Assembly: GCA_041650835.1 (NCBI GenBank) | Contig: JBAZKL010000003.1 | Coordinates: forward strand, 227,682 to 291,681 | Origin: Candidatus Omnitrophota bacterium | GTDB taxonomy: Bacteria; Omnitrophota; Gorgyraeia; Gygaellales; Profunditerraquicolaceae | Direction: 5' to 3' | Length of the DNA: 64,000 bases | Shown: in pieces, positions 1 through 64,000 of the stretch | Position numbering within the stretch: the first letter of the stretch is position 1 | How the letters are laid out: each line of letters opens with the position of its first letter | The notes under the pieces: generated by a model | The model's database searches: none | Told to the model about the DNA's origin: nothing | Seen by the model: only the letters and a program-made list of their open reading frames with translations | Made by a program: the position numbers and the translations under genes

Positions 1-848
1 GAATTATGGTGCGGCTGGCGCAAGGTCTGAAAAAACTCCTCCCGGGTTTTATTCACATCGCCTATCGACCATATTTCTTTGCCGCTTGATAAATCAAAAC
101 AAAATAACCGGTGCTCATTCCTCATCAACGCGACATTACCGAAGCATACGGGGAACAGGGGATTTTCTTCGTACGACTTTAACCATTGCCGGAGGGTAAA
201 TAAAAAATCATTCGTATGATCCTCTCGCAATTCAAAAACCCATTGCTTTACGGGAGCCAGGCGCGCCGTTGCAAGGACGGGAAAATGCCCAAAAGAAGGA
301 ACATCATCGCCTTGACCCCATGCGGACTTCTGTCCAACCCAGAGTTGCCGCGTTTTTCTGGTTAGATCGTAACGCGTGTAAGGAAGCTTCAAATTGGGAA
401 AATAAAGATACTCCGCCTCCGGCTTGAGGCTTGTGATATAAAAATCCCCGCGGCCCGTTCCATTAAAAGGGCGTTCGTCAAGAGACGGGGCAGTATTGAT
501 GCCATTATCTTCCACAAGGATAAACCCGTCTTCCTGCTTCTTCCAAATGATCACTTTTTCCGCCAGTTTCTTTAAATGAGCGACTGCCCGTACTCCTTCC
601 AGGCGCTGGCGGAAAGCAATAAGCTCCTCTGCCGGCAATATATTAAGTTGTTCGGAAAGCGCGAAATATTCCCAAACGTTAGTGTCTGTGGCATAGCGTT
701 CCAGCAAAACAGTATCGTGATCTTTGAGACCGGGCAAAGGCGCCAGGCGCTCATCTTCACATCGCAGGCCCTCACCCAAAGGGATACCGAACAATCCGGC
801 CGCCACGAGCACATAAAACATTTTAAACAAAAAGTTACGCAAGAACAT
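1..848 (-). CDS. hypothetical secreted protein, N-terminal part only (C-terminus lies beyond window start)
   Basis: Open minus-strand frame from ATG at 848 (AGGAGG 5 nt upstream) to position 1 with no stop; signal-like N-terminus MFLRNFLFKMFYVLVAAGLFG. It is absent from the ORF track because it has no in-window stop. It supersedes the short ORFs at 572-866. Confidence 0.55.
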   Translation of the reverse strand, partial: MFLRNFLFKMFYVLVAAGLFGIPLGEGLRCEDERLAPLPGLKDHDTVLLERYATDTNVWEYFALSEQLNILPAEELIAFRQRLEGVRAVAHLKKLAEKVIIWKKQEDGFILVEDNGINTAPSLDERPFNGTGRGDFYITSLKPEAEYLYFPNLKLPYTRYDLTRKTRQLWVGQKSAWGQGDDVPSFGHFPVLATARLAPVKQWVFELREDHTNDFLFTLRQWLKSYEENPLFPVCFGNVALMRNEHRLFCFDLSSGKEIWSIGDVNKTREEFFQTLRQPHHN

Positions 849-933
849 CTTCCTCCTGCTTCTTGAGCCTGCTGAAGAAATTAAATGACCGCCGCTTTTT
901 TCCGTTGCCCGGGAAAGGTTTTTTCAAAACGCC

Positions 934-1833
934 TTACAATCCGTCGAATTTTAAATTCAGTTTATCGGCCAAAGCCCGCACTCCGGGGTCCTTCAAAAGT
1001 TCCGGGTCGGGTTTATATTCGGAATAGATGAGTTTTTGGGAATGGATGATCTTGATCAAAAGATGTTGTTCAATATAAGACAAAGGGACCAACTCGCTGT
1101 TTTTGATCTTTCTCAGCTGCCGGCTATACCAATTATAGACATACGGCCCGATTACCGAACACCGTTTATCGGAATACCGGACATCTTTTTTCCTGATAAC
1201 AACCTGCCGCCCTACCGTGGAAACAATATCAAGGTAATTACGGTACGCGGAAAGGAACGTATCAATGGCCATTTCAGGCCTCAACTCTTCAGGCCAAAAC
1301 TGATAATAGGGTTCATAGTTATCAAATATCATGGTACCGTTCTTTTTCAACAAGGGCCAGCAGCTCACCGCGTCCGCTAAGACATCATCGGCAGTATGCG
1401 AACCGTCGATATAAATGATATCGAAGGAATCCACCGGTAATTTGCGCGCTTCCAGATGAGAAAACCCTGTTATCAACTCTACCTTGCGCTCGTAACCGGA
1501 GACCCGGAGATTCTCTGCGCATCGCTCCTTTAGGTCTTTGGGAAAAATATCTATGCCGGTGGCACGAGCCGTATCATGGGTCAGGATATTTTCAAGCATC
1601 CATATGAGCGAACGCCCCTCGAACACCCCGATCTCAAGGTACCGCACTCCCTGTTTACCCTTATAAGAAGCTAATACGGTATCCCAATACTCCAGATGTT
1701 CCCGTTTGAAAGTATCGGTAAAGACATATGCGGGTTTAGTTGCCTGAGGAACGGCGGAAAAACTGCTTCCTCTATTAACCGTTACTATCAGCGCCATCAA
1801 AAGCAAACCGCGGAAAACCCCTGGACTTTTCAT
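934..1833 (-). CDS. class I SAM-dependent methyltransferase (TylF/MycF-like, Methyltransf_24-type) with N-terminal signal peptide
   Basis: 299-aa ORF; Rossmann motif LEIGVFEGRS and IIYIDGSHTADDV motif typical of the macrocin-O-MTase family; hydrophobic N-terminus. Confidence 0.6.
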   Translation of the reverse strand: MKSPGVFRGLLLMALIVTVNRGSSFSAVPQATKPAYVFTDTFKREHLEYWDTVLASYKGKQGVRYLEIGVFEGRSLIWMLENILTHDTARATGIDIFPKDLKERCAENLRVSGYERKVELITGFSHLEARKLPVDSFDIIYIDGSHTADDVLADAVSCWPLLKKNGTMIFDNYEPYYQFWPEELRPEMAIDTFLSAYRNYLDIVSTVGRQVVIRKKDVRYSDKRCSVIGPYVYNWYSRQLRKIKNSELVPLSYIEQHLLIKIIHSQKLIYSEYKPDPELLKDPGVRALADKLNLKFDGL

Positions 1834-1907
1834 CTTACCTCCTTAATGACAATAGTACTTCTCGCGCATCAACCAAAAACGCACCTCAGGACACCTGCGA
1901 AATCACC

Positions 1908-3545
1908 TTAAGGATACGGGATAATGGAACGCTCCCGCGAATCCCTGTTCGCTCCTGGCGAGCGCCCGGCTTCCTGTTTATTATCCCACAAGACCAGCTT
2001 CTCTTTCAGCATTGCGGCTACTTCAGGGTAGGCCGCTGCCACATCAGTCCGCTCGAAAGGGTCCTGCGTTAAATCATACAGCTCAATTTCCTTCCGGGAG
2101 ATATTTTTTCCGCTGATAAATCCCCACCAGGATATTTTTTCCTGAAGCGCGGGGTCTTTTCTCCAGAGTAATTTCCATCGGTTCGTCCGTATGGCGATAT
2201 CATACGGCGGATACCGGTACTCAGGAAAAGTGCCGAAATATTCTTTGAGCATTTCCGGGTAGTGCTTTTTACTTTCGATCTTCGTGAAAACCTGGGGCAT
2301 AGCGATCATCTGATACCATTCCAATAAATACCGGCTCAGAACGAATTCCCAAAGAGGTATCCGTGAGGTATAGGCGAATTCATTTATCTGCGAAACATCA
2401 GTATTTTTGATAAGTGCCGTCACACTGCGGCCCTGGAACGATTCATCAAGGGGGATCTGCAAATAATCCAGCAACGTCGGCACAATATCTATACCCTGCA
2501 CCTGATGAAAGATCCTTTTCCCCCTGAATTTATTCCCGGGGAATTTAATGAGCAGCGCATTCTTAACCTCGGTGTCATAGATATCGTAATGCTGAAAATA
2601 ACCGTGTTCTCCCAGGTCCTCCCCGTGAACGGAATGCAGTATGATCAGGGTTTTATCCATCAGATCTTGCTTTTCCAACACAGACAACAACCGCCCGATA
2701 AACATATCGGTATACCGGATACCAGCGTCATACCGGGCGATGATAAATGCCACGTCTTCTTTGGTGAGGCGGTGCGCCGGCGAGAAATCACAATAATACT
2801 CCCCCCGGTAAATCCGGGACAGGATACCGATACCCATATAATCTTTATTCGCGTTTGGAAACGCGCCATACTTTCTGAAAAAGGGAGAATACCGGGGGGG
2901 GTCGAAAACTTTGCGATCGGCTTCCGGAACCATCCAACTGTAAGGCCAATGCACCGACCCCAGAGGCAGCCACAAAAAGAATTTTTTCTCTTTGTTGCGC
3001 TTGATCCATCCCAACGCATCCCAGGGAATGTCCCCATTCTTCCGAGTCGGTTCATACACGTCAAAATGCTTCTCGAAAACGCTGCGCGCAGGTATTAAAG
3101 CCCCGGTCCGGGATAGTTTAACATTCTTATAGAACTCTATAGAGCTTAAGAACGCGGCATTATAATAATCATAATACTTCAGGATTTCCGGCAGCCGCCT
3201 TCCGGTCACGTCTGCTTCAGAAGATTCAAACTCGATCATACCGTTCGCGCGGGGGTATTGCGCGGTAAGGATACTCATCTGGCTGATCGGCGTCAGATTC
3301 GCCTGGGTAATAAAATTTTCAAAAAGCACCGCCCGCTTGGCAAGGCGGTCGATATGCGGGCTCGTCTTGCGCCGGTAACCATAACATCCCAAATGATCAT
3401 TTCTTAACGTATCGATCGATATTAATATTACATTGGTGTATTCATGGACGGGAGTATTCACCAGGGCAGGCTCACCGGCAGTGACAGCTGCGCAGCCGCA
3501 GATAAAAAAAGACACGATAACCAAAAGGATGCCTTTTGCCATCAT
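1908..3545 (-). CDS. sulfatase-like hydrolase/transferase (alkaline phosphatase superfamily, Thr-nucleophile type), lipoprotein
   Basis: 545 aa; N-terminal FICGC lipobox-like signal; SIDTLRNDHLGCYGY metal-binding motif; Thr (TPISQ) replaces the Cys/Ser-x-P-x-R formylglycine motif. Confidence 0.65.
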   Translation of the reverse strand: MMAKGILLVIVSFFICGCAAVTAGEPALVNTPVHEYTNVILISIDTLRNDHLGCYGYRRKTSPHIDRLAKRAVLFENFITQANLTPISQMSILTAQYPRANGMIEFESSEADVTGRRLPEILKYYDYYNAAFLSSIEFYKNVKLSRTGALIPARSVFEKHFDVYEPTRKNGDIPWDALGWIKRNKEKKFFLWLPLGSVHWPYSWMVPEADRKVFDPPRYSPFFRKYGAFPNANKDYMGIGILSRIYRGEYYCDFSPAHRLTKEDVAFIIARYDAGIRYTDMFIGRLLSVLEKQDLMDKTLIILHSVHGEDLGEHGYFQHYDIYDTEVKNALLIKFPGNKFRGKRIFHQVQGIDIVPTLLDYLQIPLDESFQGRSVTALIKNTDVSQINEFAYTSRIPLWEFVLSRYLLEWYQMIAMPQVFTKIESKKHYPEMLKEYFGTFPEYRYPPYDIAIRTNRWKLLWRKDPALQEKISWWGFISGKNISRKEIELYDLTQDPFERTDVAAAYPEVAAMLKEKLVLWDNKQEAGRSPGANRDSRERSIIPYP

Positions 3546-3568
3546 GAAAAATATTCTTTCCCTTTCTT

Positions 3569-5026
3569 TTACCGGGGAGCCTGTGAATCATAAACAGGAT
3601 AACATCCCGTTTCCCAGTTTCCCGACAAATCCCGGCCCATTGATTTAAAATAAGCAAAAAGCCGCTGCTCCAGCTCATAAGCCAGGCGCGCCTCTTTTTC
3701 CGCCAGGTTATTGCGTTCTCCGGGGTCATTTCTAAGGTTGTACAGCTCTTTTTCCCCGCTCTCAAGGGTATAAATGAACTTCCAGCCGTCTGAGGTCCTC
3801 AGAGCCCGCTTATAGGTATACCGGCGGTAATCAGTTTCGGAATAAACTTCCCGGGAAACAGTCCTTGCGCGCATAGCCTCAACCAGACTTATACCCCGCA
3901 GTTGGCTCCTGAGAACAGGCGATAGCTCTATTTGAAGCAGTTCCAGGATCGTAGGCATAATATCGATCGAACTAACTTGATCCCCTATTTGCCTCCCCCT
4001 GCCTCCTGCCGGCACCTTGATCAACAGCGGGACATGAATGAGCTCTTCATATAAACTAAACCCGTGATCGAACCTTTGATGCTCGTATACTTCGGTGCCG
4101 TGGTCTGAGGTGACGCAAAGAATGGTATTACGCATCAGGCCGAGATCATCAACCTCCCGCAGGAACTCCCCCAATTTCCGGTCAAGCCGATTGATCTTTT
4201 CATCATAAACGGCTCTCCAGAAATCGACATCCTCCTGCCTCAACTCTACTTTACCGTTCGTAAGCCCTTCCTCTCTCAAAGCTTCTTGCTCCTTCTTGGA
4301 TCCCGTATAAGTGCCATCGTATCCCCGGGACACATATCGATAATCAAAACCTTCCGAAGGTTCACATTGGCCATGGACATCATATCCATGCAGAAAAAGA
4401 AAAAACTTTTTATCCTTATTGTCTTTAAGCCACTGCAACGCTTTCGGGACGGTATATTCCATTGAGCCGAATTTAACGTCATCAACATACCTGTCAAAAC
4501 CACGGTTGAATCCAAAAATACCGCTGACTCCCGCGCCCCCGGTAAAAGCGGCGGTAGCATACCCCTGCTCTTTGAGGATTTCGGCAAGCGTTATCAAATT
4601 CGGAGATAATTCTTTCAGCCGGGAGGGTATCTGACGGGGAGGATCGTAAAAACTGAATTTATTGACGACTTTGTGTTGTGACGGAAGAACGCCCGTGAAC
4701 CACGACATCGAAGCGGGAACCGTCCATGAGGAAACAGAAACGGCATTGGTAAAATTGTAATTTTCCCGCATCAGGCGGTCGATAACCGGAGTAACATCCT
4801 TCGGGTACCCCAACGCGTGCACGTGGCCGGCCTGTAACGCGTCAAGGCTGACCATGATCACGTTCGCCCCTTTGAAGCGCGCGTTCAATTCCGGGGGCTC
4901 TTCGATTTTTACCTTTGAGCGTATTTGCCCGTGTGTCGAACACCCCAAAATAAAACTACAGGTAATTACTATCCCCGCCTTCAAGGACTGGATAATCTCC
5001 GCCGATAAAGAATATTTATTATTCAT
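3569..5026 (-). CDS. sulfatase-like hydrolase/transferase (alkaline phosphatase superfamily, Thr-nucleophile type), lipoprotein
   Basis: 485 aa; ILGCS lipobox-like signal; MVSLDALQAGH motif; TVPAS in place of CxPxR; paralogous to the upstream gene. Confidence 0.65.
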   Translation of the reverse strand: MNNKYSLSAEIIQSLKAGIVITCSFILGCSTHGQIRSKVKIEEPPELNARFKGANVIMVSLDALQAGHVHALGYPKDVTPVIDRLMRENYNFTNAVSVSSWTVPASMSWFTGVLPSQHKVVNKFSFYDPPRQIPSRLKELSPNLITLAEILKEQGYATAAFTGGAGVSGIFGFNRGFDRYVDDVKFGSMEYTVPKALQWLKDNKDKKFFLFLHGYDVHGQCEPSEGFDYRYVSRGYDGTYTGSKKEQEALREEGLTNGKVELRQEDVDFWRAVYDEKINRLDRKLGEFLREVDDLGLMRNTILCVTSDHGTEVYEHQRFDHGFSLYEELIHVPLLIKVPAGGRGRQIGDQVSSIDIMPTILELLQIELSPVLRSQLRGISLVEAMRARTVSREVYSETDYRRYTYKRALRTSDGWKFIYTLESGEKELYNLRNDPGERNNLAEKEARLAYELEQRLFAYFKSMGRDLSGNWETGCYPVYDSQAPR

Positions 5027-5073
5027 TTTAAAAAGCAGTGTATCATCGCCTTATGTCGCTGTAAAGCAGATTC

Positions 5074-6240
5074 TCACCTGTTTTTCCAATATGGACGGAT
5101 ATCCTCAATCCCCAAAAGTTCCCTCATACCGCCGCAGGCTATCTGGCATAATTCGATCGAAAACGCGGTCAACGCCTCCAGGGCGACTATAGCGTCCTTT
5201 GTCACCGCAACATCCCATCCCAGGTATGGGAAATCAACGGTTTTTTCCGCCGCCGCCAAAACAAACTCCTTTATTTTCCGCCACTCAGCTACGGTGAAGC
5301 CCGTAAAAATAAAGCCGGTATCCGGATGCGCCCGGAAATATCCGCATGTTAAAGACCGGGCCTGCTCAGCAACCGCCCCGGTTTCTAAATCGACCCTGAC
5401 AAAAATACCTCCCTGCCCGGCATTATCAACCTGCTCCCCCCCGCGCCCCATGCGTAAGAGCGCGCAAACAATACGGACATCCCCGCCCTTATTTTCCGTA
5501 ACGATACGCAGCGTATTGACCGAATGCGGATATATTTTTGAAAAAGCCTCAACCTGATCCAGTCCGGGCTGTATGATATAATCGTTATTGGCCGCTATTT
5601 TCTGAAGCAGGCTTTCCCCCCATGATTCGTTATTCTTACTGACATACCTGCCGCAGGCGGTCTTATTTAAAATGTATATTCCGCGCGCGCAATGTTCCTG
5701 CCGCGGTTTAATGAATATTTTCCGGAACTTTCCTTCGGCAACAGCCTGGTTTACCGCGGCAAAGCTCGTCGGTTTAAGCTCATTGGTGTAAAGCCGCCTG
5801 TTTATTAATTTACATAAGGTCACCGGTTGCGCGATCCCTAAGCTCCTGAAATACTGCTCTTCGATAAGTTTATCGTTAACCAGGACATCTTTTTTCGCTG
5901 AATTATGATACTCCCAGAACAATACCAGGAAGAAATAATGGGGGATATAATTGATAAGCTGCCCTTCTGAAAGCTTCTGATCGGCCCGATAGAGGTCGTA
6001 TAACAGATAATGCGTAGGATGACACCCCCAATATTTTTTACACAGGGACATTTCTTTTTTGATCTGAGAGAGCGGTTTCTTTTCGCTGCATTCTTTGTAA
6101 CGGCAAAACGCCGCGCGATAGACCGGGCGCAGCAGCGGTAATTGCCTCTCAAAGAGCTTCTCCTGCAACTTTAAACCCCAGGGAGTCCTCCTGAGCCTTG
6201 TGACAAACGATTCTATCCGATAGGCATGTTCAAAAGACAT
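5074..6240 (-). CDS. ATP-grasp domain protein (sugar-transfer-associated ATP-grasp type)
   Basis: 388 aa; family-level resemblance to PF14397-like alpha-L-glutamate-ligase-related ATP-grasp proteins (recognised from sequence, no HMM run). Confidence 0.5.
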   Translation of the reverse strand: MSFEHAYRIESFVTRLRRTPWGLKLQEKLFERQLPLLRPVYRAAFCRYKECSEKKPLSQIKKEMSLCKKYWGCHPTHYLLYDLYRADQKLSEGQLINYIPHYFFLVLFWEYHNSAKKDVLVNDKLIEEQYFRSLGIAQPVTLCKLINRRLYTNELKPTSFAAVNQAVAEGKFRKIFIKPRQEHCARGIYILNKTACGRYVSKNNESWGESLLQKIAANNDYIIQPGLDQVEAFSKIYPHSVNTLRIVTENKGGDVRIVCALLRMGRGGEQVDNAGQGGIFVRVDLETGAVAEQARSLTCGYFRAHPDTGFIFTGFTVAEWRKIKEFVLAAAEKTVDFPYLGWDVAVTKDAIVALEALTAFSIELCQIACGGMRELLGIEDIRPYWKNR

Positions 6241-6257
6241 ATGAATTCTCCATGTTC

Positions 6258-7949
6258 CTATTTATGGCAACAATAGGGGCCTACGCATAACACTTCGATC
6301 GGTGAATTCTTGAATACCGCAAGAGCATCATCGGGAGAATCAACGATCGGTTTCCCCCTTAAATTAAACGAAGTATTTAATACCATCGGGACCCCCGAGA
6401 TCTTATCAAATTCGGAAATAAGATGATAGAAGAGCGGATTTGCCTGCCGCTCTACAGACTGTGGCCTGGCAGTGCCGTCCTTATGGACACAAGCGGGGAC
6501 CTCATCTTGTTTGGTTTCTCTAAATTCATTCGTGTATAACATAAAAGGCGACCGCCATGGTTCTTTGAAATAATCATGGAACCTTTCCGCTAAGACCGCC
6601 GGGGCAAAAGGCCTGAACCACTCCCGGTGTTTTATATGCGCATTGATATGTTCCCGCATGGAATTCTCGCAAGGCGAAGCTAAAAGGCTTCTATTACCCA
6701 ATGCCCGCGGCCCCATCTCGGCGCGCCCCTGGAACCATGCGACAACTTTGCCTTCGGCCAGATAAGCCGCAGCCGTTTTTCCCACATCAGGGCAGTACTG
6801 AAAATTAAAATCGTGTTTACGTAAACTCTGCTCGATTTCATCGGCGTAGAACTCTCTTCCAAGATACGGATTAACAAAATCCTTACGCGGCGTATTTAAT
6901 CCGGTATTTTGAACATGCCACAAAAAACCCGCCCCAAAGGCAGTTCCCACATCATTCATCGCGGGCTGCACATAGATATTCTTAAAAAGCCCTGATTTCC
7001 GGATCACGCTGTTGAGCGAGCAATTAAGGAAGACACCTCCCGCCAAACACAAATTATCGCCACCAACCGCTTTTTTAAGCCAATCGAGCATCAACAAAAT
7101 ATTCTTTTCAAGCGTTACCTGGGCTGCTGCCGCGATTTGACAATGACGCGTTTCAAGCTTACCTCCTGCAACACGCGGCATTCCGAACTCACGTTCAAAT
7201 TTATTTGACCAGCGTTTGCTTCTCTGGTCATAAAAGGTGAAATAACGCATATCCAGCTGCAGCAAACCATTCTTATCGGCCTTTATGAATTTATCAAACC
7301 GGGGGCAATATTCTTTATCCCCATAAGCTGCCAATGCCATAACTGTCCCTTCGCCTGCATGAGGGGTAAAACCGAGATATTCGGTGATCGTGGTATAGAA
7401 TTTCCCCAGTGACGCCGGATAGTGTATCTCCTTGATCTTGCGCAAAGATGCTCCTTGCGCGTGCGCGTAGAGGACAGTAGCGCTCTCTCCGTTGCCGTCA
7501 GCGGTCAATATCGCCGCGCCTTCGAAAGGCGAAAGGAAATATGAACTTGCGGCATGACAGAGATGATGCTCAAAGAATTTGACGCGGGGCCAAATAAGCT
7601 TCAGGCACGAAGGGAAACACTTCTCAAAGTTCTTTTGGAGCCTGCGATAGAAAGAACAATAATAGACCGTCCGCCAAAAAAGCTTTCTCGCAAGGTGAGG
7701 CGAAGCCCAGTATTTCAACGAATCCAGACAAAAGACTTTGACCGGGTCATGGTTAACCGCGACAATATCGATATCCTTGATCGTGATGCCGGAAAAACGC
7801 AAGCACTCTCCGATAGCCAACTCCGGAAAGAAACACCTGTTCTTTACCTTGCGCAGACGATCCTCCTCAAAACAAGCGATAAGCTCACCGTCTTTAAGAA
7901 GCGCGGCCGCGGAATTAACATGATCTGTCGCTATCCCCAGCACATACAT
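6258..7949 (-). CDS. carbamoyltransferase (NodU/CmcH family)
   Basis: 563 aa; N-terminus MYVLGIATDHVNSAAALLKDGELIA...EEDRLRKVKN is typical of Carbam_trans_N; length matches family. Confidence 0.75.
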   Translation of the reverse strand: MYVLGIATDHVNSAAALLKDGELIACFEEDRLRKVKNRCFFPELAIGECLRFSGITIKDIDIVAVNHDPVKVFCLDSLKYWASPHLARKLFWRTVYYCSFYRRLQKNFEKCFPSCLKLIWPRVKFFEHHLCHAASSYFLSPFEGAAILTADGNGESATVLYAHAQGASLRKIKEIHYPASLGKFYTTITEYLGFTPHAGEGTVMALAAYGDKEYCPRFDKFIKADKNGLLQLDMRYFTFYDQRSKRWSNKFEREFGMPRVAGGKLETRHCQIAAAAQVTLEKNILLMLDWLKKAVGGDNLCLAGGVFLNCSLNSVIRKSGLFKNIYVQPAMNDVGTAFGAGFLWHVQNTGLNTPRKDFVNPYLGREFYADEIEQSLRKHDFNFQYCPDVGKTAAAYLAEGKVVAWFQGRAEMGPRALGNRSLLASPCENSMREHINAHIKHREWFRPFAPAVLAERFHDYFKEPWRSPFMLYTNEFRETKQDEVPACVHKDGTARPQSVERQANPLFYHLISEFDKISGVPMVLNTSFNLRGKPIVDSPDDALAVFKNSPIEVLCVGPYCCHK

Positions 7950-7979
7950 TGTATACCTTTCCTCTCCTCAACGAAAAAA

Positions 7980-9170
7980 TTATTCCGCCCCCGCCTCACT
8001 CGATATGCTTTTGTTAAGAACACTTCTTACTATCGTAAAGAAACGCACACAATGCGGCAGGCAGTCATCCAGCGATATTTCGCAGGAGGCCTTATGCAGC
8101 CCCCTGAATGCCTGAAGCTTATTTGGCGCCCTCAAAAGATAGAATAGTTCATCATATAATATCCAACGGAATTCCTTTCCTTCCGGAAAATCAGGCCCCG
8201 GGTTCACCGGCTCATCCAAAGCCTTCTGGAAGAGCATGCCGGGAAAATCGATGCCGGATGCGATCGCGAATTCTATAGTGCTCCAGAATCTTGGATTAGC
8301 ATCGATCAACTTAAGGGTATTATCCCTGCGATCATGTATATACTGGATATCGACAATACCATTCCAGCCCAGGGGGCGCAGCAAAGACAGGGAAATATCT
8401 TGAAGCGCGCCGTGCTTAATTGACCGCGCCGCGATACTATGTCCAAACGGCAGAGGGTAACTGCGTATTGTTTTCGTCGTAAAAAAAGCCTTGAGCGCGG
8501 AATGATCGAAATAGCCGTAAAAATTAAGCACTTCCCCGTCGATATATTCCTGGATAAGCGGCCTGCGGGTATCGAAGAAAACTTCAGGCGCGGACGAAAT
8601 TCTTTGCTCCGCATTTGACAAGCGGCCATAGAGCGCGCAGAGCTCCGAGGGAGAAGCAGCACAACGGATACCGAGGCCGCCCCACGACAAGCGAGGCTTA
8701 AGAAGCACCGGATATTTGAGTTTCCCGGCGATACTCCTTACTTCCAAAGCGTTCTCCGGGAAAAAAGTATCCGGCACCGGGATTTTATTTTCCCGGGCCC
8801 GCAAAAACAAAGTTCCCTTATCTTGAAGCTCGGCAAACGCAGTCCGGCTCGGCAATGGTATCAGCCGGGTATACTCCCGGTACTGATCCTGATATTTCAG
8901 GATCACGCTGAATGTCCGGTCAAACAACGGCATCAGCACATCAGGCTTGAATCTTTTAACAGCGGACAGTATGGCCGCGTGCATCTTTTCGCCGTTTTCA
9001 TCAACGGGGTAGAGAAAATGAGCGGCGCAATATCTTGAGAAAAACGCCTGCGACAAACGAGAATACCCTCCGGCGAAAACTTTCACCCCGCGGGCGCCGA
9101 AGCTCCGGGTAAGAGCGAGTGCGGCGCGATTGTCCGCGTCTAAGATCATAACGCTTAGTGGATGATTCAC
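7980..9170 (-). CDS. ATP-grasp carboxylate-amine ligase
   Basis: 396 aa; N-terminal pre-ATP-grasp region MILDADNRAALALTRSFGARGVKVF and ATP-grasp core. Confidence 0.55.
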   Translation of the reverse strand: MNHPLSVMILDADNRAALALTRSFGARGVKVFAGGYSRLSQAFFSRYCAAHFLYPVDENGEKMHAAILSAVKRFKPDVLMPLFDRTFSVILKYQDQYREYTRLIPLPSRTAFAELQDKGTLFLRARENKIPVPDTFFPENALEVRSIAGKLKYPVLLKPRLSWGGLGIRCAASPSELCALYGRLSNAEQRISSAPEVFFDTRRPLIQEYIDGEVLNFYGYFDHSALKAFFTTKTIRSYPLPFGHSIAARSIKHGALQDISLSLLRPLGWNGIVDIQYIHDRRDNTLKLIDANPRFWSTIEFAIASGIDFPGMLFQKALDEPVNPGPDFPEGKEFRWILYDELFYLLRAPNKLQAFRGLHKASCEISLDDCLPHCVRFFTIVRSVLNKSISSEAGAE

Positions 9171-9204
9171 TGTTTCCGCCTTTGCAAAAAGGTACCGAAA
9201 AAAA

Positions 9205-10287
9205 CTATAGCTTGATTTTTCTATCTATTATTACCGTATCCTCCCGGAACCAAAAGACCCGCAGCTCAGAAAGCCCGCGGAACCTATAATAGGCGAGCGC
9301 CCTATTAACTTCTTCGGCCGAAGGGAGATGCTCATAAAAACAGGCTGCCCGCAAGCTTCCTCTCTCAACAAACATAAAGGGATTGCGTTTTAAAAAATGC
9401 CTGACCGCCTGGCCGGCGGCGGCGCACGTAACCAGGAACATCTTTTCCCCTGATTTCTTATATGAGAGTACCGGGGACCATTTTTTCTTGAACCTGATTA
9501 CACCGTCGTTGAGGAACGGCCTTGAAGCCCCCAGATCAACGGCCTTAAAACCTCTCTCCCTGAAAGCGCGTATTGAAAATTGGAAGAGCGCCTGGACAAC
9601 ACCCCGGTTAACATGATCTCTACTGCCGTCTTTAACTCCGAGGAGCCAAATCCGCAAGCTCCCCCCCCGCGTGAAAAATATCTGCCCTCCCACGATCTCA
9701 TTACCCTGCCTCAAGACCCCAAGGCCGCAACGGGGGCCTGCCGCCAAGAATTTCTTTTGGATATCGCTGTATTCTCTTATAAAAGCAGCTTCTCCATGCG
9801 CCTTTTTTATAAATGGCACATACAGGCAATGATAGAAGTAACGCAAACACTCGGCATCACGCGTAATTTCAAAAGAAAACCGGTGCTTTTTAATCCTGCG
9901 CATATCGTTTTTAAGGCTTTTATTCTTTTCATACCCATGATCACCGTCGGTAAAGGTGACTATTGAAGACACCCATGAGGGGACCACGAAAGAAACGCGC
10001 CTTAAAAGGAACCGGGACAGGAAATAATACGATTCCATGATGAACAGCGAATCGTTGTTTTTCCGTAGCCTGCGGGAAGCAATATTGTCCCAAAACCATC
10101 TCCTGCCTAAAGACCTCTCCCGGTAACCGCCCTGATACGCCAGAGAAGCGATATAACGCATGCCCGGATGGCTTCCGGCGTAGTAGATCAGCAGCGAACC
10201 CGGTGAGCCGCGCTTGAGCCCGCGCATCATCCAAAATTCAGGCTTAATATTCCCGTAAATCTTGTTTAACAAATCCCTTGGCTTCAT
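9205..10287 (-). CDS. hypothetical protein, possible FemAB-like / GNAT-fold (Acetyltransf_6) aminoacyl-transferase
   Basis: 360 aa; weak family-level resemblance only; stop overlaps the start of the downstream gene. Confidence 0.3.
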   Translation of the reverse strand: MKPRDLLNKIYGNIKPEFWMMRGLKRGSPGSLLIYYAGSHPGMRYIASLAYQGGYRERSLGRRWFWDNIASRRLRKNNDSLFIMESYYFLSRFLLRRVSFVVPSWVSSIVTFTDGDHGYEKNKSLKNDMRRIKKHRFSFEITRDAECLRYFYHCLYVPFIKKAHGEAAFIREYSDIQKKFLAAGPRCGLGVLRQGNEIVGGQIFFTRGGSLRIWLLGVKDGSRDHVNRGVVQALFQFSIRAFRERGFKAVDLGASRPFLNDGVIRFKKKWSPVLSYKKSGEKMFLVTCAAAGQAVRHFLKRNPFMFVERGSLRAACFYEHLPSAEEVNRALAYYRFRGLSELRVFWFREDTVIIDRKIKL

Positions 10288-11759
10288 TCGTGTAAAACAC
10301 TCCGCGGGAAACCGCGCGCTTTGAGGTGTTTTTTCCAGGAGCGCCCCAGGCCGATCAATCTGAAATAGTCAAAACGCTGCTGCAGCTTCTCCCTTAAAAC
10401 AATGGAAAACCTCCTCAAAGACCTTGTTTTTCCCAAAAAAGACACCAAAAGGAACAAAGATTCTAAATATATATGTATCCTGCCGAAGTATTTTTTTCGC
10501 ATAACGGCATAAACCGGATATATGAGCTTCTTAAGCCAGAATAGTTCGGAAATAATCCCTTTATCTTTGGCTTCCCGGTAGAGGACTGTGCCGGGGAAAA
10601 TGATCAAAGGCGTAATTTTGAAATAATAAGGATTTAATTCGTTTAAAGCGCGGGCTGTTTCTAATACGGCACGGTATCCCTGCCCGGGCCATCCCACAAT
10701 TACATTGGCCCTGGTCATGATACCCAAACGCTTAGCCTCATACACCATATCACGGGCTTTGTCAAAAAGAAAACGGCGATTGACGGCTTGCAAAACCCCG
10801 GGAGCGCCCGACTCAAGGCCGAATATGATATGAGATACTCCCGCTTCTTTCATTTTCCTTAAAAGGCCCTTGTCCAGAAGATCAATCCGCGCGTCAATGT
10901 AGAAGCGAAAGTTAAAATCTTCACGACTGACCAAATCAAACAATTCATGGCTATGCTTCAAATCAGCGGTTAAACAATCGTCATTAAAAACAATCTCGTG
11001 CGGATTAAATGTATTTTTCAAATAACGAAGTTCCGCAACAATATTTTGTGCCGAGCGCCTCCTCCAGCGGGCCCCGAAAAAATCAGCTGCCGAGCAAAAC
11101 GAACAAGAATACATGCAGCCCCGAGAGGCAAGGACATTAAAACGCCTCACCGCGCCGCCGATCGCAGCGATATCATCATAACAGGGAAAAGGGAGGCTAT
11201 CCAAATCGCTGATACATTCCCTGAGCGGTCCTTCGGATACTCTGCCTCGGGGATCCCTTCCTGAAACGCCGGCGATCTCTCGCGGGCAGCCCGCCGTTGA
11301 CAAATGGTCTAAAAGCCGCCTGAAGCTCTCCTCCCCTTCACCGCGCACGATATAATCGATAAACGGGTATTCTTTCAGGATTTGTTCACGAAGATACGTG
11401 GCATGTTGGCCGCCAAGAACCACCAGAATCTTTGGATCATACATTTTTACGGCCTCAGCCATGGCAAAAGAAGAAAAACGGTAACCGGTCAAACAGGGAA
11501 TTCCCACGACATCGGGGCGGATCTCTTCAATAAACCCGAGAAGCTCCATTTGGCCTGATCGAGAGAGCCGCCGGATAAATGTCCCGGGATAATCATGCCG
11601 CTTCAGATACGCCTGAAGGTACATGAGCCCCAAAGGAAAGAAACCCTGCGCCCGTAATTCTCCCGGCGGTTCAATCAAAAGTATCTTCATTGATACCAGT
11701 CCCCTTGTCTTTACGAAAAATAAATTTACCCGTGTTTTACTGATCAGTAACGAGTACAA
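10284..11759 (-). CDS. B12-binding domain radical SAM protein (putative C-methyltransferase)
   Basis: 491 aa; N-terminal cobalamin-binding-like domain (MKILLIEPPG...GLMYLQAYL), CxxxCxxC cluster CMYSCSFC. Confidence 0.75.
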   Translation of the reverse strand: MYSLLISKTRVNLFFVKTRGLVSMKILLIEPPGELRAQGFFPLGLMYLQAYLKRHDYPGTFIRRLSRSGQMELLGFIEEIRPDVVGIPCLTGYRFSSFAMAEAVKMYDPKILVVLGGQHATYLREQILKEYPFIDYIVRGEGEESFRRLLDHLSTAGCPREIAGVSGRDPRGRVSEGPLRECISDLDSLPFPCYDDIAAIGGAVRRFNVLASRGCMYSCSFCSAADFFGARWRRRSAQNIVAELRYLKNTFNPHEIVFNDDCLTADLKHSHELFDLVSREDFNFRFYIDARIDLLDKGLLRKMKEAGVSHIIFGLESGAPGVLQAVNRRFLFDKARDMVYEAKRLGIMTRANVIVGWPGQGYRAVLETARALNELNPYYFKITPLIIFPGTVLYREAKDKGIISELFWLKKLIYPVYAVMRKKYFGRIHIYLESLFLLVSFLGKTRSLRRFSIVLREKLQQRFDYFRLIGLGRSWKKHLKARGFPRSVLHE

Positions 11760-11871
11760 CGCGCCTCGATGCCCTTACCATTAACTCTTGTCCGGGAACT
11801 ATCGGCTATTGGCTCCCGGCATCTTGCGCTCAGGCTCTACCGTCCCCCCTCTACCATCCAATCGATCGAGC

Positions 11872-13239
11872 CTATGTAAAATCGCACCGCAGATAACTAT
11901 CCCGGATATATTTCAACGCCGAGTGAACCCTCACCCACGAAAGCATGGAGAATCTCCTCCAAGACCTTGTCTTGCAGAGAAAAAACAGCATCAAGAAATA
12001 ACTTTCAAGCATTAAAATAACCGCTCCCCACAAACCGCTTTCCATGATGCCATACACAGGATAAACCGGTTTTTTAAGCCAAAACTCTTCCCTAATAATC
12101 CCCTTTTTTTTAGATTCCTCATAAAGGGCTGAACCGGGAAGTATAACTAAAAGGTATGTTCTGAAATAATAGGGGTTTAGTTCACATAACTGGCGGGCCG
12201 TTTCTATAAGAGACTGCCAATCTCTCTGCGGCCAGCCGACGATAACATTAGCGCACGTCATAATACCGAGTCGAGCGGTTTCCTTGAGCGCCGACTTTGA
12301 TTCCGCGGAAGGAAGATTGCGATTCACCTTTTTTAATATACGAGCGCTGCCGGATTCAAGGCCAAACGCCAAATGGACCACCCCCGCCGCTTTCATCAAC
12401 CGCAAAAGTTTCTTATCCAAGAAATTATAGTGGGTTTGAACTTCAAACTCGAAACCGAAATCTTCACAGGCTATAGCTTCAAACAATTCGCAGCTATGGC
12501 GCATATTTGCCGTCAGCAAATCATCGTTAAACGTGATCCGTTTTACCTTAAAATTCTGCTTCAAATAGCTTAGCTCCGCGACAACACTTTTCACGGACCG
12601 GAACCTTCTTTGATAGCCATAGAAGGCGGTCGCGGAACAAAAAGTGCAGTGAAACAAACATCCTCGAGAAGTCAGGATACTGAAGCGCGGCAAAAACCCT
12701 CTCCGAAGGCAGATATCGTCATAACAGGGGAACGGCAGGCGATCCAAATCCACGATAGATCCTCTCACCGGCCCATCAAGGAACTGGCCGCGATGATCCC
12801 GTAACGAGATGCCGGGGATAGCCTCAAAAACATTTTTTTCCAAGCGTATATGATCGAGAAGCTCTTTTAAACTGACCTCGCCTTCCCCTTTAACGACATA
12901 ATCAACAAATGGATACGCGCCAAGAATTTGTTGCCGGAGGTAGGTCGCATGATGCCCTCCCAGAATAACCCGTATTCGCGGATTATATGCCTTAGCCTCC
13001 CGGGCCAGCGCAAGTGTCAGGAATCGAGAACCTGACAAGCAGGGGATACCCAAAACATCGGGGTCAAGTGTTTTGAGAAGCTTAAGGAATTCTTTTCTTT
13101 TTATATTATTTACCCATCTTAAAGAAGTCAACGGATAACCGTTTTGTTTAAGATACGACTGGAGATACATTAATCCTAACGGCAGGTAGGATTTTGTTGC
13201 GCCGGCAGTACCATGAGGATCTAATAATAAGATTTTCAT
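11872..13239 (-). CDS. B12-binding domain radical SAM protein (paralog of upstream gene)
   Basis: 455 aa; MKILLLDPHG...GLMYLQSYL, CxxxCxxC cluster CLFHCTFC; clear paralogy with 10284-11759. Confidence 0.75.
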   Translation of the reverse strand: MKILLLDPHGTAGATKSYLPLGLMYLQSYLKQNGYPLTSLRWVNNIKRKEFLKLLKTLDPDVLGIPCLSGSRFLTLALAREAKAYNPRIRVILGGHHATYLRQQILGAYPFVDYVVKGEGEVSLKELLDHIRLEKNVFEAIPGISLRDHRGQFLDGPVRGSIVDLDRLPFPCYDDICLRRGFLPRFSILTSRGCLFHCTFCSATAFYGYQRRFRSVKSVVAELSYLKQNFKVKRITFNDDLLTANMRHSCELFEAIACEDFGFEFEVQTHYNFLDKKLLRLMKAAGVVHLAFGLESGSARILKKVNRNLPSAESKSALKETARLGIMTCANVIVGWPQRDWQSLIETARQLCELNPYYFRTYLLVILPGSALYEESKKKGIIREEFWLKKPVYPVYGIMESGLWGAVILMLESYFLMLFFLCKTRSWRRFSMLSWVRVHSALKYIRDSYLRCDFT

Positions 13240-13336
13240 TCGGGATAATTGCGACTTTTATTAAAGAAATATCATCTGATAAACAAGACATACTGCCGAT
13301 AACGACAGTATACACAAACAGCGACGGTGAAGTATC

Positions 13337-14128
13337 CTACTTTTTCCGGGCATTAAAGATCAGGAACCAGGCAGTGATATAATGAACTTTTGTTTTACCC
13401 AGGCTGTACCGGTTGAGCCGGCCGATCAGTATCCTGCACAATCCTTTAAGACCTATTTTATTCAAAAATTTGATAGTGCCGTTAAAAAACGGCGGAATAT
13501 GGACTATGGGTTCATGTGATTGCACACAAAATCCCGCCTCCTCCAGAAAACTGCTCAAACCGGCTGCCGTATAGCGGCTACTCACCGGAAACGGGATCTT
13601 GCGGATAAAAAATGAAATTTGGCACAATAATTTAAATAAAAGGTTGTGCCGGTTATTGACCGAAATAACTAAAATACCTCCCGGTTTGAGAATTCTATAC
13701 GCTTCTTTCAGCCCCCTGCGAATATCACGGCTGCTTAAGTAACCGTAGGTATTGGAAGAAACAACCAGGTCAAATACCGAATTTTTAAAAGGCGTATCGG
13801 CCACATCGCACGAAACCCAGGAAATCGCCGGAGAGCAAAATCTTTCTTTTGCTTGAGCTGCAATTTGCGGAGATATATCCACGCCGACAGTACTGCGGCT
13901 ATGCGCCCCTAACCAATCTATGATATGATCCGCGCCAAAAGCCTCTTCAAAAGCATCTGTTTTGAGAACGCGGTCAAAAAAGCCTCCTCCCCACTGTTCC
14001 AGGAGACGGAAAAATTCCCCTTGCTTATATCGGCCAAGGCCGGGATCAATGTAATAAGCTCTCCGGCGCATCATTGCCTGACACACGCTGTCCCAGAATT
14101 GCGATCCTCTTTTCCCGGAACCCCTCAT
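13337..14128 (-). CDS. class I SAM-dependent methyltransferase
   Basis: 263 aa; motif LKPGGILVISV and glycine-rich SAM loop. Confidence 0.6.
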   Translation of the reverse strand: MRGSGKRGSQFWDSVCQAMMRRRAYYIDPGLGRYKQGEFFRLLEQWGGGFFDRVLKTDAFEEAFGADHIIDWLGAHSRSTVGVDISPQIAAQAKERFCSPAISWVSCDVADTPFKNSVFDLVVSSNTYGYLSSRDIRRGLKEAYRILKPGGILVISVNNRHNLLFKLLCQISFFIRKIPFPVSSRYTAAGLSSFLEEAGFCVQSHEPIVHIPPFFNGTIKFLNKIGLKGLCRILIGRLNRYSLGKTKVHYITAWFLIFNARKK

Positions 14129-14190
14129 ATATAACCCTTTATTGTATTAATAATACGGCAGATAATACACGGCCCACGGATGGCCATGAA

Positions 14191-15135
14191 CTATTGACCG
14201 TGAGTTGCCGGCCGGACATTAACACACTGATGATATTGATTTTGATGCATCTGCTTCCAGAGGCGGGAGAACGAAAGCTCCAGGAGATTCCCGCTTTTAT
14301 GATGAATGAACGGACAGGGATAAAGATCTCCGTAAGGACTGATATAAACCTTCTCCGTTCCCGCCGGACAAATACCTTTGCGGTAACAGGTTTCAGTATC
14401 CATGGTAATGAATTTTTTCTTAAGCCATTGCTTTACTAACGAATAATCTTTTTGGTCGAGCATTACAGGATCATGCCTCCACCCGCCGACTTGCGCCGGG
14501 AGCACAAGCGACAAGAAACAAGCATTCTCAGACGCTATTTGAGCCAGATCTTTCAATCTGCGCGAATTCAATACTTCTTTTGTCACAACCACATTCAGAA
14601 GGACTTCTATATTAAGACCCTTAGCCCGGCGAATACGCGACAAGAGCGTATCAAAACTGCCTTCGATGCCGGTTTCACGATCGTGTTCTGCGGCGGAGGA
14701 GCTGGAAATCCCGAATTGAATAACATCAAGGCCTGCATGCTTCAACCGCTCAAAAAGCGCGTCATCCAGGAGCAGTCCGTTGGTAGCAAGAGAAACAATT
14801 ACCGGCATCCTGCTTAAATCTGCCACAATATCCGCTATATCCGCCCTTAATAAAGGTTCGCCGCCGGTCACATTAATAAAAATACACCCCAACCCCACCA
14901 TCTCCCGGCAAACCGCAATAATAGATCCCCGTGTCATCTCCTGCCGGCGCCCGTCAACCAATGTCCGGCAGGAGCACTTGCTGCAGTGCGCCTGACAACG
15001 ATATGTCACTGCTATTTCCGCCCCGCGCAGGACCTTCTTGCCGAAAACATTGGTTTTGATCATCCCTTTTATCGCGGGGAACGCGATCGCGGGCTTTCGA
15101 GAGGCAAGTGCGATATATTTCAACATCCGTTCCAT
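14191..15135 (-). CDS. radical SAM / SPASM-domain protein
   Basis: 314 aa; CQAHCSKC (CxxxCxxC) near N-terminus; C-terminal Cys-rich CYRKGICPAG...YPCPF segment typical of SPASM/twitch auxiliary cluster. Confidence 0.7.
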   Translation of the reverse strand: MERMLKYIALASRKPAIAFPAIKGMIKTNVFGKKVLRGAEIAVTYRCQAHCSKCSCRTLVDGRRQEMTRGSIIAVCREMVGLGCIFINVTGGEPLLRADIADIVADLSRMPVIVSLATNGLLLDDALFERLKHAGLDVIQFGISSSSAAEHDRETGIEGSFDTLLSRIRRAKGLNIEVLLNVVVTKEVLNSRRLKDLAQIASENACFLSLVLPAQVGGWRHDPVMLDQKDYSLVKQWLKKKFITMDTETCYRKGICPAGTEKVYISPYGDLYPCPFIHHKSGNLLELSFSRLWKQMHQNQYHQCVNVRPATHGQ

Positions 15136-15136
15136 T

Positions 15137-15820
15137 TCAATTCTTTTTGAGGACCAGGAAAATAGTTAACAAAGCTATATTCCCGTTTTCAAGTATATTA
15201 AATCCGTTAAAAAGCCGCGCGAGCCCTTTAAGGTTAAAGACGCTCACATGGCCGCAGTGATATTTATAGTATTCATCCTTATCTTTCCACCACTTGAATC
15301 TGCACCATAAAGGAAAAATGAACTGCCAGAGCCCCGGGAGCTTCCCGTAGGGGACAGAAACTATCAAAATCCCGTCTTTTTTAAGGACACGAAACACTTC
15401 ATTAATAATACAAGCATGGGATTCCAGGTGCTCTAATATTTCGGTCATGACCACAATGTCTATACTCGCGTCCTTCAAAGGCACCGAGTTGAACACGTCG
15501 GCATTAACCGGGAAGAAGTGTTTAACATGGTCTTTATTATAGCACAACATCGATTCGCAGATATCAATACCGATCACCGGTACTTCACCGGTGTTCCACA
15601 GGCAATTACCGCACCCAATATCAAGGACGAGACCTCCCGGGCGGTAATATTTTTTAACTAACCTTCGCGTCTTAAGTTGTCTTTGTTTAAACCATGCGCC
15701 TCTTAAACCGCCGCGGGACATTTGTTGAAGGTAATAGGTTGCCGGCTGGACAGAATACATTGATTTATGCATACGCTTTTTAGAATTCAAACAAATCGAC
15801 GGTGATACCGTCAATTTCAA
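15137..15820 (-). CDS. class I SAM-dependent methyltransferase
   Basis: 227 aa; VLDIGCGNC SAM-binding motif. Confidence 0.65.
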   Translation of the reverse strand: MKLTVSPSICLNSKKRMHKSMYSVQPATYYLQQMSRGGLRGAWFKQRQLKTRRLVKKYYRPGGLVLDIGCGNCLWNTGEVPVIGIDICESMLCYNKDHVKHFFPVNADVFNSVPLKDASIDIVVMTEILEHLESHACIINEVFRVLKKDGILIVSVPYGKLPGLWQFIFPLWCRFKWWKDKDEYYKYHCGHVSVFNLKGLARLFNGFNILENGNIALLTIFLVLKKN

Positions 15821-17363
15821 AAGTCTTTATTTTCCGACAACACCGCGACATAAAGGACCTCACCAAAAAAGCATTAGCGGTATGCTCCACAGCCTGCCCT
15901 CGGTACCAGGTAGTAGTCACCAGCCAATACCGGGATATCCCCTCTCTTTTATTACCCTCCAACCAACCCTCACTCAGCACCTGCATACTCGCTTCTTTAG
16001 AAAATTTGGCGGCGATACGAGATTCAAAAAAATTCTTGGCCATAAATTCAGGCACACAAACCAACTTATGCGTCATTTCATCTTTTGACGCTCCCCTATT
16101 ATTATTAACAAAAAAACTATAGTACTGGAACGGCAAGGGAAAATCCCTGTTTGAGAAAAGAATACACTCATGCCTCTGATAATGGCCGGTTAGAAATCTG
16201 ACGGCAGCCTGGTAAGGATGCTTAAAGGGGACTCCCACATGCATGCGGCTCCAGAATTCACCCGCCCGGAGACATCGCTCTTCATTGGTATCAGTATAAT
16301 AGAAGATAGCCGCGGCAATTAACGGCAGAAAAAGCGCCGCAAAAAGGGCCTTCTTCAAAAACAGGTTCTTTAAACTATTCAACGACAGTATTAATCCCAC
16401 ATAGAAAAACGGAGAAATAAAAGCAAAAAACCTGTCAACATAGATCGAAACGGATAATTTTGAAAAAACGAAACCGAAAACAACAGGCAGGAAAACAAGG
16501 GACTTGATCATTCCCATACGCGGGCCATGAGCCAGCCCAAGTATTATCAGTAAAACCGCGGTCAAGCTTAAACTTATGGAATTAAAAAAGGGGAGCCGGT
16601 TATAGCCGAATAACATATTGTTAAAAGTGATCAGCGGGCTTATCCACAGCGGAACGGGCGCCCAAAAGGAAATCTGTTTAAAAAAATCAGCCTGCGCCAT
16701 AAAAACACGCAGGCATAATACCAGGCTCACCAGCAATGCCGCCATGCAGAAAAACGCCAGCCTTTTATCAAGGCTCCGAAAATGCAGGACAACAAAAAAC
16801 AACAGAAAAAACCCAAGCCTATAATCAGTACAGACGGATAGGACTAAGACAAAAAAACAAGAATAGGCGTATCGTATGCGAGGAGCGGCCACATAACGCG
16901 TAAACACATACCAAAACAAAATTGCTTCAAAAATAATAAACGAGTAACTGCGCGCCTCCTGGGAATACCATATCTGAAACGGTGAAAGTATAAAGATCAG
17001 GGAAACCAGCCACGCGGCTTTCCTGTTTCCCACCATAGCAACCAGCCGAAACAAAGGATAAAGAGAAGCCGCGCTAAAAAACGCTGAAGGAAGGCGTAAG
17101 GAAAAAAGGCTGTTCCCAAAAAACGATGTCCAATTTTTAAGGAACCAGGGATATATAAACGGGTTAAAATCGAAAATTTGAGCGTTTTTGAAAAAACCTA
17201 TCGCCCCAAAGAAAGAATAGGCTTCATCATACCAGATATCATGAAAACTCAAACGAAACATCCTGGTACCCAAAGTGATAAGTGTCAAAATAAGAATAGC
17301 GATCTTATCATTCTGGATAAACAGAAGAAGCCTCTTGATTCGCAGGGAAAAAGAACCTTCCAT
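15780..17363 (-). CDS. ArnT/PMT-like membrane glycosyltransferase (GT39/GT83 family)
   Basis: 527 aa polytopic membrane protein; N-proximal DIWYDEAYSF (DE motif loop) characteristic of polyprenyl-phosphate-sugar dependent GT-C enzymes; AAGGAG SD before ATG. Confidence 0.6.
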   Translation of the reverse strand: MEGSFSLRIKRLLLFIQNDKIAILILTLITLGTRMFRLSFHDIWYDEAYSFFGAIGFFKNAQIFDFNPFIYPWFLKNWTSFFGNSLFSLRLPSAFFSAASLYPLFRLVAMVGNRKAAWLVSLIFILSPFQIWYSQEARSYSFIIFEAILFWYVFTRYVAAPRIRYAYSCFFVLVLSVCTDYRLGFFLLFFVVLHFRSLDKRLAFFCMAALLVSLVLCLRVFMAQADFFKQISFWAPVPLWISPLITFNNMLFGYNRLPFFNSISLSLTAVLLIILGLAHGPRMGMIKSLVFLPVVFGFVFSKLSVSIYVDRFFAFISPFFYVGLILSLNSLKNLFLKKALFAALFLPLIAAAIFYYTDTNEERCLRAGEFWSRMHVGVPFKHPYQAAVRFLTGHYQRHECILFSNRDFPLPFQYYSFFVNNNRGASKDEMTHKLVCVPEFMAKNFFESRIAAKFSKEASMQVLSEGWLEGNKREGISRYWLVTTTWYRGQAVEHTANAFLVRSFMSRCCRKIKTFEIDGITVDLFEF

Positions 17364-17582
17364 ATAATGCGCGCTCCTTAAGCTTTTGGGCCAGAGAAAC
17401 CGGGCATGACTTACAGCAGGATCGTTTGCATAGCGCTTACTAAATCATATTATTATAACACATCGGAAAGACAAAAATAAGCTTAAACAAGATCGGGATT
17501 ATCGAAGAGCCATTAAGAAACAAAAGAAGATATAACCGGAGAATACATCAAGATGTTAATACTGAACTGTGAGGAATGGATC

Positions 17583-17690
17583 ACACTACCTTTGGTTTCC
17601 GACAGTAAATAAAAAAAGGAATAATCATAAAACGACTATCCCTTTCTTTTTAAAACTATTCAACTAAACACGGCTCTGGCTCGTTCATGA
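17583..17690. repeat. ~105-bp direct repeat copy A (CACACTACC...AACACGGCTCTGGCTCG)
   Basis: About 93% identical to 18088-18192; a shorter third copy of the 5' portion lies at 17806-17832. Confidence 0.8.
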
Positions 17691-17751
17691 GCGCATAACT
17701 TACGCGACCGAAGCAAGCGTAAGTTATATGCGCGAATGAATCCCGAGCTTC
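17683..17751. repeat. hairpin element, divergent member of the ...TTCATGA...TCATTCATCCCGAGCT family
   Basis: Inverted repeat GCGCATAACTTACGC / GCGTAAGTTATATGCGC followed by GAATGAATCCCGAGCTTCCC; shares the ATCCCGAGCT tail with copies at 28671 and 30806. Confidence 0.45.
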
Positions 17752-18087
17752 CCTTTCTTTACTATCAGGAGCGAGGGATCTGCTTCATTACGCTATGGAT
17801 TACACTACCCCTCGTTTCCAACAGTAAAACGAGAGAAACTCGGGGTTAATTCCCGACAATTAAAACGCGGGGAATTAACGGGGTCGACGGGATTTTCCTT
17901 CGACGCACTCGCTTGATTCAATTACAATCACTGTAAGTCGCTCGTTTGCTCAGGATGCATCCTCTTATACAAACAAAAACTCGCTGTTTGTGCCCGAATA
18001 ATGGGCAAACGACGCGAGTTAAATTATCTCAAAACAAAAAAATATATTTGTTCAGTAGTGAGTGAGCCCCGCTTTTGGCGGGGCGCG

Positions 18088-18192
18088 TCACACTACCCCT
18101 CGTTTCCAACATAAATAAAAAAAGGAATAATCATAAAACGACTATCCCTTTCTTTTTAAAACTATTCAACTAAACACGGCTCTGGCTCGTCA
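18088..18192. repeat. ~105-bp direct repeat copy B
   Basis: Near-identical to 17583-17690. Confidence 0.8.
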
Positions 18193-18231
18193 GAGCCTCG
18201 CTCAAGAGCCGTTGTTTCTTCCCTAAATGTT

Positions 18232-18268
18232 GCGAAAAACCATCTCCTTACGGTTGATGGTTTTTCGC
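18232..18268 (-). terminator. stem-loop (13-bp perfect stem GCGAAAAACCATC/GATGGTTTTTCGC) just 3' of tRNA-Asp, nested in a 78-bp palindrome (18209-18286)
   Basis: Perfect inverted repeat; U-rich 3' arm on minus strand; outer arms CCGTTGTTTCTTCC/GGAAGAAACAACGG. Confidence 0.4.
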
Positions 18269-18283
18269 TAGAGGAAGAAACAA

Positions 18284-18359
18284 CGGGGTCGACGGGATTT
18301 GAACCCGCGATCTTCGCCGTGACAGGGCGACGTGTTAAACCGAGCTACACCACGACCCC
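18284..18359 (-). tRNA. tRNA-Asp (anticodon GTC)
   Basis: Cloverleaf: acceptor GGGGTCG/CGACCCC, anticodon arm TCGCC-CTGTCAC-GGCGA, T-loop GGTTCAAATCC; no encoded CCA. Confidence 0.9.
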
Positions 18360-18385
18360 AAAAATACAGAAATTAGATCAAAGAA

Positions 18386-18748
18386 TCAAGAGTTAAGATT
18401 ATGTAAAAGCTTACTAAGGATTTTAATAACTTCGATATTTTGCTCTTCTATAACCCTTAATGCATCTTTATCAGCGCCAATACTTTTAGAATCTTTTAAA
18501 ATCTGGAGCCAATTGTCAAGTTCGTAACTTGAACTAAGCGCTATTTCAAAATAGCTTCTTTTTTTATTAATCGAGCTAACTGCATTGCCTTCAGCAATAT
18601 TTGCTCCGACTGAAGTTGCTGAACTGGTACATTGTACCACAATCCTTGAATATTTAAAGTCAATTTTTTCGACCAACTCAATGATCTTAAGAGCATTATC
18701 ATGGGCTTTTTGCCATGCAATCAACTTTCTATAAGTAGGCTCCCCCAT
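18386..18748 (-). CDS. four-helix-bundle protein (TIGR02436-like, 23S rRNA intervening-sequence protein family)
   Basis: 120 aa; YRKLIAWQKAHDNALKIIEL N-terminus typical of family; AT-rich gene flanked by two tRNAs. Confidence 0.6.
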   Translation of the reverse strand: MGEPTYRKLIAWQKAHDNALKIIELVEKIDFKYSRIVVQCTSSATSVGANIAEGNAVSSINKKRSYFEIALSSSYELDNWLQILKDSKSIGADKDALRVIEEQNIEVIKILSKLLHNLNS

Positions 18749-18787
18749 ACTCTATATTCTTGACTCTATATTCTTGATTCTGAATTA

Positions 18788-18861
18788 ATGGGCGATAGAG
18801 GACTTGAACCCCTGACCCTCTGCGTGTAAAGCAGATGCTCTAACCAGCTGAGCTAATCGCC
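18788..18861 (-). tRNA. tRNA-Val (anticodon TAC)
   Basis: Acceptor GGGCGAT/ATCGCCC, D-loop AGCTCAGCTGGTTAGAGC, anticodon arm TCTGC-TTTACAC-GCAGA, T-loop GGTTCAAGTCC. Confidence 0.9.
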
Positions 18862-18891
18862 CTCAATTTCTCTCTCTTACAAGCCGGAAAT

Positions 18892-18934
18892 TGACTCCGA
18901 GCCTCCCGCTCAAAACTTCCCGGAGGCGAGGAGT
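18892..18934 (-). terminator. imperfect stem-loop downstream of atpK (candidate operon terminator)
   Basis: GACTCCGAGCCTCC ... GGAGGCGAGGAGTC inverted repeat (6+5 bp with internal loop); weak U-tract. Confidence 0.3.
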
Positions 18935-19016
18935 CTATATCTGCCTTTTAGGTATCCGAAGATTATAAAACAAAATCCACCCTAAAGCAAGTTTTCTTAT
19001 CGCTAAACGCTATACG

Positions 19017-19502
19017 CTAAGAACCCGCCAGCTTACCTAAAATGCCGAGAGTAAAAGCCATGACAAAAAGCGCCACGGTTTCCGTCATACCCAACACAAC
19101 TAAATAATTACCGAACCCTTTCCCGGTTTCTCCCATAGAATCACAGGCACAAGCCGCGCATTTTCCTTGCCAATACGCGGAAAACCCGATCGCTAATCCG
19201 CAAAAAGCGCCTATACCCCATAAATATTGCCCTTTAGCCGCAAGTTCATACAAACGGTTCATAACGATCATGCCGTAAATGGTCTGAGTTAACGGAGCTC
19301 CGACAAAAGCCACCAACATAAAAGAAGCTGTCTTATTCTGGGCATAGTTTTTCTTCCATGCGCCGATCGCGCTCATACCCGCAACTCCTGCCCCTGTTGC
19401 CGAACCGCAAGCCGCAAGCGCAAGCACTAAACTTAAACCTAAATCTTTGAACTGCACGAGCAAATTGGCATCCATCTTCTTCTCCTTTTTTCTTATTTTC
19501 AA
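19017..19502 (-). CDS. atpK: V/A-type ATPase subunit K (proteolipid, double-hairpin c subunit)
   Basis: 161 aa, four hydrophobic helices, conserved acidic residue in the GMTETVALFVM helix; last gene of the V-ATPase operon. Confidence 0.8.
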   Translation of the reverse strand: MKIRKKEKKMDANLLVQFKDLGLSLVLALAACGSATGAGVAGMSAIGAWKKNYAQNKTASFMLVAFVGAPLTQTIYGMIVMNRLYELAAKGQYLWGIGAFCGLAIGFSAYWQGKCAACACDSMGETGKGFGNYLVVLGMTETVALFVMAFTLGILGKLAGS

Positions 19503-19533
19503 AATACCGTTTTTTCAAGCCTAAAATCGATAC

Positions 19534-21303
19534 TTACTGTTTCAGGGGCTTATATGCCTGGCCGCTCCAGGTCACACTCGCGTGCCCCGAGAATTCCAAA
19601 ACATTAAGCCTGACCCCGTGCACTAATACCGACATCGGGCCTAAAACAATATTTAATCCATGCCCGATAATAAGGATCAAAACACTTCCCGCGCCAAGAA
19701 CAAAACTTCCTCCCCCTAAACTAGCAGCCATGATATTACATGTTTCGGCGATAGCAAGGCCTGCCATTCCGACAGCAAAAAGACGCACATACGAAACTAC
19801 ATCGGTAAAATTATTCATCAGGCTTAACGCCAAAGCCCCGAGCCCTGAACCGATACCTTTGAGCATATTCTTCCGCGGATCGGTAAACAAAACCACCAAA
19901 GACATCCCGCTCAAAAGGATCCATTGAGCAAAAGACGGAAGAGGCTCTCCTAATATCAGCATTTTCGCGAATAAAAACGCGCTCCATAAAACACCTATCC
20001 ATCCGAACTCTGCCAAAGCCGACAAAGAAGGCAGTTTCAAAGACGCCCTCCAGGCATGCGCAATGCTTAAATGCAATGCGCCGATAAAAAAACAAAATGC
20101 CTGCATGAACTTAACATCATTTAACGCGGGAACAAGCGGCCGTAAACCTATTTTGGCGCACCACACCTGGCCAAAAAACGTCCCGGTCAAAAATCCCCAA
20201 AGAATAGCGCAGGAACTTAAGATATAAAAAAGAAAAAACGGTTTTTTATCTTTGATTTTGTTTCCCAGCTTTTTCTGCATCAGCATCGTGAGCGCAAAAT
20301 AAACCAACCCATAACCGGCATCTCCGATCAAGATCCCGAAGAACATGCCGAAAAAAATGAAAAAAACAGCGCTAGTATCCAATTCACGATACCCCGGGAC
20401 TATTTCTAAAAGCTTTAAAACAGGATTGAGCAGCGATACCCACCGGGGATTACGCAATAAGGTCGGGACATCTTCATCCTCCGCCGGCTCATTGATCATG
20501 AGCCCCCACTTTTCTTTCCGCGCGGCCGCCAGCAACGCGTCTTGCGAATCATGCGGGATATAACCATTTAAGAACACGATCGTTTTTTCCCGGCCCATGC
20601 CGCGCAAGGCTTCCTGAAACTCCATTTCCTTTTCCAATTCACCTCTGATATATTGTAATTTTTCCCTCACACAGACAAACTTATGGATATCTTTACGGAT
20701 ATTTTCCATTGCCGCGTTATCCTGCGCCAGGCGCGCTTTCATTGCCGCAAGGCCCATTTTCGGCAGGATGAGCTCTTTAAAAGGAACATCCATCTTTTCA
20801 CGGGAAACGACCGCGCAATACACCAAGCCTTTTTCAACCGATACTGTCTTGACGAGCGCCTCTTTCGGCAAACGCGGCAACTCAGGAGCAGGTATTTTAT
20901 AAAGGCTGATATAAATATTCTTTTCAGCAAGAACCTTCAACTCATCGGGGTCAAAATCGCCCCACAATTCCCATTCGCTGATAGAATGTATCATACTCTT
21001 GGAATATTCCTGCAGCTGGTCCATTCGCTTGTGTAAATCAATGATATGTTTTGCCGTATACCTCCAATCAAGGGGCTCCTGCGCCAGCTCCATGCAAAGC
21101 AGATCCTTACTTTCATATTTAAACAATATCTCGATGGCTTCACTGATAAAAGCGATATCTTCCAGCAAGCTGGCAATATCTTTTCCGCGGGGAGGCTGCG
21201 CGTGGCGCACATGCACTATCCCCAAAGAACGAAGCACGCGCAACGCGGAAAGATTATCCTTTTCCTGCACCAGTAATGTGATCTTTTTCATCGGGACTAT
21301 CAT
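19534..21303 (-). CDS. atpI: V/A-type ATPase subunit I (membrane a subunit)
   Basis: 589 aa; soluble N-terminal half plus multi-TM C-terminal half; operon position between D and K. Confidence 0.8.
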   Translation of the reverse strand: MIVPMKKITLLVQEKDNLSALRVLRSLGIVHVRHAQPPRGKDIASLLEDIAFISEAIEILFKYESKDLLCMELAQEPLDWRYTAKHIIDLHKRMDQLQEYSKSMIHSISEWELWGDFDPDELKVLAEKNIYISLYKIPAPELPRLPKEALVKTVSVEKGLVYCAVVSREKMDVPFKELILPKMGLAAMKARLAQDNAAMENIRKDIHKFVCVREKLQYIRGELEKEMEFQEALRGMGREKTIVFLNGYIPHDSQDALLAAARKEKWGLMINEPAEDEDVPTLLRNPRWVSLLNPVLKLLEIVPGYRELDTSAVFFIFFGMFFGILIGDAGYGLVYFALTMLMQKKLGNKIKDKKPFFLFYILSSCAILWGFLTGTFFGQVWCAKIGLRPLVPALNDVKFMQAFCFFIGALHLSIAHAWRASLKLPSLSALAEFGWIGVLWSAFLFAKMLILGEPLPSFAQWILLSGMSLVVLFTDPRKNMLKGIGSGLGALALSLMNNFTDVVSYVRLFAVGMAGLAIAETCNIMAASLGGGSFVLGAGSVLILIIGHGLNIVLGPMSVLVHGVRLNVLEFSGHASVTWSGQAYKPLKQ

Positions 21304-21360
21304 AATTCCAACCTTTATGAACGCTTATTTTGATTATCAAAATTTCAAAAGATAAGATAG

Positions 21361-21500
21361 TATTAAAGTCTAAAGATTAAAGTTCAAATAACCAAGGAAA
21401 ATTAAAGGCTTAAGGTTAAATTTTAAAATTACCTACCTGCCGGCAGGCAGGAACCTTAGCCCTTTAACCTTCCTTTGTTATTTATACTTTAGCCTTTAAT
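21361..21500. repeat. ~140-bp AT-rich palindromic intergenic element, copy 1 (centre CCTGCCGGCAGG)
   Basis: Arms ...AACCAAGGAAAATTAAAGGCTTAAGGTTAAATTTTAAAATTACCT / AGGAACCTTAGCCCTTTAACCTTCCTTTGTT... are mutual reverse complements; same element at 28531-28747 and 37871-38004. Confidence 0.8.
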
Positions 21501-21536
21501 CTTCATCAAGAGCCTAATAATTCCTGCGTTACTTAA

Positions 21537-22148
21537 CTAATATGCTCCTGCCAATTCCGCTTCTTCGATCTTGCGCTTGGCGATCTTACTGCGGCCGACC
21601 GCGTTTGCCATCTGGTCACCGATATAGATCTTGATCAAGCGTATGGCTACTTCGGCCTCGGGGATCTTGACTTTCTCGAAAAGATTCACCCGCTGCGTAG
21701 TAACGCGTAATTCCTGCTTTAAAATCCTGACGCCGCTTTGCACTACGGCGAGCTCCTGCTGCAAAGAAACAAGGGCCTTACATGCCTCTACCGCACTATC
21801 AACCCATAAAGGGGCCAAGAACAGGTCATAGTCAAAGGCCTCAAAATCGGCGCTGCCGAACACCGGAACATCGACTCCCGCGATATTCCTGGTATCGCTA
21901 TTCACGCGCGCAAGCTTTACCAGAGAATCGACCTTGACTCCCTGGTCGGCGAGTATCCCCGCCCAGGGCTCAATAGATCTGTGTTTAAGCTCTAACGCGG
22001 CGGCCTTTTCCGCCAGACGGCTGTTCTGACGGATGATCTCTATCTGCAATTGCTGCTTTTTAAGCTGCAGCGTCGGCAGATAGCGCGCGTACTGTTTAAG
22101 CGCGTCCCGTTGCTTTTTTAATTCTCCCTTAGTTAATTTAACCTTCAT
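21537..22148 (-). CDS. atpD: V/A-type ATPase subunit D
   Basis: 203 aa coiled-coil protein MKVKLTKGELKKQRDALKQY... typical of V-type D subunit. Confidence 0.85.
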   Translation of the reverse strand: MKVKLTKGELKKQRDALKQYARYLPTLQLKKQQLQIEIIRQNSRLAEKAAALELKHRSIEPWAGILADQGVKVDSLVKLARVNSDTRNIAGVDVPVFGSADFEAFDYDLFLAPLWVDSAVEACKALVSLQQELAVVQSGVRILKQELRVTTQRVNLFEKVKIPEAEVAIRLIKIYIGDQMANAVGRSKIAKRKIEEAELAGAY

Positions 22149-22167
22149 GAATACACCTTAGCTTATA

Positions 22168-22211
22168 GTCCACGGTCAACAGTCCATAGACCATGGACCA
22201 TCGACTATCGG
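22168..22211. repeat. short tandem NGACCAT heptamer repeats between atpD and atpB
   Basis: GTCCACGGTCAACAGTCCATAGACCATGGACCATCGAC; the same GACCAT array occurs at 30950-30983 and inside pyrK (28945-28973). Confidence 0.6.
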
Positions 22212-23504
22212 CTATTTAGGCCAATATTCCTCGATCAATGATCTTTTTATCCCGGTTTCTTCCGGAGTAAAACATTCCCGCAATATCATCCATGCCTTAT
22301 CCAGGGCTTTTTCTAAAGGGATATTCAGCTTAAGCGACATCATTTCCCGCTCAAATAAAACCCCGTATTTAAGAAGCTTTTTATCCCAGTTACTCATCTG
22401 GAATCCCATTGATTGCTTCTCGCGGGTTTCCCGGTAACTGGCAAACAACTGGATCATGGTATCCATAATTACGCGATGATCGCTTCTGGTATTGCCGTTT
22501 ACCTGCTGTTTCAGGCGGCTCAGCGACCCGAACGGCTCGATAACCCCGTTCTTCAAATAAAACTGCCCTTCAGTGATATATCCGGTATTGTCGGGCACCG
22601 GATGCGTCACGTCATCCCCGGGCATGGTGGTCGCGGCAAGAATAGTAATCGAGCCTGCGGTATCAAAATCGACCGCTTTTTCATAGCGCGCAGCCAATTG
22701 GCTGTAAAGGTCCCCGGGGTATCCTCTATTGGAAGGGACCTGCTCCATGGTGATCGCGACTTCTTTTAAGGCGTCGCAAAAATTAGTCATATCGGTTAAA
22801 AGCACCAAGACCCGCTTTTTGGCAAGCGCGAACTGCTCGGCAACCGCTAAGCTTATATCCGGCACAAGCAGGCACTCGACAGTCGGGTCTGCCGCGGTAT
22901 GCATAAAAAAGATCGAGCGCGAAAGCGCGCCCGCCGCCTGCAGCGTTTCCTTAAAAGAAAGATACTCGTCATATTTAAGGCCCATTCCCCCTAAAATAAT
23001 GACATCGATCTCCGCCTGAATGGCGATACGCGCCAGTAATTCATTATACGGCTCCCCCGCGATAGAAAAAATGGGCAGCTTCTGCGATTCCACCAGCGAA
23101 TTAAAAACATCGATCATCGGAAGTCCGGTACGGATCATTTTATCGGGGATGATCCTTTTGACCGGATTGACCGGAGGCCCGCCGATATCAATAAGGTTTT
23201 CCGAAAGATGTACGCCCTGGTCCAAAGGGAGGCCGCTTCCGTTAAAGATCCTGCCGAGCAGGTTCTCCCCGCTTGAGATACGCATGGGATGCCCCAGGAA
23301 ACGGACCTTATCTCCCGTCGAAATACCCCTACTCCCGGCAAAAACCTGCAGAGAGACTTTTTTGCCGTCAAGCCTGATGACCTGGGCGAGTGAGACTTCC
23401 CGGCGGGTAGTAACTTCAGCGATCTCCATATAGCCGATACCTTCTGCTTCCACCGTGATCACGTCGCCGGCGATCTGAATGATATTCGTATATACCTTAT
23501 GCAT
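22212..23504 (-). CDS. atpB: V/A-type ATPase subunit B
   Basis: Track ORF 22212-23546 (444 aa); the likely true start is Met15 ([13 protein letters not shown]..., nt 23504), giving an 8-nt overlap with atpA; non-catalytic nucleotide-binding subunit. Confidence 0.85.
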
Positions 23505-25251
23505 GGATTGCTTCCTTCTTGTCTTTGCGCTTACCATCGATTTCAACGGTAATTTCCTGTTCTATTTTCTTGAATTCTTCACTCTGCCACTGGGAAGAAT
23601 TCCATCCTTTAAAAAGCTGCTTTACTTTTTGGAAGAATTGCAGCGCCGCCTCTTTTCCTTCAAAGGCGAATTCAGCGCCCAAGACCTGATGGATGAAATT
23701 AAAAATGTATTTTTGCCTCTCTGCGGGCGTGGCCTCATCAACCGCGTCAAACGCATTCTGCTGCAAATACACGGAATCAAAGAACTCTCCCTTGAGATAT
23801 TCCAGATAATCAGCTAAAGACGTCCCTTCTTCGCCGATAACTTTCATCATCTGCGAAACATCATTGCTCTTGAGTAAAATATCATGCCCGCGCGCGGCCT
23901 GGTCTGCCGCGACAATGCTGGGGTATTTGCTCCAACTGATCAAGGGGTCTATAGCCGGATACTTACGGGCGTTGGAGCGCTCGCGGGAGAGGCCGTGAAA
24001 AGCCCCCACGACCTTAAGGGTTGCCTGGGTCACCGGTTCTTCAAAATTGCCCCCGGCAGGGCTCACCGTCCCTCCGATAGTAACAGACCCTGTCTGAGCA
24101 TTGTATAAACGCACCACGCCTGAGCGTTCATAAAAAGAAGCGATGCGCGATTCAAGATACGCGGGGAAGGCTTCTTCTCCGGGGATCTCCTCCAGCCTCC
24201 CGGACATCTCTCTCATTGCCTGGGCCCAACGGGACGTAGAATCAGCCAAAAGCAAAACGTTCAGCCCCATCTGGCGGTAATATTCCGCGATGGTCACCGC
24301 GGTATAAACGCTCGATTCCCGCGCGGCTACCGGCATGGAACTGGTATTACAAATTATGACTGTCCGGTCGCTTAACGGTTTACCCGTGCGAGGATCGGTG
24401 ATCTCAGGGAAGGTCTTGAGCGTCTCAACGACTTCTCCCGCCCGTTCACCGCAGGCGGCGATAATAACAATATCGACTTCCGCGTGGCGGCTGGTGAGCT
24501 GCTGCAGGACCGTCTTTCCCGCGCCAAAAGGGCCGGGAATGCAATACGTGCCGCCGCGGGCAACCGGGAACAAAGAATCGATCAAACGCATCTTCGTGAC
24601 TAAAGGTTCCGTCGGCCTTAATTTTTCCTCGTAGGCCCGGATGGGGATCTTAACCGGCCAGGACTGCTTTAAATAAGCGTCATGGATTTTACCGTCACGG
24701 TCTTTTAATTGAGCGATGCTCTGGCTGAAATTATATTTCCCCGCTTTGACGATAGAAACAACTTCCTGCGCGCCGCGCAAATAAAACGGGACCATAATAT
24801 AATGAGAAAATATCTTTTCCGGGACAACCCCCAGGGCTTCTCCGGGACGAAGGCGCTCTCCCGCTTTACAGGACGGATTAAATTGCCATTCTTTTTCTCC
24901 TGACAAGGCTTCCAAATACTCCCCGCGCTTCAAGAAAAACCCCTGCTTCCGGGCAAGTAACGGCAGCGGGTTCTGTAATCCGTCGAATATCTGACCGAGC
25001 AGCCCCGGGCCCAGCTCTACGGAAAGCAGTTCATCGCTGAATTCAGCTTCATCCCCGACGAGGAGCCCCGAAGTATCTTCATAGACCTGCATTTCCGCGC
25101 GCTCGCCCCTGACGCGGATCACTTCAGCTTTCAATCGCTCCTGCCCATGAAGGATAAAAGCGACTTCGTTCTGAATAATAAACTCATTTGTTTCGACGGT
25201 AACCATATTACCGTTTATCTTTACTATTTTACCTTTTCTTTTCATTGTCAA
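23497..25251 (-). CDS. atpA: V/A-type ATPase catalytic subunit A
   Basis: 584 aa; P-loop GPFGAGKT; conserved catalytic-subunit architecture. Confidence 0.9.
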
Positions 25252-25272
25252 CCGGCCTTTGTAAGATTCGTT

Positions 25273-25821
25273 TTACGCCCGCCCTGCCTCTATAGCCTTG
25301 AGCGTTTTATCCAATAAAGCGGCCTTTTCTGCCAGGCGGATATTTTCCCAGCGCAGCAAAATCAGGAGTTTAAACGCGTATACGGCCAAAAAATCAAAAT
25401 CAAAAAAATGCCCCGCGGCTATTTCTTCTAATTTATTCCAGCGTTCCTGATCAAGCGTTCTCTCCGCTTCCAAAACCGACACATTGCGGCAGGCGGCAAG
25501 AGCGATATGGGTAATATACGGCTCCACGTATCCGTCGTCCAAACGCATATATTTGACAGGGTCGGCCTTTTTTCTCACCGCCCTGATCTTGACTAATTCA
25601 TTCCTCAAGTCCCGGTCAAATTCATACCAGGCATCAAGGGCGCCGTGGATACCGCCGTAGGGATGCTCGCCGGCATGCGGGATTTCCGCAAGTATAAGCC
25701 TTTCCCTTTCAGGGATGAACCCAACGCATAATTGCAGGAAGCCCTCATACGAAAAAGGCGGCTTAGCCCCGAATATAAGCATAGGCAAGCTTGCTATAAC
25801 ATACGTGTAATACTCTGCCAT
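25273..25821 (-). CDS. DUF2764-family protein (V-ATPase operon-associated; possible C-subunit analogue)
   Basis: 182 aa starting MAEYYTYVIASLPML, the hallmark N-terminus of DUF2764 proteins found between atpE and atpA in Bacteroidota/Chlamydiota V-ATPase operons. Confidence 0.55.
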   Translation of the reverse strand: MAEYYTYVIASLPMLIFGAKPPFSYEGFLQLCVGFIPERERLILAEIPHAGEHPYGGIHGALDAWYEFDRDLRNELVKIRAVRKKADPVKYMRLDDGYVEPYITHIALAACRNVSVLEAERTLDQERWNKLEEIAAGHFFDFDFLAVYAFKLLILLRWENIRLAEKAALLDKTLKAIEAGRA

Positions 25822-25825
25822 GTCC

Positions 25826-26431
25826 TTAAAAAATGTCCTTCATGACCGATTTCAGCGCCGGCTTTAAATAGGCGCCGATATATTCGGCAAGCGCCTTATC
25901 GGTAAAATCAAAATGGGATCTCCCCCCGTCATAACTGATCACAAACCCTCCTAAAACATCTTCCGAAGGCTTACACGTGATCCCCGCTTTAAGCTGGTCC
26001 TTAAGCTTCCCGATAAAATATTTTTCTAATGCCGCGCAGTCTTCTTTTTTCAGCGAAACGATCACCTGCGCTTTTTCTTTGCCGCTTGCTTCCTTGATGA
26101 GTGACGCCAGGATATTCGCCAGCTCTTCAGGCGAAAGCGCCTGACGGATATTCGAGACGATCAGGGCATCGAGCATAGAAGAGATCTCTTTTTTCAACCC
26201 CAGGAGCATGTCCCGCGATGCCTGCTGCAAGAGCGCCAAAGTATTTTTCTGAAGAAGCGCCCCCTCTTCTTTGGCCGCCAAAACGATCCCATGAGCTTCA
26301 ACAGAAGCTTTTTCAATGATCACCGCGGCTTTTTCAACGGCCTCTTTTTTTATTTCCCGCGCGTTCTCCTCGGCGGCCCGGATACCTTCCTGGTTTATTT
26401 TTTCTATTAGATCCTTGATCTGCTCTGCCAT
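25826..26431 (-). CDS. atpE: V/A-type ATPase subunit E
   Basis: 201 aa, highly charged coiled-coil N-terminus (MAEQIKDLIEKINQEGIRAAEENAREIKKEA...). Confidence 0.8.
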   Translation of the reverse strand: MAEQIKDLIEKINQEGIRAAEENAREIKKEAVEKAAVIIEKASVEAHGIVLAAKEEGALLQKNTLALLQQASRDMLLGLKKEISSMLDALIVSNIRQALSPEELANILASLIKEASGKEKAQVIVSLKKEDCAALEKYFIGKLKDQLKAGITCKPSEDVLGGFVISYDGGRSHFDFTDKALAEYIGAYLKPALKSVMKDIF

Positions 26432-26455
26432 ATCAATCTCCTGCTCTTAAAAACA

Positions 26456-27151
26456 TTATTCCTGACGATGTATCTCTTTGAGATATGCATCGACGGCTTT
26501 TAACGGGTCCGCGGCTTCCAGTATCGGCCGGCCGATAACCAGAAAATCGCTTCCGGCTCCAACCGCCTGCGCCACGGTCGCGGTCCTTTTTTGGTCATCA
26601 GCTGATTTTGCATCAGGGCGTATCCCGGGGGTCACGATAATAAATTGCCGCGGGATCTCTTTACGCAATAACGCGGCTTCACGCACCGAGCACACAACGC
26701 CTCCTAACCCGCATTCCAGGCTTTGAGATGCCAGCCGCAAGACTTCTCCGGGAGCTGCTTCCTGGCTTGTCAAAACAGTAACTCCCAACAAGATCGGTTT
26801 TTTTACTTTAAGTTTTTCTGATTCCTCTTCTGCCGCAGCACATGCTGCCTTAAGCATCGCCGCCCCGCCGCAAGCATGCAGCGTCATCATCTCTACCTGA
26901 AGCCTCACCGCCTGGCGGACAGCGCAGGCGACGGTATTCGGGATATCATGGAATTTCAAGTCCAAGAAAACCCCCGCCCCTTTTTTCCGGACATATTCTA
27001 CGATCGCCGGCCCCGCCTGCGTAAAAAGCTGCAAGCCGACCTTAAAGACCTTAACGCGCGGAGACATTGTATCGATAAAGGCATGCGCCCGGGCGAGCGT
27101 ATCGACATCTAAAGCGAGAATAATTTCCGGTTTTCGGGCTGCTTGATTCAT
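26456..27151 (-). CDS. pyrF: orotidine 5'-phosphate decarboxylase
   Basis: 231 aa; ILALDV...K.GLQLFT...DLKFHDIPNTV motifs. Confidence 0.9.
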   Translation of the reverse strand: MNQAARKPEIILALDVDTLARAHAFIDTMSPRVKVFKVGLQLFTQAGPAIVEYVRKKGAGVFLDLKFHDIPNTVACAVRQAVRLQVEMMTLHACGGAAMLKAACAAAEEESEKLKVKKPILLGVTVLTSQEAAPGEVLRLASQSLECGLGGVVCSVREAALLRKEIPRQFIIVTPGIRPDAKSADDQKRTATVAQAVGAGSDFLVIGRPILEAADPLKAVDAYLKEIHRQE

Positions 27152-28128
27152 AATTGCAGTGACCCTCGTAATAATGAAATGTCTAACATGTCATTCACCG
27201 CGAGGTATCGCTTGATACCTTCGATTATTTCCATACTGACGCCGGGATTAATAAAATTCGCCGTGCCTACGGCAACAGCAGTCGCCCCGGCGATCAAAAA
27301 TTCCAAAGCGCTCGCGGTATCCATAATACCGCCCATCCCGATGACCGGGATATTCACCGCGCGCGCGGTCTCCCAGACCATCTTCACCGCGACCGGCCTG
27401 ACGGCTGGGCCGCTTAATCCGGCTACCCCCGCGGCTATCTTCGGCTTACGCGCCATGACATCGATACTCATGCCGGTCAGCGTATTGATCAAAGAAACCG
27501 CGTCAGATCCCGCCGATTCAGCGGCAAGCGCGATATCACTGATACAAGTAACATTGGGGGATAATTTGGTAATCAAAGGTTTTTTGGCCACCTTACGCAC
27601 GGCCCTGACCAGATCATAGGTCGCCTTGGGGTCCTGAGAGATCAATCGCCGTTGCTTCTCTCCTTGCGGCCTGCGACCTGTATCTTGTTTACCCCGAGTT
27701 TGTCGAGGGGCGCCGTGCGACTTTACATTGGGACAAGAAATATTCAACTCAATTGCGTCAACGCCCTTGACCGAATCAACAGCATCTACGATCTTAATAA
27801 ATTCATCCAAGCCGCCTTCAGAAGCAACGCTCAAAATAACCGGGACCCCGGTATTTTTTAAAAACCCGAGTTTATCGCGCAGAAAAACATCTAATCCGGG
27901 ATTTTCCAATCCTATGGAATTAAGCAAACCCGAAGGCGTTTCACAGGTACGAGGCATAGGATTACCGCAGCGGGGCAGGAGCGTCACGGTCTTGGTGACA
28001 AGGGCCCCCAGCTTCTTCAGATCGACAAAATCCCGGAATTCCTCTCCATAGCCGAACGTGCCGGAACAAACCGTGACCGGATTCTTTAAATGCAATTTTC
28101 CTATCCTTACCGCGAGAGACGGATCCAT
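27148..28128 (-). CDS. pyrD: dihydroorotate dehydrogenase catalytic subunit (class 1B-type) with a ~22-aa Arg/Gln-rich in-frame insertion
   Basis: 326 aa; KNPVTVCSGTFGYGEEF, NISCPNVK active-site region followed by atypical insert HGAPRQTRGKQDTGRRPQGEKQRRL before ISQDPKA. Confidence 0.85.
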   Translation of the reverse strand: MDPSLAVRIGKLHLKNPVTVCSGTFGYGEEFRDFVDLKKLGALVTKTVTLLPRCGNPMPRTCETPSGLLNSIGLENPGLDVFLRDKLGFLKNTGVPVILSVASEGGLDEFIKIVDAVDSVKGVDAIELNISCPNVKSHGAPRQTRGKQDTGRRPQGEKQRRLISQDPKATYDLVRAVRKVAKKPLITKLSPNVTCISDIALAAESAGSDAVSLINTLTGMSIDVMARKPKIAAGVAGLSGPAVRPVAVKMVWETARAVNIPVIGMGGIMDTASALEFLIAGATAVAVGTANFINPGVSMEIIEGIKRYLAVNDMLDISLLRGSLQL

Positions 28129-28144
28129 GCGTTACTGATGCCCC

Positions 28145-28504
28145 CTATTTACCTATGATAAAATTAATGGCGATAAAAAGCAAAAAAATTCCGAATATGC
28201 GTTTTAATAAAGGATCCGGCACCTGCTGCACCACGCTTGCTCCCAGGAATCCTCCGATGAAAAAACCGATACAAATAAAACCCGCCATCCCCAATTTCAC
28301 GTTCCCGGCGTAATAATAACGCAATGCCGCTAAAAGCCCTATGGGCGGAATGAGTATCGCCAAAGTCGTACCCTGCGCCTGGTGCTGCGTTAACCCGAAG
28401 AAATAAACCAATGCGGGTATCAAAATGATCCCGCCGCCGATGCCGAACATCCCTCCCAAAACTCCGGCGGTTAATCCTAAGAGGATGTAGAGGAACGAAT
28501 TCAT
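28145..28504 (-). CDS. TauE/SafE (DUF81) family membrane protein, half-length (4-TM) form
   Basis: 119 aa; GGMFGIGGGIILIPAL motif; about half the usual ~250 aa. Confidence 0.5.
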   Translation of the reverse strand: MNSFLYILLGLTAGVLGGMFGIGGGIILIPALVYFFGLTQHQAQGTTLAILIPPIGLLAALRYYYAGNVKLGMAGFICIGFFIGGFLGASVVQQVPDPLLKRIFGIFLLFIAINFIIGK

Positions 28505-28530
28505 AAAAACCCCCTTACTTTAAAAAAGCT

Positions 28531-28747
28531 TAAAGGCTATAGTATAAATTTTAAAGTATAAAGTCTAAATAACAAAGGAAGGTTAAAGATTTAAGGTTAA
28601 ATTTTAAAATTACCTGCCTCACCGGCAGACAGGAACCTTTGACCTTGAAATTTCCTTTGTTCTTTGAACTTTGAATGAACCATGCCTCAGGCGCTTATGG
28701 TTCATTCATCCCGAGCTCTGTCGAGGGTTAACCTTTAGACTTTAATC
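28531..28747. repeat. AT-rich palindromic intergenic element, copy 2, carrying a nested hairpin element (28671-28727)
   Basis: Same arms as copy 1 (…GGTTAAATTTTAAAATTACCTGCCTCACCGGCAGACAGGAACC…); right arm interrupted by TTGAATGAACCATGCCTCAGGCGCTTATGGTTCATTCATCCCGAGCTCTGTCGAGGG. Confidence 0.75.
28671..28727. repeat. hairpin element TTGAATGARCC-RTGCCTCWGGCGYTT-ATGGYTCATTCA + TCCCGAGCTCYGTCGAGGG, copy a
   Basis: ~95% identical to 30806-30862; 12-bp stem TGAATGAACCAT/ATGGTTCATTCA. Confidence 0.8.
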
Positions 28748-28749
28748 CA

Positions 28750-29607
28750 TCACCATTTTACAGCGCCTGAATCAAACACCGGGCCGTCTTTACAGACGCG
28801 CTTATATCCATCGGTAGTCTTGACCACGCACCCTAAACAAGCGCCGATACCGCAAGCCATATGCTCCTCTAACGACAGCTGCGCGGGGATATTTTTCTCA
28901 CCTGCAATACGGCTTACTTCTTTTAACATCGGCTGAGGGCCGCAGGCATAGAGAGTCGACGGTCGATGGTCAATGGTCGATAGTACGGTATCAAGCAAAT
29001 CAGTAACGTATCCTTTATGCCCTAGAGAACCGTCGTCAGTAGAGATCTTCACCTCATGCCCTGATTTCTCGAATTCATTTTTGCAAAGAATTTGTTTTCT
29101 TGTTTTACCACCGATCAAAACAATTCCCTTGAAACGTTCGGCCTGCAGCCTGCGGCCGGCGGCTGATAATTGTTCCGCCAGGAAAACAAGCGGGGCCACT
29201 CCCATACCTCCCGCCACTAATATCGGGTACCGGGCATTATCTATCGTGAAACCGTTGCCTAAAGGACCAAGGATATCGCAAGAATCTCCGGGCTTTTTTT
29301 CTGCTAACGCTGCCGTACCCTTGCCGCGGATCTCATACAGAATGGTCACGGTTGTCGGTGATCGGTGATCGGTGATCGATTTTCGGCCAGCAGGGTCACC
29401 GAGTACCGAATGAATTCCGAAGGGCCTGCGTAATAACGGCGAACCGCTCTCGGAAACCTGAACTTCTAAAAATTGACCGGGGACAGCCTTCGCCGCGATC
29501 CGGGCAGATAAAAGGGACATTCTATAATAATCCTGCCCCGCCGGCGCGTTACTTATTACCCGGGCTTTTTCCTGGAACATCTTTTTCTTCATGGTCATTT
29601 CTGGCAT
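28750..29607 (-). CDS. pyrK: dihydroorotate dehydrogenase electron-transfer subunit (FAD/2Fe-2S) carrying two in-frame short-repeat insertions
   Basis: 285 aa; RPFGIHS, C-terminal CGIGACLGCV Fe-S motif; insert SITDHRSPTT encoded by (GGTGATC)x3 at 29355-29380 and STIDHRPSTL encoded by GACCAT-type repeats at 28945-28973. Confidence 0.85.
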   Translation of the reverse strand: MPEMTMKKKMFQEKARVISNAPAGQDYYRMSLLSARIAAKAVPGQFLEVQVSESGSPLLRRPFGIHSVLGDPAGRKSITDHRSPTTVTILYEIRGKGTAALAEKKPGDSCDILGPLGNGFTIDNARYPILVAGGMGVAPLVFLAEQLSAAGRRLQAERFKGIVLIGGKTRKQILCKNEFEKSGHEVKISTDDGSLGHKGYVTDLLDTVLSTIDHRPSTLYACGPQPMLKEVSRIAGEKNIPAQLSLEEHMACGIGACLGCVVKTTDGYKRVCKDGPVFDSGAVKW

Positions 29608-30410
29608 TGGGGGCAGAAATATGTTCCCCTTCCGCCCAGAGCGGTCCTTTTTACTGCTGTTTTACAAACCGGGCAGGGCTTTCCTTCCCGTCCATAAACT
29701 TTATGGTATTGAACATAATCCCCCGCCTCACCCGAAAGCTGCACATACTGGTCGATCGAAGACCCCTTATGTTGTATAGCCTCCTTCAGGGTATCGATGA
29801 TCTCCTTAAATAACAATTCTTTTTCTTTGCCGGTAAGGCTATTAGCCGGCCGCGCGGGATTGATCCCGGCCCTGAATAATGCCTCAGCCGCGTAAAGATT
29901 GCCGACACCCGAAAGAAATCCCTGATCCATTAATAAAGGCTTTATCCTGGTTTTCTTGCCGCCGAGCATTACCTTAAATCTATCGCTGTCGATATCGAAA
30001 GGCTCCGGCCCCAACCCTTGAATGAATTTCAGGGATTTCCAATCATCAATTAACCGTAACTCGCCGAAGAGGCGGCGGTCATTAAAATCAAGCAGTTTCC
30101 CGTTAGACAATTTAAAACTGACGCGGCTTTGCGCAGCGTCCCCGGGATAAACCAGTTGTCCGGTCATCTTTAAATGCACGGCGAGCGATTTGCCGCAAGA
30201 CAATTCCAGGATCAAAAGCTTCCCCTTACGCAGGATGTTTTTTATAACGCAGTTCTTTATTTCTTTGACAAAAACATCCCTGCTCGGCTCACGGATGACC
30301 CGGGGATTATTAATAATGACATCCGCGATCTTCTTCCCCAGGACCGCTTTTTCCAATTCACGCTTTATAGTTTCAACTTCAGGCAGTTCCGGCATGAGCT
30401 TACCCCTCAA
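29595..30410 (-). CDS. mutM: formamidopyrimidine-DNA glycosylase
   Basis: 271 aa; N-terminal MPELPEVE (catalytic Pro2/Glu3), C-terminal zinc finger CPVC...CPQC. Confidence 0.9.
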   Translation of the reverse strand: MRGKLMPELPEVETIKRELEKAVLGKKIADVIINNPRVIREPSRDVFVKEIKNCVIKNILRKGKLLILELSCGKSLAVHLKMTGQLVYPGDAAQSRVSFKLSNGKLLDFNDRRLFGELRLIDDWKSLKFIQGLGPEPFDIDSDRFKVMLGGKKTRIKPLLMDQGFLSGVGNLYAAEALFRAGINPARPANSLTGKEKELLFKEIIDTLKEAIQHKGSSIDQYVQLSGEAGDYVQYHKVYGREGKPCPVCKTAVKRTALGGRGTYFCPQCQK

Positions 30411-30796
30411 ATTACCTTGACCCAGATCTCCCGGTTACGAGGCCCGTCACTTTCACAAAAATATATCCCCTGCCAGGTCCCGAGCATAAGCCGGTTGTTT
30501 TCAACGATGATTGTCAACGAAGCGCCGAATAAAGAAGATTTAATGTGGCTGTCGGAATTGCCTTCTTGATGGGCATACCCGGCATTTTCCGGAATAAGCT
30601 TATTAAGCGTTTTAAGAATATCCGCCCGCACTGACGGATCCGCATTCTCATTAATAGTCAAACCCGCCGTTGTGTGCGGACAAAAAACAACACAGAGCCC
30701 GTCGCTTACCCTGCCGCGTTCGATGATACCGCCGACCGTCTCCGTAATATCAAGTAATTCAACGCGGTTATTTGTTTTTATCCTTATCTTTTCCAC
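30407..30796 (-). CDS. yjbQ: YjbQ/UPF0047 family protein (secondary thiamine-phosphate synthase enzyme)
   Basis: 129 aa; TTAGLTINENADPSVRADI motif. Confidence 0.8.
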   Translation of the reverse strand: MEKIRIKTNNRVELLDITETVGGIIERGRVSDGLCVVFCPHTTAGLTINENADPSVRADILKTLNKLIPENAGYAHQEGNSDSHIKSSLFGASLTIIVENNRLMLGTWQGIYFCESDGPRNREIWVKVI

Positions 30797-30805
30797 TTTT
30801 TTACC

Positions 30806-30862
30806 TTGAATGAGCCGTGCCTCTGGCGTTTATGGCTCATTCATCCCGAGCTCCGTCGAGGG
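30806..30862. repeat. hairpin element TTGAATGAGCCGTGCCTCTGGCGTTTATGGCTCATTCATCCCGAGCTCCGTCGAGGG, copy b
   Basis: See 28671-28727. Confidence 0.8.
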
Positions 30863-30949
30863 ATATCTCCTATCTGACATGCGACCTGAAACCTGCAGAC
30901 TGATCCTCCGATCTCCGGACACCCGATAGTCCCGGATTTCCGGTTCCCC

Positions 30950-30983
30950 GGACCAACCTTGACCATAGACCATCGACCATGGA
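30950..30983. repeat. tandem NGACCAT heptamer repeats immediately 3' of carB
   Basis: GGACCAACCTTGACCATAGACCATCGACCATGGAC. Confidence 0.6.
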
Positions 30984-32642
30984 CTACTTGCGTCTTGCGT
31001 CGAGTGACTTGCGGCTTACGGCTTTTCTACCCTGAGCTTGCCGAAAGGTGGCTATCCCCTGATATTCCTGGATCGACTTAACATCCAGATCTTTTTTAAC
31101 CAGGACCTCGATCGCGTTGACAGTCGCCTGCGCCCCGGAAATCGTAGTAGTATAAGCGATATTGTAGGTAATGACACAGGAGCGGATCTTAACTTCATCC
31201 TGACGGGGCATCCTGCCCGAAGGGGTATTGATCACCATTTGGATCTTGCCGTCTTTCATCAGGTCAAGCACATTCGGCCTGCCTTCGGCGATCTTCGGCA
31301 GGATATTCACCGCGATATCGTTGCGTTTGAGCACTGCCGCTGTCCCGGAAGTCGAATATATATTAAACTTCAGGTCCTGCAGTTTTTTCGCGATAGAAAC
31401 TATCGAACGCTTATCTTTATCCCTGACGGAAATAAAAACATTTCCGCTGCGGGGGAGCTTTTGCCCCGCGGCGAGCTGGCTCTTAACAAACGCCCTGCCG
31501 AAATCAACGTCGATCCCCATGACCTCTCCGGTTGATTTCATTTCCGGGCCCAAAATAACATCTACTCCCGGGAAGCGGTTAAACGGGAAGACGGATTCTT
31601 TTACCGCGACATGTTGCGGAACGGGCTCACGGGTAAAGCCTAAATCCTTCAATTTCTGCCCCAGCATGACCTTGGTTGCCAGCTTTGCCAGCGGCACACC
31701 AATCACCTTAGAAACAAACGGGACAGTCCGTGAAGCGCGAGGATTGACTTCTAAGACATAAACTTTATCGTCTTTGATAGCGTATTGCACATTCATAAGC
31801 CCTAAGACACGCAGCTCCCGGGCCATCTTGCAGGTAGCTTCCCTGACCTTATCCAGCAGCTCTTTGGACAGGGTATATGTCGGAAGAGTCATCGCGGAAT
31901 CCCCCGAATGGATCCCGGCTTCTTCAATATGCTCCATGATCCCTCCGATAACAAAGTCCTCTGCGTCACCGATCAAATCCACATCGACCTCGATCGCATC
32001 TTCCAGGAATTTATCTATTAACACGGGGTGGTCGCCGGAAACACGGGCAGCCTCAACGATAAACTTTTCCAGCATACTTTCTTCATAAACGATCTCCATT
32101 GCCCGCCCGCCCAGGACATAGGAAGGCCTGACCAGGACCGGGAATCCGATCTTCCGCGCCACGGAAAGCGCTTCTTCATAATTAAACGCCGTACCGTTCT
32201 CCGGCTGTAAAAGATCCAGCTTTTCAAGCATCTGCTTAAATCTTTTTCTGTCTTCTGCTATGTCAATGGCGTCGGCACTGGTCCCGAGGATATTGACCCC
32301 TGCCTTACGCAGCGGTAGCGCTAAATTAAGAGGCGTCTGTCCGCCGAACTGAACGATCACCCCCATCGGTTTTTCCGCTTCGAGGATAGTCATAATATCT
32401 TCAAAGGTAAGCGGCTCAAAATAAAGGCGGTCTGAAGTATCGTAATCGGTCGATACGGTTTCGGGATTACAATTAACCATGATGCTATCGACACCCTCTT
32501 CCCGCAGCGCGTAAGCGGCATGGCAGCAGCAATAATCAAATTCGATCCCCTGGCCGATACGATTCGGCCCGCCGCCTAAGATCACAACCTTCTTTTTGGG
32601 GGTATCGTTTAATCCTTTATTATTTTTATATTGATCCTGCAC
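30984..32642 (-). CDS. carB: carbamoyl-phosphate synthase large subunit, C-terminal half only (split CarB: second ATP-grasp + MGS-like domain)
   Basis: 552 aa beginning [32 protein letters not shown]...[23 protein letters not shown], which aligns to residues ~550 onward of canonical 1070-aa CarB; no N-terminal half is adjacent. Confidence 0.85.
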
Positions 32643-32703
32643 TCAATCCTCCCGACAAAGCAATTTATTATAATTTGGCAACAATATTATTAAGGCAAAT
32701 TTA

Positions 32704-32775
32704 TGCGCCTGGCGGGAATCGAACCTGCACACCCAGCTCCGGAGGCTGGTGCCCTATCCTTTGGGCCACAGGCGC
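32704..32775 (-). tRNA. tRNA-Arg (anticodon CCG)
   Basis: Acceptor GCGCCTG/CAGGCGC, anticodon arm CCAGC-CTCCGGA-GCTGG, T-loop GGTTCGATTCC; 72 nt, one A-C mismatch in T-stem. Confidence 0.8.
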
Positions 32776-32867
32776 ATTATTTAACTTATATCCGCCTCGT
32801 GGTGAGCTTAGTCGAACCACAGGCGCATTAATTTAGTTGACCTTATTTACCCGATAAAAATCCATAT

Positions 32868-34109
32868 TTAAAACAAACTTAACTGCTGATCATGGCTTTC
32901 CTGATTCGAATCTTGCTCGCCGAAAATCGAGATAATGCCATACTCTCCGTCATAACCTGCCTTGATATTTACTTTTCCTTCACGCACCCGTAACACCCCT
33001 TCGGCAATGCGTTTAGGCAGGCCTCTTTGCAGGTCTTCCCCGGAAGCTCTCAACAATATATCGAATTCCGTCCCGAATTTTGCCACCAGGCTCATATATT
33101 CACGCTCGACAGAAACAGCGCCTTTAGCTACCCCTTTTGCCTCCGCGATGATCTCATCGAACGGGATCATGCGCTTAAAGGGAACGCTTGTTTCCGGCAC
33201 AATCCCTTCCGGCCGGTCCGCGAGCTGCGCGACGCGATTCATTACCCCGACCGTCACCGGCTTGCCGCATTTCGGGCACTTGCCGTTATTCTTTTTAGTC
33301 TCTTGCGGCGACAAACGGCTTTCGCACAGGCGATGCCCGTCATAATGATACTTGCCTTCTTCCGGGAAAAATTCTATCGTGTATAAAAACCTTTTATTAT
33401 CTTTAGTCCTCAAGACATCGCGGATCGTTCTATAATCCAGTTCGCAGTTAAAAACATTTGCCTCACGGCCTATTCTTTGAGGAGAATGTGAATCGCTGTT
33501 GGATACCAGGCTGAAGCGGTCTAAAGCGCTCAACCTCCAATTCATCGCCGGGTCACTCGACAATCCCGTCTCCAGCGCGAATATTTTCGGCGTCTGGGCC
33601 TCAAAACAATCCTCTATCCGGTCGAATCCCGACATAGAGCCGAATACTGAAAACCAGGGAGTCCAGATATGCCCGGGAATAACCATGCAATTTTCATCGA
33701 TATCAAAAACAATGCGCGCCAATTCAGCCGCATCCAATCCCAGGATCGGACGGCCGTCGGATGCCAGGTTCCCGCAGCGGGAAAGCACCTCATTGATCTT
33801 ATCGGTTGTTTTAAACGAAGGGCTCAGCACTATATTATGGACCCGATAAGTCCGGCCGTTCTTGGAATAGATACTGCTTATCTCCGATGATAAAATAAAA
33901 TAGATACCGTTATATTTAAAAAGCCCGTTTCCCAGGTCTTCAAGCTTATTCTTGAGCTCCTCCAGCCACAAGTGATAGGTAAAATCACCTGTCCCCATCA
34001 ACGTAATACCCTTAAGCTTGGCCCATTGCGCGATATGCTCAACATCCATATTGCGGCTGGTGGCCCGGCTGTATTTAGAGTGAATATGAAAATCAGCGAT
34101 AAACTCCAT
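32868..34109 (-). CDS. endonuclease Q-like PHP-domain nuclease with C-terminal zinc ribbon
   Basis: 413 aa; ADFHIHSKYSRATS, GTGD, GHIWTPW, SNSDSHSP, CPKCG motifs match archaeal/bacterial EndoQ signature blocks (recalled from memory, not aligned). Confidence 0.75.
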   Translation of the reverse strand: MEFIADFHIHSKYSRATSRNMDVEHIAQWAKLKGITLMGTGDFTYHLWLEELKNKLEDLGNGLFKYNGIYFILSSEISSIYSKNGRTYRVHNIVLSPSFKTTDKINEVLSRCGNLASDGRPILGLDAAELARIVFDIDENCMVIPGHIWTPWFSVFGSMSGFDRIEDCFEAQTPKIFALETGLSSDPAMNWRLSALDRFSLVSNSDSHSPQRIGREANVFNCELDYRTIRDVLRTKDNKRFLYTIEFFPEEGKYHYDGHRLCESRLSPQETKKNNGKCPKCGKPVTVGVMNRVAQLADRPEGIVPETSVPFKRMIPFDEIIAEAKGVAKGAVSVEREYMSLVAKFGTEFDILLRASGEDLQRGLPKRIAEGVLRVREGKVNIKAGYDGEYGIISIFGEQDSNQESHDQQLSLF

Positions 34110-34196
34110 AATCGTTATTATCGTTAGGTTCGTTAGTGCCGTTAGTTTCGTTCAACGGATTAAACGAATTTAACGGCACTAACGATATTAACGAAA
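34110..34196. repeat. tandem TAACGA(N2) octamer repeats forming the entire 87-bp spacer between Mut7-C stop and endoQ start; internally palindromic
   Basis: Minus-strand reading ...AACGAAACTAACGGCACTAACGAACCTAACGATAATAACGATT-ATG; related arrays precede pyrR (37448-37490) and rsmI (47755-47820). Confidence 0.7.
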
Positions 34197-34649
34197 CTAA
34201 CCTAATATCTCTTTTAATACACTATTTACATTTCCCCAATGTGTCCCCTGCCAATATACCCGCGAGCATTTTTCACAGATAAAAAACTTCTCTTGGGTTT
34301 GAAAAACATATTCAGGGACAAGGGCTTTTACCTCTGCTTTAACTTTAGGCTTTAAGGCCGTATTGCAGAGCGTACACCTGGTAAACATCATACCAGAAAC
34401 CGGCTCAATACTCAATGTTTTTAACAGCTCCGCGAGCTGTTCTTTAACCCGCTCATTTTTGATAACTACGGTCCTTAACCCTCTTGATGGCGCACGTTGA
34501 CGGGTCCGCGTGACAATGATCCTGCCGTCTTGTAACGCCCGGAGCATTAAAGAAGCTCTCTTATCGCCCAAAAAACATTGCGTATCGTAACCTAAGATTC
34601 TTAACCACGTTACAAGCCTGCCTAATTCTTTGGTCAGAATGAATTTCAT
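34197..34649 (-). CDS. Mut7-C RNase domain protein (PIN-like + C-terminal zinc ribbon)
   Basis: 150 aa; CTLCNTAL...CEKC zinc ribbon and N-terminal PIN-like segment. Confidence 0.65.
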   Translation of the reverse strand: MKFILTKELGRLVTWLRILGYDTQCFLGDKRASLMLRALQDGRIIVTRTRQRAPSRGLRTVVIKNERVKEQLAELLKTLSIEPVSGMMFTRCTLCNTALKPKVKAEVKALVPEYVFQTQEKFFICEKCSRVYWQGTHWGNVNSVLKEILG

Positions 34650-34694
34650 CTGCGCGAGCCCTTAAAGGAAACAAATCAAGAGATAGTAGGGATA

Positions 34695-35975
34695 TTACCC
34701 GGCGCTCTGATACGCTACTTTGCCGTTACAAATCGTATAGGTAACTACCCCTGACAGGTTCTTTCCCAGAAACGCGGAGTTTTTAGACAGGGAAGCGATA
34801 TTTTCTTTTTGCACGCTCCACTTTTGATCCGGAGAAACAACAATGATATCGGCATCGCTGCCGATCGACAATGTCCCTTTATTAACGCCTAAGATCCGCG
34901 CCGGGTTCAACGACAACGCGGCCGCCAGGGCATCCCAGCAAATAATCCCGGGAACGATCAATTCAGTGATACTCACCGCTAATTCGGTTTCCAGGCCGAT
35001 GACGCCGAATTCCGCGCGGTCGAATTCAATCGCTTTTTCATGCTCGGTATGCGGGGCATGGTCGGAAGCGATCGCGTCTATCGTTCCATCTTTTAATCCT
35101 TTTTTAACCGCCGCGACATCCTCTTTCGTGCGAAGCGGCGGATTCATCTTTAAATTCGTATCGTAGCCCAGCAAAGACTCTTCGCTCAGCGAGAAATAAT
35201 GAGGCGCTGTTTCGGCAGTGACCCTGATGCCTCTTTTTTTAGCGCGGGCGATGATCTCAACCGATTCTTTGCAGCTGACGTGAGCGATATGCACCGCGGC
35301 ATCAGCCTTCTCCGCCAGTTGAATATCCCGCTCGATGCGCGCGTATTCCGATTCCCGGGAAATACCGCGTAACCCCAGCCGTGTTGAAATACTGCCAAGA
35401 TTCACTACCCCTCCTGCGCTCTGCGACTTATCCTCGCAATGGCAGATAACCGCGACATTATTTTCCCGGGCATTTTTCAGCGCTTCCACCATGAGCGCTT
35501 CGGAATCAACTGAAGCGCCGTCATCGGAAACCGCGACAATTCCCTGCTTCTTGAGCGCGGACATATCGGTCAATTCCATGCCCAGCCGGCCTTTAGTAAT
35601 GGCGCCGCAGATAAAAACATTTGTATGCGCGGTTTTTTCAATGATCCCTTGCAAAAAAGCGATCCGTTCAACGCTGTCCATAGCGGGATTAGTATTGGGC
35701 ATCGCCAAAACGCTCGTTACTCCGCCCTTAAGCGCAGCACGAGTGCCGGAAGCGATGTTTTCTTTATCTTCGCGCCCGGGTTCCCGTAAATGCACATGCA
35801 TATCGACCAATCCCGGCATAACGATCATTCCGGAAGCGTCAAGTGAAGTATCGGCCTTTACTTTTATGCCGGAAGCGACCCTGGATATCCGGGAGCCCTC
35901 CACCAAAACATCGCGCACTTCATCTATTTTATTTGCCGGATCGACCACACGGCCGTTTTTGATCAGTAAACTCAT
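34695..35975 (-). CDS. pyrC: dihydroorotase
   Basis: 426 aa; PGLVDMHVHLREPG metal-binding motif. Confidence 0.9.
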   Translation of the reverse strand: MSLLIKNGRVVDPANKIDEVRDVLVEGSRISRVASGIKVKADTSLDASGMIVMPGLVDMHVHLREPGREDKENIASGTRAALKGGVTSVLAMPNTNPAMDSVERIAFLQGIIEKTAHTNVFICGAITKGRLGMELTDMSALKKQGIVAVSDDGASVDSEALMVEALKNARENNVAVICHCEDKSQSAGGVVNLGSISTRLGLRGISRESEYARIERDIQLAEKADAAVHIAHVSCKESVEIIARAKKRGIRVTAETAPHYFSLSEESLLGYDTNLKMNPPLRTKEDVAAVKKGLKDGTIDAIASDHAPHTEHEKAIEFDRAEFGVIGLETELAVSITELIVPGIICWDALAAALSLNPARILGVNKGTLSIGSDADIIVVSPDQKWSVQKENIASLSKNSAFLGKNLSGVVTYTICNGKVAYQSAG

Positions 35976-36904
35976 TTTTCCTGCCCCTCGCCCTGCGCTA
36001 CCAGGAAAAGCACCGCCATTCGCACCGCGATACCATTGGTCACCTGCTCCAGGATGACCGAATTCGCCCCGTCGGCGACTTCGCTGGAGATCTCTATCCC
36101 CCGGTTTAAAGGCCCCGGATGCATCACAATAATGTTTTTTTTCGCTTTTTGCAGCCGTTCTTTGGTGATCCCGAAATTCTTAAAATATTCCACCTGCTTC
36201 GGGAAGGCGTTTTGCCCGTCGCGTTCAAATTGCATCCGCAGGACATTCACGGCATCGGCGTCATGGAGGGCTTCGTCTATATCATAGGAAACCCTGACCC
36301 CCATTTCTTCGATCGCCGGCGGGATCAATATTTCAGGGGCGCATACCGTCACCTCAGCCCCCAGCTTTATCAAACCCCAGATATTCGAACGCGCCACCCG
36401 CGAATGCGCGATATCCCCGACGATACTGACCTTAAGCCCGTCTATCTTCCCCAGTTTTTCCTTTAAGGTGAACATGTCCAGGAGCGCCTGCGTCGGATGC
36501 TCGTGCCAGCCGTCCCCGGCATTGACGACGCTGATATTCAAATGCCTTGCCAGCATCATGGCCGCGCCCGAATAATTATGGCGGATCACAATGATATCGG
36601 CATTGAGCGCCTGGATATTGGTGCCGGTATCAATAAGTGTTTCGCCTTTTTTAACGCTGGAGGTCTCTGTTTCAATATTGATAACGTCGGCGGATAAACG
36701 CTTTGCCGCTACTTCAAAAGAAACCCGCGTGCGCGTTGAAGGCTCATAAAAAAGATTCACCACCGTCTTGCCGCGCAGCGCCGGGACTTTTTTGATCTGG
36801 CGGGAGGAGACCTCCTTAAACGAATCGGCAGTCGATAAAATAAGCTCTATCTCTTCCCTGCTTAGATCATCCAGCCCCAAGAGATCTTTGCGCGTCCAGA
36901 CCAT
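35972..36904 (-). CDS. pyrB: aspartate carbamoyltransferase catalytic subunit
   Basis: 310 aa; STRTRVSFE carbamoyl-phosphate binding motif, HPTQ motif. Confidence 0.9.
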   Translation of the reverse strand: MVWTRKDLLGLDDLSREEIELILSTADSFKEVSSRQIKKVPALRGKTVVNLFYEPSTRTRVSFEVAAKRLSADVINIETETSSVKKGETLIDTGTNIQALNADIIVIRHNYSGAAMMLARHLNISVVNAGDGWHEHPTQALLDMFTLKEKLGKIDGLKVSIVGDIAHSRVARSNIWGLIKLGAEVTVCAPEILIPPAIEEMGVRVSYDIDEALHDADAVNVLRMQFERDGQNAFPKQVEYFKNFGITKERLQKAKKNIIVMHPGPLNRGIEISSEVADGANSVILEQVTNGIAVRMAVLFLVAQGEGQEK

Positions 36905-36907
36905 GGA

Positions 36908-37490
<583 letters not shown>

Positions 37491-37870
37491 ATCCCTCGCG
37501 CACACGCTTGCACGCTTCGGGATATTTCGGCCATACAACTTACGTTCGCTTACGCTCCGTGCTGCTCCGCTTCCCTCGCGTTAACGCTTGAAAATTTCTG
37601 CGAAATTTTCTGCGCACGCTTCGGGATTAATTCGCAGACGGCCTTCGGCCTACACTTTACGTTCGCTTACGCTCCGTAAAGTGTCTGCTCATTAAAAAAA
37701 AACCCAACGGCTTATTATGCGGTTGGGATATGATTTTTTAAGGTCGTGAAGCATTTTTCTCTACCTTGCCGGCTTCTCATGAGCCAGCTTAAAGGCCTCT
37801 TTGTATTTAAATAAATATACCACCTCCGGGGGCGTTTGTCAAGGTAAATGACAAGGATGAGGATGACGGA

Positions 37871-38004
37871 AAAGTTTAAAGGATAAAGCTTAAAGAACAA
37901 AGGAAAATCAAAGATTAAAGGTTAAATTTTAAAATTACCTGCCGGCAGATAGGAAGTTTAAGAATTAAACCTTAGACCTTTAACCTTCCCTTGTTATTTA
38001 AACT
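37871..38004. repeat. AT-rich palindromic intergenic element, copy 3 (centre CCTGCCGGCAG)
   Basis: ...AAGATTAAAGGTTAAATTTTAAAATTACCTGCCGGCAGATAGGAAGTTTAAGAATTAAACCTTAGACCTTTAACCTTCCCTTGTT... Confidence 0.8.
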
Positions 38005-38116
38005 TTAGCCTTTATCATTACCCCTGTTGCTAAATAATAAAAAGAAGGGGTGCTCAAGAGACGTCCTATGGGGGCTGATAAACCAAAGGGCGGGAACACC
38101 CCTCCTGAACTGCTTA

Positions 38117-41100
38117 TTATTCTATTATCAACGGCTCCTTAGCCGTAAAAGCGATCCTCGCAAGAGCAACCTGCAGGTCGCCCGCCGGCTTATCCGATTC
38201 CAACAAAGCCAGGAATTCCCTGAAAGCCGCTTCTGTAGGCTTAAGCTGATCCTCTTCTAACCGCAAGATATCCGCGATACAGGAAAGTACTTTATCTACC
38301 TGCGGATTAATATCGCCTTTAACGCAGCAAGCCTGCAAATATTCCTTGATCCTGTCGCTGGCAGGAATGATCCCCGCCTGGATCATGCCCTGTATCTGCT
38401 GCCATTCTTCATCGAGATCAATATTTTCCAGGCGGTTCAAAGGCGGCATAACGCTCATTCCGGGAGTATTCATCGGCTGCGTGACAATAGGGAGTGAGCG
38501 CATATCAATACCTCCCTTTTTAATCGGGCTTGAAGATCGCGGCTGTGCCGCACTTTCAGAAGCCGCTACGGCAGTATCGAGTTGCGCCGCTATCGGGCCG
38601 AAAGACCCGTCATTTGCATTGACGATAATAGATGGCGGCTCATTATCCGGCTTTACGTTTATTCTTCCGATGAGCATATACGGTGCTGACAACTTTAAAT
38701 TAGAGAAATCCCCCCATTGATTACTTAAAAATTCAAAAACATTCGGGAATATTTGATCATTTTCTAACGCCCCGCTGTCCCGTAATTGGGATGTCAATTG
38801 ATTGCAAGCTTTTGCTGTCATTGAACCAACCATGGAATAAAAAATATTCCATTTAGCGGCTACTTGAACTTTATCCTCGGCCTCATCCACTTCACGCGGA
38901 TTATCAACATATATGCCTATATCAATATCGCTGAATTCCGAATCATTGCTCCCTTTAATAGCTTTATCTTTAAGCCTGCCTCCGGTCATATAGATCCTTA
39001 TTTCTCCGGGGCGTTGAACACCTATGCTTATAAGATACTTCTGCGCTTCTTGCGCGATCAACTGCCCGGCCCTCAATAAATGATCGCCGCTAAAAACTGT
39101 AACAAAGCTGCGGGAGGAGTTCCTGACTACCGGATCGGAGGAATCCATCTGCTTCCGGGTGAACTCGAGCATATCCTGTATCCTGGTCTTCACCGCCGCC
39201 TCTTCCTCGGGAGTTACCCCTTCAAGAAATTCAGCATCTCCCGTATTTGCCATCGGGCTGCTGCTATGAACGCTATCGGTACGGAACATGGTAAACATAG
39301 TCCGCTTCGAGGCGTCGACATCCCAATCATCGACAATAAGCTGTATGACTTTAAGCCCGGGGACAAAGAATTTCCGGCTATCCACTGTATTAGCGATCAG
39401 GGCGATCCCGACATGCGACAAATGCCCCTCTATGCCGGACAAAAGGCGCTTATAATCGGTGTCGCCTATTTCATGAGCTCCGTCAAACTTGACCTGAGCA
39501 TCATAGACCGTATTAGGAGAATTAAAATAGACGAAATCATATTCACCGGAGAGCATGTCGAATTCCCTGCCGCGCTCGACTTTATGCACGAAAACTTCCG
39601 AATTCCTGCTCCCGGGAAAAAGCAGGTCAAGGTTAAACACCGTATTATCCACCGCTTCTTGAAGTATATCGATAGTGTCCAGATGGATCTTTAAATTATT
39701 GGATCTTGCCCAGGCATACGCCGTTAATACATCGACCCCGGTCCCTGAACCGATAACTAACACCCGGATATCGTCTCTGCCCGCAGCCCGTAAGTGCCGG
39801 GCGACAGCAGCCATCGCCCGGGGGCTTTGGATGAACCTGGAAGAATGTAAAGAAAGCCCGTAATCATTGACCGGAGAATATACCGCTTTATCGCGCGCGA
39901 TCACGCCTTTACCGGTCAGGGTCATTAAAAGGCGGTAGGCCTCAAGGTCATTTACTCCTCCGACGACCTGATAGCCGTTTTCATCTATTATTTTTTCCAA
40001 AGCAAGGATCTCCTGCTTTACCTGCCCCACCGGCCGGCGAAGGATCCTGCTCACATAGCCTGAGGCGATCGGCGAGCCGGCGGAACGGGTAGAAAAACGC
40101 TTTGCCCTCCTGAGCCATTCGGAAGGCTTCTTTTGATCATTCCCGTCGAGAACTTCCACAATTGCGGAATCTTTTGAATGCACCAGCAGGATATCACCCT
40201 GGCTGCCAAGCGCCTGCAGAAAGAGGTCCCCTTGCGCTGCTTTTTGCAATTGCTCTACGCCCAAATGTATCCCCGGAACACCATTTTCCGAGATAAGGAG
40301 CGATCTTTTTCCTTGCGGATCCCAAGCTTTGAGCTTATCCACTGCCCAGGCAAAATCATCCATGGAATTGGTGTCGACGACATACCCCAGATTGCCCTGG
40401 GGAGCGGCTACCACAAAACCATAAGTAGCGACGGGGTGGCTTTTATGATTACGAAACACGATGGTGATGCCCAATCCTTTATCAACAAACTCTATCTCAT
40501 CAAAAGCGTTTTTCTCGAAAGCGTCTTCAACCGGCTCATTCGCCAATAAATCCCGCGCCCCTTGCCGGGACAAACTTTGAGCCTCCTCAAGAGGAACGCT
40601 CTCCCAGGCCTCTGCGCCAAGCAGGTAAGCCGCGATGACCTCGCTTAATTCATCTCTTACTTCCCTGGTCATAATCAAGTCGAACGCATTGATCTCTTTA
40701 TTGGCATTTCGCACGATAAAACCGATATCATTACCTCTCCCGTTCTTTATCGCTTCCTTTTTTGCTTCAGCATATTTCTCAATGATGAACTGCACAAAGC
40801 CGGCATTATGGTCGGCGTGATTATGCGTCAGTATCCAGCGCGCGGGAAGTAAATTCCTTTTTTTGAGATTCGCGTACGCTTCAAGAGAAGGATCAACAAA
40901 AATACTTTCTTTCCCGACATTAATAAGGAAATTGGTCACGTCTTCTTCCGACAAGGCGTCATGAACGCCCATGAACGTGACCGAAACTTTATCCGCGGGC
41001 CGCAGCTGATACTCCTGGAGCTGCTCCCGGGTAAAATCGCCTGTTTTATGGATATGTTCATCGGTTGAAGTATCGCGCTTACGGGAGGCGACAGCGCGGG

Positions 41101-44100
41101 CTTCCGCTATATCCCCGAGCCGCTCTACAAACTTATAATTTTCACCGTCCTTAACGACCTCAACCGCCACATCTATGCCGTCTTTACCTAAGACCGTGAA
41201 TTCACTCCTGTTTTCTAAATTAATAATATTATACGGATTGTCTTTCTCCAGCGCCACCGCGCTCATGAGCGAAGAAACAAAACCGTTACTTTTCTTAATA
41301 GCGACATCCAGGATCATCTGTACCGCTAAAGCTTCCCGCGCGTTATTGACGATAATATAGGTCGGCCTGACAGCCAAATCGCTCACCAGCCGGAACCCTT
41401 GAGCCCTTAACGACGCTTCTTCTTGTGGCATAGGCGCGATCTTCATAGCCTCATAAAACAGGTTACCAAAAACAACAAACTGCAGGTCAGCGCCGTCATA
41501 GCCCTCTCCAAATTGAGGAATAATGATCTGGGGGGTTTCTTGTATTTTGTTGGTAAAAGAGGTTAGGCCGTTTGCGACCAGAAGTTTTGAAACCGTAAGG
41601 CTCTGGCGCGACTCCCCCTCCGCCTTATTTTGCAGCGGCGAAGCGGAAGTTCCCGCTGATAGAGCAGAGCCGGCGGCAAAGGATGGCTGTTGCAATAAAG
41701 CTTCTTGATAATCTTTCAAACTTTGGATATCATCCTTAAGCATTTCTCTATCAGATGTATCTAACGAATCGCCAAACTCGCGGGATATCCTTGCCAACGC
41801 TTTCTCAAGCTTATCAATGACACGTTTAACCTGTTCGGCTTTTAAAAGTTCTCCTTGATACATTGCTTTTGGCGGCCAGCTGTTTTGGTCATATACAAAC
41901 AAAGGCTCAAGATATTCATTTTTTAATTCGCGTAACCTGCTGATCGCGACAATTGCTTTTTCTTTCTGCACAACATCTCGTTCAACGCTTTGTACCGTTT
42001 CAAGCCTCGGGGCGCTTCCGTAAATCGAAGACTTATCTCCCATGCTCAATAAACCAGGATTAAACGCCCATTCGTTATTCAATCCGGACGGATTATCCTT
42101 ACCAAATTCGCTAAAAGAAACAAACCCATCAAATGAAACGCTTAAACTGCCTCTTCCTGCGGGTAAAATCACTAACCCAACCTCGGATGAACTTTCAATT
42201 TCAGGCTCAAACTGGTCCGCAGCTGCGTCAATAATAAACCACTGAGCCCCCACTCTGAATAATCCATACGCATGATAACCCGGCTCTCCCTTATTTTTTC
42301 CCGTATTAAGCAAAACCGCGTTTTCTTTACCAAGGGCTTCCTGCAGCCACTGAATAACATCCCCGTTCCTGATCCAGCAGTCATAGCGCACCGCGCTGCC
42401 GACATCCCCATCTCTCGAATAAGCCTCTAATTTATCTTTTGTTTCTAATTTTTCTTTTACTGCCTTAAGCGCAGCCAATATCTTATCCAACGATAATTGA
42501 TCAATCCCTTTTAAAAGATCTCCCCAGCGCGCCATAAAATTATCCGGGGTAACCTTAACTCCCCGCAAAAAGTTCCCAAATGTTTGCCAATCAAGGGACG
42601 CCTCAGCAGCCTCAAAAGAAGCATTAACCGGCGAACCGGCAGAAACCTGGTTATCAACAGGGGAAGAAGCATTCTTTACGGCAAGATTGGAATAAACCGT
42701 ATCAAACAAACCGCCGGCATTAACAACGCTATCGACATATCCCGCGGGCGCCTTATCTGCCGGCTCGAACATGGCATCAATTGCCGAAGCAAGTTCGCGT
42801 ATGCTTTTTTTCAGTATTTCTCTTTCCTGAGATTGTATGGCATAAAAACCCTCCAATGCCTCAGCGATCGCCGCAGGGTCATCTTCGGCTTTCCCTGAGT
42901 CTTCAAGATAACCCTGGACATATTCTTCTTTTGTATGAGAGGCGTCGTAATCAAAAAATGAATACCCGATATCTTTTTCGGACAGCATTGTATCTCCCGC
43001 GTTATAGGTCTGCAGGAAATGATGGTCCGTAGTTACCGAATCACACACTTTATGGATTATTGCCAGCCCCGCGGCATACCGCGAAACAAAATCATCCAGG
43101 ATTATTTGGGCGGCGGTTTTTGAAGCACCTAGTGGCTGCCGCTGCTTTTCCAATACGGAGCATTTTTCCATAAAAAAGTCCTTAAAGCGCCAAAGCTCGG
43201 CGATCCGCCAGGGAGCGGCAGAGGCATAAACAAACAACCTCATGCGCCAGATATACGCATTCCAATCTCCCGAATAATCACCCGTACGAAAGGAGAGCTC
43301 CGGGAAATCCGAAAGCGGGACCAAAAACACGCCTGACGGCCCCTGCCCTTGGGTTACTTCCCAATACCCGCCCTTCTGCTGCGCCTGCCGTAAACGCAGA
43401 TCGCTGCTTAAATCTTCGTCGTTATTGCCGCTCTTATCTATCGAATCAATGATTATCTGCAGGGGGGAAATATTTAACGCGGGGGAGAAAAATATATCAT
43501 CGGCAACGACTTGCGCTTGGCCTTGTTCCCGAGCCGTCAGCCGCACTTTTTCTAAACCTTCCTGAAAGAGCCGGGCCTTCTCTGCCTGACGGATAACCTC
43601 CTCATTCATCACGCTTCCCTCGATCACATTATCGGCGTTTCTCTCGCGTAGCTCAAAGCGCACGCGCCCTTGCGTATTAGCGCCGCCGCCTTTAACGCTC
43701 ACGAATGGTTCACCGTCGCCTTCTTCATAGGGCGTGCTTTCTACGCGCTGCTGGAGGCCTCCCATCTTACTATATACCTGCAATGAAAAACAGAGCCCAT
43801 CGGCATACCCAAGGCCGGGAGGTATTTGATGGAGCCGTTTAAGCGCTTCAAAAAGCTTAGCGTTGCCTTGAATAATAACACTGCCGTCAGGCCCCTTAAA
43901 ATCAGAGATAGGAATGACCACGCCTTTTCGCACGGCGTCCCTGATCGCGGCGGTATTGTAATAATTCTCAACTTTCCCCAGGGTATAGATATTCTCGGGG
44001 ATCACCTCATGCCCGGCAATGATCAATTCTCTATAGGCCTGAGCGGAAACAACAGGGTCTTCGTTAGCGATCCGCGCGATAATTTCATTAAGTTTATCGA

Positions 44101-46507
44101 CCGTTTTACTGCCCAAAGGAGAAGACGCCTTTTCGGGTACCGACAGCGGTGAAGAACCCTTCTTTATTTTTGCCCCCGGCTTTGCCAAAGGCTTAACCGC
44201 GGCCTTTACCGGTTTTTTAACGGGCGCCTTGACGGAAGCCTTAACTGCTTTCGCGGCCGCGGGGCGCTTTGCCGCAACGGGAGCAACTTTCGCGGGAGAT
44301 TGTTTTGCCGGCGGCTTAACGGCATTATTTGCCGCCGCGGGGGGTTTCTGCTGAACAGAGGCCCCCCGCGCGTTCTTTAAACTCGCTTCAACTACGGTGC
44401 CGATAACAACATAATCACTGGTTTCCTTCGGGATCTTCTTGTTCCAGATGGTCCCAAAACCAGCGTTATAAACAGCCAAGCTCAGCTGTAAACGGGAAAG
44501 ATGCGGGAATTTTTTAATGAGGACATTAACATACCTTTGCACCCTGAAGCAGTAAATGGCCGCGCCTAATTCATAATGTGCTTTCGCGGGAAGTTTATCC
44601 ATCATCGCCCCGAAGGGATCTTGCTGTTGAGGGTTATTTTTCAGTTTTTTATATATATCGGCGTATTTTTGTAACGGCTTTAAAAGCTTATACGCTGACT
44701 TTTCCTCACTCGTCATTTTATTTTCTTTTTTCTCTTTATCATTCTTTTCTTTTTGTTCCAATTCATCTACGAACCTCATTAAGTCCCTGAAAGCTATTTC
44801 CCTGATCTGCATCAACCCCTTTGCCCCCTTGCCTGAGGTAGCGGTGAGGGACTGCGTTGAGTTTTCAATACCGGCAATGATCTCCAGATGCACAGGCTGT
44901 ACCTCTTGGTTGATCGCATTGCCTGACTTGCCTTTTTCTACCATATTCCTGAAAACTGCCCGGGCTTCATTCGGCAGCTTGCGGTTATTTACCATGCCGA
45001 TAACCGTTTGGGCCCTCTGCCGGGTGGCTATGTCCATTACGCTAAAGCTATTCGCGGGCAAAGCGGCAGCGCCTGACTGCGGCACGGGCCTTCTCAGTAT
45101 TTGATTATTTTTACCTGCCTGTTCGGCGATCGGCGCGGGAGAAAAAAGCACAGCGAGAAATAACCCGATCGCGGTAAGCTTTTTAAACTGATCGCCTATG
45201 TTTTCTAAAAATGTTTTTTGGCGTTTGTCAGGCGAACGGGAAATCGCGGAAGAACTCGCATTTGCTCCCTGAGGCGACGTATCGGGCTGTTCTATAAATA
45301 CAGGAACATCGCTTTTTAATTCAATTCGGGCCGATGGATCTTCCAATGTCCCGCCTTCCGCGAAAAATGATATGCCTTTATCATTGAAGCGGGCCAGAGG
45401 AGAACTGCCGGCGCGCGAATGCCCGACGATCGAAGACACCACAGGTGACGACGCTCCCGGGGCAGGCACCTGAAAATCGGTCAAATTCATCCCTCCGGAA
45501 AAGTAACTTCTGATCGATCGCCCCATAGGCGTAGCAACGGGGATCTTAAGATTATATTCTCCGTCTTTAAACGACCGCCGGTATTCATTAAAATAGGTGC
45601 TCTTTGACCAGGGGACCCGAGAAGACAACCCGTTTAAATTCTTTTTGTCGATCATCCAGGAATAAAGGCCGCCCTTGCCGTAAAAACGCGCTTTAAACCA
45701 TTGCGCCATGATCAATGAATAATATACCTGCCGCAAAGGCGCGTATCGTTTGGCTGTATTAACCTCTTTAGTGATTTTAGGAAGGATCTTTTCTCTGATA
45801 AGCGCTGAAGCGTATTCGTTTAAGGATTTAAGCCGTTCATCCTCAAAATTGTAAACGCTGGAGCCTTTGAGGTAATCCTGCTCCAGCATTACCTTAAGCG
45901 TTGCTTTATAGATATAGGCGTTATCGTCGGCCTCGCGGATAATGATCTCATGAGGGACGATCCACGGCCTGGTTAAGGTGGGAATGTTTATATTGTCCGC
46001 GCCTAAAAGTTCTTCCGCCTTTTTATATAATTTATCCCAGTATTCTTTTCCTTCGGGTGTTTCAGGCGAAGTATACTGCGCGGTATCCTTTTTAAGCTGC
46101 AGGTCCGCTTCCAGCAGTACCTTGCCGAGGTCGGTCCTCGCCAAAAAGGGGTCGATTATATTATCTTCGGCGTCCGGGCGTAAATTGACCCAGAATGAAT
46201 CATTAGGCAGGCTGATACCGATAAAGAAATAATTCAAAAGTGTTTTAGTCGTGTCTTCAAGGGAAGGCTTGTTTAAATTCCCGGCGTCGCCTTTATCCAG
46301 CAAAAGGTTAAAATTGTTATTCAGATTATCATACGAGAGGTAGCGTAAATGTAAGGGCCGGAATTTATCCTGAATAATTGAATTACGCAGCTGCGCGAAA
46401 TGGCCGGAAATATCCAACTGTCCGGAAACTTGCGCTAAACCGGTCTGCTCAAAGAAGAAACAAAAACAAAGCAAAAGCGAAATAAATTTAAATAATTTAT
46501 TTTTCAC
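38117..46507 (-). CDS. giant secreted multidomain protein (2796 aa): signal peptide; SLT lytic-transglycosylase domain; Ala/Pro/Lys-rich linker; Cys/His/Asp module; MBL-fold domain; NPPY-like SAM methyltransferase domain; Pol-beta-type nucleotidyltransferase domain
   Basis: Single uninterrupted frame. GLMQI (aa~564) and AVYNAG (aa~678) SLT motifs; PAKVAPVAAKRPAAAKAVKASVKAPVKKPVK linker (aa~715-800); YDCW...YHAYG...IIDAAAD (aa~1377-1427); THNHADH (aa~1895); VLVIGSGTGVDV + DFVYFNSPN (aa~2250-2332); TGGRL-x14-SDIDIGIYVD (aa~2508-2534). Confidence 0.8.
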   Translation of the reverse strand: MKNKLFKFISLLLCFCFFFEQTGLAQVSGQLDISGHFAQLRNSIIQDKFRPLHLRYLSYDNLNNNFNLLLDKGDAGNLNKPSLEDTTKTLLNYFFIGISLPNDSFWVNLRPDAEDNIIDPFLARTDLGKVLLEADLQLKKDTAQYTSPETPEGKEYWDKLYKKAEELLGADNINIPTLTRPWIVPHEIIIREADDNAYIYKATLKVMLEQDYLKGSSVYNFEDERLKSLNEYASALIREKILPKITKEVNTAKRYAPLRQVYYSLIMAQWFKARFYGKGGLYSWMIDKKNLNGLSSRVPWSKSTYFNEYRRSFKDGEYNLKIPVATPMGRSIRSYFSGGMNLTDFQVPAPGASSPVVSSIVGHSRAGSSPLARFNDKGISFFAEGGTLEDPSARIELKSDVPVFIEQPDTSPQGANASSSAISRSPDKRQKTFLENIGDQFKKLTAIGLFLAVLFSPAPIAEQAGKNNQILRRPVPQSGAAALPANSFSVMDIATRQRAQTVIGMVNNRKLPNEARAVFRNMVEKGKSGNAINQEVQPVHLEIIAGIENSTQSLTATSGKGAKGLMQIREIAFRDLMRFVDELEQKEKNDKEKKENKMTSEEKSAYKLLKPLQKYADIYKKLKNNPQQQDPFGAMMDKLPAKAHYELGAAIYCFRVQRYVNVLIKKFPHLSRLQLSLAVYNAGFGTIWNKKIPKETSDYVVIGTVVEASLKNARGASVQQKPPAAANNAVKPPAKQSPAKVAPVAAKRPAAAKAVKASVKAPVKKPVKAAVKPLAKPGAKIKKGSSPLSVPEKASSPLGSKTVDKLNEIIARIANEDPVVSAQAYRELIIAGHEVIPENIYTLGKVENYYNTAAIRDAVRKGVVIPISDFKGPDGSVIIQGNAKLFEALKRLHQIPPGLGYADGLCFSLQVYSKMGGLQQRVESTPYEEGDGEPFVSVKGGGANTQGRVRFELRERNADNVIEGSVMNEEVIRQAEKARLFQEGLEKVRLTAREQGQAQVVADDIFFSPALNISPLQIIIDSIDKSGNNDEDLSSDLRLRQAQQKGGYWEVTQGQGPSGVFLVPLSDFPELSFRTGDYSGDWNAYIWRMRLFVYASAAPWRIAELWRFKDFFMEKCSVLEKQRQPLGASKTAAQIILDDFVSRYAAGLAIIHKVCDSVTTDHHFLQTYNAGDTMLSEKDIGYSFFDYDASHTKEEYVQGYLEDSGKAEDDPAAIAEALEGFYAIQSQEREILKKSIRELASAIDAMFEPADKAPAGYVDSVVNAGGLFDTVYSNLAVKNASSPVDNQVSAGSPVNASFEAAEASLDWQTFGNFLRGVKVTPDNFMARWGDLLKGIDQLSLDKILAALKAVKEKLETKDKLEAYSRDGDVGSAVRYDCWIRNGDVIQWLQEALGKENAVLLNTGKNKGEPGYHAYGLFRVGAQWFIIDAAADQFEPEIESSSEVGLVILPAGRGSLSVSFDGFVSFSEFGKDNPSGLNNEWAFNPGLLSMGDKSSIYGSAPRLETVQSVERDVVQKEKAIVAISRLRELKNEYLEPLFVYDQNSWPPKAMYQGELLKAEQVKRVIDKLEKALARISREFGDSLDTSDREMLKDDIQSLKDYQEALLQQPSFAAGSALSAGTSASPLQNKAEGESRQSLTVSKLLVANGLTSFTNKIQETPQIIIPQFGEGYDGADLQFVVFGNLFYEAMKIAPMPQEEASLRAQGFRLVSDLAVRPTYIIVNNAREALAVQMILDVAIKKSNGFVSSLMSAVALEKDNPYNIINLENRSEFTVLGKDGIDVAVEVVKDGENYKFVERLGDIAEARAVASRKRDTSTDEHIHKTGDFTREQLQEYQLRPADKVSVTFMGVHDALSEEDVTNFLINVGKESIFVDPSLEAYANLKKRNLLPARWILTHNHADHNAGFVQFIIEKYAEAKKEAIKNGRGNDIGFIVRNANKEINAFDLIMTREVRDELSEVIAAYLLGAEAWESVPLEEAQSLSRQGARDLLANEPVEDAFEKNAFDEIEFVDKGLGITIVFRNHKSHPVATYGFVVAAPQGNLGYVVDTNSMDDFAWAVDKLKAWDPQGKRSLLISENGVPGIHLGVEQLQKAAQGDLFLQALGSQGDILLVHSKDSAIVEVLDGNDQKKPSEWLRRAKRFSTRSAGSPIASGYVSRILRRPVGQVKQEILALEKIIDENGYQVVGGVNDLEAYRLLMTLTGKGVIARDKAVYSPVNDYGLSLHSSRFIQSPRAMAAVARHLRAAGRDDIRVLVIGSGTGVDVLTAYAWARSNNLKIHLDTIDILQEAVDNTVFNLDLLFPGSRNSEVFVHKVERGREFDMLSGEYDFVYFNSPNTVYDAQVKFDGAHEIGDTDYKRLLSGIEGHLSHVGIALIANTVDSRKFFVPGLKVIQLIVDDWDVDASKRTMFTMFRTDSVHSSSPMANTGDAEFLEGVTPEEEAAVKTRIQDMLEFTRKQMDSSDPVVRNSSRSFVTVFSGDHLLRAGQLIAQEAQKYLISIGVQRPGEIRIYMTGGRLKDKAIKGSNDSEFSDIDIGIYVDNPREVDEAEDKVQVAAKWNIFYSMVGSMTAKACNQLTSQLRDSGALENDQIFPNVFEFLSNQWGDFSNLKLSAPYMLIGRINVKPDNEPPSIIVNANDGSFGPIAAQLDTAVAASESAAQPRSSSPIKKGGIDMRSLPIVTQPMNTPGMSVMPPLNRLENIDLDEEWQQIQGMIQAGIIPASDRIKEYLQACCVKGDINPQVDKVLSCIADILRLEEDQLKPTEAAFREFLALLESDKPAGDLQVALARIAFTAKEPLIIE

Positions 46508-46743
46508 TTTATTGGGCTCGCCTTCCCTGACTGACTGCCGTGCAGGCAGCGTGGCATAGTAAAAGCTTATAAAATTTTTATACCTCGATGTTTATTGTTG
46601 GTTTATCAGCCTTAAGAAAAGTATGCAATAATAAGGAAGGGAATTACCAGTTTTTTCGACGAGAAATTGAAAGCGCTTTCAGGAATTTTACAAGAAAAAC
46701 GCAGAATCGTGAGGTCACAGGTCGCAAGTAGTCAATAATTCCA

Positions 46744-46914
46744 AGATATGGTGTGAACGGGTCCTGACTTGGCTGCTTTCCTCGCAGGGACGCTCGTTTT
46801 GCCCCTGCGAGGCAAAACTTCGCTCAGGTCGGCTGCGTCGCTCTGCCCGACTTCGTTGTAGAGGGGCATCCATGCCCGCTCCTTGCCTTTATGCCCTGCT
46901 CGGGAATCAGCCAA
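46744..46914 (-). ncRNA. candidate structured RNA / IR-flanked element between rsmI and the giant gene; contains SRP-RNA domain-IV-like motif
   Basis: 20-bp terminal inverted repeats (GTGAACGGGT-GACTTGGCTG). Internal perfect hairpins CCTCGCAGGG/CCCTGCGAGG and TTTTGCC/GGCAAAA. Minus-strand CCCUGCGAGGAAAGCAGCCAAGUCAGG resembles the bacterial 4.5S consensus UCCGGAAGGAAGCAGCCAAGGCAG. Confidence 0.3.
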
Positions 46915-47100
46915 GTCACCCGTTCACTAATAAAAACACTGAGGGCACTGGAGACTGGGACACCCGGTAAACAGGGAATCCGGGTAAAAAAGCGACTTGA
47001 GCAAACAATCCAACAGGGGCATTTTGGGTAAGTTCAAGATAAACAAATAGTAAAGGGAGATCCGAGGATCAGTGAATCGGGAATACTGTGACTGGGACGA

Positions 47101-47754
47101 TCAAATAATAACTACGAACTCGCCGCGGGGCCTTTGCAGGGTAAACTGTTCTAAAAGCGTGCTTGCCGGGCCGCGTTTTACCTCTTCGAACTTCTTTGTA
47201 AGTTCGCGCGCCAGGACTACCTCTTTTTCGCCGAAGATGTCCCGGATATCCGCAAGAGTCTTTAAAATACGGTGGCAGGATTCATAAAAAATGATCGTGC
47301 ACTCCAAAGCAGAAAGCTCTTTGAGCCGGTTATGGCGGGAAACCGATTTATTGGGAAGAAAACCTTCAAAAAAGAACCTATGGCTGGGCTTGCCGGAAAG
47401 TACCAGCGCGTTAACAAAAGCCGTAGGACCGGGGATACAGGTAATTTCTATATTATTCTCTAATGCCGCGTTAATGAGGTTATAACCGGGATCGAGGATA
47501 CCGGGAGTCCCGGCATCGCAGACCAGCGCGATATTTTTCCCGTCTCTGAGCAAACCAAGAAGATACTCGCCCTTAATGATCCGGTTATGCTGGTAATAGC
47601 TGGTGGTCGGGACATGGATATCATAATGATTAAGTAAAATTTTAGTGTGGCGGGTATCTTCGCAGGCGATCAGGTCGGCTGATTTTAAAACTTCCAGCGC
47701 GCGTAAAGTTATATCCTTGAGATTGCCTATGGGGGTAGAGACGATATAAAGCAT
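47101..47754 (-). CDS. rsmI: 16S rRNA (cytidine1402-2'-O)-methyltransferase
   Basis: 217 aa; MLYIVSTPIGNLKDIT...ACEDTRHT tetrapyrrole-methylase fold motifs. Confidence 0.8.
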   Translation of the reverse strand: MLYIVSTPIGNLKDITLRALEVLKSADLIACEDTRHTKILLNHYDIHVPTTSYYQHNRIIKGEYLLGLLRDGKNIALVCDAGTPGILDPGYNLINAALENNIEITCIPGPTAFVNALVLSGKPSHRFFFEGFLPNKSVSRHNRLKELSALECTIIFYESCHRILKTLADIRDIFGEKEVVLARELTKKFEEVKRGPASTLLEQFTLQRPRGEFVVII

Positions 47755-47820
47755 CGTTGTATTCGTTATTATCGTTAGTTTCGTTATTGTCGTTTAATTC
47801 GTTAAACGAAATTAACGATC
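47755..47820. repeat. TAACGA(N2) octamer repeat leader immediately 5' of rsmI start codon
   Basis: Minus-strand: ...TAACGAATTAAACGACAATAACGAAACTAACGATAATAACGAATACAACG-ATG. Confidence 0.7.
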
Positions 47821-49659
47821 TTATTCTACGGTGACTGACTTTGCCAGGTTACGCGGCTGGTCAACGTCACAACCACGCTTCACCGCGATATGGTAGGCGA
47901 TCAACTGCAACGGAAGCACCACCAGCAAGGGAGAAAACAATTCATTGCATTTGGGGATATAAACAACTTCCCTGGTCTGCAGCTTTATCTTGGTATCATT
48001 GCTGCTGGCAATAGCGATGATCTTTCCCTTGCGGGCGCGGATCTCCTGAAGGTTAGAGATCATCTTTTCATAGACATGAGAATCGATGGTAATACAGACA
48101 ACCGCGCGGTACTCATCAATGAGCGCGATAGGGCCGTGCTTCATTTCACCCGCGGCATAGCCTTCCGCGGGAATATAAGAAATCTCTTTCAACTTCAGCG
48201 CCCCTTCAAGCGCCGACGGAAAATTCACGTTCCTGCCTAAGAACAAAAACGAGCCGAAATGTGAATGCCGGCGGGCTAAAGCGGCAATAGCATTTTGGTT
48301 CTTCAAGATCTCTTCCTGCTGCCTGGGGATACGCCGCAATTCATCGATATATTTATTGCTCTTCTCCGCCGGCAGGATATTCCTGAGCTGCGCCAGATAG
48401 ATCGCGAACAGGTACAAAGCGGTCAATTGTGCGGTATACGCCTTGGTCGAAGCGACCCCGATCTCCGGCCCGGCATGGGTATACATTACGCCGTCGGATT
48501 CCCGGGTCAAGGTCGAGCCCAGGACATTGCATACGCATAAAACAGACGCGCCTAATTTTTTAGCCTGCCTGATGCCGGCCAGGGTATCGGCTGTTTCTCC
48601 CGACTGGCTGATAGCGACGACCAGCGTGTCCTCATCGATCAAAAGGTCGCGGTAGCGGAATTCGCTGGAAACATCGACGATCGTCGGGATCGCGCAGACG
48701 GATTCTAAAACATACTTTCCCACGAACCCCGCGTGGTACGCCGTCCCGCAGGCGACAATAGCGATATTCTTGATTTTTTTAAAGCGTTCCGCAGGGATCT
48801 TTAATTCTTCAAAATATACGCGGTTAGTATCCTTCTGGATGCGGGAATTGATCAAATTCTCGACGACGCGAGGCTGTTCATTAAGCTCCTTAAGCATAAA
48901 ATGCTTATATCCCTGCTTCTCCGCCTGGGTTATATCCCAGTTGATCTTAACCGGTTTTTTAACGACCTCTTTACCGTTCAAGTCGGAGATCTTATACGCG
49001 TCTTTCGTCAGGACGGCCACTTCGTTTTCTTCCAGAAAAATGATCTCATTGGTAGAATCCAGGATCGCGGGGACATCAGATGCAAAGAAATTCTCATTTT
49101 TACCCACGCCCAGGATCAACGGGCTTCCCAACCTGATGGCAACGAGCTTATCCGGCTCTTTGTTGCAAATGGCGACGATGGCAAAAGCCCCCTCCAGCCG
49201 GGCAACGGCTTTCTTGAGCGCCTCCTCCAAGCTGCAATTCTTTAGATATTTCTCTATTAAATGGACGATGACTTCCGTATCGGTCTGGCTTTTAAAGGAA
49301 TGTCCTTCTTTGATCAATTCGGCTTTGAGCTTCGCGTAATTTTCGATGATGCCGTTATGCACCACGGCTATCTCATTGCCGCAATCATTATGCGGATGCG
49401 CGTTGACCTGATTGGGCGCGCCGTGGGTCGCCCATCGCGTATGCGCGATACCAACGCTTCCGGAAAGCGATTTTTTATGGAGCAGCTTTTCCAGGGCGCT
49501 GATCTTACCGGGCGACTTGCGGATAGAAATGGCTTTCTTGCCGGACAAAAGCACAGCGATCCCGCTTGAGTCATACCCCCGGTACTCAAGCCGCTTTAAG
49601 CCGCTGATAAGCAGGGGTTGCGCCTGCCTTTCTCCAACATATCCGACTATTCCGCACAT
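47821..49659 (-). CDS. glmS: glutamine--fructose-6-phosphate aminotransferase (isomerising)
   Basis: 612 aa; N-terminal MCGIVGY (Cys2 nucleophile), two SIS domains. Confidence 0.95.
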   Translation of the reverse strand: MCGIVGYVGERQAQPLLISGLKRLEYRGYDSSGIAVLLSGKKAISIRKSPGKISALEKLLHKKSLSGSVGIAHTRWATHGAPNQVNAHPHNDCGNEIAVVHNGIIENYAKLKAELIKEGHSFKSQTDTEVIVHLIEKYLKNCSLEEALKKAVARLEGAFAIVAICNKEPDKLVAIRLGSPLILGVGKNENFFASDVPAILDSTNEIIFLEENEVAVLTKDAYKISDLNGKEVVKKPVKINWDITQAEKQGYKHFMLKELNEQPRVVENLINSRIQKDTNRVYFEELKIPAERFKKIKNIAIVACGTAYHAGFVGKYVLESVCAIPTIVDVSSEFRYRDLLIDEDTLVVAISQSGETADTLAGIRQAKKLGASVLCVCNVLGSTLTRESDGVMYTHAGPEIGVASTKAYTAQLTALYLFAIYLAQLRNILPAEKSNKYIDELRRIPRQQEEILKNQNAIAALARRHSHFGSFLFLGRNVNFPSALEGALKLKEISYIPAEGYAAGEMKHGPIALIDEYRAVVCITIDSHVYEKMISNLQEIRARKGKIIAIASSNDTKIKLQTREVVYIPKCNELFSPLLVVLPLQLIAYHIAVKRGCDVDQPRNLAKSVTVE

Positions 49660-49795
49660 TGAGCACCTCTTGTGATTTTTTGATTGGACATTCCGCTATT
49701 CCTTCGTAGCCCTACATTGGTAAGATCCCTCGCTTCTTACAGTAAAATGAGGGAAGCTCGGGATTAAATTTTCCCGCTTTCGCGGTCAAATTTAG

Positions 49796-49870
49796 CGTCC
49801 CCAACCGGATTTGAACCGGTGTCGAGAGCTTGAAAAGCTCTTGTCCTAGGCCAGGCTAGACGATGGGGAC
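49796..49870 (-). tRNA. tRNA-Glu (anticodon TTC)
   Basis: Acceptor GTCCCCA/TGGGGAC, anticodon arm AGAGC-TTTTCAA-GCTCT, T-loop GGTTCAAATCC. Confidence 0.85.
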
Positions 49871-49993
49871 ATATCTATGTAAGTTTTAAAGATAAGATTT
49901 TAGTGCTGAGAAACTCATAAACGGCAGAATTACAAACCGATTTTATAGTATACACTATAGCCGAAAAAAAGTCAAATCGCAAAGCGCTCTTTT

Positions 49994-52426
49994 TTACTCT
50001 TCTTCATCGGGGATCACCAAGGCCACGGAAGAAACATGGTCCTTCTCTTCGAGCTTGATCAAACGCACGCCCTGGCTGGACCGCCCCGTAGAGCGGATAT
50101 CTTTGACCGCGCAGCGCAAAAAGACACCCTGGTTCGTGATCATCATCAACTCATCGCGGTCGGAAACAGCCTTTAACCGCACCGCTTCCCCGTTTTTCTT
50201 GGTCACTTTAATATTAATGATGCCCTTGCCGCCGCGGCGCTGGATCCGGTATTGTGAAATAGGCGTACGCTTGGTAAAACCTAATTCCGTAACCGTCAAT
50301 ACCGTATCGTCCTTCTCTCCCATTTCCATGGCGATAACATCGTCATTCTTAGCAAGGGAGATGCCGCGCACGCCGCGCGCCGCCCTGCCCATCGGCCGGG
50401 CCTGCGTTTCAGGGAAACGGATAGCTTTTCCCATGCGGGTCGCCAACAGCATATCTTTTTTACCGTCGGTCAACTTCACGTCGATCAACTCGTCTTTATC
50501 TTCAAGGGTGATCCCGATGATGCCGTTCTTGCGGGGATTACTGTAATCGTTGAGCGCGGTCTTCTTTATAAAACCCATGCGGGTCGCCATGACCAGGAAT
50601 TTATCTTCGCTGAACTCCTTGACCGGGATGGTGGAACTTACTTTTTCATTCGAAGAAAGCGAAAGCACGTTAACGATAGCCTTACCGCGGGAAACGCGGC
50701 TGCCTTCGGGTATCTCATAGACTTTCAGCCCGTAGACCTTTCCCTTATCGGTGAATATCAAAAGGTAGTCTTTGGTAGAGGCGACGAAAAGATGCTCCAC
50801 GAAATCCTCGTCTTTGACATCCGCCCCGGTAGAGCCTTTGCCGCCCCGCCGCTGTTTGCGGTAGGCGCTCACCGGAAGGCGCTTGATATAGCCGTTATGG
50901 CTTATCGTAATGACGACATCCTCTTCGGCGATCAGGTCCTCGATCTCGATCTCTTCAACATCTCCGACGATATCGGTCCGCCTCTGGTCACCGTATTTCT
51001 GCTTCAACGCGGACAACTCCTCTTTAATGATCCCTTCGATCTTTTTCTCGGAAGCAAGGATCGCTTTGCAAAACTCTATTTTTTTCAAGAGCTCCATATA
51101 TTCCGCGTCGAGCTTGTCCTGCTCCAGCGCGGTCAGGCGCTGTAATTGCATTTCAAGGATGGCCTGCGACTGGATCTCTGAAAGATCGAATTCCTTCATC
51201 AGGTTTTCTTTGGCGACAGGGACCGTCTTTGATTGCTTGATCACCTTGATGATGCGATCGATGAATTTAAGCGCTATCTTTAAGCCTTCCAGGATATGCG
51301 CGCGCTTTAACGCCTTATCCAGTTCAAACTGTGTCCGGCGGCGGATAATGATCTTGCGGTGCTCGATATAACAATCCAGGATCTGGCGCAGGTTCAGGAC
51401 CTTCGGGCGGTTATTGACCAGGGCAAGCATAATAATGCCGAACGTCGTCTCAAGCTGCGTGTGTTTGAAAAGCTGGTTTAAAACGATCTGCGGTTCAGCG
51501 TCCCGTTTAAGCTCGCAGATGATACGCATGCCGTCTTTATCGGATTCGTCGCGAATATCGCTGATCCCCTCTATTTTTTTATCTTCCACGAGCCCGGCGA
51601 TAGCTTCGATCAGACCCGCTTTTTGCACCTGGTAGGGGATCTCGGTGATCACGATCAGGTCCTTGCCGTTCTTCTGATGCTCGATGGTCGCGCGCGCGCG
51701 CACCGTGACCTTGCCCCTGCCGGTATGATAGGCGTCCTTGATGCCGCCCTTGCCGCAGATAACGCCTCCCGTCGGAAAATCAGGGCCCTTGACATATTTC
51801 ATCAGGTCCTTACACTCAAGCCCGGGGTTATCAAGCAGGTTCATGATCGCTTCGGCGACTTCATTGAGGTTGTGCGGCGGGATATTGGTCGCCATACCGA
51901 CGGCAATACCGCTTGAGCCGTTGACCAGCAGGTTCGGGAGTGCCGCCGGCAGCAATAACGGCTCCTGCAGGGAAGCGTCGAAATTAGGGCCGAAGTTCAC
52001 CGTCTCTTTATCAATGTCGCTGAGCATCTCATCTGAAATACCGGCAAGGCGGGCTTCGGTGTAACGCATCGCCGCCGCGGAATCTCCGTCGACAGAACCG
52101 AAGTTCCCCTGCCCGTCGACAAGCGGATACCGCAAAGAAAAATCCTGGGCCATGCGCACGAGCGTGTCATAAACCGCCACATCCCCGTGCGGATGGAATT
52201 TACCGAGCACCTCACCGACGATACGCGCGCATTTCTTATAGGGCTTGCTGTGCTCAAGGCCGAGCTCCTGCATCGCGAAAAGGATACGACGGTGCACCGG
52301 TTTTAAGCCGTCGCGCACGTCGGGCAAAGCGCGGCCGACGATAACGCTCATCGCGTAATTTAAATACGAATCTTTCACTTCATCTTCGATATAAACCGGG
52401 ATTATTTTTTCGTTTCGTGTATACAT
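49994..52426 (-). CDS. gyrA: DNA gyrase subunit A
   Basis: 810 aa; active-site region ...AAMRYTE..., C-terminal beta-pinwheel repeats. Confidence 0.95.
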
Positions 52427-52487
52427 GTCTTATTGTTTTGGTTCGCCTCAAATCGCCCTGTTCGTAACAGCAGCGAAAGCCGCGAAA

Positions 52488-55354
<2,867 letters not shown>

Positions 55355-56567
55355 CAGTGCGGATAACGCCGGGTTTTTCCGTGCCGCTCAACTCAAATTC
55401 AACTTTTTCATCGGGAAGGTTCTTTAAAACATCGATAATATAATTCGGATTAAAGCCGATCACGATCTCCTTGCCGTGGTATTCGGTCGCGACCTCTTCC
55501 CGGGATTCTCCGATATCGGGAGTCGATTTTGAAACTACAAGCTTATCTTTAAAGACCTCGTATTTTACCGCTTGATAGTCGGGCGTGGCAAGGAGCGAGG
55601 CGCGCTTGACCGCGACCAGGAACTTTTCCCTATTGATCTTTATTTTGTTTTCAGAAACAGGCGGGACCACCTGGCGGTAATCGGGAAACTCTCCTTCAAT
55701 AAGCCGGGAAATAATGATCACATTGCCGAAATCGAACAATACCTGGTTGGCGCTGATGATCAACGAAACTTCCCCTTCATCCTTAAGGTTACGGTTCAAC
55801 TCCTGGATCGTTTTAATCGGGACTATAAAATGCAGGTCTTTATTGATGTTCTGTTTTAATTTATTTTCAATGATCGCCAATCGCTTTCCATCGGTAGCGA
55901 CCAATACCAGATTATTAGGGGTGATCTTAAAAAGTATCCCGTTTAAAATATACCTTGTTTCATCGAAAGAAACGGCGAAAGATGTTAAATTCAACATCCG
56001 CTTTAAAGCATACTGTTCTAATTTTATCACCTCTTTATCTTTAAACTCCGGTAATTTCGGGAATTCTTCCGCGGATAACCCCAAGATCTTGAATTGGCAT
56101 AAACTGGTATCAATGATCACTAAATTATTTTTCTTGGTACTGATCTCTGTTTCATCATCAGGTAATTCTTTAATGATATTACCAAACCTGCGCGCGGGAA
56201 TCGTTATCGAACCCGGCTCCTTTATATCAACAGGGATTACACAACTTATCCCGATATTCAAATCTGTGGCGGTCAACCGTAAATTATTTTGATGTGTTTC
56301 AAGAAGGATGTTGGATAGTATTGGTAATGTTGCTTTTGCGGTGATAATATTTTGGATTATTTCAATTCCATTAAGTAAAATATCTTTCTTAACCTTGAAT
56401 TTCATCACTTACCCCCAGGTTCACGTTTCCCTATTTCTTTTAATTTAATAAAAGATTAAAATCGTAATAGCCTTAATAATAGTGTGACCGCTTAGCTGTG
56501 CACACAGCCGTAACTTGTATATTAAAAGGGTGTTATAAAAAAAATAAACACGGGATAACTTCTGTAT

Positions 56568-57902
56568 TTAGTGTTGAAGAACCTTGATGATCCTGTTAAC
56601 CTTGTCTAATAAGTATTCGTTCTTCTTGATCTCTGTTTTGATCTTTGAATGTGAATGTAAAACGGTCGTATGGTCCTTGCCCCCAAAAAAAGTCCCTATC
56701 TCCGGCAGGGATAATTCCGTTAACTCCCTGCTTAGGTACATCGCGACCTGCCGGGGCAAAACAATATTTTTATTGCGCTTTTTGGTTTTTAAGTCCTGCA
56801 GCGACATTCCGAATTCTTCTACCACGCAGCGCTGTATAAAATCAATGGTTATGGTTTTCTTGGTTTCTTTCAAAAGGTCTTTTAATACCTCTTTGACTAA
56901 ATCGAGCGTGATCGCCTTTTCTTCTAAAAGCGAATACGCGATCACCCTGATCAACGCGCCCTCCAATTCCCTGATGTTGGTTTTGATCAGCTGCGCTATA
57001 AAAAAGATGACTTCATCGGGGACGGTTATGGGTTCGCGTTCTATTTTCTTTTTCAGGATGGCCACGCGCGTTTCCAGGTCCGGCGGCTGAATATCCGTGG
57101 TAAGCCCCCAGCTGAACCTCGATACGAGCCGGTCCTGCAAATTGGAGATCTCCTTGGGCGGCCGGTCGGAAGATATAATGATCTGCTTATGCGCGTCGTA
57201 TAAGGTGTTAAAGGTGTGGAAGAATTCTTCCTGGGTCGATTCTTTCCCCGCGATGAAATGGATATCGTCGATCACCAGCACGTCGGCATGGCGGTAGCGC
57301 TGCCGGAACGCCGAGGTCGCGTGGTGCTGGATAGCGTCGATGAGCTCGTTGGTAAAGCGTTCGGAGGCGATATAGCAGATCTTCATATGGGGATTTTTAC
57401 TTTTGATCTGGTGGCATATCGCCTGTATTAAATGTGTTTTTCCCAATCCCACTCCCCCGTAAATAAAAAGCGGGTTATACGCTTTCGCCGGGGATTCGGC
57501 GACTGCCATTGAATAGGCGTGCGCGTGGCGGTTGGAATGCCCTACGACAAAATTTTCAAAGGTATAACGGGGATTCAGAAAAAGGCTGTCGGGAAGCTCT
57601 TGAATGGACGTTTTTATTTTTTCAAGCGTCGGCTTTACCGCGGACTCTTTTAATTTTAGATTTGTTTCGATACTAAAAGTAATATCTTCTTTGGTGGTTT
57701 GCTGGATCGCCTCCTGGATAATAAATTTATAATGTTTCTCTATCCAGTCCCGGAAAAAATTATCCGGCGCTTCCAGGATGAGCGTATGAGTGTCGCTCTC
57801 TCTCGGTTTTAAGGGGTTGAGCCATGTCTCAAAAACAGTTTCTCCCAGCTTGTTTTTTAAATATTCCGATACTGCCTTCCAGTCTTTATGGATATCGAAC
57901 AT
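56568..57902 (-). CDS. dnaA: chromosomal replication initiator DnaA
   Basis: 444 aa; Walker A GGVGLGKTHL, AAA+ and C-terminal DNA-binding HTH domain. Confidence 0.95.
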   Translation of the reverse strand: MFDIHKDWKAVSEYLKNKLGETVFETWLNPLKPRESDTHTLILEAPDNFFRDWIEKHYKFIIQEAIQQTTKEDITFSIETNLKLKESAVKPTLEKIKTSIQELPDSLFLNPRYTFENFVVGHSNRHAHAYSMAVAESPAKAYNPLFIYGGVGLGKTHLIQAICHQIKSKNPHMKICYIASERFTNELIDAIQHHATSAFRQRYRHADVLVIDDIHFIAGKESTQEEFFHTFNTLYDAHKQIIISSDRPPKEISNLQDRLVSRFSWGLTTDIQPPDLETRVAILKKKIEREPITVPDEVIFFIAQLIKTNIRELEGALIRVIAYSLLEEKAITLDLVKEVLKDLLKETKKTITIDFIQRCVVEEFGMSLQDLKTKKRNKNIVLPRQVAMYLSRELTELSLPEIGTFFGGKDHTTVLHSHSKIKTEIKKNEYLLDKVNRIIKVLQH

Positions 57903-58450
57903 AACTTTATCTCGAAGTTAGTCGTTGGCGAATGTCCTATGCACAATTTATGCACACCTTGAATAAGTCTGTGTACATCGACTAGTAACTCGGCCTGGTA
58001 ATGTTGCTTACGAGCCAATAAAAGGCGGGACACCGGGACAACGTTTGTGCAAGCCCTGCGACCTCAAAATAACGGGCTGTCAAATAACTCGTTTTGCAGT
58101 CAATCGCATACAGAATCCGCTCAAACCTTAAATCGTATGTTGTATTATACAATATTTTTTTCGGCAGTCAACAAAAATAAAAAGGCTTCCGGCTGGCGGG
58201 TGCCGGCTTAAAGGCGGCGGCGCGCGGCTCTTTTAAGAGGCCCTTTTAAAAAGGGAATTATCTTGACCTTCAGAATTTTATATGTTAGAATTGCACGAAA
58301 AGAAATATGGCTTCTTTTTTTCAGGCCTGATTTTCACTGGGATGAAACTATATGCATTGACTTATGTTATATTTGTGTTATAATTTTTGATTCATAAAAA
58401 ATCAATGCGGAATAACCCGTGTTTATCTAAACTAAAGGAGAGTTTTTAAC
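57903..58450. other. candidate chromosomal origin of replication (oriC) between divergent dnaA and rpmH
   Basis: DnaA-box-like 9-mers TATGCACAA (57938), TTATGCACA (57948), TGTGTACAT (57970), TTGTGCAAG (58045); AT-rich stretches at 58130-58185 and 58270-58440; gene orientation switches here. Confidence 0.6.
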
Positions 58451-58588
58451 ATGAAAAAACATCTTAAAACGCCGTCAAAGATTAAAGGGAAACGCTGTCA
58501 CGGTTTCCGTCAGAAAATGTCTTCCAAGGCAGGCAGGGACGTGCTTTCCCGCCGCCGAAGAAAAGGGAGAAAGAAACTCACGGTATAA
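58451..58588 (+). CDS. rpmH: 50S ribosomal protein L34
   Basis: 45-aa [48 protein letters not shown] (below ORF-track size cutoff). Confidence 0.9.
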
Positions 58589-58804
58589 ATGGCGCAAAAA
58601 CTCATTATTTATCTGCTGAGCTTTTATCAAAAGCATGTAAGTGGGTTGCTTCCTCCTTCCTGCAGGTTTATGCCTACATGTTCAGAATATACCAAGCAGG
58701 CCATAAATAAATACGGTTTTTTTAAAGGAGGCATATTGGGGGTAAAACGCTTGCTTTGCTGCCATCCTTTGAGTAAGAAGTCGGGATATGATCCTTTAAT
58801 ATAA
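58589..58804 (+). CDS. yidD: membrane protein insertion efficiency factor YidD
   Basis: 71 aa; YQKHVSGLLPPSCRFMPTCSEY motif. Confidence 0.85.
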   Translation: MAQKLIIYLLSFYQKHVSGLLPPSCRFMPTCSEYTKQAINKYGFFKGGILGVKRLLCCHPLSKKSGYDPLI

Positions 58805-58824
58805 AATTTTTCGGGAGAAACTTC

Positions 58825-60357
58825 ATGGAAAAACGCTTGTTGTTAGCTATAGGATTGTCTTTATTAGTATTAACACTTTGGTCGAATTTGATGCCGAAGA
58901 CATCAATACCTACTGTTGTTCCTCCTGCGTCTATTAATGCTCCCGCGGTTACTAAGCCGGCAGACGCCCTGCAATCGATCCAGATTGGACAAAAACAAGA
59001 TGAAATAGTTCCGGATGCGCAAGACTATTTGACTTTTTCAAGGGAATCCGGTAGCGTTGTTTTCATTGAAAGCCAGGCTGCTATTAAAGAAGTTATCTTT
59101 AACCAGTATCAAAATTTTCAATATCCTCTTAAGTACGGTGCGTTATTAAGTGAAGCTGAATATAAGTATAAGAAACAATCCTCTTCTGAAAATGAGATTG
59201 TTTTTGTCCAATCTGACGAATCTAAAAAGATTATTAAACACTTTATTTTTTCTAAAACTAATTATAGCATAGATTTAGAAATTGAAGTCCAAAATTTATC
59301 GAATAAGCCTTTAAAAATGGATTTTCCCTTGGTGCTGGGGGTTTTAGATTTTGTGCAAGATAAAGAAGAGGCTCGTTTTCAAGATGTAAGTATTGAAACT
59401 ACCGATAAAACTTTGCGGCCTAATGTTCGTAAAGATGGATTATATGGTGATGTCAGGTTTATGGGCATTCGCGGGCGTTATTTTTGCGGGATCATTGAGC
59501 CGCTTGATAAAGGATTTTCCGCTTTCGTAAAGAAGGTAAAAGCTGAAGAGTCAGAGGTAGGATTGATGCTGCCGGGAGCCGTAATTGCGCCGGGCCAGAG
59601 TCTTGTAAAAGGATTTCGTTTATATATTGGTCCGCAGGATTCCGGTATTATAAGTAAAATTAAGCCTGAATGGACCGTAGTTATGTATTATGGAACCTTT
59701 GATATTATAGCTAAGGTATTATTGCAGATCTTAGAAATTCTCTATAAGGTCTTTCATAACTGGGGTTTAGCAATAATAGCCTTAAGCTTGTTGATTTACG
59801 TAGTACTTTTTCCTTTGTCAGTCAAGCAGATGCGTTCAATGAAACAGATGCAAGCTTTACAGCCTTTAATTGAATCTTTGCGAACAACATATAAAGATAA
59901 TCCGCAGAGACTAAATAAGGAAACCTTAGAATTATATAAAAAGCATAAAGTTAATCCATTTAGCGGATGTTTGCCTATGCTTTTGCAGTTGCCGATTTTC
60001 TTTTCATTATATCAAGCTATTATGAGATTAATTTCTCTTAAGGGAGCGCATTTTTTATGGATTAAAGATCTTTCAATACCGGATCGTTTATTTACATTGC
60101 CGGTTAGCTTACCGGTTATTAGTAATGAATTTAATATTTTGCCAATTTTAATGGCGATAGGCATGTTTGTGCAGCAGAAGGCGTCTATGCAAAGCACGAG
60201 TTCGGCATCAGCTGAGCAGCAAAAAATAATGATGATAGTATTTCCTATTATGTTTGGTTTTATTTTCTATCGCATGCCTTCAGGGTTAGTTTTATATTGG
60301 TTTGTTAATAGCGCCTTGATGTTGCTGTATCAATTAAAGCTTTCTAAAGAAAAATGA
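58825..60357 (+). CDS. yidC: membrane protein insertase YidC
   Basis: 510 aa; periplasmic domain + 5-TM 60-kDa inner-membrane insertase core. Confidence 0.9.
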   Translation: MEKRLLLAIGLSLLVLTLWSNLMPKTSIPTVVPPASINAPAVTKPADALQSIQIGQKQDEIVPDAQDYLTFSRESGSVVFIESQAAIKEVIFNQYQNFQYPLKYGALLSEAEYKYKKQSSSENEIVFVQSDESKKIIKHFIFSKTNYSIDLEIEVQNLSNKPLKMDFPLVLGVLDFVQDKEEARFQDVSIETTDKTLRPNVRKDGLYGDVRFMGIRGRYFCGIIEPLDKGFSAFVKKVKAEESEVGLMLPGAVIAPGQSLVKGFRLYIGPQDSGIISKIKPEWTVVMYYGTFDIIAKVLLQILEILYKVFHNWGLAIIALSLLIYVVLFPLSVKQMRSMKQMQALQPLIESLRTTYKDNPQRLNKETLELYKKHKVNPFSGCLPMLLQLPIFFSLYQAIMRLISLKGAHFLWIKDLSIPDRLFTLPVSLPVISNEFNILPILMAIGMFVQQKASMQSTSSASAEQQKIMMIVFPIMFGFIFYRMPSGLVLYWFVNSALMLLYQLKLSKEK

Positions 60358-60551
60358 ATAAACGAACACGTGTTGAAATAGAAGGAAAGACCGTAGAAGA
60401 CGCTATTAAAAAGGCCCTCCATGAATTAAAACTGGATAGAGGCCAGGTACGAGTTGAGATACTTTGTGAAGAGGAAAAGGGATTGTTTGGAATGGCAGGC
60501 GCAAAATTAGCAAAAATAAGAGTTACCGCGCTTCATCAAAAAAAGGTTTAG
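60354..60551 (+). CDS. Jag N-terminal-domain protein (KH/R3H domains absent)
   Basis: 65 aa MNKRTRVEIEGKTVEDAIKKALHELKL... matches Jag_N only. Confidence 0.6.
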   Translation: MNKRTRVEIEGKTVEDAIKKALHELKLDRGQVRVEILCEEEKGLFGMAGAKLAKIRVTALHQKKV

Positions 60552-60603
60552 AGAGAAAGAGAAAATGTTCCGCGTGGAACATTTTGTAACCTTATAAGGC
60601 GCA

Positions 60604-61455
60604 ATGGGTAAGATAATCGCGATATGTAATCAAAAGGGAGGAACGGGTAAAACAACATCAGCAGTTAATATTGCTGTATATGTTGCTTTGAATAATAAGA
60701 AGGTTTTGTTAATTGATCTCGATCCCCAGGCGAACGCAACAAGCGGTGTAGGTATTAATAGGCATAATATTAAACAAAGTACCTATCATATTTTGCTCGA
60801 AGAGTTGGGTGTTGGTGAAGTTTTGCAGAAAACCGCGATTGATAATTTGTTCTTAGCTCCTTCGAATTTAGATTTAACAGGCGCGGAAATTGAGCTAGTC
60901 GGTACTTTGGGCAGGGAATATAGGCTCAAAAGAGCTTTGAGCAAGATCAGGGATGAATTCGATTATATCTTTATTGATTCACCTCCAACGCTTGGATTGC
61001 TTACTATTAATGGATTATGCGCTGCCGATACTTTATTGATCCCGGTGCAATGTGAATTTTACGCGTTGGAGGGATTAACGCAGCTGATGAATACTATTGA
61101 ATTAGTAAGAAATAATTTGAACCCTAACTTAACAATTGAAGGGGTTTTTCTTACTATGGCTGATTTTCGTACTAATTTAAGTAAAGAGGTAATTCAAGAG
61201 GTAAGAAATTATTTTAAAGAAAAAGTATATCAAACGGTAATTCCCAGAAGTATTCGTTTAAGCGAGGCCCCAAGTTATGGTAAGCCCATAGCATTATATG
61301 ATAAGGATTGTATTGGAGCCGTGAAATACGAAGAATTAAGCAGAGAAATTATCGGGTTGCCAATAAAATCGTCCAGATTGGACATTTCTGAAGCCAAAAA
61401 TGTTAATGAACCTCAAGAAGGGACTGGAAAATTAGATGGACAACACAACGGATAG
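60604..61455 (+). CDS. parA: chromosome partitioning ATPase ParA/Soj
   Basis: 283 aa; deviant Walker A KGGTGKTT. Confidence 0.9.
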   Translation: MGKIIAICNQKGGTGKTTSAVNIAVYVALNNKKVLLIDLDPQANATSGVGINRHNIKQSTYHILLEELGVGEVLQKTAIDNLFLAPSNLDLTGAEIELVGTLGREYRLKRALSKIRDEFDYIFIDSPPTLGLLTINGLCAADTLLIPVQCEFYALEGLTQLMNTIELVRNNLNPNLTIEGVFLTMADFRTNLSKEVIQEVRNYFKEKVYQTVIPRSIRLSEAPSYGKPIALYDKDCIGAVKYEELSREIIGLPIKSSRLDISEAKNVNEPQEGTGKLDGQHNG

Positions 61456-62302
61456 AAGGGCGTTAGGCAAGGGGATAAACGCGTTGATCCCGTTAAAAGA
61501 AGCTGTTCATGAAGAAAAAATAACTTTTTTGGCCATTGAAAAGATCAAGCCTAATCCTTATCAACCGCGGGAAGATTTTGAGCCGCAGAGCTTGGAAGAG
61601 TTAACGCAATCTATTAGAGAAAAGGGCGTAATTCAACCGATCCTGGTCAGGCAAAGCGGGGAGCAGTATGAGCTTATCGCGGGAGAGCGCAGATTCCGCG
61701 CTGCCACAGCGTTAAAATTGAAAGAGATCCCGGTTATTATTAAAAACGTTGATGACCGAGATTCTTTAGAGTTGTCCCTGATCGAAAACATTCAGAGGCA
61801 AAACCTTAATCCCGTCGAAGAAGCGCGCGCGTATCACTATCTTATTGAAAAATATCAGTTGACTCAGGACGAGGTAAGCGATGTCCTGGGAAAGTCCCGC
61901 GCTACCGTGGCAAATGTCCTGCGCCTGTTGAAATTACCTATGGAAATCCAGGATGAAATTAAAAAAGGAAGGATCTCTTTCGCGCACGGGAGAGCGCTGC
62001 TTGAGGTGGAAGATATCAATAAACAGCGTCGCCTGGTCCAGGAAATTATTGCTAAGTCGTTATCTGTCAGAGAGTTAGAGTCTTTAATCAAAACTAACAG
62101 GTCGCGAAAAACCAGGCCTCTGCCGGCAGCGCAAATAGGGGATCCTTATGTGGTGGCATTGGAAGAGCGCCTGCAGCAGTTTTTGGCAACAAAAATAAGG
62201 ATTACCAGGAAGAAAAAACGGGGCCATATTCTGATTGAGTTTTATTCTCAAGAAGATTTGGAGAGGATAATTCATACCATACAAGGAGCGGGAAAACAAT
62301 GA
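61436..62302 (+). CDS. parB: chromosome partitioning protein ParB/Spo0J
   Basis: 288 aa; ParB box GERRFRAA, HTH. Confidence 0.9.
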   Translation: MDNTTDRRALGKGINALIPLKEAVHEEKITFLAIEKIKPNPYQPREDFEPQSLEELTQSIREKGVIQPILVRQSGEQYELIAGERRFRAATALKLKEIPVIIKNVDDRDSLELSLIENIQRQNLNPVEEARAYHYLIEKYQLTQDEVSDVLGKSRATVANVLRLLKLPMEIQDEIKKGRISFAHGRALLEVEDINKQRRLVQEIIAKSLSVRELESLIKTNRSRKTRPLPAAQIGDPYVVALEERLQQFLATKIRITRKKKRGHILIEFYSQEDLERIIHTIQGAGKQ

Positions 62303-62802
62303 ATCAGGCTGTCTTAATTCTCATTAAACCGGACGGATTAAAAAAATCGTTGACCGGCAATATCCTGACGAGGCTCTCGGAAACAAAGTTGGAAATTGTT
62401 GCCGCGAAGATGGTCAGGGTTTCCAAAGCATTAGCAGAGGACCATTATCAGCATCTTAAGGATAAGCCGTTTTTTGGAGAGTTGATTCGCTATATCCAGG
62501 GAGAATTGCATAACCGCCATAAGGTCATGGCGCTTATTTACTGGGGTAAAGACGCTATTTCTAAATGCAGGGAATTGGCGGGCGCGACCAATCCCGAGGA
62601 GGCCGAGCCTACTTCTATCCGCGGTTCTTACGGCAGGATAACGACGGCGGGCCTCTATGAGAACGTGATCCATGTTTCCGCGAATCCTGCGGACGCTGAG
62701 CGGGAGATCAAATTGTGGTTTGAACCGCCGGAAGTGATCGTCGATCTCTATCCGAACAAGGAGACGGTCGTAAAAGAATTAAAGCGTATCATCTGGGCGT
62801 AA
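62299..62802 (+). CDS. ndk: nucleoside-diphosphate kinase (variant active-site motif HVSA instead of HGSD)
   Basis: 167 aa; LILIKPDG, catalytic His in NVIHVSAN. Confidence 0.75.
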   Translation: MNQAVLILIKPDGLKKSLTGNILTRLSETKLEIVAAKMVRVSKALAEDHYQHLKDKPFFGELIRYIQGELHNRHKVMALIYWGKDAISKCRELAGATNPEEAEPTSIRGSYGRITTAGLYENVIHVSANPADAEREIKLWFEPPEVIVDLYPNKETVVKELKRIIWA

Positions 62803-62834
62803 GGAGCGCAGATGAGCATGAGATAAGGAATGCC

Positions 62835-63677
62835 ATGAAGAAGACAAAAGTGATCCAGAGTATGACCGGCTTCGGCAGTAAAGAAGCGCAGATCCCGCCG
62901 TTCGGGGCGGTGAGCTTTGAGTTGCGCAGCATCAACCATAAGGGGATGGAGGTGGTCATTCATCTTCCCGACGGATACGCGTCGCTTGAAGGAAAGATAA
63001 AAAAAGAGATCGAAGCCAAGGTCCGGCGGGGGCGTATTACCTGCTCCATGCAGATCGTCGGCGGCAAAACAAGCCGCGTTTTTTTCAATAAGGAGCTGCT
63101 GAAAGAATATCTCGGCGCCTGTAAGGATATCCGCAGCCGTTTTAAGGTCAAAGGCGAAGCAAGCCTGGACACGCTCTTGCATTTGCCCGGGGTGGTGTCG
63201 CTCGTGGAAAACAAGATTTACGCGCAGCAGATGTGGCCCCGGTTAAAAAAAATAGCGGTCGCGGCGATCAACGACCTGGTGGCGACCCGCAAAAAAGAAG
63301 GGGAAGCCCTCTATAACCATGTCGCCTCGGTTGCCCGCCTGCTCGATGAGGCCCTCGATGTGATCAAGGGCCGTTTCAAAAAATCGGTAAGCGAGCGCCT
63401 GGCTAAGATCAAGACCGACGATGAGAGGGTCGGGTTCTTGAAAGATTCCGATATAACCGAAGAGGTCGAGCGGCTTACGTTCCATATTAATAATTTCCAG
63501 GACATTTTACATAAGAACGGCCCGATAGGCAAAGAATTGGATTTTATTGCGCAAGAGATGCAGCGGGAAGCAAATACTATGGCGGCAAAGTCCTTTGATG
63601 TGAGCATTTCGGCTAAAGTGATCTATGTCAAAAGCCAGATCGAGAAAATAAGGGAACAATTACAGAATATCGAGTAA
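62835..63677 (+). CDS. yicC: YicC/YloC family protein
   Basis: 280 aa; MTGFGSKEAQ N-terminus and C-terminal DUF1732-like region. Confidence 0.8.
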   Translation: MKKTKVIQSMTGFGSKEAQIPPFGAVSFELRSINHKGMEVVIHLPDGYASLEGKIKKEIEAKVRRGRITCSMQIVGGKTSRVFFNKELLKEYLGACKDIRSRFKVKGEASLDTLLHLPGVVSLVENKIYAQQMWPRLKKIAVAAINDLVATRKKEGEALYNHVASVARLLDEALDVIKGRFKKSVSERLAKIKTDDERVGFLKDSDITEEVERLTFHINNFQDILHKNGPIGKELDFIAQEMQREANTMAAKSFDVSISAKVIYVKSQIEKIREQLQNIE

Positions 63678-63681
63678 GCTT

Positions 63682-64000
63682 GTGGCGCTCCTACGAAAAA
63701 AAATAAAGAAAGGCCTTCCGGTCCCCCGCGCGCGGTCAGGCAGGATCTTCGTTATTTCCGGCCCTTCGGGGTCGGGCAAAACGACCCTGGTCAACGCGCT
63801 TTTGGCGGATGGGGATTTGCGCGGGAAATTGGTGCGGTCGATTTCATTTACGACGCGGCCGCGCCGAACGTGTGAAAAAAATAAGCGGGACTATTTTTTC
63901 ATCACTAAAAATGAATTTATCCGGATGCGTTCGGGAAAGAAAATCCTTGAATGGACCCGATATTTAGGGTATTATTACGGAACGCCCCGGGATACGACCG
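63682..64000 (+). CDS. gmk: guanylate kinase, N-terminal part (3' end beyond window)
   Basis: GTG start; P-loop GRIFVISGPSGSGKTTLV, TTRPRR motif; frame open to window end. Confidence 0.75.
   Translation, partial: MALLRKKIKKGLPVPRARSGRIFVISGPSGSGKTTLVNALLADGDLRGKLVRSISFTTRPRRTCEKNKRDYFFITKNEFIRMRSGKKILEWTRYLGYYYGTPRDTT

Follow-up and report, generated by a model that had tools for sequence, protein, structure and literature searches.

Three genes in a 64,000-nucleotide stretch of Candidatus Omnitrophota DNA (the window), encoding an endonuclease Q family protein (endoQ), PyrR and RsmI, are each preceded by a short tandem repeat that runs up to the start codon and takes the place of a Shine–Dalgarno (SD) sequence. 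This arrangement raises the question of what these repeats are, how they came to lie at these junctions, and whether the downstream genes depend on them for translation.

Anatomy and phase of the repeat

The three arrays, designated A1, A2 and A3, lie on the minus, mRNA-sense strand and cluster within 14 kb, each ending at the start codon of endoQ, pyrR or rsmI (Table 1). The repeat unit consists of [T/A]AACG[A/G] followed by three variable, G-poor nucleotides with a strict 9-nt period. The first-pass annotation had described TAACGA octamers with 1–3 variable nucleotides. That description of the unit has to be revised: an 8-nt pattern gives 0 matches, TRF returns a period of 9, the AACG-to-AACG spacings in the window arrays are all 9, and the spacer is exactly 3 nt long. 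Across the window and its relatives the spacing is likewise 9, the exceptions being one of 12 and one of 18 nt, both in the close relative L200. AACG is retained at all but one unit position, the spacers are near-random, and G is absent from spacer positions 7–8 in 57 units. This depletion follows the orientation of the unit in either arm of the inverted arrays, so that it cannot be put down simply to the mRNA-sense strand. The distance from array end to ATG is 2 nt (A1), 2 nt (A2) and -1 nt (A3), and stop codons (TAA) within the arrays are confined to one frame.

The presence of the arrays at these gene starts, as first annotated, is non-random: with as many as 2 mismatches allowed, two consecutive units are matched 24 times in the window, where 4.9 matches are expected. 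All 100 shuffles stayed below 24, and 19 of the 24 matches fall inside the three arrays. The gene labels also hold (EndoQ family, PF27218; PRTase/PyrR; TP_methylase/RsmI), the NCBI name for EndoQ being 'endonuclease Q family protein [Candidatus Omnitrophota bacterium]'. No further arrays occur in the other ~70 kb, including 10 kb beyond either window end, so that the 84 kb covered contain 3 copies. The single TAACGA hexamer, with 42 occurrences where 31 are expected, shows hardly any enrichment, and we therefore treat as chance the related motif reported earlier upstream of dnaA, which comprises only one and a half units. A search of the whole window against Rfam 15 at gathering threshold returned tRNAs only, with no family at the arrays; at E<=1, A1 was matched only by spurious miRNA models.

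Table 1. Positions of the repeat arrays, the genes that they separate and associated elements in the window.
Feature	Position	Strand	Description
Endonuclease Q family gene (endoQ)	32868..34109	-	downstream of A1; PF27218
A1, whole array	34110-34203	-	ends TAACGATT-ATG of 413-aa gene
A1 start-proximal arm	34110..34153	-	five units GAACGAAAC TAACGGCAC TAACGAACC TAACGATAA TAACGATT, then endoQ-family ATG
A1 inverted arm	34154..34203	+	CAACGGATT AAACGAATT TAACGGCAC TAACGATAT TAACGAAAC TAACCT
Mut7-C stop codon	34197-34199		TAG, inside A1 inverted arm
Mut7-C RNase-domain gene (mut7C)	34197..34649	-	upstream of A1
pyrR	36908..37447	-	downstream of A2; first gene of pyrR-pyrB-pyrC
A2	37448..37491	-	five direct units TAACGAAAC TAACGACAT TAACGAACT AAACGAAAA TAACGATC, adjoining pyrR ATG
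Upstream pyrR leader	37694..37842	-	promoter, PyrR-binding-site-like element and terminator
pyrR terminator	37694-37727		hairpin and T-run
Sigma-70-like promoter	37842-37814		TTGACA-17-TATATT with TG; 11/12 match
rsmI (16S rRNA C1402 2'-O-methyltransferase)	47101..47754	-	downstream of A3
A3, whole array	47754-47820	-	ends CAACG-ATG; last core base is the A of rsmI ATG
A3 start-proximal arm	47754..47804	-	six units TAACGAATT AAACGACAA TAACGAAAC TAACGATAA TAACGAATA CAACGA
A3 short inverted arm	47804..47820	+	AAACGAAAT TAACGATC; begins 2 nt after glmS stop
glmS stop codon	47821-47823		
glmS	47821..49659	-	upstream of A3

Absence from relatives and variation among close strains

The arrays are absent at 80 related loci with at most 82% EndoQ identity. 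In 805 kb from 80 Omnitrophota relatives there is no array of at least 3 units, save a decayed 3-unit one in L145. At the mut7C–endoQ and glmS–rsmI junctions most relatives instead have overlapping stop and start codons: the mut7C stop overlaps the endoQ start as TAATG in many of them, and the glmS stop overlaps the rsmI start in 7 of 13 (GAATAATG or GAGTAATG). Their pyrR mostly begins 10–20 nt past an attenuator terminator, often with an SD-like GGAG. Taken together, these comparisons of sequence indicate that the arrays are lineage-specific insertions in one Omnitrophota sub-lineage, in which the close relatives L200, L682, L684 and L685 carry sense arrays that likewise end within a few nucleotides of the ATG. 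No clear target-site duplication is apparent when filled and empty junctions are compared.

This history bears on two earlier claims. The genes had been called operon-first, which holds for pyrR only; endoQ and rsmI lie inside operons, since their starts overlap upstream stops (TAATG) in most relatives. Three occurrences at start codons had been taken to argue against chance, and the arrays are indeed non-random, but their contact with start codons is partly an artefact, because two of them fill formerly zero-length gaps and so are bound to adjoin a stop on one side and a start on the other. The repeated cis-element itself is genuine, replacing the SD of relatives at pyrR and their stop/start overlap at endoQ and rsmI.

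Among close strains the arrays differ markedly in their stability. At A3, the numbers of inverted and sense units are 2+6, 6+6, 5+7 and 1+3 at 100, 95, 86 and 81% rsmI nucleotide identity, that is, totals of 8, 12, 12 and 4 units in the window and three close relatives; in the inverted arm L685 has 6 units and L684, which also shows an 18-nt (CAT/ACA)x3 pattern, has 5. Every spacer differs in the orthologues of L685, L684 and L682, even at 95% rsmI nucleotide identity, yet the AACG core, the 9-nt phase and the fusion of the last core to the ATG are all retained. At A1, the last 17 nt before the endoQ ATG are identical in L200, where the central 37 nt are missing and the gap is 50 nt as against 87 nt in the window. 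A metagenome-assembled genome labelled 'Planctomycetales' (L060) carries a 107-nt stretch that is 82% identical to A1, shared flank included, at the non-orthologous ribH–nusB junction. The central motif CCGTTAA(A/T)TTCGTTTAA is common to A1, A3, L060 and L682. A2 behaves differently from the freely changing A3: in L200 the 37 nt that adjoin the pyrR ATG match at all 37 positions, whereas pyrR 4-fold sites are 61% identical, an outcome of roughly 1e-7 under the neutral rate. On this comparison A2 is constrained and under purifying selection.

The suggestion that the element is a small mobile repeat is borne out in so far as it behaves as a dispersed repeat, with variable unit number, absence at or below 82% identity and a copy in L060. 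The same observations suit a selfish or neutral simple-sequence or MITE-like insertion, a by-product of slippage, fold-back errors or mobilising activity that plays no role in expression. Arrays of that kind would persist where they are harmless, namely at intergenic junctions and in protein surface loops. The hypervariability of A3 at 95% nucleotide identity, the gain or loss of the A1 central palindrome among strains and the A1-like stretch at a non-orthologous junction all fit such an origin, and slippage is a known origin of heptamer long simple-sequence repeats (Mrazek 2007, cited in PMC4679880). The identity of A2 at 37 of 37 positions is not accounted for in this way, nor is the persistence of AACG and the 9-nt phase through complete spacer turnover, since uniform mutation is unable to saturate the spacers and yet spare the cores. 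At rsmI the last core runs into the ATG in every case, and rsmI and pyrR-pyrB-pyrC still need to be translated from these sequences. We consider a purely selfish or neutral origin rather unlikely.

A wider class of core-plus-spacer arrays

Related genomes contain 7–9-nt core-plus-spacer arrays built on other cores, and the junctions occupied here carry some of these in relatives (TGAACC, ACTATGG, CTGAAAG and others), with several cores per genome. That the same architecture recurs with unrelated cores, at the same junctions and elsewhere, again suits a selfish or neutral repeat, as do the arrays that lie in frame inside genes: these were found in PyrK, a Mur ligase and YggS, the one in YggS of L048 being of TAACGA type. 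TAACGA arrays also occur 3' of convergent genes. Arrays of 7-nt units, ~33 nt in length, are abundant in related Omnitrophota and Desulfobacterota loci; in 12 heptamer arrays from relatives, where 5.9 would be expected, variation lies mainly in 2 neighbouring columns. Arrays of this core-plus-spacer kind, with 7- or 9-nt units, appear to be pervasive in Omnitrophota genomes and some others, an arrangement of which our literature search found no description.

In other genomes, among the matches listed, arrays that lie no more than 40 nt before an ORF start comprise 21 in TAACGA-sense and 6 in antisense orientation, a bias at start codons that a repeat without any role in expression would not predict. 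On viral contigs TAACGA and three control hexamer cores were all matched, among the matches listed. An all-against-all comparison of the ORFs around 26 array loci revealed no protein common to more than 3 genomes.

Predicted structure, transcription and translation starts

As first annotated, no SD is present at the three genes (no run of at least 4 SD-core bases at -18 to -3). Such runs precede only ~15 of 46 window genes and, with about two-thirds of them lacking one, this absence is not special to the array-bearing genes. The window contains no rRNA gene; pairing of UAACGA with the 3' end of 16S rRNA would call for a free UCGUUA, which 16S rRNA is not known to offer.

Only the two intercistronic copies are palindromic; A2 lacks both an upstream ORF and an inverted arm. 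In mRNA the inverted arm of A1 reads as UCGUUA-type repeats that pair with the start-proximal arm. The earlier description of A1 as a palindrome filling the whole gap is confirmed, with a predicted fold of -43 kcal/mol (z = -7.3). Hairpins predicted for A1, for A3 of three relatives and for L125 and L158, which have palindromic arrays with non-TAACGA cores at the same junctions, range from -43 to -11.6 kcal/mol (z -7.3 to -2.6). A3 reaches -37.6 kcal/mol in L685 and -35.2 kcal/mol in L684; its hairpin in the window is weaker (-13.2 kcal/mol, z -1.84). The predicted stems begin just past the upstream stop codon and bring the downstream start near. A2 is predicted to be unstructured (z +1.27). 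Ranked by predicted accessibility of the start region among 46 genes, pyrR is 1, rsmI 12 and endoQ 44, so that an unstructured leader is not a general rule: it is true of pyrR only, the endoQ start being predicted to be buried.

The leader upstream of pyrR contains, besides its likely promoter and terminator, a PyrR-binding-site-like element (RF00515, 33.9 bits, E 0.049, under the gathering score), and this element and a terminator also lie upstream of pyrR in many relatives. With promoter and attenuator upstream, A2 falls within the 5' UTR, ~320 nt downstream of the likely promoter. Binding of PyrR to A2 was considered and rejected, the PyrR-like element being a separate upstream hairpin. No promoter-like or terminator-like site was found in or beside A1 and A3. 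In A1 and A2, GATAAT or GAAAAT is found 7 nt ahead of the ATG, with no -35 element and no match in the sigma-70 scan, and a promoter within the arrays was rejected as unsupported. An intrinsic terminator was rejected because the hairpins have no T-run. A MIRU-like bridging mini-ORF also fails, as the arrays contain no ATG, GTG or TTG and have TAA in one frame.

These features bear on the proposal of an operator array for a repeat-binding regulator, in which an oligomerising protein, for example of the ribbon-helix-helix (RHH) type, would bind TAACGA boxes in double-stranded DNA and repress or organise transcription. Cores kept in either orientation, in strict 9-bp phase and separated by free spacers, form the anatomy of omega heptad and ParG tetramer-box operators, and the clustering of three arrays within 14 kb also favours this reading. 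The lack of a promoter-like site at A1 and A3 and the position of A2 far inside a 5' UTR argue against it; a DNA operator would not need nucleotide-exact contact with start codons, and the biased orientation relative to genes also counts against it. Unit number ranges from 4 to 12 among close strains. No small RHH or helix-turn-helix gene lies nearby, no protein is shared by the array loci, and neither the window nor its ±10 kb flanks encode a candidate repeat-binding protein. An operator for one dedicated regulator is also hard to reconcile with the varied cores that relatives have at the same junctions, the hypervariable rsmI array and the in-frame arrays, and we regard it as distinctly unlikely.

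Recognition could instead take place on RNA. An oligomeric, TRAP-like protein on UAACGA repeats might block initiation in response to a metabolite, and a short core with variable spacers that overlaps the start region of three genes, two of them in a pyrimidine supercluster, is reminiscent of such repression, as is the predicted single-stranded state of the selected A2. A fixed oligomer would demand a more stable unit number than that of A3, the sense units of A1 and A3 are sequestered in predicted hairpins, and proteins of the TRAP, HutP, CsrA and Csp families were not found in the window. A repressor would supply no positive means of initiation for these genes, and the motif is wholly absent from the 80 loci of relatives. 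We judge this explanation highly improbable.

Comparison with known repeat systems

The nearest precedent is that of the TAACTGA heptamer direct repeats of marine Beggiatoaceae, which some Cyanobacteria and Bacteroidetes share (MacGregor 2015, Front Microbiol 6:1397; PMC4679880). These repeats are forward-oriented and mostly end ~1 nt before start codons at which an RBS is rare; there are 169 sets per genome, and translational control has been proposed for them, their function being unexplained (PMC4679880). The likeness extends from the core (TAAC-GA versus TAACTGA) to 2–6-copy, gene-sense direct repeats that end a few nucleotides from start codons, one G per unit, a canonical SD that is mostly absent, a direct array predicted to be unstructured, occasional overlap with or location inside ORFs, and a patchy cross-phylum spread. 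The arrays described here differ in having a 9-nt unit (6-nt core plus 3 variable nucleotides) rather than a perfect heptamer, stop codons in one frame only, and, in two of three copies, an inverted arm and long hairpins at former stop/start overlaps; three copies were seen in the 84 kb covered here, where the TAACTGA figure is 169 sets for a whole genome. Neither the window nor 6 Mb of compared loci contain tandem TAACTGA.

Long simple-sequence repeats (LSSRs) are summarised in that study as having 5–11-nt units (Mrazek et al. 2007, summarised in PMC4679880). The TAACGA arrays resemble LSSRs and STRRs in their tandem short units, mostly intergenic location, genome-specific sequence and slippage-variable copy number; they are longer than chance, and their copy number varies among close strains. 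They depart from them in having non-identical units with a conserved core and free spacers rather than uniform decay, the same core at several loci, and one array under purifying selection. Mazel and colleagues are said to have described the STRR heptanucleotide repeats of cyanobacteria in 1990.

TRAP binds (G/U)AG repeats in Bacillus trp-regulon leaders (trpE, trpG, trpP, ycbK). There, too, a short core with 2–3-nt spacers is repeated 5–11 times at the SD or start of several unlinked genes and acts at the RNA level. Core, phylum and period (9 nt here versus 5–6 nt) differ, unit number is unstable here, no TRAP-family gene is seen in the window, and the array replaces an SD instead of overlapping one.

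Mycobacterial MIRUs are small repeats between operon genes, often at overlapping stop and start codons; REP and Correia elements form hairpins, and Rickettsia RPE are tolerated in frame inside genes. These traits, each known from one or other of the MIRU, REP/BIME, Correia and RPE families of small dispersed repeats, recur in the arrays described here. A1 and A3 are palindromic in the manner of REP or MITE elements and share a central motif; A2 is not palindromic. Unlike MIRU, REP, Correia and RPE elements, the TAACGA arrays are built on a 9-nt internal period in which a core is conserved, and they are much shorter and hypervariable. No bridging mini-ORF, start codon or RAYT transposase is seen here, nor any transposase in the window. 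RHH proteins bind arrays of contiguous short boxes, such as the omega heptads and the ParG ACTC boxes with AT-rich spacers, which are similar in combining direct and inverted copies, a conserved core and variable spacers. The arrays described here differ in occupying chromosomal intercistronic sites fused to start codons, with a gene-biased orientation and neither an adjacent promoter nor a cognate small DNA-binding gene.

A dispersed repeat as a possible translational leader

The explanation that we tentatively favour, at somewhat less than even probability, is that of a dispersed, slippage-prone repeat that is transcribed and serves as an SD-less leader. The three sites would be copies of one fast-evolving repeat of phased 9-nt units. 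Two insertions would have split the TAATG overlap of formerly coupled genes, mut7C–endoQ and glmS–rsmI; a third, with ~200 nt of other repeats, would have entered between pyrR and its attenuator, displacing the SD. The arrays would be co-transcribed with their operons, and the arm reading UAACGA may form the entire ribosome-landing region of the downstream gene, which would then start without SD pairing, on an A-rich, G-poor leader. At the intercistronic sites the inverted arm would fold back on the sense arm, into a hairpin that begins 1–4 nt past the upstream stop and ends 0–20 nt before the downstream AUG. By holding stop and start together, such a hairpin could allow a terminating ribosome to open the stem and reinitiate, so that coupling is preserved. 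Replication slippage of 9- or 18-nt blocks would shift unit number while selection keeps the AACG core and the 9-nt phase. Most simply, core and phase would be read by a part of the initiation machinery that binds single strands, or by a regulator that acts at this step.

A translational leader, one of the functions first proposed, fits the position of A2 past the PyrR attenuator, the 21:6 orientation bias (among the matches listed) and the TAACTGA precedent; the predicted burial of the endoQ start does not fit it. A bolder extension would make the AACG nonamers and their heptamer cousins, TAACTGA included, an alternative ribosome-recruitment or start-site code that is read by a dedicated factor and spread by a self-propagating repeat across Omnitrophota, Desulfobacterota, CPR, Bacteroidota and some phages. 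We consider this improbable; a universal sequence-specific reader is unlikely for the whole class, because relatives use different cores at the same junctions.

If the repeat arm is truly a ribosome-landing site, it would be the second independent case, after TAACTGA, of a phased repeat that replaces the SD, in an uncultured phylum in which the signals for translation have hardly been studied. What the close strains add to the TAACTGA study is that the arrays are datable insertions into overlapping stop and start codons; their turnover outpaces that of synonymous sites, yet core, phase and ATG fusion are kept, and strong purifying selection acts on one copy. The stop-hairpin-start geometry suggests how a genome may tolerate 40–110-nt insertions between translationally coupled genes. 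More broadly, core-plus-spacer arrays are relevant to gene calling, to start-site prediction and to strain-level variation in populations.

Anatomy and setting of the arrays

The three arrays (A1, A2 and A3, preceding endoQ, pyrR and rsmI, respectively) are built from units of a 6-nt core, [T/A]AACG[A/G], and a 3-nt variable spacer. Tandem Repeats Finder gives a repeat period of 9 (also 18) and a pattern with 8-nt spacing matches nowhere in the window, so the octamer unit proposed in the first-pass annotation has to be abandoned. A 9-nt two-unit pattern with at most two mismatches matches 24 sites (4.9 expected; none of 100 shuffles reaches 24), 19 of which fall within A1, A2 and A3; the TAACGA-type repeats reported at three start codons are real once their period and operon context are corrected. 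Among the 23 units of the window, AAC at positions 2-4 is invariant and G5, A6 and T1 occur in 22, 20 and 17 units, with near-random spacers whose single G is part of an ATG. An inverted arm, antisense to the genes, is present in A1 and A3, and A2 is a direct array only. The last core base of A3 is the A of the rsmI ATG. The '-' strand is sense for every gene in the array-bearing part of the window.

Features of the window and of comparison loci (L-numbers)
Feature	Position	Strand	Description
A1	34110-34203	sense on '-'	ends ...TAACGATAATAACGATT-ATG, upstream of 413-aa gene
A2	37448-37491	sense on '-'	ends ...AAACGAAAATAACGATC-ATG, upstream of pyrR
A3	47754-47820	sense on '-'	ends ...TAACGAATACAACG-ATG, upstream of rsmI
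14-nt unit x2.4	18749-18781		CAAGAATATAGAGT in gene sense; abuts ATG of next entry
Gene between two tRNA genes	18386-18748	'-'	'23S rRNA-intervening sequence protein' family
pyrK	28750-29607	'-'	NAD_binding_1 / DHODB_Fe-S_bind
pyrK array	28955-28981		GTCGATG x3.9
pyrK array	29139-29163		CGGCCTG x3.6
pyrK array	29355-29378		TCGGTGA x3.4
Heptamer array	30961-30984	'+'	GACCATA x3.4, directly after carB-like stop codon, in 187-nt gap preceding yjbQ
Two ~65-nt direct repeats	37492-37690	'-'	ACGGAGCGTAAGCGAACGTAA...CCCGAAGCGTGC...GCGAGGGA; between pyrR attenuator terminator and A2
2796-aa ORF	38117-46507	'-'	between rsmI and pyrR; no Pfam match
dnaA/yidC gap	57903-58824		920 bp, non-coding, between divergent genes
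parA-parB	60604-62302		beyond dnaA/yidC gap
Palindromic heptamer arrays	L125 6312-6373; L158 5130-5200; L154 2822-2886; L160 9964-9998		at mut7C/endoQ and glmS/rsmI junctions
TAACGA array	L048 5465-5506		in-frame as LNEINDINETNDNNA in YggS/PLPBP-family protein
TAACGA array	L110 4399-4440		different frame: hydrophobic, signal-peptide-like LLTKLTIITILTILTN, N-terminus of secreted-type protein

The 413-aa product belongs to the endonuclease Q family (PF27218), and the neighbouring genes are Mut7-C, pyrC, pyrB, pyrR, a 2796-aa ORF, rsmI, glmS, gyrA, gyrB, dnaN and dnaA. No known RNA family in Rfam matches A1, A2 or A3, and no promoter-like or terminator-like sites were found in or beside them. Upstream of A2 lies a near-consensus promoter (TTGACA-17-TATATT); next come a PyrR-binding-site-like element (RF00515, 33.9 bits, short of the gathering score), which many relatives also have upstream of pyrR, and a hairpin with a T-run. 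Because all three precede it, A2 would be located within the 5' UTR of the pyr operon.

The ~65-nt repeats 5' of A2 include a 45-nt block that is 100% identical in the close relative L200; L120 and L175 have comparable pieces. The 2796-aa ORF has orthologues of 3728 and 4471 aa in close relatives, a strongly variable length. Gene orientation switches at the dnaA/yidC gap, the likely oriC, and all three arrays lie on one side of it, 10-24 kb away.

Insertion at gene junctions

The comparison set comprised 80 loci, 805 kb in total, whose EndoQ proteins are 55-82% identical to that of the window; the only TAACGA array of at least three units in it is a decayed three-unit remnant before endoQ in L145. 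In many of these relatives mut7C and endoQ share a TAATG stop/start overlap, and 7 of 13 have overlapping glmS and rsmI (GAATAATG or GAGTAATG). The usual pyrR start is 10-20 nt 3' of the attenuator terminator, and an SD-like GGAG frequently accompanies it. On this comparative evidence the arrays are recent insertions: since relatives overlap at these junctions, A1 and A3 split formerly overlapping, presumably translationally coupled gene pairs, and A2, along with ~200 nt of further repeats, took the place of an SD of the kind often seen in relatives. The designation of endoQ and rsmI as operon-first genes is contradicted by the same overlaps. The arrays do abut start codons, as had been pointed out, but the argument from three independent occurrences there is weakened, because an insertion into a zero-length gap necessarily contacts both stop and start.

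Directly 5' of the endoQ ATG, five relatives (L129, L139, L144, L154 and L158) carry a recurrent element, CCGAGCGAAGCGAGG(GAA), which provides a GAGG SD in Omnitrophota relatives and also occurs in reverse orientation (L158, ~11990).

Turnover among close relatives

A genome whose EndoQ is 92% identical (L200 and L682) carries an array at each of the three junctions. Its A2 is identical over the 37 nt 5' of the ATG, spacers included, with pyrR 82% identical overall and only 61% at 4-fold degenerate sites. At a neutral rate such 37/37 identity has a chance of ~1e-7, so A2 is under purifying selection. The A1 of this genome retains the 17 nt before the ATG, but 37 nt from the middle of the palindrome are absent, the mut7C-endoQ gap being 50 nt instead of 87 nt.

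A3 is hypervariable. All spacers differ from strain to strain, and in L684 an 18-nt (CAT/ACA)x3 pattern is of the kind that slippage typically leaves; what stays constant is AACG with its 9-nt phase, the succession of inverted arm, sense arm and ATG, and a last core fused to the ATG. Over 57 units of the window and close-relative arrays, AACG-to-AACG spacing is 9 nt apart from one 12 and one 18 nt, both in L200, and G is never found at spacer positions 7 and 8 (0/57). Point mutation alone cannot randomise spacers yet spare cores; the core is protected either by selection or by the way in which the units are generated.

Array composition, divergence and predicted RNA folds
Array	Locus	Antisense + sense units	rsmI nt identity	4-fold identity	MFE (kcal/mol)	z
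A1	window				-43	-7.3
A1	L200				-12	-2.6
A2	window (less structured than own shuffles)					+1.3
A3	window (weaker than A1)	2+6	reference	reference	-13.2	-1.8
A3	L685	6+6	95%	92%	-37.6	-4.5
A3	L684	5+7	86%	65%	-35.2	-4.4
A3	L682	1+3	81%	51%	-11.6	-3.6
TGAACC core, endoQ junction	L125				-24.9	-5.4
ACTATGG core, rsmI junction	L158				-36.5	-6.3

Predicted hairpins between stop and start

The predicted stems begin 1-4 nt past the upstream stop codon, or include it, and end 0-20 nt ahead of the downstream AUG, which in L685 lies in the stem foot; A2 has neither an upstream ORF nor an inverted arm. The fold-back would hold the stop codon next to the start, and a ribosome terminating there could open the stem and then reinitiate at the downstream AUG, which would explain why insertions of 40-110 nt are tolerated at coupled junctions.

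Palindromic heptamer arrays with genome-specific cores (5-nt core, 2-nt spacer) occur in the Omnitrophota relatives L120-L199; those at the mut7C/endoQ and glmS/rsmI junctions all have significant predicted hairpins starting right after the stop codon.

A wider class of short arrays

Related Omnitrophota loci are rich in arrays of ~31-35 nt with a period of 7, less often 8 or 9, many of them consisting of a 5-nt core and two variable nucleotides. In 12 of the 25 arrays that vary, all variation falls in two neighbouring columns (5.9 expected; maximum 11 in 2000 simulations). They are found as palindromic pairs just 5' of starts, as direct arrays 5' of starts, and in-frame in conserved enzymes (PyrK, Mur ligase), at the same loops in orthologues with different sequences. 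The window pyrK holds three such in-frame period-7 arrays, and its orthologues in L140, L141, L149 and L200 have other heptamers at the same loops, often of exactly 33 nt. L158 also carries a nonamer palindrome of GTTACG+3 units.

Three perfect TAACGA+3 units in a row were found at no fewer than 117 loci (at least 117) in a scan covering 185,579 species genomes. Among the matches listed, many are coding repeats or perfect minisatellites; variable-spacer arrays occur in MAGs labelled Planctomycetota, Desulfobacterota, Proteobacteria, WOR-3, Omnitrophota and Parachlamydiaceae, Patescibacteria have perfect TAACGAAGC arrays directly 5' of start codons, and further arrays are situated 3' of convergent genes or are part of a reading frame. 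At the ribH/nusB junction of L060, from a MAG labelled Planctomycetales, 107 nt match A1 with 82% identity, and since the match includes the flank GATATTAGGTTAGT, the two copies are homologous and the element is dispersed. Upstream of ORFs of at least 100 codons (within 40 nt), 21 of the arrays among the matches listed are TAACGA-sense and 6 antisense. This orientation bias next to starts, the conservation of A2 and the kept core all speak against functionless selfish repeats, an unlikely reading.

Heptamer arrays are also numerous in loci bearing TAACGA arrays. Four of these, L037, L052, L094 and L096 (MAGs labelled Proteobacteria, Desulfobacteraceae, Pseudomonadota and Gammaproteobacteria), hold many further period-7 or period-9 arrays per 8 kb (nine heptamer arrays in L037; AAACGATCC x13 and x17 in L094), indicating array-rich genomes in several phyla. 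An all-against-all comparison of ORFs around 26 array-bearing loci found no protein common to more than 3 genomes.

A control-core pattern in viral contigs brought up a further type, the IMG/VR contigs 3300029831_000014 and 3300019835_000002 (L476 and L507; 17 kb, GC 0.59), in which almost every ORF has a period-9 AATCGA+NNN array 0-55 nt upstream, always in gene sense and with an A-rich tract after it. These arrays resemble an expression signal for each individual gene and share the core-plus-spacer design of the TAACGA arrays.

Interpretation and precedent

Several points stand against the arrays as simple unstructured enhancers or sites of a dedicated regulator: folding predictions bury the endoQ start (accessibility rank 44 of 46; pyrR 1, rsmI 12), about two-thirds of window genes have no SD-core run of at least four bases anyway, relatives have other cores at the same junctions, and no binding protein was found in the window and its 10-kb flanks. 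The first-pass interpretation is supported in part: a translational leader fits, and a site for one dedicated regulator fits poorly. A double-stranded DNA operator array is improbable, and a TRAP-like repressor site slightly more so.

A leader and coupling function is tentatively favoured, though still doubtful. A dispersed, slippage-prone repeat would have invaded three junctions in this sub-lineage, be transcribed and now form a constrained part of the leader, at least at pyrR. The sense arm would be the only sequence open to ribosome landing, and initiation would therefore proceed without an SD; at intercistronic sites, the inverted arm would create a stop-hairpin-start geometry compatible with retained coupling.

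The closest description is that of the TAACTGA heptamer direct repeats of the 'Maribeggiatoa' genome (169 sets; MacGregor 2015, PMC4679880), also present in Cyanobacteria and Bacteroidetes. They are mostly forward-oriented, end ~1 nt before start codons, rarely accompany an SD, are predicted to be unstructured and occasionally lie within ORFs; S1, Csp or CsrA-like proteins were proposed there as readers. The long simple-sequence repeats of Mrazek, as summarised in that paper, are predominantly heptamers and have been proposed to arise by slippage. Full-text literature searches on Omnitrophota/Omnitrophica repeats returned no description of the present arrays. Within a known kind of start-codon-proximal repeat they form a new variant, which is partly palindromic and consists of core-plus-spacer nonamers, and Omnitrophota genomes contain an apparently undescribed abundance of 7-9-nt arrays.

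What the first reader, a model, noticed from the sequence alone, without database searches (positions are those of the whole stretch)
38117..46507. Uninterrupted 8.4-kb ORF encoding a 2796-aa secreted protein that fuses a lytic transglycosylase, an MBL hydrolase, an NPPY-class methyltransferase and a Pol-beta nucleotidyltransferase
Seen directly: one frame with no stop, beginning with a typical signal peptide (MKNKLFKFISLLLCFCFFF). SLT signature GLMQI...AVYNAG lies at about nt 44408-44890. A 70-aa Ala/Pro/Lys-rich linker follows at ~44108-44365. A Cys(YDCW)...His(YHAYG)...Asp spacing lies at ~42200-42400. The MBL HxHxDH motif THNHADH lies at ~40180-40990. A Rossmann SAM-binding site VLVIGSGTG sits with DFVYFNSPN, an NPPY-like amino-methyltransferase motif IV, at ~39490-39790. 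A minimal nucleotidyltransferase signature TGGRL-x14-SDIDIGIYVD lies at ~38830-39025. A hydrophobic 19-aa segment at aa 444-462 could be a membrane anchor. Established: each of these folds is individually well known. Inference: I know of no characterised protein with this fusion. The mix of peptidoglycan-cleaving, hydrolytic, methylating and nucleotidyl-transferring modules on one exported polypeptide suggests a toxin or effector-like function, or cell-cell interaction. Giant ORFs of this kind are characteristic of some uncultivated lineages such as Omnitrophota (taxonomy not established here). The gene lies 10 kb from the predicted oriC among housekeeping genes, so it is probably core rather than a recent insertion.
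Basis: partly seen in the sequence, partly recalled or inferred. Interest (0 to 1): 0.85.

Follow-up and report, generated by a model that had tools for sequence, protein, structure and literature searches.

The report
Capped multi-enzyme cassette protein of Omnitrophota
The 2796-residue gene is real, but it is not a one-off fusion: it belongs to a very large, apparently undescribed Omnitrophota protein family in which two conserved end domains bracket an interchangeable string of enzyme modules joined by a short Ser-Ser-Pro motif.

Summary
The ORF 38117..46507 (-) is intact, with a signal-peptide-like start. Fold support is uneven. SLT just passes Pfam's cut-off. The MBL fold has four weak but concordant lines. 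The methyltransferase is probable. The nucleotidyltransferase rests on a motif plus E=0.025.

The main result is different. Residues 1-~346 (N-cap) and ~2663-2796 (C-cap) are shared at 45-75% identity with thousands of Omnitrophota proteins of 0.6-7.4 kAA: 7446 clusters, 5573 at E<=1e-30. The part between the caps is variable enzyme cargo.

Cargo modules are separated by an [AS]SSP[VIL] motif. The motif is about 10-fold enriched here and absent from the other 41 ORFs of the window. It is encoded by varying codons and lies at homology breakpoints. Close relatives gain or lose whole modules exactly at it.

The gene occupies a conserved gyrBA-glmS | pyrRBC slot in at least 10 genomes, yet its length there ranges from about 1500 to 4471 aa. 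Genomes carry several paralogues. The N-cap matches no Pfam, NCBIfam or PDB entry.

Most likely it is a Sec-exported carrier of swappable enzyme cargo in a host-dependent bacterium. Export, delivery and linker processing are inferred, not shown.

The parts
38117..46507 (-). Complete ORF, 2796 aa plus stop, GTG start
   Evidence: A 100% identical protein, P0001, is in the public collection.
46433..46507 (-). Signal-peptide-like N-terminus, aa 1-25. The family consensus is MxKKxxKIxSLLLCFxLxFEQSGFA|QVAGQLDISG.
   Evidence: Q21 and Q26 are invariant. No signal-peptide predictor was available, so cleavage is inferred from the n/h/c layout and G-x-A at -3/-1.
45470..46432 (-). N-cap, aa ~26-346: the family-defining N-terminal domain, ending in RSYFSGG
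44156..45394 (-). Cargo module M1, aa 372-784. It holds the hydrophobic stretch 444-462, the SLT-like lytic transglycosylase core at about aa 525-705 (E548-N-S, GLMQ 564, YNAG 680, with a charged insert between them), and the Ala/Pro/Lys linker 712-784.
   Evidence: Pfam SLT 22.5 bits, E 8.9e-5, cut-off 21.3. Motifs. Hydrophobicity.
42668..44110 (-). Cargo module M2, aa 800-1280, no recognisable family
   Evidence: No Pfam or PDB hit. One 25%-identical module in family member P0006.
41645..42625 (-). Cargo module M3, aa 1295-1621. It carries a Cys(YDCW)...His(YHAYG)...Asp(IDAA) spacing that resembles a transglutaminase or papain-like cysteine-protease core. This is motif-level only.
   Evidence: Sequence. 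No Pfam or PDB hit. Orthologous module at 85-92% identity in P0002 and L001.
40079..41632 (-). Cargo module M4, aa 1626-2143: metallo-beta-lactamase-fold hydrolase in the C-terminal half, with an unassigned N-terminal half
39263..40066 (-). Cargo module M5, aa 2148-2415: probable class-I SAM methyltransferase (motif I VLVIGSGTGVD, motif IV FNSPN)
   Evidence: PDB profile search uninformative.
38534..39250 (-). Cargo module M6, aa 2420-2658: possible minimal Pol-beta-type nucleotidyltransferase (YMTGGRL-x15-SDIDIGIYVD)
   Evidence: NTP_transf_2 E 0.025, Polbeta E 0.15. This is the weakest of the four domain calls.
38120..38521 (-). C-cap, aa 2663-2796: the family-defining C-terminal domain. It opens with KGGIDMRSLPIVTQP (family consensus KGGIDFRxLPIVTQP), followed by a helical bundle containing an ARM/HEAT-like repeat and conserved Cys residues.
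45395..45451 (-). Junction motif pair ASSPV (aa 353) and GSSPL (aa 368), between the N-cap and M1
44114..44155 (-). Junction motif pair GSSPL (aa 785) and ASSPL (aa 795), between M1 and M2
42626..42667 (-). Junction motif pair ASSPV (aa 1281) and AGSPV (aa 1291), between M2 and M3
41633..41644 (-). Junction motif SASPL (aa 1622), between M3 and M4
40067..40078 (-). Junction motif AGSPI (aa 2144), between M4 and M5. P0002 and P0003 carry an extra phosphoribosyltransferase-like module exactly here.
39251..39262 (-). Junction motif SSSPM (aa 2416), between M5 and M6
38522..38533 (-). Junction motif SSSPI (aa 2659), between M6 and the C-cap. P0002 and P0003 carry an extra module here.

Best explanation
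The gene encodes one member of a very large Omnitrophota-specific family of 'capped cassette' proteins.

Shown:
- Every member has the same strongly conserved signal-peptide-like start and the same ~320-residue N-terminal domain (N-cap).
- Every complete member has the same ~130-residue helical C-terminal domain (C-cap), which opens with KGGIDFRxLP.
- Between the caps lies a variable number of unrelated enzyme modules, from none or one to more than ten. They are separated by predicted-disordered linkers that carry the peptide motif [AS]SSP[VIL].
- Modules are gained, lost and exchanged at these motifs.
- In this copy the cargo is an SLT-type lytic transglycosylase, two modules of unknown fold (one with a Cys-His-Asp protease-like motif), an MBL-fold hydrolase, a probable SAM methyltransferase and a possible nucleotidyltransferase.

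Inferred:
- The protein is exported by Sec.
- The caps are the constant 'vehicle' for targeting, anchoring or docking at the cell surface or on a host or prey cell.
- The modules are the exchangeable 'payload' that acts on the envelope and metabolism of the partner cell.
- The SSP motif is a recognition site, most likely for proteolytic release of the modules and otherwise for glycosylation. It is not a passive spacer.

In logic, not in sequence, this resembles MARTX toxins and polymorphic toxin systems.
For: Family and caps:
- 532 hits were found. All 119 listed share only aa 1-~400 and ~2620-2796 with the query.
- The N-cap alone finds 7446 clusters, 5573 of them at E<=1e-30, always N-terminal, in proteins of 0.44-7.4 kAA.
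- The C-cap is present in 183 of 216 collected proteins. The smallest complete members, 609-827 aa, are N-cap plus 0-1 module plus C-cap.

Junction motif:
- SSP occurs 7 times against 0.73 expected in the query, and 436 times against 65 expected over 120 members.
- It occurs 0 times in the 15,635 residues of the other 41 window ORFs.
- Its codons vary, using both TCN and AGY serine codons, so selection acts on the peptide.
- Homology-block breakpoints lie within 10 aa of the motif in 27.8% of cases against 5.0% for random positions (n=669).
- Pfam domains in P0059 and P0094 fall between motifs.
- The extra modules of P0002 and P0003 are inserted exactly at the query's AGSPI and SSSPI junctions.
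- The junctions lie in AF2 segments with pLDDT below 50.

Locus and paralogy:
- The order gyrB-gyrA-glmS-TP_methylase-[member]-pyrR-pyrB-pyrC is kept in at least 10 genomes, with member length from about 1500 to 4471 aa.
- Single genomes carry 2-4 paralogues, at three or more distinct conserved loci.

Export:
- The N-terminus has a tripartite signal-like layout that is conserved family-wide.
- 155 of 203 members have no later TM-like segment.
- Cargo includes envelope-active enzymes: SLT here, and precomputed Pfam accessions PF01551 and PF00912 in P0023 and P0010. From my own knowledge these are Peptidase_M23 and the PBP transglycosylase domain.

Biology:
- Omnitrophota are described as host-dependent or predatory, with multi-enzyme giant proteins that are mostly predicted to carry signal peptides or TM helices (PMC10066038; bioRxiv 10.1101/2023.11.21.568195; 10.64898/2026.06.07.730766).
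Against: - Nothing here demonstrates export, surface location, delivery or cleavage. No signal-peptide or topology predictor could be run.
- Much of the family's cargo consists of classic cytoplasmic, cofactor-dependent enzymes. Transketolase, enolase, transaldolase, hexokinase, PPDK and SAM methyltransferases were confirmed here. A kinase is indicated only by a precomputed Pfam accession. These would lack substrates outside a cell unless delivered into another one.
- No secretion system, protease or other partner gene is consistently adjacent.
- Some members have few or no SSP motifs, such as P0078, P0007 and P0018. The motif is therefore not obligatory.
- A borderline hydrophobic segment at aa 444-462 in this sub-lineage could alter the topology.
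Confidence: 0.55

Rival explanations
1. Polyprotein for the cell's own use. The gene is a way of co-expressing many enzymes. The product is cut at the SSP junctions, by a trans-acting protease or by in-cis modules such as the Cys-His-Asp module M3. The freed enzymes then work in the producer's own periplasm or cytoplasm. The caps serve only folding, stability or regulation.
For: - The junction motif is peptide-selected and sits in disordered linkers.
- Cargo includes central-metabolism enzymes.
- The gene lies among housekeeping genes at a conserved locus.
- Authors of the giant-gene study also raised cleavage into smaller polypeptides.
Against: - No cleavage evidence exists.
- A protease-like module is present only in this sub-lineage.
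- Cargo turnover between orthologues is very fast for housekeeping functions.
- The signal-like N-terminus and strongly conserved caps are unnecessary for mere co-expression.
Confidence: 0.2
2. Membrane-tethered cytoplasmic scaffold. The N-terminal hydrophobic stretch is an uncleaved anchor. In this sub-lineage aa 444-462 is a second span, so the N-cap faces the periplasm and the enzyme string plus C-cap stay in the cytoplasm as a membrane-associated multi-enzyme assembly.
For: - Cofactor-dependent cytoplasmic enzyme types dominate the cargo.
- The query's most hydrophobic 19-mer is at aa 444.
- Many Omnitrophota giants are predicted to be TM proteins with cytoplasmic bulk.
Against: - The second hydrophobic segment is absent from most members: 16-37 of 203 have one near the N-cap, and 155 of 203 have none anywhere after it. 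Without it a single N-terminal anchor places the bulk outside.
- The N-terminal hydrophobic core is only 12-13 residues, which is signal-peptide length.
- The SLT module would be on the wrong side of the membrane from peptidoglycan.
Confidence: 0.12
3. One reading: a unique secreted fusion toxin that combines exactly these four activities.
For: - All four motif sets are present at the stated coordinates.
- No characterised protein matched.
Against: - The combination is not conserved even in the nearest relatives. They keep M4-M6, but insert further modules and replace M2.
- The conserved parts are the caps, shared with thousands of proteins carrying other cargo.
Confidence: 0.05
4. Assembly or annotation artefact: separate genes fused by mis-assembly or by missed stops.
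For: None found.
Against: - An identical protein is in the public collection, on a record 434,960 bases long.
- Independent MAGs from many studies encode the same cap-cargo-cap layout in one frame.
- GC content and skew are continuous across the ORF.
Confidence: 0.02

Closest known systems
Omnitrophota giant multi-enzyme proteins ('Archaeovorins' and 'multi-enzyme metabolic cluster' giants; West-Roberts et al. 2023 bioRxiv 10.1101/2023.11.21.568195; Nielsen & Lui 2026 bioRxiv 10.64898/2026.06.07.730766; Seymour et al. 2023 PMC10066038)
   Same: - Same phylum.
- Long single ORFs that string together many unrelated enzyme domains, including methyltransferases, GNATs, HATPase_c, HAD, sugar-metabolism enzymes and HEAT repeats.
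- Mostly predicted to carry signal peptides or TM helices.
- Proposed roles in interaction with, or predation on, other cells. Cleavage into smaller polypeptides has been suggested.
   Different: - Those studies catalogue proteins of 10 kAA or more, or ORFs over 20 kb. This one is 2.8 kAA, and its family spans 0.6-7.4 kAA among the proteins seen here.
- Giant genes are reported next to T2SS/T4P-like loci and pilZ genes. This gene lies between glmS/TP_methylase and pyrR.
- In the parts of those papers I read or searched I found no mention of the conserved N-cap/C-cap pair, the SSP junction motif or the conserved housekeeping loci.
- Whether the giants of 10 kAA or more carry the same caps was not tested.
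MARTX toxins (multifunctional autoprocessing RTX toxins of Vibrio and relatives). This comparison is from my own knowledge.
   Same: - Conserved N- and C-terminal regions bracket a variable, strain-specific set of effector modules.
- Modules are exchanged by recombination.
- Linkers between modules are processing sites.
   Different: - There is no sequence or fold similarity, no RTX/glycine-rich repeats and no recognisable cysteine protease domain of the CPD type.
- MARTX toxins use type I secretion without an N-terminal signal peptide.
- Processing here is hypothetical.
Polymorphic toxin / two-partner-secretion proteins (CdiA, Rhs, with a conserved N-terminal secretion domain and a demarcating motif such as VENN). 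This comparison is from my own knowledge.
   Same: - A conserved N-terminal domain follows a signal peptide.
- A short conserved peptide motif marks the border of the exchangeable parts.
- There are several paralogues per genome.
   Different: - Here the C-terminus is conserved too, and the variable part is internal.
- The cargo is many ordinary enzyme folds rather than one toxin tip with an immunity gene.
- The N-cap is predicted to be alpha/beta with long helices, not a TPS beta-helix.
Type IX secretion cargo such as gingipain polyproteins (Sec signal + processed multidomain body + conserved C-terminal domain). This comparison is from my own knowledge.
   Same: - An N-terminal Sec-type signal combined with a conserved C-terminal domain on otherwise diverse, processed multidomain proteins.
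   Different: - The T9SS C-terminal domain is an Ig-like beta-sandwich of about 80 aa. The C-cap is an all-helical domain of about 130 aa.
- The Bacteroidota-specific machinery was not looked for here.

Membership tests
Omnitrophota N-cap/C-cap 'capped cassette' family (defined here) | N-terminal ~345 aa: conserved signal-like leader plus N-cap domain | tested here: met
   The query is 60-90% identical to hundreds of members over aa 1-346.
Omnitrophota N-cap/C-cap 'capped cassette' family (defined here) | C-terminal ~132 aa domain that opens with KGGIDFRxLP | tested here: met
   KGGIDMRSLPIVTQP at aa 2663-2677, with 32-83% identity to other C-caps.
Omnitrophota N-cap/C-cap 'capped cassette' family (defined here) | Variable internal modules separated by [AS][SG]SP[VILM] junctions | tested here: met
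   Ten motif copies sit at seven junctions. Borders coincide with the homology blocks shared with P0002 and P0003.
Archaeovorin-type giant proteins (West-Roberts et al. 2023) | Giant size (tens of thousands of aa) with HEAT repeats, glycosyltransferases and many TM segments | tested here: not met
   2796 aa, with no HEAT, GT or clear TM hits.
Archaeovorin-type giant proteins (West-Roberts et al. 2023) | Upstream T2SS/T4P-like secretion locus and downstream pilZ / sugar-transport genes | tested here: not met
   The neighbours are gyrBA, glmS and TP_methylase on one side and pyrR, pyrB, pyrC and Mut7-C on the other.
SLT lytic transglycosylase (Pfam PF01464) | Profile match at or above the gathering score | tested here: inconclusive
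   18.8 bits on the whole protein, below the 21.3 cut-off. 22.5 bits for module M1 scanned alone. No hit for the P0002 orthologue.
SLT lytic transglycosylase (Pfam PF01464) | Catalytic Glu upstream of S-x-x-GA-x-GLMQ, and the AYNAG motif (defining motifs recalled from my own knowledge) | tested here: met
   IE548NS...SGKGAKGLMQ564...AVYNAG680. A ~100-aa charged insert lies between the motifs.
Metallo-beta-lactamase superfamily | Five conserved motifs: Asp; HxHxDH; His; Asp; His (recalled from my own knowledge) | tested here: met
   THNHADH, a His in SHP, an Asp in VVDT and a His in LVHS are invariant in 4 homologues at 33-71% identity.
Metallo-beta-lactamase superfamily | Significant profile or fold match | tested here: inconclusive
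   Lactamase_B_2 at E 3.4e-4 and 20.7 bits, against a cut-off of 27. GloB at E 0.027 in the PDB profile search. Foldseek top hits are MBL folds, but at E about 0.05 from a model with pLDDT about 50-80.
Class I SAM-dependent methyltransferase, amino-MTase (NPPY-like) type | Motif I (E/D)xGxGxG, an acidic residue at the end of beta2, and motif IV (D/N)PP(Y/F)-like (recalled from my own knowledge) | tested here: met
   VLVIGSGTGVD, IDTIDI and F-N-[SA]-P are invariant in 4 homologues. Motif IV is N-S-P-N, a deviant form of NPPY.
Class I SAM-dependent methyltransferase, amino-MTase (NPPY-like) type | Significant profile or fold match | tested here: inconclusive
   Only sub-threshold hits: PCMT E 0.025; Methyltransf_23 E 2.6e-4 in a homologue; hhalign probability 50%. 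The AF2 model was poor.
Pol-beta-type nucleotidyltransferase | hG[GS]-x9-16-[DE]h[DE]h motif plus a profile match (motif recalled from my own knowledge) | tested here: inconclusive
   The motif is present (YMTGGRL...SDIDIGIYV). NTP_transf_2 scores only E 0.025. No hit for the P0002 homologue and no fold match.
MARTX toxins | RTX-type repeat regions, a CPD autoprocessing protease and type I secretion | tested here: not met
   No Pfam or NCBIfam hits of that kind. An N-terminal signal-like leader is present instead.
T9SS cargo | Beta-sandwich C-terminal domain | tested here: not met
   The C-cap is predicted all-helical at pLDDT about 90.

The most novel reading that the evidence does not exclude
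The caps could constitute a phylum-wide, previously unrecognised protein-delivery platform. On this reading the N-cap and C-cap are a constant export, docking or translocation device. Omnitrophota plug arbitrary enzyme cassettes into it. The [AS]SSP[VIL] junctions are sites where a dedicated protease releases the enzymes at or inside a host or prey cell. This would be functionally convergent with MARTX and polymorphic toxins, but unrelated in sequence and fold and far more diverse in payload.
Probability: 0.25. Interest if true: 0.85.

Novelty: new variant of a known kind. Interest (0 to 1): 0.66.

Why it matters
Omnitrophota are widespread, uncultivated, mostly ultra-small and host-dependent bacteria. 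Their huge multi-enzyme ORFs are a known puzzle. This locus shows that at least the 0.6-7 kAA part of that repertoire is not a collection of unrelated oddities. It is one family with a fixed chassis of two conserved end domains and a defined junction motif, carrying freely exchangeable enzyme cargo.

That gives the field three things:
- a searchable signature: the N-cap, the C-cap and the SSP junctions;
- natural domain boundaries for expressing or modelling the individual modules;
- a concrete, testable hypothesis, namely export followed by processing at SSP sites.

The N-cap is among the larger protein domains (over 7000 clusters at 50% identity) for which I found no Pfam, NCBIfam or PDB counterpart.

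Tried and rejected
- **Homologue search with M4-M6.** It returned nothing. A search with the C-cap returned only short contig-edge fragments. The word index appears to reach only the N-terminal parts of proteins, so deeper alignments of the internal modules could not be built.
- **First attempts at that job.** A rebuilt alignment was misaligned and was discarded without being submitted.
- **afdb50 fold library.** It was unavailable.
- **phmmer or profile searches of the modules against PDB sequences.** These gave nothing useful. The Tako8 hit for M5 has no passing stretch and is treated as spurious.
- **Exact look-up of the encoding contig.** It found no record.
- **A DNA-level repeat as the cause of the SSP motif.** Rejected because the codons differ.
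- **A proteome-wide compositional cause.** Rejected because the motif is absent from the other ORFs of the window.
- **A universal neighbouring partner gene.** None was found.
- **A conserved second TM helix.** Rejected.
- **Literature searches.** The searches and the passages I read turned up no description of the cap family. The held library is incomplete, so this is absence of evidence only.


Full report
**1. The observation**

The window holds a single stop-free frame at 38117..46507 on the minus strand, 2796 codons with a GTG start. An identical protein, P0001, exists in the public protein collection on a record 434,960 bases long. GC content and skew are continuous across the ORF.

The neighbours are housekeeping genes.
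- Upstream in transcription order: dnaA, dnaN, gyrB, gyrA, tRNA-Glu, glmS and a TP_methylase-family gene.
- Downstream: pyrR, pyrB, pyrC and a Mut7-C RNase gene.

The gene-strand switch falls at about 57.9-58.8 kb, between dnaA on the minus strand and yidC, parA and parB on the plus strand. The minimum of cumulative GC skew lies there too. This places the origin about 11 kb from the ORF start.

**2. How good are the four domain calls?**

A whole-protein Pfam scan gives only sub-threshold hits: SLT at 18.8 bits and Lactamase_B_2 at 14.9 bits. NCBIfam gives nothing significant. I then cut the protein at the junction motifs described in section 4 and scanned each piece separately.

| Module | Best hit when scanned alone |
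|---|---|
| M1 | SLT, 22.5 bits, E 8.9e-5, cut-off 21.3 |
| M4 | Lactamase_B_2, E 3.4e-4 |
| M5 | PCMT E 0.025; Methyltransf_23 E 0.13 |
| M6 | NTP_transf_2 E 0.025; Polbeta E 0.15 |

*MBL fold.* The evidence converges from four directions.
- Homologues at 33-71% identity hit the same Pfam families.
- The HxHxDH, His, Asp and His motifs are invariant across those homologues.
- A 4-sequence profile search puts a glyoxalase II (GloB) on top of the PDB hits, at E 0.027.
- Foldseek ranks 1-17 are nearly all MBL folds, even from a poor model. None is individually significant.

*Methyltransferase.*
- Motifs I, II and IV are invariant in four homologues.
- Several class-I MTase families are hit weakly, the best at E 2.6e-4.
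- hhalign against bona fide MTases gives 50% probability.

*Nucleotidyltransferase.* It rests on the motif and one weak hit only.

*SLT.* The catalytic-Glu, GLMQ and YNAG motifs are all present. The orthologous module of P0002, however, gives no Pfam hit.

*Modules M2 and M3.* M2 (aa 800-1280) and M3 (aa 1295-1621) match nothing. M3's YDCW...YHAYG...IDAA spacing resembles a transglutaminase or papain-like core. That is a motif-level inference.

*Structure test.* AF2 of aa 1626-2796 had mean pLDDT 50.6.

**3. What the protein really is**

A homologue search returned 532 proteins. Every one that a source names is an Omnitrophota MAG protein. Mapping the 119 listed hits onto the query shows that they share only aa 1-~400 and aa ~2620-2796.

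Only P0002 (4471 aa) and P0003 (3728 aa) share internal blocks, and they do so block-wise.

The N-terminal 387 residues alone were scored against 1.84 billion cluster representatives.
- They find 7446 proteins at E<=1e-3 and 5573 at E<=1e-30.
- In nearly all of the 150 listed, the match starts within the first few residues and ends at about residue 343-346. A few carry an N-terminal extension of 60-110 residues.
- Host proteins are 440 to 7391 aa long.

The C-terminal domain is present in 183 of 216 collected proteins. The exceptions look like contig-edge fragments. It begins with the near-invariant KGGIDFRxLPIVTQP about 132 residues from the end. GGID occurs 201 times against 8 expected.

The smallest complete members show the minimal layout.
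- P0198, 609 aa: N-cap, a short linker, C-cap.
- P0207, 827 aa: N-cap, one methyltransferase module, C-cap.

The first ~30 residues are also strikingly conserved: MxKKxxKIxSLLLCFxLxFEQSGFA-QVAGQLDISG.

The precomputed Pfam accessions for other members cover many different enzyme families. By my recollection of those accessions they include metallophosphoesterase, MidA-type and other methyltransferases, GNAT, HATPase_c, ABC1, peptidases M48 and M23, a PBP transglycosylase, GGDEF, HD, NUDIX, a kinase, radical SAM, glycosyltransferases and HEAT repeats. Scans done here confirmed the following in three members:
- transketolase, enolase, transaldolase and an aminotransferase;
- hexokinase, PPDK and CofD;
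- GNAT, methyltransferase and metallophosphoesterase.

**4. The junction motif**

The peptide [AS]SSP[VIL], with GSP and ASP variants, occurs ten times in the query. It appears only at seven places, each of which separates two regions of different character: aa 353/368, 785/795, 1281/1291, 1622, 2144, 2416 and 2659.

- *Enrichment.* SSP is seen 7 times against 0.73 expected in the query, and 436 times against 65 expected over 120 members. The preferred context is A/S at -1 and V/I/L/A at +1.
- *Specificity.* It is absent from the 15,635 residues of the other 41 ORFs of the window.
- *Level of selection.* The ten sites use different codons, including both serine codon families. The peptide is under selection, not a DNA repeat.
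- *Position relative to homology blocks.* Across the family, ends of homology blocks lie within 10 residues of a motif 5.6 times more often than random positions do. The figures are 27.8% against 5.0%, with n=669. The points are not phylogenetically independent.
- *Position relative to domains.* In P0059 and P0094, all Pfam domains fall between motifs.
- *Module insertions.* P0002 and P0003 carry an extra phosphoribosyltransferase-like module between '...RSAGSPLA' and 'AAGSPIISGY...', where the query reads 'RSAGSPIASGY'. They carry another extra module at the query's SSSPI junction before the C-cap.
- *Disorder.* The junctions fall in AF2 segments with pLDDT below 50.
- *Exceptions.* Some members have few or no copies, such as P0078, P0007 and P0018.

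**5. Genomic behaviour**

A pattern-limited scan of species-representative genomes found 50 loci.
- All are in Omnitrophota MAGs or obviously mislabelled bins.
- Individual genomes hold 2-4 loci: MHGF01 and JAUSCZ01 have four each, and CAYQXW01 has three. This is a lower bound.
- Ten loci keep the order gyrB-gyrA-glmS-TP_methylase-[member]. In two of them pyrR-pyrB-pyrC are visible downstream.
- At that slot the member is about 1500 aa in L012, 2367 aa in L018 (P0041), 2796 aa here and 4471 aa in L002 (P0002).
- At least two other groups of loci have their own conserved neighbours. No gene accompanies all family members.

The cargo, however, turns over quickly.

**6. The caps**

*N-cap.*
- AF2 with 25 sequences gives pLDDT 77 and pTM 0.71.
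- The fold is alpha/beta, with three beta-hairpins packed on six long helices.

*C-cap.*
- It is confidently predicted (pLDDT about 90) as a bundle of five to six helices.
- It shows weak sequence similarity to armadillo repeats, E 4e-4.

**7. Mechanism**

*Shown:* the architecture, the family size, the junction motif and the cassette exchange.

*Inferred:*
- (a) Export by Sec. The leader has the layout and length of a cleavable signal peptide. Most members have no further hydrophobic span. Some cargo acts on peptidoglycan.
- (b) The caps are the constant functional chassis, for targeting, anchoring or docking.
- (c) The enzyme cassettes are the payload, acting on a partner cell. This fits the host-dependent or predatory lifestyle and the giant surface proteins described for the phylum.
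- (d) The SSP junctions are recognition sites, most plausibly for proteolytic release.

Two alternatives for the motif are O-glycosylation of exported linkers and a merely favoured linker sequence. A PMT_2-type glycosyltransferase gene lies at 15780-17363.

The main difficulty for the export model is that many cargo enzymes need cytoplasmic cofactors. That favours either delivery into another cell or one of the rival models: a polyprotein for the cell's own use, or a membrane-tethered cytoplasmic scaffold.

**8. Comparison and novelty**

Multi-enzyme giant proteins of Omnitrophota are known. The published catalogues start at 10 kAA or at ORFs over 20 kb. They describe association with secretion loci that is not seen here. 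In the parts I read or searched I found no mention of the cap pair or the junction motif.

In logic the family resembles MARTX and polymorphic toxins. It fails their defining features: RTX repeats, a CPD protease and type I secretion for the first, and a TPS beta-helix for the second. The helical C-cap also excludes a T9SS-type C-terminal domain.

I therefore file it as a new variant of a known kind, the Omnitrophota multi-enzyme long proteins. There is an open possibility, about 25%, that the caps define a new delivery platform.

Noticed in passing
window 934-17363 (-): A long co-directional run of modification enzymes: a Methyltransf_24 protein, two sulfatases, two ATP-grasp proteins, a carbamoyltransferase, three radical-SAM proteins (two with B12-binding domains), two class-I methyltransferases and a PMT_2-type glycosyltransferase. 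It looks like a glycan, envelope or natural-product modification cluster. The PMT_2 gene is a possible link to glycosylation of Ser/Pro linkers.
   Followed up: no
window 19534-25251 (-): V/A-type ATPase genes: an I-subunit-like ORF with a weak hit, plus A and B subunits. The published work on 'symbiotic' ATPases in Omnitrophota concerns F-type enzymes. I did not classify this V/A-type one.
   Followed up: no
window 37448-38116 and 46508-47100: The giant ORF is flanked by unusually long non-coding stretches of 669 and 593 bp. The downstream one holds a near-consensus sigma-70-like site (TTGACA-17-TATATT, 11/12, with an extended TG) at 37842-37814 on the minus strand, suitably placed for pyrR. 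No terminator-like hairpin was found after the ORF, and no consensus promoter on the minus strand in front of it.
   Followed up: partly
related proteins, N-cap loops (for example the first, second and sixth homologue rows): 33 of 216 family members carry short in-frame inserts that read GLSPxG...GTVP or PAGRQG. They look like translated palindromic repeat elements inserted into coding sequence. None occurs in any frame of this window.
   Followed up: partly
window 32868-34109 (-): A 413-aa ORF with no Pfam hit lies next to Mut7-C and pyrC. It is conserved at the same position in L012 and L018, at 81-92% identity over the parts present.
   Followed up: no
L002 / P0002 aa 3281-3565 and 4068-4320; P0003 equivalents: The nearest relatives carry two extra modules that the query lacks. 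One has a phosphoribosyltransferase-like 'VILCENDINTGATL' motif. The other is of unknown type. Both are bounded by GSP/SSP motifs.
   Followed up: partly
query aa 353/368, 785/795, 1281/1291: Junction motifs often come in pairs 10-15 residues apart. This also appears as the short-spacing tail in the family. It is as if each cassette brings its own flanking motif.
   Followed up: no
tool behaviour: the search for homologous proteins failed to recover even the query's own database entry when given internal or C-terminal segments. It returned only proteins in which the matching part lies near the N-terminus. Negative results for internal modules of long proteins from this tool should not be read as absence of homologues.
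   Followed up: partly
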